From Saccostrea echinata (lineage: Eukaryota), in assembly GCF_033153115.1 (NCBI RefSeq), contig NW_026889761.1, forward strand, positions 24,428,001-24,492,000: DNA of 64,000 nucleotides, written 5' to 3'. Below are positions 1 through 64,000 of the stretch, piece after piece. The notes under the pieces were generated by a model. That model was not told the origin of the DNA and did not search any database. It saw only the letters and a list, made by a program, of their open reading frames with translations. The stretch's first letter is position 1. The number at the start of each line of letters is the position of its first letter. A program made the translations under genes and the position numbers.

Positions 1-15395: not shown

Positions 15396-17730
15396 CAGGG
15401 TGTCCGAAAAGAAAGGTAACACTTTAACATTTTGATAACTTCGCTAAATCCGGTGTTAATTCTATGAAACTGATATCATTCGAAAGGTCTCAAGCGAAAG
15501 TTTTTACTATTTGAAAAAATAATGCGCCAAAACTTATGACGTTTTGACACTATAACAAATTAAACTTTATTTCAATATGGCGCGACTCACGTCAGAACAG
15601 CGGATTTTTATCGTCAAACAATTTTATGAAACGAAATGTGTAACAGACGTTAAGCGAAAGTTTAGCACAGGCGCCTGAAGTGTGGATCGATAGCCCCCCC
15701 CCCCCTTTTAATTAAAAAAAAATGTAGGAGCTTATAACTTCTCAATGATATAAAATTTCCCCATCAATCACATCCATATGTCGTTCTATGCAAGCAGATT
15801 ATACCTTTTCTTACGTTTAGAGAATGTCCTTGTTCGGTATAATAAAAATACACAAGGTAAGAAACAAAGGACAAGGTATGATAACGGCCGAATCTGGCCC
15901 CTTATTTGATGTAAAAATTCAGAACACAGTTAAAACTGTGATAGTTTGTAGTTAAGAACTTAAAATGATGCTTGTTTTAAAACCAGAACTAATTTTGATT
16001 CAAAGCTTACACGGAGGCCACAAGAGGGTGCAGAAGTAGGATATATTTCCGAATTTCCTCAATTCGGGTGGAATTTCATCAAATTTGAGATAGTTTTCAC
16101 TTCGGGAAACATAGACCACAAGCTTGCCTATCTGAGATTTTTATACACACGATGCATCTGATGCTAGTGTATGAAATAAATTTGGTAGATAGGCAAGCTT
16201 GTGCTCTATGTTTTTTGAAACAAAATGTGCTGTAAAATGGATGAAAATTTGCATAAAAATGGGAAAATTCGAAAACTGACATATTTTCTGACCTTCCTGT
16301 GACCTCTGTGTATCCCGTAACTTAGAACCGATACTCATTATGTGGCAGGGGTGACAACAGGCTTTCGTTGATTAACTGTTGCATCATTCTAAAAGACACC
16401 CTAAACCAGGGGCCAAAAAGGGGTCTTAGCCTATCTTGTCCTTTGTAAACAAACGGGGGGTTCCTTGCTTCGAGACATATTTCCAAGGCAATATCAATAT
16501 TACCTATCATAATTTTGCAAGCACTCTGTCAAAGAAATGTTCTTCTACTAAAGTCGTTAACCTAAACCCCATCATTAGTGTTTTATATATGTCGTAATCG
16601 GACGATCTATTAATCGGACACATAACATTTTCTCCATTGACAGCTTTAAAGGAGGTTTTGGAGTTCGCACATCCGTCTCGCTTTATCTGATTGGTTAACA
16701 GTGATACAGTTTAAATCTTTGACCAATCAGGTAAAGCGAGACGGATGTGCGAACTCCAAAACCTCCTTCAAAGCTGTTAGGTTAACGACTTTAGTAGAAG
16801 AACATTTCTTAGACAGAGTGCTTGCAAAATTATGATAGGTAACACTGATATTACCTTGGAAATATGTCTCGAAGCAGGGAACCCCCCGTTTGTTTACAAA
16901 TTTTGTTTCTTACCTTGTGTATTTTTATTATACCGTACAAGGCCATTTCTAAACGTAAGAAAAGGTACAATCAGCTTGCATAGAACGACATATGGATGTG
17001 ATTGATGGGGAAATTTTATATCATTGAGAAATTATAAGCTCCTACATTTTTTTTTTTAATTAAAAGGGGGGGGGGCTATCGATCCACACTTCAGGCGCCT
17101 GTGAGTTTAGATCATATTTTAAGAATTGTAATGTAAGCAGAAAACATGTCTATAAGATTATATGTAAATTCGAGCGACAAGGATCAGTAGCAGATGCTCC
17201 AAAAGCAGGTCGGCCGAGGTCAAGTCGGAGCTATGAAAATTTGAGTACACTTCGAGAAATGCTCTCTAACAGTCCAGAGAAATCAGTTAGACGTTCCTCC
17301 TCAGAGAATGAAATCCCTAAAACTTGTGTTCATGACATATTTAGGAAGGATCTAAAACTTTTTCCATACAAAATTCAGATAATGCAGAGTTTGAGTATCT
17401 CGGATCAGGTTCAAAGATTTGATTTTTGTCGTTGGGCAGCTGACAATTTCGCAGACGCATTTCAAAATGTTTGGTTTTCAGACGAATCACATTTCCTCCT
17501 TTCTGGCCATATATGTAATCAAAACATGAGATTCTGGAGAAATGAACAGCCTCATTGTTACACGGTGAGGCCACTGCACAGTGAAAAATTAACTGTTTGG
17601 TGTGCTATATCGTCACATATAGTGATTGGCCCATATGTGTTTACAGACACTGTTAATTTACAACGATACCTGTCACTTTTGAAAAACAAATTTGTTCCTG
17701 CTCTTCGAAAGCGAACAGTAAATATGCAAA
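15396..17730 (+). mobile_element. Tc1/mariner-superfamily element (rosa/DD41D-like, DUF4817-type HTH), interrupted and 3'-truncated
   Basis: TA+CAGGGTGTCC left end at 15394-15405. ATG 15577 gives MARLTSEQRIFIVKQF...KRKF, which continues in frame at 17111 (RSYF...GRPRS...SVRR...WFSDESHF...LHSEKLTVWCAIS..IGPYVF). Homology stops before the second catalytic Asp, and no right TIR was seen. Confidence 0.88.
15666..17103. mobile_element. Non-autonomous foldback DNA transposon (P/Galileo-like) inserted in the transposase
   Basis: Ends CACAGGCGCCTGAAGTGTGGATCGATAGCCCC.../...CAGGCGCCTGTG with ~200-bp outer inverted repeats and further inner inverted arms (16442-16565 vs 16775-16900; 16640-16697 vs 16720-16778). 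7-bp TSD AGTTTAG at 15659-15665 and 17104-17110. Confidence 0.9.
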
Positions 17731-19559
17731 AGGCGTTATATCCAAAATCCAAAAATGGAAATGCGTTATTTTATATTAATAAATACTTGAAAGATTGTAC
17801 CAAAGCCATCTTTATTTATGCAATATTTAAAAATATTTTCTATATTCTTGCAATCTCGCAGACAACTATTTGCATGCGTATTAAGAGAAGTCAACACTCT
17901 ACTTGTGGAAATCCAGGATACAGGCAGATGCAGCTACGGGCTTTGCTTGTCATGTATTAAAAATTCATGTCAATTTAAATATTTTTCTCTCCTCTTGGAA
18001 AAAAGCAGGCAAACTATTTGAATGGGTATAATATACAATTAGCCTTCAACCAAATTTGTGAAATCCATGAGCCCTTGGTAGAGGTGTCTGGAATCAGAGG
18101 ACTAAGTTGATTTAACATTGAAAATATATTACACATTTGAAAATCTTTTTTCTTGGAAATCTAATTATAATATGTTTAAATTATTTTTGAAGAAATTAGC
18201 CCTACATTTAATTGTGAAATTCATGTCCCGACGGTAAGATTTTAGCCCTCGGAGTGGGCTAAGTTAGTCATGTATTGAAAATAAAAGGCATAATTACGCC
18301 TTTTGGAAAGGCGTAATAACTTCCACCAAGTAAAACCCTGACAAAAATTTACTGTAGTTAACTATAGTGAAAACTTTGATACGATGCTTTACTATGAAAC
18401 TATACTCTGGTACTCTTTTAAGAATTCAAAGCTTAAAATCTCTTACAATACAATGGCAGTGGTGTAAATTTGGAAATAATATGTGAATATAAAAATAATA
18501 GTTCCATTTAATATATAAAATTTGAATGTATGAATTAGAGAACATAAAGAATAACAATCTCATATCCATAGTGAAAATACTTTGATTTACTGAAGTAAAA
18601 ACTTTGAATTAAAAGTAAAAACTTTGAATTAAAAGTAAAAACTTTGAATTAAAAGTAAAAACGTGGATACCATAGTTAACCATAGCTAACTATAGTAAAT
18701 TTAAGTTAATTATAGTTACCTATGGTATTTTTTTTTGTTAGGGAAGTGCCGACTTTGTAGGGTAGCCCCCCCCCCCCCCCAATAAAAAAGTATTTCCCGG
18801 AAAAATTGTTTTAAAGAGGGAATCCCCACGGAAAAACTGGCTCTAGAGAAGGTTTTTTTACTAAGGAAATTCCATTAAAATCCATTTTTTTCAAGAGATC
18901 ATACACAGATTAAAACCTATAAAGTGTTACTACCAATAAAAAACAATTTTCTCTCTCAACTTAAAATTTAGTTTCCGGGTTTTTCTCGGCTTTTGTTTGT
19001 ATATTTTTCTTAATTTTACGAAGAAAACCGGACTATAGAATGATGATGTCTCTTCAACCATTGTCCGTCTGTGTGTGTTAACAATTCTTTTTAATTGTAA
19101 AGTTCTGTTCCAGAATACATGCAAGAAATATTACCAAATAGTTGCCTTGATTTGGACACAAAAATGTACAACGAGATTCCACCCCTTTTCGCACAATTCC
19201 AACCGGGTTAGGAGAGGAAAAACATTTGTTAGCAATGGCCAGATATACATTTAAAGGAGATGGGTGAACATGACGAGCGATAAGCCTATAGTGTGACAAA
19301 CATGAAGATGAAAAATTAAATTTCAATTATATCAAAATTTTCCTTGATATTTCGTCTAACATTAAATTATACTTTATGTAAAATCTCTATAATTTGCAAA
19401 AATCCCTCAAAGATTGAAATTATTTGCGTGTGAAATATTTAGACACACACTAAAGCGGGCAAAAAGAGTCATTTTCTCATACTATAATACTATTTTTCGA
19501 TATGAGTGGGTCTTCGCTCCACCTTTTTGAAAGTTAATCCTCAAAGTTTGCATAAAAAT

Positions 19560-20609
19560 ACACATTTTTTGGTTACCAAAAATATGGAGCAATGACCCAC
19601 TATACCTTAAAAATATACTTTTGTGACATAACATTCGCATCTTTTCGAGAAATACTGGAAGTCCATTAAGTCAAGGGTCATATCACAAACATGATTTAAA
19701 TGCCACTATTCATCACGACTTGTGTAGTCTAGTGGTTAGCGTGCTAGTCTCGAAAGAAAATAATACTTAGGATTTTTATTACTAGGGTTCGAACCCAGGA
19801 ATACCACATTGATTTTTTTAATAAAAGAATAAATTTTCCCGACAAAATTTTCCTCAGAAAAGTTTTGTTTATCATAATTTCATAAATTTCAATAATGAGA
19901 ACTTTACTCTAAATACTAAATTCACAAACTGAACATGATTTTTATATATCTGAAGCTATAGGCTTTCTGCACGCTATGTTAGCCCATCTCCTTTCTGACA
20001 CTGCACCGCAAGAGCTGTATTTAGTTGTACGAAGTATACAATTTATTGACAAGGTTTTTATAGTAATTTAAATTCTCTTTACGGAGACGAGAGGCATTCA
20101 TAGAACAATAGAAAAAAATCTCCATTAAAATCCTAAGATGTGGTCCATCGTCGCAAGTCACGGGTTTTGTATTTTTTTTTTCACAAACATTTGTTGAAAA
20201 AGAATGGTCACAAAACCCGTGGCTCGGCTTAAATTTGAAGATGGAGGTGGTAAAACGTTGCTATTTTTTTTTTTATCCGATTTGCATTCGATAAAATCAA
20301 GTTGTGTTGCAACTTTCACCCAATTCGAAATTAAAAACTAAAATTGAAATGTCGAATGGAAATCGTACATGAAAAGTTGCATCGAGTAATCGCACCATTA
20401 AGAGGATTTGGAACTCTTGCTATGATAAACAGACTTTTCACTGGGACGGAAATAATTTAGAAAAAAAAGTTTAACTGTAAACAGTTTGCTAGGCCAAATT
20501 ATGCCACGGTATATACAAAAACTGAAATTCATTACTCCTGCCTAAGCAGTTCAGGCTACAGGTACTGGTGGACAGGACTGGTGTCAATATATGACGCATA
20601 TTTTCATCC

Positions 20610-20689
<80 letters not shown>

Positions 20690-21225
20690 CATACCAAGAA
20701 TTTGTAACATGTATATTTGTACTAAAGTATTAATAATTTAATATTATTACTCTTTTGCATTTATTTGGTTCTTTTTAATATTGCATAATTCACTATTTCT
20801 TATTTTAAAAAAATATTGATTAAAAAATTATCCAGCTTGATAAGCAACAGATATAATCCACAAAAATTTTCTTTATTTGTTTTTAAAACTAGAAATGTTT
20901 TATTATTTATAGCAATATTCTCAAAAAAATCATGTCTATCATGTTTAAATAATGGACATTCAATCAAAATATACTTTTATGACATAACATTCGCATCTTT
21001 TCGAGAAATAATTGAAATCACTGTTTATCAGGACTTGTATAATCTAGTGGTTAGCGTGCTAGTCTCAAAAGAAAATGATACATGTACTAAGGTTTTTTAT
21101 TGCTAGGGTTCGAATACCACATAATATTTTTAATAAATGAATAAATTTTGCAGAGAAAATTTTCCTCACAAGATTTTGTTTATCATAATTTCATAAATTT
21201 CAATAATGAGAACTTTACTCTAAAT
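19560..21225 (+). repeat. Local duplication of a ~300-bp segment with a degenerate tRNA-like box pair
   Basis: 19610-19915 matches 20968-21225; tctagtggttagc and ggttcgaa boxes in both. Confidence 0.7.
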
Positions 21226-21695
21226 CATCAAACCACCATACTAAATATCTATAGGTGCATTTCAAATGCAAGGCTTGAACGCTGCATGTAAAAGCTGTGA
21301 ACCCTGTTCACTAAAGCTTGATATTCTGTGCCCTGTAGGTCAGACACAGCCTCATCGGAGCAGGTATCAGACTGCAATCATTGCATGATGCAAAATATGT
21401 GCCATGTCTTTACTGTCTTTAGTCTATATTTTGCTCATAATAACAGGAAACAAGCCTAATATTTTTCCTAATCACTTTTACTTCTAAGATAATTTTTTAT
21501 TAACACCACATGAAGCACACTAAAAAAACAAACATAACAAAACAAAACAAAAACAAATAACACATCTAAATTGTAACATCCATACACTAAGCTTTAATAT
21601 GATGTTCAGTACATAATTTACATGCAAAGGAAAAATGTTTTGTATAATTTTTTTTGGATAAATTCACAAAATTAATGCAATGGTTCCGATGCCAC

Positions 21696-21731
<36 letters not shown>

Positions 21732-24700
21732 CATCTTTATACAAAAACTAAGTCCATGGCAAATGCAAGGGTTATGACATGAATCAACAATGGTCGATCA
21801 TCATTCTTGCAGACCTAAATTGAATATGGGAACAATTTCCTATTTATGGAAACCTCAAACTTCAAAAGAACTCGGCATATGAGAGAATTAGATAGGACAA
21901 ATGCTTTTAAGCATTTATATCCCATGTGGTATTTAAAATGTCTTTGACATCAATGGGGGTCAAGTTTGATGTCTTTCAAGGACAGGTTTCTGCATGAATA
22001 TGTCTTCCTTATGGCCCTAGAATTTTGACTTTAACCTTTGAACTTGTGATCTCAAAATCAATAGGAGCTAGTCATTTACTACTTATATAGGGAGTACCAG
22101 TCTACAAAATTTGATGTCTGTCAAGAAAATGATTCTTATTTTATTTTGAGCTGGAAAAATCATCCATGTCCACATTTGTTTGAGCCTAGCTTCATCTTTT
22201 ATCATGTAACCTCAAAATCAATAAGGGTCATCTACCCTTTAAAAGTACCAATGTATCAATTTTGATTTATGTCAATGTAAAGTTTCTCAAGATACTGAAC
22301 GGACAATATTTTCCTATTTTCATAATAGTTTAACCCATGATCTTTGCCACTGTAACCTCAAAACTCAGATAGAGGCCATCTATACTCCATAAGATGTATC
22401 AGGTGTATATTGAGGTATTAAGTTTGATGTCTATTTGATATTGACTGACCAATAGGTGCAAAACCAATATCCTTTTTTTCAAAAGGAGGGGGGGGGGGGT
22501 TTAGAAAATTCAAAGTGCCTTTTAAACAAACAAGTTATGTAAGGAAAATGAGAAAAACTTAAGACTGTTTACATAAAAAATATAATCCCATATGTTACAA
22601 CATCACATAGTTTACAAACATTATACATTACACAATTGATAATTACATATCCTATAATCAGATGATTATTAATTAATCACAATACACAGCTGATTTCTTC
22701 ATTCTACAAAATATACATTAAAGAGGGATTCTTCTCATATTTAACATATTTAAAATTAATGAAATTTTCATACATTGAAGTACACAATGTCACAAAGTAC
22801 CAGTATCACTTAGATTAAATTTGACCTCTATTTCAGTTATTTTTATATGATTCCTATATTTTAATTTTTTTTTTTATTCTCACATGATAAAGTAGTCATT
22901 TAAAGATACAAACACCAAAAATATTGACCATTTAGTAAGAGAGAGAATTCACTTTTTACCAATTTTTTGCTCAAATCTGTTCTAATAGATTGCAAGCTTT
23001 CAAAAGCTAGCAAGATTGTACTTTGTTTAGAAAATCTTTTTTTACTTGATATATTTTAAACCTTCACTACATAGTTATTAATTTCAGCCACTTCAGAAAA
23101 TTTCTTTTAGTCTTTTATTGTTTCAAAATTTTTAATAAATTCATTGTTCTGTATAGTTATTTTAAGAAGTAGAATAAGAGATATTTTCATATGCCACAGT
23201 TCAGCCAAAAATATAGTTCCTGCTAGAATTCAAACTCAGATTATCATTTTTATTCAAAGTTGTACAGTTACCTTTCAGCAAATATAATTTGAATATTTCG
23301 TTTTACAGTCATAAACCAGACAAGAATCCCTCCTTAAAAAGAACTCAAGACACTACTGATCATGCACAGAAATTATTTAAACATACATATTACATGCATA
23401 AATTACATATTCTAAATATCATTGGAAAAAACACACACACACACAAAAATGCTCGCCCTCTTAAATTCTACATTGTGTAATGCCGAGGAATGAACAATTT
23501 AACAATTTAATATTAAATAATACAGTTTCATATCTGCAATAAATCAAATTAAATTTCAAAAACATGCAATATACATGTATATTCCAATTCACACACACAC
23601 ACACAATCAGTCACTTTAAATATGACCATTCCCAAATCCTACCCAGAAATCAAAACTTGGGAATTGAGGCAGCACTACTGAAAAGAATGTACATGTGCTA
23701 ATCACTACAATACACCCTTGAGCAATAAAGATGCTGTACACATGGATTGTAGTCCAATATCAATAAGATTGTATGTATTTCTATGTTCACTTATAGGAGA
23801 CATTGCAGATATATATACTGTACGTAAACCAACTATTATTTGAGTCATCTTTAATTCATGATTAGTCCGTTTAAAATCAATCCACAACAATTAGTTTTTG
23901 TGACTGAGGAAACATTCTCTACAAATACAAAGCAAAATAAATGGTTCACGGCGATTTATATTTATGAGTCAAAGTAGGTCGCGAAACTCCCGGACATTTC
24001 TCATACTGGTAAATGAATTTTTAGTGAAGACAAAATAAAATTCAGAATTAAAGGCTGATATATATATACTGGGTCTGATCATAAGATCCAAGGGCATCTC
24101 ACTTGTACATTCATTTTATTTTAACTGCATGCATTTCCACAGTGGAAAATGGCAATATAGAATCAAAGTGCCTGTTAAATACATTCTTAACATTAGGATA
24201 CAGCTAGAGCAAACAAAAACTTGTCATAATGTTCTACAAGAAGTTAAACCCTATCAGGGCATAGGTACATGTACCCGGTACTTTCAACACAGATTCAGCA
24301 AAGTGTGCTTATATACATTAGCATCCACTTATCACATTGACAAGAAATATGTAAAATACCAAGATATTCAAATGGGACTTCAGGTACTATCACACGAGGC
24401 ACACTTCTATTATTAATAGGAATATGAAGTGAAAGTCACACATAGAAATACTGTAATGCTTTCTCTATACACCCCAATGCTCCCTCAATGTAGTGGATCA
24501 AATGCATATAACAAAATGCTGAACTTGCAGTTATCTGGCTTTTTTAAATCACTCAGATGTTAAAGTATGAATTGTTTTTCAATGTGGCAGGAAACCAAAT
24601 CCCTGATGATGATATATACTCTCCAAAATGATGATGTTGTGCTACATTGTACCCTACATCCCCTCACAACCCTCCCTCCATATTGGGTAGGGTACTGGTG

Positions 24701-25457
24701 AGATTAACTTCAAATATAGTTTATGTTAACTTGATACTTGTAGAACAAATTACAATGGTCACTATAAAAGAGGTTTCAAATTCTCCACTAAAATCTGTCC
24801 TGGCATACTCTAGCTAATCTAAACATGCAAGATATACAAGGACAATCCAAGAAATCTGCATAATCTTCTACCCAACGACTGAAAAAAAAAATTATTCTGC
24901 AACTGGAAAGGACGTTTACAGTCCCTGTATTCCTGAAGGTCACAGTGACCTATATTTATGTTTTTGACCCACCTTCTTCAACATCAAATGATTTATAAAT
25001 CAATTATCTTTAGAATTAGTATACAGATCACTGCGCAGTATGAACAAATTTAACATTATTCGTAGGTAAGCATATTCTAAAGTTTGGTAGGTCATTTAAT
25101 GTAACCAATTCAATGAATGCAACAAAAAGCCTAATTTCCTTAAATGTATCAACAGTGCAAGATCAAAAAGACCTTGCTATAATAATCAATATGTGGCAAA
25201 ATAAACAGGTCATTGTGACCTACAATTAGGTATTATTATGCTTTCTGTAAGTTTATATTTGTACACACTATCCTCAAAATTCTTCACGAGACGCGGTCTT
25301 GAGTAGAAATGATCCAAAATAAAATAAATAAATAAAATAATCCAAAATGAGAAACAGCAATCATCAGAGAGCCAATTTTAGAAAGAGGTAAGTCATTGTG
25401 ACCTACTTTAGTGGTATATTATATCCTCCTTTTTGATATGGTTTGAATAAGTAGTAT

Positions 25458-25608
25458 GAACCCATGTCAGAAAGGCAACATATTCATGCTAACTAAAAAT
25501 TTTCAAGAACACATGAATTCCATAAAAACAATATAAGAATGCACACACCGTTTTAGCATCCAAGAAAATTTCAGTGCATAAACATGTTATCTCACTGGCC
25601 CAGGTTTC
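25458..25608 (-). ncRNA. Long hairpin H1 with loop motif AACGGUGUGUGC
   Basis: ~50-bp imperfect stem whose G-U pairs work only on the minus strand. Motif at 25541-25552. Confidence 0.7.
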
Positions 25609-26039
25609 TAATCCTTAATAATTTACATAATTTCCATAATGGAAACTGGCAATTAAGAAATTTGAGGGATATTTTTATGCTCTGTTTAATAAACACCAGA
25701 ATATACAGCATAAACCCATAGCAAATAACATCAACTACCTAACAGACCTCAAAGAAATGATGCTTATATAATCATGGCTTATATAGTTTTAAAGGTAGAA
25801 TCAATACTTCAACACTTATTCATAGAAATACTATAATGTATTCCCCTTGCTTCCCCATAACAAAACCCCTATCCTTCAATGCAGTGCAACAAATGCACAC
25901 AACAAATGCTCAACATGCAGTTACTTTTTTTTCAATGGCATGTACAGGTTTTGATTAAAGTATAAAGTGTTCCTTAATGTGGCAGGAAGCCTAAGCCCAT
26001 GCACTCTCCAAAAGGATGATATTGTTACATAGTACCCCA

Positions 26040-26315
26040 CATCCTCTCACAACCCCTCCCACCTGTCAAATCCCAATACTGGGTAGATCCTCTCACAACC
26101 CTTCCTACCATCCAAATCCCAACACTGGGTAGATCCTCTTGCAATCCCTCCCACCAGCCAAATCCCAATACTGGGTAGATCCTCTCATAACCCCTCCTAC
26201 CTCCAAATCCCAATACTTGGTAGATCCTCTTGCAACCCCTCCCACCATCCAAATCCCAATACTGGGTAGATCCTCTCACAAACCCCTCCCACCATCCAAA
26301 TCCCAATACTGGGTA
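26040..26315. repeat. 46-bp minisatellite, about 6 copies
   Basis: Unit tgggtagatcctctcacaacccctcccaccatccaaatcccaatac. Confidence 0.95.
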
Positions 26316-26408
26316 GCAATAGCAAGTTTTATAGGATTACATCTAGCCACCATATAATGTCAATACATGTACTTCCATTACTAAAATGTTACTTTCTTTT
26401 AACCTGAT

Positions 26409-26703
26409 TCTCGTGGCACGGTAGTTAGAGCATTTGGTCTAGAGTCATGGAATAAGGAGCTGATCCTTAAGAAACATGTTCAAATCCAAAAGTGGAATGT
26501 GGAGAATGGTCTTTTGAATGAGACCGTTTGAAGAGAGGTCTCGTGTTGTAGTAGGTGCTGGCAAGATAAAGATCAACCATCACTGCTCAGTGGCCCTGAT
26601 TGCCGAGTGTAGATATAAATTTGCAGCTCTCCACCAGCAAGCGGTGGTGTCTCAATATGAGTGAGAAATTCTTGAATGGATGTTAAACAGACAAACAAAC
26701 AAC
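26409..26703 (+). mobile_element. Same SINE family, diverged copy
   Basis: Head, core and (CAAA)n tail are recognisable. Confidence 0.8.
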
Positions 26704-27286
26704 ACTGATACTTGTTTAACAAATTACAATGGTCTCTTGTGTAAAGTAAATTAAATATCAGGACTATGCTTCATAAACCTGTATTTCTGAAGGTCACAGT
26801 GACCTACAGATTGGTTGTGTTACTGTGACTGTTCTCAACATCATGTGATTTGTAATTTTAATTATCCTAAGAATAGATCACTGCACTAGTAAAATGAACA
26901 AATTAAACATTATTCATAGGTAAGCCTAGGTAAGCATATTCTAAAGTGTGGTAGGTCATTAGGTAACAGATTCAATGAATGCAACAAAAACAAAAAACCT
27001 AATGTCCTCAAATGCAATCATTTTTCTGTCAAAGATCAATAAGGCCTTAATGGCATAATAAACAGGTCATTGTGACCTGAAATGAGGTAAATATACACAC
27101 TATCCCCAGGGTTCTCCTAAAAACAAGGTCCAATATCCAAGTCTTACAGTGGAAATAATATATAATCCAAAATGGGAAACAGCAATGATCGAGTCAATTC
27201 TAGAAAGAGGTAAGTCATTGTGACCTATACTTTAGGGGTATGTTATATCCTCTGAGGTTTGATATGGTATGAATAAGATCGTATCT

Positions 27287-27431
27287 GAACCCATGTCAGA
27301 AAGGCAACATATTCATGCTAACTAAAAATTTTCAAGAACACATCAATTCCATAAAAACAACAAGCACACACCGTTTCAGCATCCAAGAAAATCTCAGTGC
27401 ATAAACATGTCATCTCACTGACTTGGGCTTC
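27287..27431 (-). ncRNA. Long hairpin H2 with loop motif AACGGUGUGUGCUUG
   Basis: Paralog of H1. Motif at 27361-27375. Confidence 0.7.
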
Positions 27432-28370
27432 AACCATTAATAGTTTGCACAATTTTCACAGTGAAAACTGGCCTCCAAGAAGTGCATGATGCCAAATCAG
27501 GGCATACAGTTTAATGGCAGATTCAAAATAGTATGCTTGCACATATAAGCACCAGCTGGACTTGAAATGTGAGAACACAAAAGATGTTCAAATGAGACTG
27601 GTTTCTACCCAAACCAGCCATACTATTTTCTTGAATACATACAGCATAGTATCTGTACCAGCACCAGAGGTGCATGCATAGAGTTTGATAAGCTTAATAC
27701 CACATATGTACTGTAATGTAAACCCTTTGCCTTTCCCCAAACAGGAATAGAGTTGTGCACAAAGATCAACATCCCATCACCCAAATATTTATAATCAAAT
27801 ACATATGCTTAAAAATGACCCCCAAGCAATGGGACAAATGGGGACATTCAAAAACTCAACAGTTACTGGTGACCTTTTTATCTGTACTCCCTACTTAGAG
27901 GGCCTCATAATCATCTGCTTTTTTTTTTAACTTGCTGTTTTGGTGAGTATAGTTGCTCAGGGATTATAAGCCATCCCAACATTGGATAGCAATTTGCTGA
28001 GAATTCAGAAGCTACCTACAATACATCCAGGACACCCATACTTTTAAAAATAACTTCTGTAAACCTTAAGTCCTTACTGAATGAAATCCGTTCATACAGT
28101 GGATCTCACAGGAATGAAGATATGCTTCAATTTATGTACATGTACATTTTGGAGTCATTATGACTTATAATTAATTATGCTATAACACCATTGTCCTCAA
28201 CATTAAGTGACAAGGTCATTTACAGTAAGACTGACAAGTTAATTTACTAGATGACATGAAACAGCAATAAGAGCTAAACTTTTAAATGGATGCATGTGCA
28301 AGTCATTGTGACTTAATTTAAGGGTGAATCATGACCCCATGTTTTTTACTTCTATATGAAAAGGGAGTAT

Positions 28371-28516
28371 GAACCCAGGTCAGAAAGGCAACATATTCAT
28401 GCTAGCTAAAAATTTTCAAGGACACAAACTCAAATTCACAAAATAATATGCACACACCGTTTTAGCATCCAAGAAAATTTCAGCACACAAACATGTTACC
28501 TCACTGACTCAGGTTT
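28371..28516 (-). ncRNA. Long hairpin H3 with loop motif AACGGUGUGUGC
   Basis: Paralog of H1 with a compensatory A-U to G-C change (GCUGAAA/UUUUAGC). Motif at 28450-28461. Confidence 0.7.
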
Positions 28517-28883
28517 TGCACACAATTAATTTCCTCTGTGGAAATTGACATTCAAGAAATATGATGTAAATGCTCTGTTTAATAATACAGCACAAAGCCA
28601 GAGCAAATCAAAACTACTGCTGTCCTCAGAGAAATGATGCAGAATCAGGGCAAAGTTTCAACAAAAACAGTTTGCACAGATTGTGCACATCTACACCAAT
28701 ATGATTACTAGAGATGGTTGAATGGAGATCGGGTACCAAGATGAGGTGCATCACTATCAGAATACGAAATGGTCCCGGTATCTGTACTAATCCCAATGGT
28801 GCTTTATTTATATGCCTTCACTTAGAAATACAGTGAAATACTGTAATTTTATCCCTTAGTTTTCAGTCATACAAAAATAGAAG

Positions 28884-43021: not shown

Positions 43022-44478
43022 CTTCTGTAGGATTAAGTGCTGCTTGTCCCTGCTTCTGTAGGATTAAGTTCTGCTTGTCCCTGCTTTTGTAGGATTATGG
43101 TACTGCTTGTCCCGGCTTCTGTAGGATTATGGTACTGCTTGTCCCTGCTTCTGTAAGATTAAATACTGCTTGTCCCTGCATCTGTAAGATAAAATACTGC
43201 TTGCCCCTGCTTCTGTAAGGTTGGCTACTGCTTGTCCCTGCATCTGCAAGACTAAATACTGCTTGTCCCTGCATTTGTAAGATTGAATAATACTTGTCCC
43301 TGCATCTGTAAGATTAAATATTTCTTGTCCCTGCTTCTGTGAGATAAAATACTTCTTGTCCCTACTTCTGTAAGATTAAATACTGATTGTCCATGCATCT
43401 GTAAGATTGGCTACTGCTTGTCCCTGCTTCTGTAAGATTGGCTACTGCTTGCCCCTGCATCTGAAAGATTGGATGTTGCTTGCCCCCTGCATCTGAAAGA
43501 TTGGCTACTGCTTGTCCCTGTATCTGTAGGATTAAATACTGATTGTCCATGCATCTGTAAGATTGGTTACTGCTTGTCCATGCATCTGTAAGATTGGTTA
43601 CTGCTTGTCCCTGCATCTGTAAGATTAAATACTGCTTGTCCATGCATCTGTAAGATAAAATACTGCTTGTCCCTGGTTCTGTAAGGTTGGCTACTGCTTG
43701 TCCCTGCATCTATAAGATTAAATACTACTTGTCTCTGCATTTGTAAGATTAAATTATGCTTGTCCCTGCATCTGTAGGATTAAATACTGCTTGTCCCTGC
43801 ATTTGTAAGATTAATTACTGCTTGTCCCTGCATCTATAAGATTAAATACTGCTTGTCTCTGCATTTGTAAGATTAAATACTGCTTGTCCCTGCATCTGTA
43901 GGATTAAATACTGCTTGTCCCTGCATCTGTAAGATTAATTACTGCTTGCCCCTGCTTCTGTAAGGTTGGCTACTGCTTGCCCCTGCATCTGAAAGATTGG
44001 TTATTGCCTGTCCATGCATCTGTAAGATTAAATACTGCTTGTCCATGCATCTGTAGGATTAAATACTGCTTGTCCCTGCTTCTGTAAGGTTGGCTGCTGC
44101 TTGCCCCTGCATCTGAAACATTGGCTATTGCTTGTCCATGCATCTGTAAGATTAAATACTGCTTGTCCATGCATCTGTAGGATTAAATACTGCTTGTCCC
44201 TGCATCTGTAAGATTAATTACTGCTTGTCCCTGCTTCTGTAAGGTTGGCTGCTGCTTGCCCCTGCATCTGAAACATTGGCTACTGCTTGTCCCTGCATCT
44301 GTAAGATTAAATACTGCTTGTCCCTGCTTCTGTAAGATTAAATACTGCTTGTCCCTGCTTCCATAGAATTGGGTGCTGCTTGTCTTTGCATCTGTAAGAT
44401 AAAATACTGCTTGTCCCTGCATCTGTAAGATAAAATACTGCTTGTTCCTGCTTCTGTAGCATTAAATACTGCTTGTCC
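43022..44478. repeat. 31-bp minisatellite, about 47 copies, running into an assembly gap
   Basis: Unit ctgtaagattaaatactgcttgtccctgcat, with ggctac variants. Confidence 0.95.
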
Positions 44479-45687
44479 ANNNNNNNNNNNNNNNNNNNNN
44501 NNNNNNNNNNNNNNNNNNNNNNNNNNNNNNNNNNNNNNNNNNNNNNNNNNNNNNNNNNNNNNNNNNNNNNNNNNNNNNNNNNNNNNNNNNNNNNNNNNNN
44601 NNNNNNNNNNNNNNNNNNNNNNNNNNNNNAATCTCGAACTCAAAGGGACCATGAAAAATTTCAAAACATCTTAGGATTCTAAATATCCAGGGTAAAATAC
44701 TAAAAGAATAGGGTAAAGACTTATAAATCACTTAAATATATCCATGATTTTTAAGATATCAATGTTCGAGATACCAAAGTTNNNNNNNNNNNNNNNNNNN
44801 NNNNNNNNNNNNNNNNNNNNNNNNNNNNNNNNNNNNNNNNNNNNNNNNNNNNNNNNNNNNNNNNNNNNNNNNNNNNNNNNNNNNNNNNNNNNNNNNNNNN
44901 NNNNNNNNNNNNNNNNNNNNNCATATTTTTTAAATATTTTCTTTATGTATAAGATGAACCCCAACACCATGATGTTGTATATACAACTAAACATCAATGA
45001 GTTGGTGCCCATCTCAAAGGGCCTCGCTCTTACTAAAGGATATCAAGACGAAAGGGCATTGCAAAGGACCTTGACATTTGACTTGCACTTTCAATCCAAT
45101 GGCATTCTGGAAGATGTATGAGATTAAGCTCAAGGAAACACAAAACAATGATCATGATAATAATTTCACACAGATGTCTACTATGACCTTGAAACCTGAC
45201 CAAAACTTGGTTTAAAGCTAAAGTACACCACTAAACAAATTGGAATTCTATGGGTTACTGAGTAAATATGAGCTGAATAGAGCCAAGGCTTGTTATAAAA
45301 TAACACAAACCTCGTTGGATAAAAATCATATCCAACCATAAACCCTGGGAGATTTTATTATGTAAACAGAAATGTTGTTTACCACTGATCTTTGGTTTTA
45401 GAACTCTGCAAAGGGGAGAGAAATGTGCTCACTATGATAAAGATGACAAGACCTCGACTTCTGACCTAGAAGCTGTTCGTTACTTCACATCCTTTACCAC
45501 TTGGCACTATATATAGGTGAAGTATAAGCCAGAAAGGGCTACAATGAGAGAAAATATGCTCCAGATAAGGATTACATGCAGATGTGGTTTTTACTTTGAC
45601 CTTTTACTTAGAAAACTGGTTCAAGGTTACTGCAGTTTAAACCAGATTGAGCCAAGGGGTGAGAATGTATTCTGGATAAACAATATC

Positions 45688-45719
<32 letters not shown>

Positions 45720-46551
45720 TGATCATTGTCATGGCGGGCCCTAAATATTGAAAACAAAACCACTTACTTTACATCTACGTCTGGACAGAGATGCTGAGGT
45801 GAGGCGAGGGTTGTGGTGGATGTACAAACAGATGTGTGTGCAGATGAGACAGTCAAACATTAACTTAACAATATTGAAAACAATAAACATTGGAATTCAC
45901 ACGCTGAACAATATACAAATACATGGAAAATACAAAAAAAAATGCACTTATCAAAAAGGACATATACCAAAAATTGTAGAACACAGTACAATATATGCTA
46001 TAATTCAAATACTGCATAGAGGATTCTTTTTTATGAAAAAAAGAAAGCACCTAAATCTTATCTTTCTCCTGATCACATCTAAAATGTAGGTTAAATGCAG
46101 CATTCAATGACTATGCAGCAGATGCAACATTGTAAGTGGCAGCATGAGAGCCAGGAGACTATGCCAAAAATAGGCAATGTAGGTCAGATGCAGCATCCAA
46201 AGTAAGAATCAAAGTCAGCATCCAAAGATATACGATAAAGAACAAGATCAGTTTGGAACTAAATCTAAATAATGAAAACAATCTGAGCCAATTAATCAAG
46301 AATGTAAGTCAGACGCAGCATCAGAGAAAGCATCTATAGAAGCATCAAGTGCAAATTTGGTTTAATTACTGCTTGTGAGAAGCTGAGGATAAGTCTAAAT
46401 CATAAGTTCATTAACCCAAGTAACTAAAGCATAAAAATACAGTTCATATGCATTAGCAAAGATATGCATCAAATGAACGGTTGATATGGTCTCAGAATGA
46501 GACAGACAGACAGACATAGTGATAATAATATTATACATCAATACATTAATA

Positions 46552-46898
46552 CAGTAAAACTCGGTTTTAGCGAAGTTCTGGGGACCTGCGAATTTACTTC
46601 ACTATATCCATAATTTGTTATATCCGTATAACAAAGTATTTAAAGTATACAAAACGAGTTCGCAATACAGATTTTTTTCATTTAAGTATGTTTACCAAAT
46701 GTATTTAACTTCCAGGAGACACAAAATCAGTTCATTATAACCGTAAATTTGCTATATCCGAGTTCGTTATATTTGTACAATTTAAGAAGAAATTGTTATG
46801 AATTTCGCCGGGAATTAAAAAAAAAAATGCTATATCCGTAAATTCATTATATTGGATATAATGAATTTATCCGTGTTTGTACTAAACGAGTTTAACTG
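46552..46898. mobile_element. pogo/Tigger-like MITE
   Basis: TA-CAGTAAAACTCG ... CGAGTTTAACTG-TA. Confidence 0.8.
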
Positions 46899-48078
46899 TA
46901 CTAGTGTTGAACAACATGGAAACTTTCAAAATTTATCATCACTTATAATCAGTAGCTTTAAATTGATCAAGGATACAAATTGTCAGAGCTTTCAAAAAAA
47001 AATTCATGGCTAGCAGATGCCGTGTCAGGAAATTGAAGGTACGGTTTGTGTCCAATTTGTTTTGGGGAAAAAATGAACAAAACAATGCATACAGAAATGT
47101 TCATTATGCAAAGCACACTACATTTCATTTTCTCAGCAATGGAATTCATAAAATTCCTAAAGAAAGATTTGAATCGGTAAGCGTATGTCGATGGTCAACC
47201 AATTATCAGTGACAATCTTTTCATTACTTATCATAACTTAATACATTGAATAAATCAACCACGAAGTATAATTAAACAAATAGTTATACCTCAGAGAAGG
47301 AACCTATAATTAAAGATAAGTAAATAAATAGTGAAAAGAAATGGATCCCCACCTTCAAACATATAAACATTAAACTTTTACAGTAATCTTACTCCTAATG
47401 GAAAGATTTTATAAGGGAAATTTGATTACGAAATTTATTTCCTGAAATTGATACTGTTGTTTTAGACTGTATTTACAGAGAGAAGAAAAATGTCCTTTTT
47501 ATTTTTACAAAAATGAACCTCTGAGCTTACTGACAAATTACAGTAAACAGTAATGGGGTGGAAAACTGAAATTACCCATGTATTTACCGATTACAAAGTA
47601 CTAATAATTACTTCAATCTTAGAAAAATAAATAATAAAGTGAAATAATCTCAGTAAAGCAATAAATAATCAAATTTTAAATTTTAACTGAGCTCGCACAA
47701 TCTTGGGGATAAGAAAGGGAAATTTATAAGCTATGAATTATTTATGAAGTTTAGAATACAGGAAATCCATGAGATATACAAATTCACACAAACGCAATAC
47801 TATAATATATCTATATATACATTACAAATCAATAAAATTTTAACTTTAACATTGATCACAGACACATCAGGGACATCTCAAGGTCATAACTAAAAATTAC
47901 AGGTAAATGAATTAAAGGTAAATTAATGGAAATTACACACATCACAGTAGTAAGCCTAAATTAATAGTTTAATGTCTAATTCATATCCCCAAAAATTATT
48001 TTTGAAAATAAAGAAATATTAAATTGAGAACAAATTAGAAATTAGATTTGAATAATTAATGTAACAAATTTAAATTAC

Positions 48079-48149
48079 TCTCATGAATGCAGTGGCTAAA
48101 TAACGGTGTGTGCTTGAGTTGAGGTATTTAACCACTAGCCTTCATGAGA
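48079..48149 (-). ncRNA. Hairpin K1 with loop motif GCACACACCGU(U)
   Basis: + strand tctcatgaa..agtggctaaata[22-nt loop]tatttaaccact..ttcatgaga. One C/A mismatch becomes G-U on the minus strand. Confidence 0.65.
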
Positions 48150-48505
48150 AAATCGGAGAGAGAAAGGGGCTTCATTTTATCTTAATAATCAATTTAAGTA
48201 TTAAATCTAAAAATTTTACAAAGGACTGAAATAAAAAAAGGTAAAATCAGAATACTTGACTTTAGTCTAATTATAAAACAGAGGAAAGAAGATAAGTTCT
48301 AACAATACGTTCTAATTAACCAAAATATTCAAGGGACAAAGGATTTATAAAGGATCCTTGAGATGCCCCCCCAAAATATACAATGTATTTATACTACAAT
48401 GTAACCTAGATCTTCAAAAATATTTCCATGTGTTTAAAAAAATTAGCTTTTACTTCCTAAAAAGTAATCCCAATTACAACTATAGCATCCAAATTACAAC
48501 TATAG

Positions 48506-48735
48506 CAGGGGTTCGAATCCCACTGTGGGACGTGGAGACTGGTCCTTCAGATGAGACCGTATAAACTGAGGTCCCATGTCACAGAAGGTGTTGGCACAGA
48601 AAAGGCCCCTCACTGCTCAAAGGCCCTAAGTGCCAATCAAGTATAGGTCAAAATTTGTAGCTCTCCACCAGCAAGTGGTGGCGTCTCCATATGAGTGAAA
48701 AATTCTCGAGGGATGTTAAACAATAAACAAACAAC
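48506..48735 (+). mobile_element. 5'-truncated copy of the same SINE
   Basis: Starts at the B box. ACAACTATAGCA on both flanks is a probable TSD. Confidence 0.8.
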
Positions 48736-49476
48736 TATAGCAACTATAGCAGACCCGTGGAAAGGGGGGGGTTAGAAAAGATTATAAGTCCTACTTCATA
48801 AACCAAATAAATACTTAGGTTTACAATCAACAAGACCTATCTGAGACATACATAAAATGAATGCACAGTACAAATACAAAATATCAAACAAAATACTGAA
48901 CCCATCATGCACACACAGGAAGTAATGAAAATGGAAAAGTGGAAAAGAAACCCTCTTTACAATGAAAGCTCTAGATTTTACTTCTTTTCAATAATTTAAT
49001 GATTTCAATTTCTCTTTAGTGAAAATTTGAATAACTTTAACTTTAAAACCTGAAAAATTGAAATTGATGGAAAATAAATTTAACCCTATTTATCGATGAA
49101 AACAAGAAAGAAGGAATTAACACTTAGTCTTAAGAAATGAATATAAGCTTTTATTATAACTTTAATTAATGTCAATGCCTGTATGATGGTGATACTAAGG
49201 TCAACTTTAAATGAACACAAAATCCAAAGGGAGATTGTAAAAATTAACTAAACCATTCAGTTTAACTTGATCAGTCAACTTATTTTAGTTGTAGAAAAAT
49301 TTAATCACTAGTTATTGTAATTTAGGAAAATTCATAATTTAATTAACCTCTTGTTTAATTTTTCCTAAGTTTTTAATTTTATTTTAGTTTTAGATTTGAT
49401 TAAAATTAAAGAACAGGAGGAAAATGAAGCCCTTGGCACTATTTATTAACTAAATTAAACCTTAACATTTAGTTAC

Positions 49477-49547
49477 TCTCCTGAATAACTACATCTAAAT
49501 AACGGTGTGTGCTTTCATTGAGATATTTAGATGTAGTAACCAGGAGA
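49477..49547 (-). ncRNA. Hairpin K2 with loop motif GCACACACCGU(U)
   Basis: + strand tctcctg..actacatctaaata[22-nt loop]tatttagatgtagt..caggaga. Same geometry as K1 with different stem sequence. Confidence 0.65.
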
Positions 49548-49897
49548 AAATAAGGACAAATTTAAACTTATTTAAACTCAATATGGTCTTACAAAATTAG
49601 AATTTAAAAAAAGGGGGGTATATTTATGTTATTAACAAAAAGTTAATAATTCCTGAATTATTTATGTCTGAATGATATTGTGTATTGAGATTCCTAGATG
49701 GAAATTACAATATGACTTAGGAGAAAATCTAACTCAAATCTTACTCAAGTTTTATCCTTTAGATATTGAAATGAAAGGAGAAAATTTAATAATATTTATA
49801 GTGAAAAATTTAGGAAATTTAGGAAAAAAAATTACTCTTACTTAAATATAAACATTAGTTTTATACCTAACAGACTGAAGGGAAAGGGGGAGATTAT

Positions 49898-50443
49898 TTA
49901 AAAAGAGGTGAGAATAGGGAAAAGAATACCAGTTACTAAAGAGACATCCACATTCCTAAACAAATGCTGCACCAATTCTCCTCCTAATGCTGCAAAGCCT
50001 CGCCTCACAGGTTCCCTCATGGGTGATGGCTGTTCAGGAGGGATCTCTGTCATCGGTGACCCAAGGCTAGAAAGCCGAGGATGACCCTCAACAACCTGGG
50101 AAGACGGCAGTTCCATCTCCTCAGTCTGCCCAGCCTCCTCCTCCACTGGAACCTGAGCAGGCTGAGGAGATGGCAGCGCCACCTCCACGGTCTGGTCAAG
50201 TTCTAGCCAAGGAAGGGCTATGACTGGCTGAGGGGACGGCAGACTCACTTCCTCAGGCTGAACAAGCTCTAGCTCAGGAGCTGCTATCACAGACTGGGGA
50301 GATGACACAGCCACCTCTACAGTCTGCTCAAGCTTCTCCTGAGATAGATCCTCTACAGCCTCAGGGAGTGGCAGTGCCGCCTTCTCAGGCTGCTGAAGAG
50401 CATCATCAACCTTCACCATCGGCTTCACCCTGGACCTTCGCAC
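49898..50443 (-). CDS. Putative coding exon 2: acidic E/P/Q/S-rich low-complexity protein with ~22-aa internal repeats
   Basis: 181 open codons, GC well above background, pyrimidine tract plus AG directly before GTG 50443. Repeats such as QTVEVAVSSPQSVIAAPELEL / QPEEVSLPSPQPVIALPWLEL. Confidence 0.7.
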   Translation of the reverse strand: MRRSRVKPMVKVDDALQQPEKAALPLPEAVEDLSQEKLEQTVEVAVSSPQSVIAAPELELVQPEEVSLPSPQPVIALPWLELDQTVEVALPSPQPAQVPVEEEAGQTEEMELPSSQVVEGHPRLSSLGSPMTEIPPEQPSPMREPVRRGFAALGGELVQHLFRNVDVSLVTGILFPILTSF

Positions 50444-50664
50444 CTTAAAAGATAAAAAAGATCATATCAAAAACAAGAATAGAAATGATAAATATATATA
50501 TATAACTAACCAGAAGTCTCATCCACAAAGAAGTCTGGTCACACGAAAAACACATGTGCAATATAGAAGCACCAACTGTTCAAAAGCTATAGCCAATGCT
50601 AAAGTTTGGTCAAAGAAACTGGGGATAAGCCGAGCCATAGGCCTACATAACAACAGATAAAAAC

Positions 50665-52620
50665 ACAGGTAATCAGAGATTACAGAGCTCACCTCAACGA
50701 ATGTTGTCTTTAAGTAAGGCAAAGTCCCACACTAAGCTAATAATCTAGTAGTGTGCATCCCTAGATGCAACATTTATGCAAGTTTGGTCTGATAAGGCTT
50801 GCAGTTACTTGGGATTAATGGACTTATCTAAAAAAAATTTAAGCTAGTCACTCTTCCAGAAAATGCAAGTTAAACCCAGCATCTAAAGTAATTTGAGAGT
50901 GTTCATCCCTTGATACATCCATGCAAGTTTAGTTCAGATAGGCCTTATGAGACTTGCTGTAAAAACTTTACACTGGTCACTCATCTGGAAAATTAGATCA
51001 GATTCAGCATCCGAAGCAAGTCCAGTAGTGTGCATCCTTAGATGTATCATCCAATGCAAGTCTGGTCAATAGGGCATATTGTTACAATGTACTTGGAAAT
51101 GAGATCTGCTCCAAAAACTTTAACCTGTTCACTCATCAGGAAAATGTAGGTCAGATCCAGCATTCAATAAGCAAGCCTGGTAGTGAACATTCTTAGATGT
51201 ATCATCCATGCAAGTTTGGTCAATATAGGGCTTATAGTTACTTTGAAATGAGACTTGCACAAAGAACTTTAACCTGAACCAAAAACATTAACATGGTCAT
51301 TCTTTAGCTGAAATTGCAGCATCTGAAACCTTGACTGGTACAATGAAACACACTAGTAGAATTTTCTATGCACCTCTGATTAATGCATGGCGTAGAAGTG
51401 CTTAAAAAGAAAACTGCACCAAAACTTTAATCTGGGACGAGGGTATAACATAAGCTCCCCCCTCCCAACTTTGTTTAGGTGAGCTAAAAATGTTTGAAAT
51501 AGACAACATTATTTTTACATGCTGTTTGGGATTACTTACACATATCTAGAACAAGTGTCTGAATGGTAGTAGTTTGTAGTTAGTTTTGTTAGAATAGAAG
51601 GATTGATATAATATAATTTTGAAGATCAATTCCTGCAAAATCCCAATATTCCGCCTATCACAAGGACGTTGCACCAATAGATTTTGCATTGTTTCCATAC
51701 CTGATCACTTAACTGCATAGAGAGTGCTTTTTCAGATCTCACAAATATCCAATATGTCACAAAAGGCATTTATTTTAAATAAGTAAAATGTCTTTCTAAA
51801 GTAATTTGTCAAATCCAGCATCTGGAGCAAGTTTGAGAGCGTTCATCCCTTGATGCATCATCCCTGCAAGTTTGATTCAGATAGACCTTATAGTTACTTG
51901 AAAACGAGATCTGCTCCAAAAACTTTAACCTGGTCACTCATTTGGAAAATATAGGTCAGATCCAGCATCTGAAGCAAGTTTAGTAGTGTGCATCCTTAGA
52001 TGTATCATCCATGCAAGTTTGGTCAATATAGGGCTTATGGTTACTTGGAAATGAGATCTGCTCCAAAAACTTTAACTTGGTCACTCATTCAGAAAATATA
52101 GGTCAGATACAGCATCTGAAGCATTCGTTTAGTAGTGTGCATCCTTAGATGTATCATCCATGCAAGTTTGGTCAACATAGGACATTAAGTTACTTGGAAA
52201 TGAAATCTGCTCCAAAAGCTTTCATCTGGTCACTCATCCAGAAATTTTGTAGATCAAATCTAGCATATCTGAAGCAAATTCAGTAGTGTGCATCCTTAGA
52301 TGTATCATCCATGCAAGTTTGGTCAATATAGGGCCTATAGTTACTTGGAGAAAAGACCTGCTTCAAAAAGTTTAACCTGCTCCAAAAAGTTTAACCTGCT
52401 CCAAAAACATTAACATGGTCATTCCTTAGCTGAAATTGCAGCATCTGAAACCTTGACTGGTACAAGGACATATCTTAAGCATCCTCCATGCATCTCTGAT
52501 TAATATAGGGCATAGAAGTACTTGAAAAGAAAACTGCTCCAAAAGCTTTAATCTGGGATGCTGACACCGACGCTGAGGGTATTACATAAGCTTCCCCAAC
52601 TTCGTTGAGGTGAGCTAAAA
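50665..52620 (-). mobile_element. HINE-like elements with ~150-bp internal tandem repeats
   Basis: aggtgagctaaaa ends at about 51490 and 52620; inverted agctcacctcaacg at about 50687; tandem units gatgtatcatccatgcaagtttgg... Confidence 0.75.
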
Positions 52621-53510
52621 ATATGTTATGGACTTCGATGGTTTTTTTTTTAATGTTTTTGCTTGTCAGACTTTTTTCAGTGATGAAGAAAATATATAAT
52701 CTCTTCTTAATCTTATTGGAAATAAAGAATCTGTCATTCACCGACATGAAAATAAATAATCTGACTTGGTAAAATTTGCCATCCCCCACCCCCCAAATCA
52801 AATGGTCACCACCTAACCATGCAATCATCTAGTTTATTCATCAGTGCGAATTATACAGGGGAGAAAAGAAGATTTTTAAAGAAATCATGAATTTTCACAG
52901 ATCATTAAAGCCCCTCCCTTAACTTCAGAACCCATGACCCAGGGGCCATGAATTTTACAATTTTGGTAGAGGATTCAATGCTTATTACAAAAATGGGAAC
53001 CGTTCAACAGCTTAAATTCCAGGAACAAAGAAGATTTTTAAAGATTACACTAATTTTGATGGTTTTAGCCCCACCCCTTAGGTCCAGGGAGGCAGGAACC
53101 ATGATTTTCACAAATTTTGTTCCACTTTACTCATAGACGCTTTATGCCAAAATATGTTAAAATTATGGTTCAGTGGTTCCATAGAAGAAGCTGAAAATGT
53201 TCTAAATTAATGTTAATGGCTGACTAATGATGACAAACAAAAACAGATTACATTAATTATAGCAAAAAGGTCACCAGAGTGTCTCAGGAGGGGGGGGGGG
53301 GGGGCATATTTCAGAATAAATATTTCCAAACATGCTCATCACGGAGCCCCACCCTAATTACAAAATCCCTGTCTCAGGGGCCTTGAATTTCCCAATTTTG
53401 GAAGAACTCTTGTTTATCATAACCATGCACTTAGTCTGTATTTTAAATACTTAAGAGCATAGGGGATTTTCAATGAATGATTGCATTTTCAACCTATAAT
53501 CAATACTAGA

Positions 53511-53849
53511 TAGTTTTCGATAGGCCTGAATTTAGCAAGAGTTATTTCCCGTTGGCCGCCATATTGTAGGTCCAACTAGCGAATTTTCCTCTTTGAGCAA
53601 CCAATTTTAAACTTGTATGGCAGAAATATATATAAGGGCCAAAATCTTTAAAATACCAAAATTACAAATTAAAGAAAGCTTGTGTTAACATGCATAAATT
53701 CATAAGAAAAATTGTGTTTTCTTTAACAAATTACCCAGTATGACAAGTTTAAATTGGCTGAATCATGAAGGAATTTGGGCTTGTATATACCCCCAATGTG
53801 GCGACCAACAGGAAATAACTTTTGCTAAAATTGTGTCTATCAAAAACTA
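53511..53849. mobile_element. MITE with ~55-bp imperfect TIRs (TAG...CTA ends)
   Basis: tagttttcgatagg..ttagcaagagttatttcccgttggccgccatattg, with its reverse complement at 53795-53849. Confidence 0.75.
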
Positions 53850-54108
53850 TAACTATAACCTAAGAGCTATAATTCTAACACCAAAGCCTGACTAAGTGCA
53901 AGAGGCCATGAAAATCACTGTTTTTGGAAGAAGCACCTTTGCTCATAATATCTATAGATTAAGTTTCCGTCTGGTAAATATACAGGGGGCAAAAACAAGA
54001 CTTTTTAAATGAAATTTAATATAGATTTTTACTAAATGATCTCTATGTATTATTTTTCCTACTAGCTAGTTTGTATGATCAAAAATATAATCATTGACAA
54101 ATCCATGA

Positions 54109-54482
54109 TCAGATATATTGGAATAAACCTGCTAAAAAAGATTAACCAATAATTAAAGGTCACATAAACATCTGTATTACTTAACATGATTGAATTCATA
54201 GATCAGATCCTTTTATTTAACAGAATTAAATTCTTAAAGTACAAAAAAAAATGTACTGCTTGGGATCTAAATTTTTTAACACTTATCAGTAAAATGAGGC
54301 ATTAAGATCGGAGATCTAATGACAAAAAAAGATGATATATTGGAATAAACCAGTGCTAAACAAAGATTAACCAATCATTAAAGGTCATATAAACATCTGT
54401 ATTACTTAACACAATTTGAATTCATAGTTCAGATCCTTTTATTTAACAGAATTAAATACTTAAAGTGAAAAAAAAATGTAAT
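54109..54482. repeat. Direct duplication of about 145 bp
   Basis: gatatattggaataaacc...aaaaaatgta occurs at about 54112 and 54335. Confidence 0.85.
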
Positions 54483-55711
54483 GCCATATATATAGCTTCC
54501 TGGTGTAAGAGAGATATATAAAATTACTCATTACTTCTGTTTTGCCTACACTCAGTATCTAGCATTTTTATGTTTTGTATTGCTGTATGTTAATGTGTTT
54601 TCTTGTCCTTTTGAGTGTTTACAAATCATACTTACCCTACTTGTATCTCAAGGTGGCTGCAATAATGTAGCCCTCTCTAATTTTTTTTGGGGGGGGGGGG
54701 GGGGGGAAGGGGCCACAACTCCTTAGGATCTCTGTAATGGTGCAAGTGCGGGAGTGAATCACTCCCGCACTAATTTCGGCTCAAATTTTCAGTAAGTGGC
54801 TATTTTATTAATGTATCTTACCTGAACTCATAAAATGTAGTTAAGCAAGACATGAATTGATCCAAAAATATACAGAACAATCCATATATCGGTTATTTTT
54901 TGTGTATGTCAACATCAAAACTTGAATTTACCCTGGTATCCACCATGTTTACTCACCTGTTGATCGATTTTATTTTGGAACAACCAATGAGAATTCAGGA
55001 TCTAGGGAGCGTATCTTTTAGGATGTCCCTTAATTTAAACATAAATATCGCTGTGTATGAAAAAAAATATCACATGGAATGCTTTTATTTATCAATGGTT
55101 AGTGATACCATACAACACAAAAATTTATCAACAACAACATTTACTTTATCAAGTGATTCTACTTTCAAATGCAAGTCTCAGTACATCATGTGAGAACTGT
55201 CATGGCTGCTGAGGAGAACAACTGGTAAACAAGCAGATTTATTTTACATGGTTTTTGCGTATAAAGGGCTATGTTGTTGACAGTGATTAACATTTCCGTC
55301 TTATTGGAAGTAAGTTGTATGTAAAAAAAATTTTTGCCTGCAGTCGGCCGTATCTAAAAAATATATTTGCACCATTACGGAGATGCAGTGGAATTGTAGC
55401 CCTCTCCTGAAAATATCAGATATAAAAAAAAGGACTACATTATTGCAGCTAGTATCTATGTTATGTCCCCAAAGGGACCATGAATGGCAAATAATTACCA
55501 TTCTATTCTATTCAAAGTCCAGTCCAGAGGAATTACAGAGAGAGTGGGATATAACAACAAAATTCTATCTTGCCATAAAAAGTTTAAAGTATAATTAAAT
55601 TTATTCAGAGAGGGAGATGTAAATCAAATAGCACTCTAATCCCCTCCCTCTTCCCCTTTCCTTCTTAAATAACATTTGTTACAAGTGAATCTTTTATAAC
55701 TTATCACTTAC

Positions 55712-55783
55712 AGGAAAGTCCACGACGTAGTCACTGAACCACCGGGGGCGCTGTCGAATTCTTGTAGATCGTCTTGGCTCCAT
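55712..55783 (-). CDS. Putative coding exon 1 of an unknown ~205-aa protein (MEPRRSTRIRQRPRWFSDYVVDFP)
   Basis: GC-rich island. Acceptor ttattatag just upstream (exon starts 55790), ATG at 55783, phase-0 donor CCT|GTAAGT that matches the phase of the 50443 exon. Confidence 0.6.
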
Positions 55784-56388
55784 TCTAATACTATAATAAT
55801 AAAAACTTTATTACAAAACAAAGTTAATTTCCTTGAATTTCAATATACAGTAAAACACCTAATTAGCAAACACTTATTCCAATCACAACTTGAGAAAAAA
55901 ATCCCTACATTTTTGTAACACTGTAGGCCAAGGAATTATAAAGAGAAACATATCAGAAACCCTTGGCTAGTGAAGATGTATACATTAGAAATGCAACATG
56001 AAAAGGAAATTGTATCTTGCTTCTTTGTTTAAAAGATTAAGATAAAAGAGTAATAGTAAGGTCAAGGTCACAATTAAGGTAGGTTACGGTCAGAAAATTA
56101 TGACAGTTTTTAATAGCTCTCACAAATATATGTTTATAAAAGTATATGAAGTTTGATAAAAATATCTTCAATAGTTTCCTTGAAACTGATATTTAAATGC
56201 AACTAGTAAAGTCAAAGGTCACAAGGAAGGTCAAGGAAAGGTATTAAAAAAATTAACAGTTGACAAGTTTTCACAAATATCTAAAATTAAGAAAAATATA
56301 AGGGTCAAAGGAAAGGTCAAGGTCAAAATCTTTTTTTTGTTGAGTACCTCTCATCAATATGTGTCAGCATATGAAGTTTGACATACCC

Positions 56389-56390
<2 letters not shown>

Positions 56391-56436
<46 letters not shown>

Positions 56437-56501
56437 ATTTTGTCTGTAGTCCGTCCATCCGTCTAGCTGTCCGTCCATCTGTAAACTTTTCACATTTTTG
56501 A

Positions 56502-56574
<73 letters not shown>

Positions 56575-57798
56575 ATTTGTTCAAATGAAGGGCCATGCCC
56601 TCATTCAAGGGGAGATAATTCAGAAATAGTGAAAATTTGGTGGCATATTTTAAAAATTTTCTCCAGAACCACTGGCCCAAAAAAGTTGAAACTTATAGGA
56701 AACCTTTATTATATAGTGTAGATTCAAGTTTGTTCAAATCATGACCCCTGGGGGTAGGGTGGGGCCACAATGGGGGATCAAAGTTTCCTATAGGAATATA
56801 TAGGAAAATATCTTTAAAAATCTTCTTCTCAAGAACAGCAAAGCCATGATTGGTCATATTGATATGGAAGCATCCTCAGGTATTGTAGATTCAAGTTTGT
56901 TCAAATCATGACTCCCGGGGGTTGGGTGGGGTCACAATGGGGGATCAAAGTTTTACATTGAAATATATAGAAAAATATCTTTAAAAAATCTTCTTCTCAA
57001 GAACAGCAAAGCCATGATTTGTCATATTAATATGGAAGCATCCTCAGGTATTGTAGATTCAAGTTTTTTTTTCAAATCATGACCTCTGGGGTTAGGGTGG
57101 GGCCACAATGGGGGTTCAAAGTTTTACATAGGAATATATAGGAAAATACTTTAAAAAATATTCTTCTCAAGAACAGCAAAGCCTTGTCTAGTCATATTGA
57201 TATGTAAGCATCCTCAGGTAGTATAGATTCAAATTTGTTCAAATTATGACCCCTGGGGGTAGGGTGGGGCCACAAGGGGGGATCAAAGTTTTACATAGAA
57301 ATATAGGAAAAAACTTTAAAAATCTTCTTCTCAAGAACAACAAAGCCAAGTTTAGTCACGTTGATAAGGAAGCATTCTCAGATAATGTAGATTCAAGTTT
57401 GTTCGAATCATGACCCCCGGGGGTAGGGTGGGGTCATAATGAGGGATCAAAGTTTTACATAGGAATATAAAGGAAAAAAATCTTTCTATCAAGAACAGCA
57501 AAGCCATGTTTAGTCATATTGATATGGAAGCATCCTCGGGTAGTTTAAATTAAAGTTTATTCAAATGATTACCCCTGGGGGTAGGGAGGGACCACAATGG
57601 GGTGTCAAATTTTTACAAAGGAATATAAATATAGGAAAAAAATCTTTAAAAATATTCTTCTCAAGAACAGCAAAGCCATTTGTTATATTGATATGGAAGT
57701 ATCCTCACATAGTTTAAAATTCAAGCTCCCCCCCCCCCCCCATCCCCGGTAAACTTTTCAATACTGAATTGATTTGTGCTTTTTCTTAGCCATTGTGC

Positions 57799-57829
<31 letters not shown>

Positions 57830-57830
57830 C
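56391..57830 (+). mobile_element. HINE-like element carrying about 6 copies of a ~168-bp (Cg170-like) satellite
   Basis: 5' box ttttagctcacctgagctgaaagctcaagtgagct, GTCC microsatellite, tandem units, 3' box tgagcgatgtggcccatgggcctcttgtt. Confidence 0.88.
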
Positions 57831-59850
57831 TAAGCATAACCATTTTCTGTTGAAAATATTTGAAAAGTTGGTTACTCTTATCCCACACTTTTTGTTTCAG
57901 TACAGTCAAACCAGGGCAATGTGTAATGTAATTTTCAAGTCTGGACAATTTCCTTCTTTTAATTTTGCTTTCCAGTTTTTTTTTCAAGTAAGTTATCATA
58001 ATTTTTCATTCCCTCCCCCAAAATAGGTTTTTCATGTCTGGACAATTTTCCTTTTTTAATTTGTTGAAAATTTTAATTTTAAATTATTATTATTATTTTC
58101 ATTGCTTTTCACAGTTTCATTAAATGAGTTTTCATATTTCTTCCTAGCTGCCCCCACCCTCCTGATACTACATGTGTCTGCATCTAAAAATGCAACTCTA
58201 GAATAATTATGCACGGCACTACATGGCCAATGATGACTTTTGTTATTATTTGTTATAAAACAAACATGTTTTGGACACCTGAAATTTATTTAGAATGGAA
58301 GAAGAAATTTACATCCCCCAAGAGCATGCATAGTCGACATTTCCCGCCATAATTGCACCTTTATTTAAACCGTATAAAGCACACAAAACTAATAAATAAC
58401 TTTGTTATACCTTTAAAAATTAGTTTCTATATAAATCTATACTAAAAAAAGTCTGACATTTCAATGTTTTACTGAGCGGGCATAAAAAAATCGATGTTTG
58501 CCCACAGATCAAGATATTGGACCTGTCAGCAAGATATTGGACCGCTGTGGGGGGTATTTTACGTCACGCTTAATTTGCATTCGTTATTATCCGCAGTTTT
58601 GGCGGAATTATACGACACGAGTCCATTTGTATTCGACAGTTACGAAACTGACCAAGTTAAATCCGCATTGTGGATAATTGAAATTAACATTTAAATTTTG
58701 TCATCTGCATTGCAATCATGGAAGGAAATGGAAGGTTTGCTTCATATAATGACGAAGAAATTGAAAACATAATGGAAAACCGGGATAGCAGCAATACGAA
58801 AAATGTGGTGAAAGTGGCTGAAAGAATTTTGTCGGAATACCTAGCCCACAAGTACGAATCCACCGTTGAAATTTTTTTTAATGGAAAAAGCAGGAACGAA
58901 GCTGCCGAATTTCTAATTTTTTATTGTGAAGTTCGAAAAAGAGATGGTACAATATATGCGAGATCTACAATGATAGCAATGCGATTTGGATAACAGAGAG
59001 TTTTTCTAAAATCTTACAAGTGAGACATCATAAATGACAGTGATTTTAAAGGCGCTAACGACATGTTCAGTGCTTGTTTGGTGAAAATAAAGAAGGAAGG
59101 TATCCAAACAGAACATAAAACACTGATTTCTGATGCCAATATGAAAAAACTTTACTAATCTAATGTATTTGATACAACTACACCCAGAACTTTACAACAA
59201 AAGGTATTTTTTGAAATCATGATGTTTTTTTGCAATCGGGGACGAGAGAATCTACGCAATATGAAACCAACGGATTTCCAAATTCGTGCAGATTCGGAGG
59301 GGAGGAGATATGTCGGAAGCAACGTGTCCAGGCTTACTAAAAATCATTGTGAAGCTATAGAAGACCATGACAATACGGCTGCTAGAATGTACGAAAAACC
59401 CGGTAAGTTTTTTTTTTTAACTTGGGTTGGAACTGTATCAGAGGCCCCTATAATTCTTAACGGTAAATTTCAAATAAACTGATAAAACCTACCCACTCTT
59501 TATGAAAACATGTAAATATATAACTTGTGTTTTTGTACAAAAGGGGGGGGGGGGGGTAATCTAGGGCTTTTTTATAAAACAAAAAATCAGGTGCCTGTGA
59601 CTTTATTCAACCACGTATATTTTCATTATAAAAACAGTTAATTGAGGCATTGTTTAATTACAGGTAATCCAGCATGTCTCGTCAGCAGTTTTGAGAAGTA
59701 CATATCGAAGCTAAATCCAGCGTGTGAGACCTAAAAAAATGTGGCGGATCAAGCAGGAGTCTGGTATGACAACATGGTTGTGGGAAAAAATACCCTGGGC
59801 TGTATGATGGCGACAATAAGTAAAGATGCCAACTTATCTTTTGTTTATAC

Positions 59851-62800
59851 GGCTAATTGTATTTGGCGCATCGGCGCGCTCGCGCAATAGATTTTGTTTA
59901 TTAAATAAATTATCGCTTATACAATTCTGTTAGCATCGGGCGCGATATCATAAATAATCAAAGTACTGAGAAAAACAGAGAGCCGGGCCCATTTACATAT
60001 GTACAGAGAAGTGAACAAGACCGTTTTACATGAAACATACATTGTAATTACAGATGAATAACAACTAGACACTGGAAGAATATGTAACACATAAAAATAT
60101 ATTTATGGTATATAGTATGAATAAAAAATGTTTAAGAAAAAATTAAATAAAATGCAGTTTGAATTTAACAGCGTAAACAATTTATCACATGCATCGTTTT
60201 GGGGTCTAACATCGCTTACAGAAGTAAATAAACATTGATGCAGCAAGGTCAAACATTTATACACAGACGGGTCCTTAGCGGGGAGTTTTGCATAAAGGTG
60301 TGCATCGGGTCACGTGCTCCCCGCATTAGTGTTAGCCTGGTAACAGAACCTTTATTTATAGAATGTGAAGCTGGCAGACTTGATGAAATTACCTTTCGCA
60401 TTTTTTAGACAAATAATTCATTGAAGAAAAGGGGAGAAAGAGTATTACCATTATTTTCTTTTCTTTTTTTTTTTTTTTTTTTTTGGAGAATTTTTTAGTT
60501 AACTTAAATTTGTTTAATTAAGTGTTTGTATTGCTTCAAAGGTGGTTGAGCATACGTACTATATTCTTACTCGTATTTAATTTGGCGGTGAGGAAGCAGC
60601 ATTTCCGGTTGAACACCGTAACATAAGCCGGCTATTGCTATACGAGCAATGAGCCCGGCTAAAAAGAGAAAGTTTCATAGATGGAATTATGTTTTTGAAG
60701 CTTCAACATCATTATTTAACTGCCTGTGGTTTCTTTTATTCATGGCCACTAATTAAGGTACTCCGATCCTCAGGTTCTGAAATTCAACTTTTAAGTAATT
60801 GAAATTGCTCACAAAAATGTCTCTGATTTCACATAGTAACGTGAATTTACCCATGGAATTTCTTCAAAGTTCATCATTATAGTTAATCATATCATATAGG
60901 GAAAATTATGAAATCTTAAACATATTTTCAAGAAATGCGAATAAAAACACCAGCTATGCATTTTCTAATTGAAAATTGATCAACAAATATAATTTAGGAT
61001 AGGAAAATATAGGTATCCAGGCATTTGGAGAAAATTGCATCATTTTTATGCTTATACAGTATTTTAATTCTTCTTTTTACTTCAATCGTCATATAATACA
61101 TAGTGTAAAAAGCTTGTGCTATCATTGCTAGACATCAAATATCACATCTAATTTCATATTATACTAATAAGCAATCGTATCTAATGCTAGACTAAAGGAA
61201 ATTCGATTTCTCTAAAAATGAATTTATTTTTTTTTTCTTTTATGGGATACAGATGTCAACTTTTTACAATATCGTTTCTAAGACTTCAAAGAACCTTGAA
61301 ACATATTAAGATGCATAAAATGAAAATTGTTGCACGAAAAGATCTTAATTTCAAGCTTCATTTTGAGACTTTTTAAATAAAATAATGAATTTAAGAGTTA
61401 TCCTTCCTGGCTGAGGATTGGATATCCTTAATACAGTAAATACACTGGTTTTATCAATTTTCATTGGCATCAATTTTTGTGCAATCAGCGAATGACTCAG
61501 TATTTCGTGAACACAGGTCATTATAAAACTTTTTGATATGCTTCTTACTCTAATGACCATCAAATTCTATTTTAATTTTCACTCTGCAAAACACAAAACC
61601 ACAAAAATTAATGTTTAAAGAATGTTGATGGAACCATTGTACATGTATTTTATATGACTGGATTTTTAATGAGATAAATGGTTGAGAAGACTACAATATG
61701 GAGGCAGGACTTTATGTATACTGGCACATGATCTGTAGTGCAAATGATCTGTTTAGGTTTACAGGCCAGTCATTTCTGTAACTAAAGTTACCCCCCCTCC
61801 TGAAATAAAGACAAGTTAATTTTTAATAGTAGTATTATTTTAATACGTAACAAGGAATCTTTGTCAAACACTGATACCAATCAAGTCTCTAAAAAGGGGG
61901 TTAAACTCTAGAGTCTAGGGTCATTACGTAATACCGGTAAATTTTTGTGATACATAATGATATATATATATACGAAGGTTGTCAAAAAGTTCGTGGACAA
62001 ATGCTTAAATTTCTTTATAAAGTCCGCAATGGCAAACATGTATGATAATATCTTAATATAGACCATGATTGAGTAAATATACAAAAATTAAACAATGCAC
62101 ACTATTTACTGAACATTATAGGTGTAAATACTTTGTATATGCAAGTTGCACGGGCCAGTCTGACGTAACGCTTATTTCATGACAACGTCAGAAATATGAA
62201 TTTTGGATTTTTATCGCATGTTCATAGACGCACGCTATTTTTCTTTATTATGCCACATTGCCAAATGTGTGCAATAAAATTTATGTATAGATTAATTATA
62301 ATTAATTTAAATTTTAAAATTCAAAACAATACACAATAATTTACGAGCGTCATCAATATGAACACTTCGTAAACACAGGATGCACAGCCCAGCCCAACGG
62401 CGTTATATTTATAACAACGTCATGAATAGGAATATATCCTATTTTCATCAAATAACAGTGGTTTTCCACTTCTTGTATGTCTCCAGAATTTTACACACCG
62501 TTGAAAAATCGTTTTCACCAATTACAAATCACTAGACTAAATATTTTCCAATAAATTTAAGTTGTTTGAATAAATATTTTGTTTTTGATGACGTTTCAAC
62601 CATATTAACCATAATTGTATGATTGGACGCTGTCCCGTTAGGATGGCCGACGTCGCTTTTTCTGTCAATTTTTGAAACATACTTCTTGCGGTTTTCACTT
62701 AATATTTTCATTGTCTATTTAGTAAGCGATACTAAAGGTATCAGAAAATGGCGATAACCGTTTTATTTGTGATATATTAAATTTTTATTCAGCTTTGACT

Positions 62801-63042
62801 CGTTTTAAAAAGAAAATGATCATTTCAATCAGATCACTTTATTTAAAAGTTCATGGCATTTTAACCCTGGTCAGTGCGCACTATCGGCGACCTTTTTACA
62901 AAAATATAACGTTCAAACAATAAAAATCAAACTATTCTGACTTGGATTTTCATAACTAATATTTTGGTATACAATAAGCATATCTTGAACCATTCATTTT
63001 GACAAAAACGCCCTTGTCCACGAACTGTTTGGACAACCCTTG

Positions 63043-63078
<36 letters not shown>

Positions 63079-63452
63079 TATTGAAAGTAGGCCAACTCAA
63101 AAAATTGGGGTAAAATTCGGATTACTCTAGCACAAATTGTGGTAAGGCATGCAAGGATCAAAGGGGATCCAGATCCAAACTGACATAGAAAAATTACTAA
63201 AGCTATGCCTCGGACCTCTTTCCCTTGCGATTTGAGCCAACACCTCCTAGGGAAAAATTTCTGGATCCACCCAACAAAAAATTACAATCGGGCTCGGGCT
63301 GTCGACTTGAATATAAGCGATAATGCTTAAATTATTGAGAAAATCGATGTCATTTGAGTGTTTTAATGCAAGGAGAAAATACTTATGTGATATTAGGATG
63401 AGATGGACGAGATGGACGCGCTGGCGCGCCGACGCGCCGAATACAATTAGCC
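59851..63452. mobile_element. 3.6-kb non-autonomous TIR transposon with 8-bp TSD inside the Crypton ORF
   Basis: TIR GGCTAATTGTATTTGGCGCATCGGCGCGC vs GCGCGCCGACGCGCCGAATACAATTAGCC. TSD GTTTATAC at 59843-59850 and 63453-63460. Excision restores the reading frame. Confidence 0.9.
61973..63042. mobile_element. Mariner-like MITE inserted in a (TA)n tract, nested in the 3.6-kb element
   Basis: Imperfect TIRs CGAAGGTTGTCAAAAAGTTCGTGGACAA / TTGTCCACGAACTGTTTGGACAACCCTTG, with TA runs on both sides. Confidence 0.8.
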
Positions 63453-64000
63453 GTTTATACTAATCATTGCATCAGGGCCACGTGTATTACCTTACTTGAC
63501 GAGAGTGGATATGAGGGTAGACACATCATCGGAATATCTAAACATAAGTCAGAGACGAGTCTTAAGCATTATTCTTCACATCTCAGTGAAAATAAGATCC
63601 ATGGCATGTCCAACGCTTTGTCCGAAAAAATTCTTCCCCAGACTGTGACCGTCACCGAGAAAACAACACTCACTGAGCAGACAACTTCGGAAGAATCTGT
63701 GTTAAGTTTGAGTGACCTTGATTTATTAGAAATACCAATGCTGCCTACAAACCTCAATTCCCCATATGAGAAAAATGCGCAAAAACAAGACTTTAATTCG
63801 TGCAACTTCAACCAGTGTACCATTGTCTTTAACAAATACACAAACTTAATTAGTTTCATTATGTGTTCATAATTCTGAGTACTTTTTTTCACCTGTTTAA
63901 AATAAAGTTTAATGGCAAGTAAATTGTGCTTTATTTATTAAATATGTTGTAATAAAAAGTGAAAGGTATAACAAAACATTTATTGACTAGTTTCTCAGGC

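What the first reader, a model, noticed from the sequence alone, without database searches (positions are those of the whole stretch)
25458..49547. Candidate multivalent kissing-loop system: 3 hairpin loops complementary to 2 hairpin loops 20-24 kb away on the same strand
Seen: on the minus strand, hairpins H1-H3 expose an invariant AACGGUGUGUGC (25541, 27364, 28450). The unrelated hairpins K1/K2 expose its exact complement GCACACACCGUU (48102, 49501), extending to 15 bp for H2:K1. The two families share only this 12-mer, and it is the invariant part of otherwise drifting loops. They bracket the array of ~25 non-coding exons. Known analogies: Dscam docking-selector pairing, bicoid/oskar loop-loop dimerisation, and complementary intronic elements that drive back-splicing. 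Inference: a 2x3 loop-loop code that loops out or circularises the exon array, selects alternative 3' ends, or cross-links RNA isoforms into a scaffold. An alternative is an orientation-independent DNA protein site (it contains a Myb-like AACGG).
Basis: partly seen in the sequence, partly recalled or inferred. Interest (0 to 1): 0.93.

Follow-up and report, generated by a model that had tools for sequence, protein, structure and literature searches.

The report
Oyster RNA hairpins with complementary loops
Two unrelated families of conserved RNA hairpins on the same strand of a 24-copy oyster locus carry exactly complementary, near-invariant 12-base loops, so they probably pair with each other, but no expression or binding data could be obtained.

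Summary
The five exact 12-mers are real (0/100 shuffles reach five). H1-H3 and K1/K2 belong to two distinct hairpin families absent from Rfam.

The locus is a segmental duplication of at least 47 kb, present at about 24 places in the genome (Saccostrea echinata). These paralogues served as a comparative series:
- Stems stay 98.7-98.8% paired, through wobble and compensatory changes.
- G:U cells outnumber A.C cells 362:3 (H) and 69:3 (K) on the window's minus strand, so both fold as single strands on that strand and their loops are complementary, not identical.
- Searches not seeded on the 12-mer find it exact in 47/52 K and 48/55 H copies. All five K variants hit the CpG.
- In the arms of an unrelated MITE-like element the same 12-mer decays like neutral DNA.
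- In 24/24 loci K lies 5' of H, 10-57 kb apart. K starts 0.3-0.4 kb after the stop codon of a Saccostrea-only orphan gene.

Loop-loop pairing is the best explanation (about 0.45) but is unproven. The 12-mer never varies, so H:K covariation cannot be tested. All loops are identical, so this is not a combinatorial "code".

The scan holds no earlier finding of this on other DNA.

The parts
25466..25598 (-). H1 hairpin (about 133-nt core); 12-mer AACGGUGUGUGC at 25541-25552
   Evidence: (MFE -42 kcal/mol, z -4.2 on minus; -20.1, z -0.6 on plus)
27295..27421 (-). H2 hairpin; 12-mer at 27364-27375
   Evidence: (-48.4, z -5.2 on minus vs -22, z -2.0 on plus)
28379..28507 (-). H3 hairpin; 12-mer at 28450-28461
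   Evidence: (-55.5, z -8.4 on minus vs -24.9, z -2.7 on plus)
48078..48152 (-). K1 hairpin; the loop reads GCACACACCGUU on the minus strand (plus-strand 12-mer at 48102-48113)
   Evidence: (-30.6, z -6.2 on minus vs -25, z -2.3 on plus)
49476..49550 (-). K2 hairpin; the loop reads GCACACACCGUU on the minus strand (plus-strand 12-mer at 49501-49512)
   Evidence: (about equal on both strands)
49898..50443 (-). Second coding exon, with stop codon, of a Saccostrea-specific orphan gene (Pro/Glu-rich, hydrophobic C-terminal tail). K2 starts about 0.35 kb downstream of the stop
55709..55783 (-). First coding exon of the orphan gene (25 aa, 88-92% identical to the S. cucullata proteins)
35600..42800 (-). 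Array of repeated exon-like units with minus-strand donor motifs. The one unit read has stops in all frames. It lies between K and H
   Evidence: (families D2-D4, D8, D14, D17)
43018..44921 (.). 31-nt satellite array followed by the two assembly gaps (44480-44629, 44782-44921), which flank a non-repeat 152-nt island
25629..25645 (-). Small conserved hairpin (UUUCCA-N-UGGAAA) just upstream of H1 in RNA sense. Equivalents lie near 28528-28544 (H3) and about 27450-27470 (H2, compensated variant UUUUCA..UGAAAA)
25388..25403 (-). Conserved box GGUCACNAUGACUURC about 65-75 nt downstream of H1 in RNA sense. Also at 27210-27225 (H2) and 28298-28313 (H3)
47702..47722 (-). Polypyrimidine tract ending in AG (acceptor-like) about 0.4 kb downstream of K1, kept in all three subfamilies

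Best explanation
H (about 130 nt) and K (about 75 nt) are two unrelated families of structured RNA elements transcribed from the window's minus strand. In each, the stem is a scaffold that evolves by wobble and compensatory changes. The apical region presents a fixed 12-nt sequence, AACGGUGUGUGC in H and its exact complement GCACACACCGUU in K.

The most likely function of that shared block is direct H:K loop-loop base pairing: 12 bp, -20.5 kcal/mol, roughly -12 after both loops are opened.

K elements sit just downstream of the stop codon of an orphan gene. H elements sit 10-57 kb further downstream on the same strand. Pairing could therefore act in two ways:
- In cis, it would fold a long primary transcript back on itself across the exon-like array.
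- In trans, it would link K-bearing RNAs to H-bearing RNAs.

Every locus carries several copies of each element, and all ~24 loci use the same 12-mer. The interaction would therefore be multivalent and not locus-specific.

Shown: the hairpins, their strand, the selection on stems and on the 12-mer, and the conserved K-then-H arrangement.

Inferred: transcription, the pairing itself, and any consequence of it.
For: - Five exact sites, far above chance.
- Strand: 33/33 H copies fold much better in 12-mer sense (mean -49.9 vs -24.7 kcal/mol). 22/27 true K copies fold better in the opposite sense.
- G:U vs A.C cells on the minus sense: H 362:3, K 69:3.
- Structure: 98.7% and 98.8% of cells are paired, against 32-51% when partners are slid. 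0/500 shuffles reach the covariation score. K has 5 pairs with double compensatory changes, in 43 cells.
- Unbiased genome-wide conservation: K 47/52 exact, and all 5 variants hit the CpG. H 48/55 exact.
- Within the hairpins, the 10 non-CpG positions of the 12-mer have pi = 0. The rest of the loops have 0.16-0.31 and the flanks 0.43.
- The same 12-mer decays neutrally in MITE arms.
- The 12-mer is the only complementary block longer than 6 nt between the families.
- Loops are accessible: opening costs 2.9 and 5.3 kcal/mol against -20.5 for the duplex.
- The conservation pattern (loop fixed, stem sequence free) is the opposite of miRNA precursors.
- K lies 5' of H on the same strand in 24/24 loci even though spacing varies five-fold.
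- Minus-strand ORF and donor motifs flank and separate the elements.
Against: - There is no expression evidence of any kind.
- It is unknown whether K and H are on one transcript, or whether they are exonic or intronic.
- The 12-mer is invariant, so there is no H:K covariation. The rare variants are mostly CpG decay and show no bias toward wobble-compatible changes.
- The 24 loci descend from one ancestor, so orientation is only one bit of evidence.
- K and H may be ancient inverted duplicates (weak same-sense similarity next to the 12-mer). That would explain where the complementarity came from without any pairing function.
- G.T tolerance would give the same strand asymmetry for single-stranded DNA hairpins.
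- A 12-bp double-stranded DNA site would be conserved equally well.
- A 12-bp helix between closed loops is longer than classical 6-7-bp kissing complexes and raises topological questions.
Confidence: 0.45

Rival explanations
1. The 12-mer is a double-stranded DNA site for a sequence-specific protein, for example a four-finger zinc-finger, a Myb-like factor, or a factor derived from the transposase of the MITE family that carries the same motif. The site works in either orientation. The hairpins are a separate feature.
For: The same 12-mer lies in both arms of a MITE-like palindrome with several hundred copies, a typical place for a transposase-binding site. Conservation of a 12-bp block with sharp edges fits a protein footprint. 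The motif contains YAACGG in K and in the MITE.
Against: This does not explain why the motif sits in the apical loop of a strand-specific hairpin in both families. It does not explain why the motif is lost together with hairpin integrity in the decayed 'fourth copies'. H has AAACGG rather than YAACGG. H and K are internal to the duplicated unit, not at its ends. With thousands of repeat families in a 923-Mb genome, the chance that one of them carries a given 12-mer is not negligible (my estimate, about 0.1).
Confidence: 0.2
2. The complementarity is a relic of an ancient inverted duplication. H and K now work independently, each loop being read by its own single-strand RNA-binding protein (a UG-repeat binder on H, a CA-repeat binder on K), and they do not pair.
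For: There is weak same-sense similarity next to the motif: TCTTGGATGCT..12-mer in H and TCATGAATGC..12-mer in K plus sense. The motif cores are (UG)n and (CA)n. From general knowledge, these are typical sites for TDP-43/CELF-like and hnRNP L-like proteins. Not tested here.
Against: Two independent binders would not be expected to hold exactly the same 12 positions fixed, including the non-repeat AACG/CGUU end, while everything else diverged beyond recognition.
Confidence: 0.13
3. Both loops are docking sites for a third RNA rather than for each other. Candidates are small RNAs processed from the MITE-like palindromes, which contain the 12-mer and its complement as a stem. For H, another candidate is the 18S rRNA decoding-region strand, which K resembles.
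For: In the MITE the 12-mer is base-paired to its complement, so dicing would give small RNAs of both polarities. The genome's own rDNA carries TGTACACACCGCCCGTC. The H loop could form 10 bp with it (one G:U), and the K loop matches it at 9 of 10 positions.
Against: Complementarity to the MITE does not extend beyond 12-13 nt. The rRNA match was found after the fact, and I estimate a chance probability of a few percent. That rRNA segment is buried in mature ribosomes (general knowledge). There are no small-RNA data.
Confidence: 0.1
4. H and K are parts of a large mobile or selfish repeat. Their hairpins act as single-stranded DNA or element-RNA structures in its propagation, or have no host function at all.
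For: The unit is multi-copy (about 24 loci on many contigs) with copies up to 98% identical. G.T pairs are also tolerated in single-stranded DNA hairpins. Another first-reader note in this genome (s1-810075) describes repeat families with hairpins that look tuned for single-stranded DNA.
Against: There are no transposase, reverse-transcriptase or other long ORFs. The unit's edges are ragged and unequal, not defined termini. H and K are internal. The hairpins are conserved by compensatory change across subfamilies whose flanks no longer align. No match was found in viral or metagenome contigs.
Confidence: 0.07

Closest known systems
bicoid mRNA 3'UTR domain III loop-bulge dimerisation (Drosophila)
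   Same: Two different single-stranded elements presented by a structured region are Watson-Crick complementary. This allows closed complexes or open oligomers (PMC7357161). The sequence of the exposed element matters rather than that of the stem.
   Different: bicoid uses 6 bp within one about 100-nt domain of one 3'UTR. Here there are 12 bp between separate hairpin families 10-57 kb apart, several copies of each, in about 24 paralogous loci. Binding is untested.
oskar SL2b (OES) kissing loop
   Same: A hairpin downstream of a coding region whose apical loop acts as a sequence-specific RNA 'sticker'. Multivalency drives granule assembly (PMC11567897).
   Different: The oskar loop is a 6-nt palindrome (CCGCGG) that gives homodimers. 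The 12-mer here is not self-complementary, so only H:K hetero-pairs are possible.
Dscam1-type docking site / selector sequences and other long-range intronic pairings
   Same: Conserved complementary RNA elements kilobases apart on one pre-mRNA, flanking an array of duplicated exons (PMC4691838, PMC3535345).
   Different: Dscam has one selector per variable exon, each different and competing for one docking site, and the exons are coding and mutually exclusive. Here there are 2-4 + 3-4 identical elements outside the array, and the exon-like units are non-coding.
Inverted-repeat pairs that promote back-splicing, and viral genome cyclisation sequences (from general knowledge, not read here)
   Same: Short or long complementary elements near the two ends of a long RNA bring those ends together.
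   Different: Back-splicing repeats are usually tens to hundreds of nt of intronic repeat. Cyclisation sequences belong to RNA virus genomes. No circular or cyclised RNA is shown here.

Membership tests
Kissing-loop / loop-loop RNA interaction elements (oskar, bicoid, retroviral DIS type) | Complementary sequence exposed in hairpin loops or bulges | tested here: met
   The 12-mer lies in the apical region of both consensus structures. Opening costs are 2.9 and 5.3 kcal/mol.
Kissing-loop / loop-loop RNA interaction elements (oskar, bicoid, retroviral DIS type) | Both partners present on RNA strands of compatible polarity | tested here: met
   G:U vs A.C counts are 362:3 (H) and 69:3 (K) on the same strand. 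The fold asymmetry agrees. This is inferred from sequence, not from RNA data.
Kissing-loop / loop-loop RNA interaction elements (oskar, bicoid, retroviral DIS type) | Palindromic loop allowing homodimers (oskar / DIS subtype) | tested here: not met
   AACGGUGUGUGC is not self-complementary. Only H:K hetero-pairs are possible.
Kissing-loop / loop-loop RNA interaction elements (oskar, bicoid, retroviral DIS type) | Demonstrated RNA-RNA complex, abolished by loop mutation and rescued by compensatory change | not testable with these tools
   Needs in vitro transcripts or proximity ligation.
Dscam-type docking/selector system | One selector next to each alternative exon, each different, competing for one docking site | tested here: not met
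   There are 3 H + 2 K against roughly 25 exon-like units. All lie outside the array, and all carry the identical 12-mer.
Transposon terminal or subterminal inverted repeats | The repeats mark the ends of the mobile unit, and the arms are similar beyond a short motif | tested here: not met
   Homology with paralogues runs 4.5-8 kb beyond H and more than 14 kb beyond K. Only 12 nt are shared.
miRNA precursors | Arm sequence conserved and loop free to vary; match to a known family | tested here: not met
   In K the arms are rewritten by compensatory change while the loop is fixed. There is no Rfam hit at H or K at E<=1.
Any Rfam 15 family | Covariance-model match | tested here: not met
   the only hits are sub-threshold matches to an unrelated perfect palindrome at 29.2 kb.

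The most novel reading that the evidence does not exclude
A lineage-specific, genome-wide RNA 'sticker' system. About 24 paralogous loci each produce RNAs carrying 1-4 K and 1-4 H hairpins with one universal 12-nt complementary loop pair. Transcripts from all loci would cross-link, in cis or in trans, into multivalent RNA networks such as granules or scaffolds. Alternatively, they would cyclise long primary transcripts. This would tie the fate of an orphan tail-anchored protein's mRNA to a companion non-coding RNA.
Probability: 0.2. Interest if true: 0.85.

Novelty: new variant of a known kind. Interest (0 to 1): 0.62.

Why it matters
Sequence-specific RNA-RNA contacts between cellular RNAs are rare. 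The best-known cases (oskar, bicoid) use 6-nt loops in a single gene.

This is a candidate hetero-complementary 12-nt loop pair, built into two independent hairpin scaffolds. It has been kept through many rounds of locus duplication, while stems, spacers and even the neighbouring protein diverged.

The ~24 paralogues form a ready-made comparative series. A 12-nt target is also easy to mutate and rescue. If the pairing is real, it would be a tractable natural example of multivalent RNA-RNA recognition outside model organisms.

If the pairing is not real, H and K are still two new families of structured RNA elements in oysters, with strong evidence of selection.

Tried and rejected
The S. cucullata loci that encode the orphan-protein relatives could not be fetched.
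Structural analyses rest on 64 held loci. Genome-wide statements rest on pattern searches.
- Rfam: nothing at H or K.
- Literature search for the 12-mer: only an unrelated primer.
- Viral and metagenome contig scans for both loop blocks: 0 hits.
- The first H-context pattern was too unspecific. It was replaced.
- Whole-hairpin duplexfold energies were discarded as meaningless, because the program allows long bulges and shuffles reach similar values.
- Giant-transposon reading: rejected for lack of ORFs and defined ends, and because H and K are internal.
- Plus-strand splice donor next to H (GAG|GTAAGT): rejected as a canonical donor because GT is GC in about half the copies.
- C/D-box snoRNA and Pol III A/B-box readings of H: considered by eye and dropped, because the boxes are not conserved or are wrongly spaced.
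- Poly(A) signals near K: their number is what chance gives in 70% A+T DNA, and none is conserved.
- Wobble-bias test on the rare 12-mer variants: too few events, mostly CpG decay, uninformative.
- Earlier scan notes by sequence and by words: nothing.


Full report
OBSERVATION

The 12-mer AACGGTGTGTGC occurs exactly five times in the window: three times on the minus strand (25541, 27364, 28450) and twice on the plus strand (48102, 49501). There are no further sites even with one mismatch allowed. The expected number is 0.11, and none of 100 dinucleotide-preserving shuffles reaches five.

When all five are aligned in one orientation, H1-H3 are copies of one element and K1/K2 of another. At the level of conserved consensus blocks, the 12-mer is the only complementary run longer than 6 nt between the two families. 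The 15-bp extension for H2:K1 is real in the window but is not conserved elsewhere.

ASSEMBLY GAPS

The two N runs (44480-44629 and 44782-44921) lie in or next to a 31-nt satellite array. Two paralogous copies of the locus, on contigs C9 and C28, have no N there. Both are colinear with the window, in the same orientation, on both sides of the gaps. The order and orientation of H and K are therefore supported. Only their exact distance is uncertain.

GENOMIC CONTEXT

The 12-mer occurs 539 times in the 923-Mb genome, against 18 for the reversed control. It occurs in three contexts.

(a) MITE-like palindrome. Most copies are the two arms of an about 165-bp MITE-like palindromic element, where the motif is part of the stem.

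(b, c) H and K. The rest belong to H and K. These always occur together: a cluster of 1-4 K and a cluster of 1-4 H, in opposite orientation, at 24 loci on many contigs.

The window from about 18-21 kb to its right end is colinear at about 93-98% with C9 and C28. C9 and C28 match each other for about 42 kb and beyond the window's right end. The left edges of the three pairwise comparisons differ. The unit is therefore a segmental duplication of at least 47 kb with ragged edges. H and K are both internal to it, and it has no long ORFs. I reject a giant transposon with subterminal repeats.

The genome is Saccostrea echinata, because the contig length recorded for an annotated protein equals that of C9.

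On the minus strand the window encodes a two-exon orphan gene (55783-55709 and 50443-49901, stop at 49898). Its product is a Pro/Glu-rich protein with a hydrophobic C-terminal tail. Its only detectable relatives are in S. echinata and S. cucullata, and it has no Pfam family. In every paralogue whose held sequence reaches that far, this ORF ends 0.3-0.4 kb upstream of the first K hairpin.

Between K and H lies an array of repeated exon-like units. Their strong donor motifs are on the minus strand 16 times and on the plus strand twice. The one unit I read has stops in all frames.

ARE H AND K REAL STRUCTURES, AND ON WHICH STRAND?

The paralogues fall into at least three subfamilies. The flanks of the most divergent subfamily no longer align with the window, while the hairpins do. 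This makes them a usable comparative series.

- H (34 sequences, 40 pairs): 98.7% of cells are standard pairs.
- K (27 sequences, 22 pairs): 98.8% of cells are standard pairs.
- Control: when the 3' partners are slid by 1-3 columns, only 32-51% are paired.
- No shuffle out of 500 reaches the observed covariation score in either family.
- K has five pairs with double compensatory changes, for example UA x14 / CG x12.

The structures are strongly strand-specific. Written in the sense of the window's minus strand, H has 362 G:U cells against 3 A.C cells, and K has 69 against 3.

- All 33 H copies fold far better in that sense (mean -49.9 vs -24.7 kcal/mol).
- 22 of 27 true K copies fold better in that sense. 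The five exceptions are K2-type, with margins of at most 2.8 kcal/mol.
- The window's own hairpins behave the same way.

Mutational strand bias cannot produce ratios of this size. The simplest reading is selection on single-stranded folding of the minus strand. Given the minus-strand ORF and donor motifs, that single strand is most probably RNA. Single-stranded DNA would tolerate G.T pairs too and is not formally excluded.

Both hairpins fold on the same strand, so their loops are complementary rather than identical.

IS THE 12-MER UNDER SELECTION?

My first impression of invariance was biased, because I had located copies through the motif. Two unbiased tests followed.

1. Masked BLAST. I masked the 12-mer in the query and searched the held loci. 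This found 38 H-like copies. 32 of the 34 intact ones keep the motif exactly, and two have a CpG-to-TpG change. The decayed 'fourth copies' have lost both hairpin and motif. One of 11 K2-type copies has the CpG change.

2. Genome-wide pattern searches, with the 12 positions left as N.
   - K context: 52 copies, 0 in the control, 47 exact. All five variants hit the CpG, and one solitary decayed copy has one further change.
   - H context: 55 genuine copies, 0 in the control, 48 exact.
   - The five loop bases next to the K motif take at least seven forms.

Within the alignments, which are seeded on the motif, the ten non-CpG positions have pi = 0 in both families. The rest of the loops have 0.31 (H) and 0.16 (K), the stems 0.09 (H) and 0.17 (K), and the flanks 0.43.

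In the MITE arms the same 12-mer decays like neutral DNA. By my count of the listed arms, about 24 of 47 are exact, 8 have CpG-only changes and 15 have non-CpG changes.

The motif is therefore constrained specifically in H and K.

It is not the only fixed loop block. K also keeps UAUCUCAA, and H keeps UUGGAUGCURAA just 5' of the motif.

MECHANISM

The conservation pattern is a fixed loop sequence on a stem whose sequence is free to change as long as it pairs. This is what is expected of a hairpin that presents a sequence for recognition. It is the opposite of a miRNA precursor.

The two presented sequences are exact complements on one strand. The duplex is worth -20.5 kcal/mol, and opening the loops costs about 2.9 (K) and 5.3 (H) kcal/mol. 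Direct H:K pairing is the most economical explanation, and I put it at about 0.45.

Three points limit the claim.

- The motif never varies, so no H:K covariation can exist. The rare variants are mostly CpG decay and show no wobble bias.
- The 24 loci descend from one ancestor, so 'K 5' of H in 24/24 loci' shows retention, not 24 independent events. The five-fold variation in spacing (nearest gap 10-49 kb) does show that presence and orientation are what is kept, not distance.
- I could not establish transcription, or whether K is in the 3'UTR or an intron. No poly(A) signal or donor is conserved around K. An acceptor-like tract about 0.4 kb past K1 is conserved in all subfamilies.

If the loops pair, the system is a universal multivalent sticker, not a set of addresses.

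RIVALS

- A double-stranded DNA protein site, about 0.2. The MITE link is in its favour. It does not explain the loop placement in strand-specific hairpins.
- A relic of an inverted duplication, now read by two independent single-strand binders, about 0.13. The weak same-sense similarity is in its favour. The exact coincidence of the two conserved blocks is against it.
- A third RNA as the common partner, about 0.1. The candidates are MITE-derived small RNAs, or 18S rRNA. The decoding-region strand of 18S is present in this genome's rDNA as TGTACACACCGCCCGTC. It matches the K loop at 9 of 10 positions and could pair 10 bp with the H loop. This is a post hoc observation.
- A selfish or mobile repeat, about 0.07.

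COMPARISON WITH KNOWN SYSTEMS

- Closest in logic is bicoid domain III. An apical loop pairs with a complementary bulge through 6 bp, giving closed dimers or open oligomers (PMC7357161).
- oskar SL2b uses a 6-nt palindrome for homodimers and granule assembly (PMC11567897). The 12-mer here is not palindromic, so that subtype is excluded.
- Dscam-type docking/selector systems (PMC4691838, PMC3535345) need one distinct selector per alternative exon. That requirement is not met here.
- Rfam has no matching family. The literature search for the motif found only an unrelated primer. The loop blocks are absent from viral and metagenome contig collections.

TOOLS THAT WERE UNAVAILABLE

The orphan gene was handled exon by exon.

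VERDICT

Two new families of structured RNA elements are well supported. Their complementary, selectively maintained loops are real. Loop-loop pairing is the leading hypothesis but is unproven.

Noticed in passing
L041-L054 (e.g. G000:C1:9301339-9302007); several hundred copies genome-wide: A MITE-like element: an about 165-bp near-perfect palindrome (arms begin TAAGCATTGAATC... and carry the 12-mer about 45 nt in) followed on one side by a conserved tail of about 60 nt. Within it the 12-mer decays neutrally.
   Followed up: partly
window 25629-25645, 28528-28544, about 27450-27470; and 25388-25403, 27210-27225, 28298-28313: Each H unit also has a small conserved hairpin just upstream (UUUCCA..UGGAAA, with a compensated variant in H2). 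About 65-75 nt downstream it has a conserved box GGUCACNAUGACUURC. The box's reverse complement reads like a 5' splice site (GAG|GTAAGT), but GT is GC in about half the copies.
   Followed up: partly
G000 rDNA (66 copies) vs window 48102-48113 and the H loops: The K loop GCACACACCG matches the 18S rRNA decoding-region strand GUACACACCG at 9 of 10 positions. The H loop could form 10 bp (one G:U) with that rRNA strand. This was noticed after the fact, and I estimate a chance probability of a few percent.
   Followed up: partly
window 49898-50443 and 55709-55783 (minus): Orphan gene with relatives only in Saccostrea (59-70% identity). Database names such as 'MamJ-like' and 'MICAL-like' reflect low-complexity sequence only. 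In the most divergent subfamily the ORF runs into TGG|GTAAGG, which suggests a further coding exon there.
   Followed up: partly
window 47702-47722 (minus): An acceptor-like polypyrimidine tract ending in AG, about 0.4 kb downstream of K1, conserved in all three subfamilies. It raises the possibility that the K hairpins are intronic.
   Followed up: partly
window 29203-29320: A perfect 56-nt inverted repeat with a 6-nt spacer. It gives sub-threshold Rfam miRNA hits. It lies inside a stretch (28888-29757) that is absent from the C9 and C28 paralogues, so it is probably a recent insertion.
   Followed up: no
window 28888-29757, 30493-33914, 59850-63453: Stretches present in the window but missing from both close paralogues (C9, C28). 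They are probably window-specific insertions. The second is rich in TGACCTTTGACCTTGA-type inverted repeats and poly-T/poly-A runs.
   Followed up: no
window 26019-26316: A 46-nt tandem repeat (about 6 copies) between H1 and H2.
   Followed up: no
G000 contigs C70 and C126: These two contigs carry hits with identical scores and identical relative spacing for both H and K. They are probably the same locus assembled twice (haplotig or duplicate contig), so I counted them as one locus.
   Followed up: no

What the first reader, a model, noticed from the sequence alone, without database searches (positions are those of the whole stretch)
48079..49547. K1/K2: same hairpin geometry, rewritten stems
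Both have a 22-nt loop (CUCAA...AAGCACACACCGU on minus) closed by AAAUA/UAUUU pairs. The adjoining stem differs completely (agtgg/ccact vs actacat/atgtagt) and the outer stem covaries (cat/atg vs cct/agg). This is the signature of selection on structure. They lie just downstream of the ORF stop, in a U-rich 3' UTR or intron.
Basis: seen in the sequence. Interest (0 to 1): 0.78.

Follow-up and report, generated by a model that had tools for sequence, protein, structure and literature searches.

The report
Oyster gene-linked hairpins with fixed loop
Two small hairpins behind an oyster gene belong to a large family that keeps one short loop sequence unchanged while its stems are rewritten in paired fashion, which points to an unrecognised RNA signal tied to a lineage-specific gene family.

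Summary
K1 (48066-48159) and K2 (49464-49557), read on the minus strand, are about 75-nt hairpins with a shared 20-22-nt loop and different but paired stems.

They belong to a family. A covariance model finds 148 matches in this genome, probably Saccostrea echinata. That is a lower bound. I saw seven stem types, all keeping CACACACC in the loop.

- **Structure:** 97.7% of pair cells are standard pairs, against 35-47% with slid partners. Five pairs changed on both sides, and eight once types E and F are added. There are 124 G.U cells against 5 A.C.
- **Conservation:** between subfamilies the hairpin is 85.6% identical. Its flanks are 34-49% and the coding exon about 80%.
- **Linkage:** all 28 close paralogs of the 181-aa exon have K hairpins 168-926 nt behind it on the same strand. 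So do a 43% and a 45% copy.
- **Partner:** the exact complement of the loop core sits in the apical loop of about 150-nt H hairpins, 11-57 kb further down the same strand, at 28 of 28 loci.

Best reading: a selected sense-strand RNA element that presents its loop. Pairing with H is inferred. No transcript evidence or cross-species test was possible. The 12-mer also lies in an abundant transposon palindrome.

The parts
49464..49557 (-). K2 hairpin (stem type B): 22 consensus pairs and a 22-nt apical loop. It is the first hairpin after the ORF stop.
   Evidence: Model R1 scores 108.2 bits on the minus strand. Fold -28.5 kcal/mol, z -5.54. Alignment A2 and its consensus structure.
48066..48159 (-). 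K1 hairpin (stem type A), with the same loop and architecture but a different stem.
   Evidence: Model R1 scores 97.5 bits on the minus strand. Fold -28.9 kcal/mol, z -6.18..
49501..49512 (-). Invariant loop core of K2, GCACACACCGUU on the minus strand (AACGGTGTGTGC on the plus strand).
   Evidence: Position follows from the 18-mer match. Exact in 43 of 46 distinct copies read from alignment A2. Part of the pattern with 98 genome matches and 0 control matches.
48102..48113 (-). Invariant loop core of K1, GCACACACCGUU on the minus strand.
49898..50443 (-). 181-aa Pro/Glu-rich coding exon (exon 2, stop included) of a Saccostrea-specific gene family. The K hairpins are linked to it.
   Evidence: ORF listed, with acceptor ttttaag|GTG read. 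There are 28 intact paralogs in the genome at E <= 1.3e-45. Five annotated Saccostrea proteins match. No Pfam family.
55694..55783 (-). Probable exon 1 of the same gene, starting MEPRRSTRIRQRPRWFSDYVVDFP. The exon's end inside this ORF was not mapped.
   Evidence: ORF. The same N-terminus is joined to exon-2 sequence in the annotated proteins P0001-P0004.
28368..28515 (-). H3: about 150-nt hairpin whose apical loop begins UAAAACGGUGUGUGCAU, the complement of the K loop core.
   Evidence: Fold -59.2 kcal/mol, z -9.88 on the minus strand. Consensus of 42 pairs with the motif unpaired.
27278..27425 (-). H2: the same hairpin family, with loop motif GAAACGGUGUGUGCUU. This is 14 nt complementary to the AAGCACACACCGUU of K1 and K2.
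   Evidence: (-42.9 kcal/mol, z -3.50).
25455..25602 (-). H1: the same hairpin family.
   Evidence: Minus strand -45.3 kcal/mol, z -4.84; plus strand -20.1, z -0.86..

Best explanation
K1 and K2 are two members of a family of RNA hairpins read in the direction of the neighbouring gene, the window's minus strand. The stem is a scaffold: its sequence is free as long as it pairs. The working part is the apical loop, whose 3' half is invariant: GCACACACCGUU in the types found here, CACACACC in all seven types.

One to fourteen such hairpins follow, within a few hundred bases, the stop codon of every checked member of a Saccostrea-specific gene family. That family encodes an Arg-rich N-terminus followed by a Pro/Glu-rich protein. 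The hairpins therefore most likely act in cis on that transcript, in its 3' UTR or a downstream intron, as a repeated recognition site.

In the 28 closely related loci, the likeliest partner is the exactly complementary sequence shown in the apical loop of the H hairpins further down the same strand. That would be a loop-loop (kissing) contact, either within one long transcript or between transcripts.

Shown: the hairpins, their family, the paired stem changes, the invariant loop, the linkage to the ORF, and the complementarity with H. Inferred: that the elements are transcribed, that they lie in the mRNA, and that K and H actually pair.
For: **Structure kept while sequence changes.**
- 97.7% of 1012 cells are paired against 35-47% with slid partners, and 5 pairs changed on both sides.
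- With types E and F added, 96.0% are paired and 8 of 22 pairs changed on both sides.
- A seventh type also folds, with a 12-nt loop.

**Strand.**
- 124 G.U cells against 5 A.C cells.
- Mean fold energy is -27.0 sense against -23.9 antisense, and sense is lower in 31 of 46 copies.
- Sense is lower in 6 of 6 type-G copies.

**Constraint.**
- Type B against type D: hairpin 85.6% identical, 60-nt flanks 48%, far flanks 34-40%, coding exon 79.5-81.6%.
- Within the AB subfamily, the K1 and K2 bins score 0.93, equal to the best ORF bins. The upstream intron scores 0.42-0.51.
- Between the window and the E or F array units, only the hairpin aligns, plus the ORF for the F locus.
- Types A and B keep different stems inside one locus but share the loop. 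Homogenisation of whole copies therefore does not explain the pattern.

**Linkage to the ORF.**
- At 28 of 28 ORF paralogs the first K lies 168-926 nt beyond the ORF match on the same strand; 24 of the 28 lie within 168-400 nt. I computed this by hand.
- A 152-aa copy on C46 (43% identity) is followed after about 400 nt by 14 hairpins.
- A 148-aa copy at 45% identity is followed after 242 nt by six hairpins 205 nt apart.

**Not scattered.** All 98 matches to the loop pattern lie in these loci or in arrays; the control gave 0.

**Partner.**
- The complement of the loop core occurs on the same strand only inside H1-H3 in this window.
- It sits in the unpaired apical loop of a 42-pair consensus hairpin that has many fixed G.U pairs.
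- 35 of 38 H copies read keep it exactly.
- H clusters lie at 28 of 28 ORF loci on the ORF strand.
Against: **No transcript evidence.** The only runs found are small sets of contigs of uncertain kind. They do not show K2 and hardly show K1.

**No cross-species test.** The metagenome scan gave only chance matches: 0 of 17 stretches hold a K hairpin.

**Few independent events.** The double changes separate a handful of old stem types, so independent events number roughly a dozen at most. The pair-count shuffle control was reached in 365 of 500 shuffles for A2 and 11 of 500 for A4.

**A DNA hairpin fits the strand signal too.** G.T is also tolerated in single-stranded DNA hairpins. Earlier scan notes report rolling-circle-type transposons in this genome whose hairpins stay paired while drifting.

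**Motif shared with a transposon.** The same 12-mer has 539 genome matches against 18 control matches. Many lie in both arms of an abundant ~170-bp palindrome.

**Weak points for K-H pairing specifically.**
- There is no compensating change between partners. Both A/U variants of the flanking position coexist within loci.
- The E and F loop variants have no compensated partner on the sense strand.
- The E, F and G arrays have no H cluster in the 26-mer scan, and one H cluster on C20 has no K or ORF.
- K and H share about 20 of 21 letters in opposite orientation. The complementarity may simply be inherited from an inverted duplication.

**Arrays without a nearby ORF.** Long E-type arrays (2-3.3 kb units, up to 13 copies) have no ORF match nearby among those scored.
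Confidence: 0.45

Rival explanations
1. The hairpins are sites for a sequence-specific RNA-binding protein, possibly the Arg-rich product of the linked ORF itself. The protein would read CACACACC in a loop held open by any stem. This is like the repeated iron-responsive elements of the transferrin-receptor 3' UTR. No RNA partner is needed, and the H complementarity is a by-product of common descent.
For: The feature common to all seven stem types is the short loop core, including arrays at loci with no H cluster. Copy number behind the ORF varies from 1 to 14, as expected for additive binding sites. The ORF begins with an arginine-rich stretch. That such stretches can bind RNA hairpins is recalled knowledge, not tested here.
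Against: It does not explain why H keeps exactly the complementary 12 letters unchanged in its own apical loop at 28 of 28 loci. No RNA-binding domain was found: Pfam and Atlas searches were blank. No binding data exist.
Confidence: 0.2
2. The hairpins are single-stranded-DNA structures of old rolling-circle (Helitron2/Helentron-like) or similar mobile DNA. The kb-sized tandem units would be head-to-tail copies. Pairing and loop would have been kept by selection for transposition, and the linkage to the ORF reflects a gene carried along or a repeatedly duplicated block.
For: The 12-mer is enriched 30-fold in the genome. It lies in both arms of an abundant perfect palindrome next to a conserved repeat flank. 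Earlier scan notes describe Helentron-like elements here whose ~160-nt hairpins stay paired while drifting (not re-tested by me). There are tandem arrays of 2-3.3 kb units at 11 or more places without a nearby ORF match. Homology to the two nearest paralogs ends sharply at the same point, window ~20966. G.T pairs are possible in DNA hairpins.
Against: K hairpins are never found as scattered single insertions: 98 of 98 pattern matches lie in the paralogous loci or arrays. They keep the same position and order (A then B, or C then D) across paralogs whose flanks no longer align. Nothing but the 12-mer is shared with the palindrome. The window has no long ORF for a transposition protein. After duplication as part of a host block, a relic hairpin should decay like its flanks, and it does not.
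Confidence: 0.2
3. The hairpins are precursors of small RNAs (microRNA-like or siRNA-like) hosted downstream of the ORF, as in tandem microRNA clusters.
For: They are tandem hairpins better kept than their spacers. Type E has a near-perfect 24-bp stem. Weak sub-threshold similarity of E hairpins to generic microRNA models, 26.8-26.9 bits against gathering scores of 80-92. An earlier scan note reports a real tandem microRNA array elsewhere in this genome.
Against: The conservation pattern is the reverse of a microRNA: the loop is invariant and the arms are rewritten. The stem has 22 consensus pairs, shorter than the roughly 33-35 bp of a canonical primary microRNA (a recalled figure). No Rfam family reaches threshold on K or H. 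No small-RNA data are available.
Confidence: 0.07
4. There is no function. The palindromes would be renewed by template switching or gene conversion inside a young, repeatedly duplicated block.
For: Many copies are recent duplicates, 94-99% identical, so raw copy counts overstate the support. Replication template switching can create paired changes without selection (recalled knowledge).
Against: The hairpin survives between loci whose ORFs are only 43-45% identical and whose flanks are unalignable. G.U pairs persist, although template switching would make perfect pairs. Stems differ between positions within a locus while the loop stays fixed.
Confidence: 0.08

Closest known systems
Repeated iron-responsive elements in the transferrin-receptor 3' UTR, and similar protein-binding 3' UTR stem-loops such as Smaug recognition elements (recalled knowledge, no call)
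   Same: Several hairpins in one 3' region share a loop sequence while their stems differ but pair. The stem acts as a scaffold and the loop is what is read.
   Different: The K loop is 12-22 nt rather than 5-6 nt. There is no sequence or structural homology and no known binding protein. UTR location is not shown. K also occurs in long kb-spaced arrays.
Kissing-loop RNA contacts: HIV-1 dimerisation site, and the bicoid and oskar 3' UTR dimerisation loops (recalled knowledge, no call)
   Same: Complementary sequences are displayed in the apical loops of stable hairpins.
   Different: The known cases use short, mostly self-complementary loops to dimerise identical RNAs. Here a 12-14-nt non-palindromic sequence is shared between two different hairpin families 11-57 kb apart on one strand, each in 2-6 copies per locus. 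No physical evidence exists.
Terminal hairpins of Helitron2/Helentron-like rolling-circle transposons, reported for this genome by earlier scan notes s1-816116 and s1-817763. The ~170-bp palindrome seen here in L084-L090 may be one of them.
   Same: These hairpins keep pairing while their sequence drifts and form tandem arrays. One exact 12-mer is shared.
   Different: K is not dispersed. Its loop, not only its pairing, is conserved. It always follows the same ORF. Nothing else is shared with the palindrome.
Tandem microRNA precursor clusters
   Same: Arrays of hairpins that are better conserved than the spacers between them.
   Different: In K the loop is more conserved than the arms, the stem is shorter, and there is no Rfam match.
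Docking-site / selector-sequence pairing in arthropod genes with tandem exon arrays, for example Dscam (recalled knowledge, no call)
   Same: Complementary intronic elements on one strand flank a stretch holding repeated exon-like units with minus-strand splice signals.
   Different: There is no evidence that K, the exon-like repeats and H share a transcript. The elements sit in hairpin loops. Several copies lie on both sides rather than one docking site.

Membership tests
microRNA precursor | Arms (the mature sequence) are conserved more than the terminal loop | tested here: not met
   The loop core is exact in 43 of 46 distinct copies, while 5-8 stem pairs changed on both sides between types.
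microRNA precursor | Stem of about three helical turns including a lower stem (recalled figure of about 33-35 bp) | tested here: not met
   22 consensus pairs, about 27-29 bp including wobble extensions.
microRNA precursor | Discrete small RNAs from the arms | not testable with these tools
   No small-RNA run was available. The only runs found are contigs of uncertain kind.
Any Rfam family | Score at or above the family's gathering threshold | tested here: not met
   0 matches at gathering threshold over the whole window. Nothing at K or H at E <= 1.
Helitron2/Helentron-type terminal hairpin | High-copy element inserted at many unrelated places | tested here: not met
   98 of 98 loop-pattern matches and the 148 model matches lie in the ORF-linked loci or in tandem arrays.
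Helitron2/Helentron-type terminal hairpin | Hairpin close to a defined element end, with short terminal inverted repeats and a target-site signature | tested here: inconclusive
   Conservation between B and D units stops about 40 nt 3' of the hairpin, which could be an end. I did not define ends, inverted repeats or target sites.
Helitron2/Helentron-type terminal hairpin | An autonomous partner encoding Rep-helicase | not tested
   The window has only 3 ORFs of 130 aa or more, and I did not scan them for a transposition protein. The genome was not searched for a partner.
Kissing-loop RNA pair | Complementary sequences lie in the unpaired loops of two hairpins | tested here: met
   K loop GCACACACCGUU and H loop AACGGUGUGUGC are both unpaired in the consensus structures.
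Kissing-loop RNA pair | Compensating changes between the two partners | tested here: not met
   The core is invariant in both. The flanking A/U variants do not track each other by locus. The E and F loop variants have no compensated partner.
Kissing-loop RNA pair | Both partners are present as RNA and associate physically | not testable with these tools
   Needs RNA-seq, proximity ligation or in-vitro binding.
Protein-binding 3' UTR stem-loop array (IRE-like) | Several hairpins with a shared loop and varying paired stems in the 3' UTR of one mRNA | tested here: inconclusive
   The hairpin pattern is met. Position 168-926 nt behind the stop fits. The 3' end of the mRNA is unknown, and a conserved GUAAGU at about 45768 hints at further splicing.
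Protein-binding 3' UTR stem-loop array (IRE-like) | A cognate binding protein | not testable with these tools
   None identified. The linked ORF has no recognised domain.
C/D or H/ACA snoRNA | Box C/D or H/ACA motifs in the standard arrangement | tested here: not met
   None seen on reading K on either strand. No snoRNA model matches K or H.

The most novel reading that the evidence does not exclude
K and H form a multivalent RNA-RNA recognition system encoded in a nuclear gene family. Two to four K loops and two to six H loops per locus, repeated at 28 loci, would pair through an invariant 12-14-nt sequence. Pairing could act in cis, looping out 11-57 kb that holds repeated exon-like units and so steering splicing, circularisation or 3'-end choice. 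It could also act in trans, networking the transcripts of all loci into one assembly. Because the same 12-mer sits in an abundant transposon palindrome, the system might also sense or titrate that element's nucleic acid.
Probability: 0.2. Interest if true: 0.85.

Novelty: new variant of a known kind. Interest (0 to 1): 0.6.

Why it matters
If the reading is right, oysters of this genus carry an unannotated class of structured RNA signal that has been kept longer than the coding sequence beside it. The signal is a hairpin whose only fixed part is a short loop, repeated one to fourteen times behind every member of an orphan gene family.

That offers a clean natural experiment on stem-as-scaffold, loop-as-message evolution. 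It also gives a handle on the function of a gene family with no recognisable domain.

In 28 loci it provides a testable candidate for programmed loop-loop pairing between two hairpin families in an animal nuclear genome. Such pairing is so far known mainly from viruses and a few localised mRNAs.

If the transposon reading wins instead, it would show that structures of mobile-DNA type can be retained at fixed positions in a host gene family.

Tried and rejected
- **Rfam:** nothing at K or H. The weak microRNA-model hits at 50102-50184 and 29207-29316 are generic palindromes.
- **microRNA, snoRNA and SECIS readings:** rejected on the conservation pattern and missing boxes. AUGA occurs on the 5' arm only in type A.
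- **Hammerhead or other ribozyme:** no core motifs seen by eye and no Rfam hit.
- **Splice-signal reading of the conserved 3' flank** (GUAACUAA...AG|UUGAUAAAU): noted but not established, and type C lacks the GU.
- **RNA evidence:** Laying them showed even low cover in X1, which looks like DNA. X2 and X3 showed cover only at repeats, the ORF exon, 46.3-47.0 kb and faintly the K1 bin. This is not usable for transcript ends. One join, 46145 to 50661, has no splice-type ends, and I set it aside.
- **Cross-species test:** The metagenome scan of an 18-mer gave 17 stretches, none a K hairpin; the best scored 16.7 bits, E 0.82.
- **Whole-hairpin duplex energies of K with H:** uninformative. Shuffled H gave a mean of -34.8 and a best of -45.3, against observed -41.7 to -52.5. 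I rely on the exact complementarity instead.
- **Locus-wise covariation between K and H variants:** none.
- **Compensated partners for the E and F loops:** none.
- **Homology of K with the transposon palindrome beyond the 12-mer:** none.
- **Protein function:** Pfam and the ESM Atlas were blank.
- **Literature:** three searches were seen as listings only: Saccostrea + microRNA; Saccostrea echinata + genome; oyster + hairpin + tandem + conserved loop. I read passages of PMC6201952, which has 0 occurrences of hairpin, Helitron, MITE or palindrom-. None of this mentions such an element. Supplementary files were not consulted. These searches are narrow, so they do not prove the element is absent from print.
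- **Masked N stretches** at about 44.47-44.9 kb were left alone.
Full report
**What is there.** At 48079-48150 and 49475-49547 the window holds two hairpins of about 75 nt. On the + strand they share CTAAATAACGGTGTGTGCTT, then TTGAG.TATTTA, and the outer TTACTCTC.TGAAT / GAGAAAAT. The inner stem is wholly different, and the outer stem differs at a position where both sides change.

As minus-strand RNA they fold at -28.9 and -28.5 kcal/mol, with z -6.2 and -5.5 and 0 of 200 shuffles as good. The shared 18-mer occurs twice in the window against 0.05 expected.

**Setting.** Both hairpins lie downstream, on the minus strand, of a 181-aa Pro/Glu-rich ORF at 49898-50443. The ORF starts at a good acceptor, ttttaag|GTG. 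Its only database relatives are five Saccostrea proteins of 211-242 aa.

- Four S. cucullata models begin MEPRRSTRVRQRPRWF.DYVVDFP and then continue with this exon to the same stop.
- A matching first exon lies at 55694-55783.
- One relative is an S. echinata protein on a contig of 54,306,292 bases, the length of contig C9 of the window's assembly. The genome is therefore very probably S. echinata.
- The protein has no Pfam family and no usable Atlas neighbour.

**A family, not a pair.** The 18-mer at up to 1 mismatch has 61 genome matches against 1 control match. They fall in clusters of 2-4 copies in one orientation, 0.8-1.8 kb apart.

- Four stem types appear in fixed order. Reading along the + strand pattern, this is A then B in one subfamily of loci and C, D, D(D) in another.
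- A covariance model built from 46 distinct copies finds 148 matches in the genome. Only 150 of about 674,100 first-look candidates were scored, so this is a lower bound.
- Type E forms tandem arrays of 2-3.3 kb units, up to 13 copies, at 11 or more places.
- Type F is 14 copies on contig C46.
- A seventh type, G, came from a further locus.
- A pattern requiring only the closing pairs and GCACACACC has 98 matches against 0 control. All 98 lie in these loci or arrays.
- Type G has a shorter 12-nt loop, UUUUCACACACC. The letters common to all seven types are therefore CACACACC.

**Is the structure selected?**

- RNAalifold gives 22 pairs. Five of them have sequences in which both sides changed and the pair is kept.
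- On that structure 97.7% of 1012 cells are standard pairs. Column shuffles give 91.2% (0 of 500 reach it) and slid partners give 35-47%.
- The number of pairs with double changes is itself not above the shuffles (365 of 500 reach it). The signal lies in how many sequences carry the changes, and these are inherited, not independent.
- With E and F added, 16 distinct rows give 96.0% paired and 8 of 22 pairs with double changes; 11 of 500 shuffles reach that. That alignment was fitted to the model and so leans towards it.
- One position runs through A-U, G.U, G-C and C-G across types.

G.U cells number 124 and A.C cells 5. By my own reading of the per-pair table, this is about 13 events against about 4, and all the old, fixed ones are G.U. 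Sense folds are on average 3 kcal/mol better, and lower in 31 of 46 copies. They are lower in 6 of 6 type-G copies. F is a tie and E differs by 2 kcal/mol. The asymmetry favours a single-stranded form of the gene's sense strand: RNA, or in principle one DNA strand.

**Constraint relative to neighbours.**

- Between the two subfamilies, only the ORF exon and the hairpins still align by blastn.
- Comparing all B with all D units, the hairpin is 85.6% identical, the adjoining 60 nt 48%, and the farther flanks 34-40%. Gaps were counted as mismatches, which lowers the flank values. The ORF exon is 79.5-81.6% identical at the nucleotide level in seven loci.
- About 40 nt 3' of the hairpin (GUAACUAA..AGUUGAUAAAU) is also shared by B and D.
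- Within the AB subfamily (16 sequences) the 50-nt bins holding K1 and K2 score 0.93, the same as the best ORF bins. The intron upstream of the exon scores 0.42-0.51 and the region behind the stop 0.6-0.88.
- Between the window and E or F units, nothing but the hairpin aligns (74-77 nt, 76%), plus the ORF for the F locus.
- A and B keep different stems inside each locus yet share the loop. Wholesale conversion between copies therefore cannot explain the fixed loop.

**Linkage to the ORF.** The exon has 28 intact paralogs at E <= 1.3e-45, with 62-99% identity.

- At all 28, model matches lie on the ORF's strand. The first begins 168-926 nt beyond the ORF match, and 24 of the 28 fall within 168-400 nt. 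I computed this by hand.
- On C46 an intact 152-aa copy (43% identity) is followed after about 400 nt by the 14 F hairpins.
- At C9:302850-304800 an intact 148-aa copy is followed after 242 nt by six hairpins 205 nt apart. It is one of ten copies at 44-46% identity.

The order ORF then hairpin array is thus older than almost all alignable sequence in these loci.

**The complementary partner.** Searching the window for the complement of the loop core gave three further matches, all on the minus strand, at 25539-25549, 27362-27372 and 28448-28458.

- They lie in three hairpins of about 150 nt, H1-H3. These fold at -45 to -59 kcal/mol on the minus strand, but at -20 kcal/mol (z -0.9) on the plus strand for the one tested.
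- A 29-sequence alignment gives 42 pairs, ten or so of them fixed G.U. The apical loop begins UAAAACGGUGUGUGC[A/U]U and is unpaired.
- Of 38 H copies read, 35 keep AACGGUGUGUGC exactly.
- The H-specific 26-mer at up to 3 mismatches has 97 matches against 0 control. They form clusters of 2-6 at all 28 ORF loci, on the ORF's strand, 11-57 kb downstream. One more cluster on C20 has no ORF or K match.
- K (GCACACACCGUU) and H (AACGGUGUGUGC) are thus perfectly complementary over 12 invariant letters. This is 14 for K1/K2 with H2, and up to 19 with one bulge if the top of the K stem opens.
I came to it before seeing that note.

**Limits of the pairing idea.**

- The two variants of the flanking letter (AAGC or AUGC in K; GCUU or GCAU in H) coexist within loci and do not track each other.
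- The E and F loop variants have no compensated partner on the sense strand.
- E, F and G arrays have no H cluster in the 26-mer scan.
- K read on the + strand and H read on the minus strand share about 20 of 21 letters (GCTAAA(T)AACGGTGTGTGC.T). The complementarity probably arose by an inverted duplication.
- What still needs explaining is why exactly these letters stay fixed in both loops.

**A transposon connection.**

- The 12-mer has 539 genome matches against 18 control matches.
- Many are inverted pairs 36-61 nt apart. In 5 of 7 places fetched, they are the two arms of a perfect ~170-bp palindrome that abuts a conserved repeat flank. The other two places have one exact copy.
- Earlier notes of this scan describe abundant Helentron-like rolling-circle elements in this genome whose ~160-nt end hairpins stay paired while drifting (s1-816116, s1-817763). 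I did not verify that classification.
- Apart from the 12-mer, K, E and F units share nothing with these palindromes, and the window holds no such palindrome.
- This raises a real rival: K-type hairpins could be structures of mobile single-stranded DNA.
- Against it stand the lack of scattered copies, the fixed positions behind one ORF through deep divergence, and the continued constraint after the loci separated.

**Extent of the locus.**

- Homology to the two nearest paralogs (94-98% identical) ends at the same point, window ~20966.
- It runs upstream past the window's end. It is interrupted only by a 3.6-kb high-copy insertion at 59851-63453 that the paralogs lack.
- The recently duplicated block is therefore more than 43 kb.
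- Between K and H lie a 31-bp minisatellite and 0.58-0.67-kb repeats with minus-strand splice-like signals.
- A conserved island at 45744-45793 ends in GUAAGU on the minus strand.
- Whether these belong to the same transcript as the ORF is unknown.

**What could not be done.**

- The one run search found three small contig sets of uncertain kind. Laid on 46000-51900, they give no transcript ends.
- One X3 contig aligns up to 50443 and then carries 89 letters that do not match locally. This fits splicing at the exon's acceptor.
- A metagenome scan gave only chance matches.
- Three literature searches (listings only) and passages of one paper turned up nothing on such an element. Supplementary files were not consulted.

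**Verdict.** The feature is real and is the visible tip of a genome-wide family. I put about 0.7 on it being a selected single-stranded structure of the sense strand. I put about 0.5 on it acting as RNA in cis on the ORF's transcript, and about 0.3 on K-H loop pairing being its mode of action in the 28 loci. The stated best explanation, a loop-presenting cis RNA element with H as likely partner, gets 0.45.

It is not a member of any catalogued RNA family. In kind it resembles repeated loop-defined 3' UTR hairpins, with an unusual long invariant loop and a built-in complementary partner.

Noticed in passing
L084-L090 (for example G000:C1:9301440-9301900): An abundant ~170-bp perfect palindrome carries AACGGTGTGTGC in both arms and abuts a conserved repeat flank on one side. 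The 12-mer has 539 genome matches against 18 control matches. It is probably one of the Helentron-like end hairpins reported by earlier scan notes.
   Followed up: partly
G000: C23, C56, C60, C51, C73, C12, C9, C28, C54, C1 (coordinates): On ten contigs a 44-46% copy of the ORF lies 268-352 kb from an E-type hairpin array. Most lie within about 1 Mb of a contig end. This suggests one very large block duplicated onto many chromosome ends.
   Followed up: no
window 25455-28515: The H hairpins are more uniform than the coding exon. The 26-mer TTCTTGGATGCTAAAACGGTGTGTGC is exact in 52 of 97 matches across both subfamilies. About ten stem positions are fixed G.U pairs.
   Followed up: partly
G000:C20:1014193-1020595: A cluster of five H-type matches has no ORF or K match among those scored.
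   Followed up: no
window 48490-48710: An insertion between K1 and K2 carries a tRNA-like GGTTCGAATCC motif. It is missing from most paralogs (conservation 0.36-0.58) and has very high contig depth in all three runs. It is probably a SINE.
   Followed up: no
window 59851-63453: A 3.6-kb stretch of high-copy repeats interrupts homology that is continuous in the C9 and C28 paralogs.
   Followed up: no
window ~20966: Homology to both nearest paralogs ends at the same base. A 0.74-kb repeat at about 19253-19994 has dozens of 96-97% identical copies.
   Followed up: no
window 50102-50184: An inverted repeat inside the coding exon gives weak hits to microRNA models on both strands (31.3 and 28.7 bits against a gathering score of 100). 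This explains why the protein search also matches the opposite strand of paralogs.
   Followed up: no
window 45744-45793 (minus strand): A conserved island (0.90 within the AB subfamily) ends in AAA|GUAAGU. This may be the donor site of a further exon downstream of K1.
   Followed up: partly
window 25385-25400 and the matching place after H2: The minus strand reads ACTTACCT just after H1 and H2. The plus strand therefore carries a perfect AG|GTAAGT donor-like site there.
   Followed up: no
window 43018-44478: A 31-bp minisatellite of about 47 copies runs into the masked N stretch. The N stretch was left alone.
   Followed up: no
window 50443: One contig of run X3 aligns up to the exon's acceptor and carries 89 further letters that do not match locally. 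This is consistent with a spliced upstream exon.
   Followed up: no
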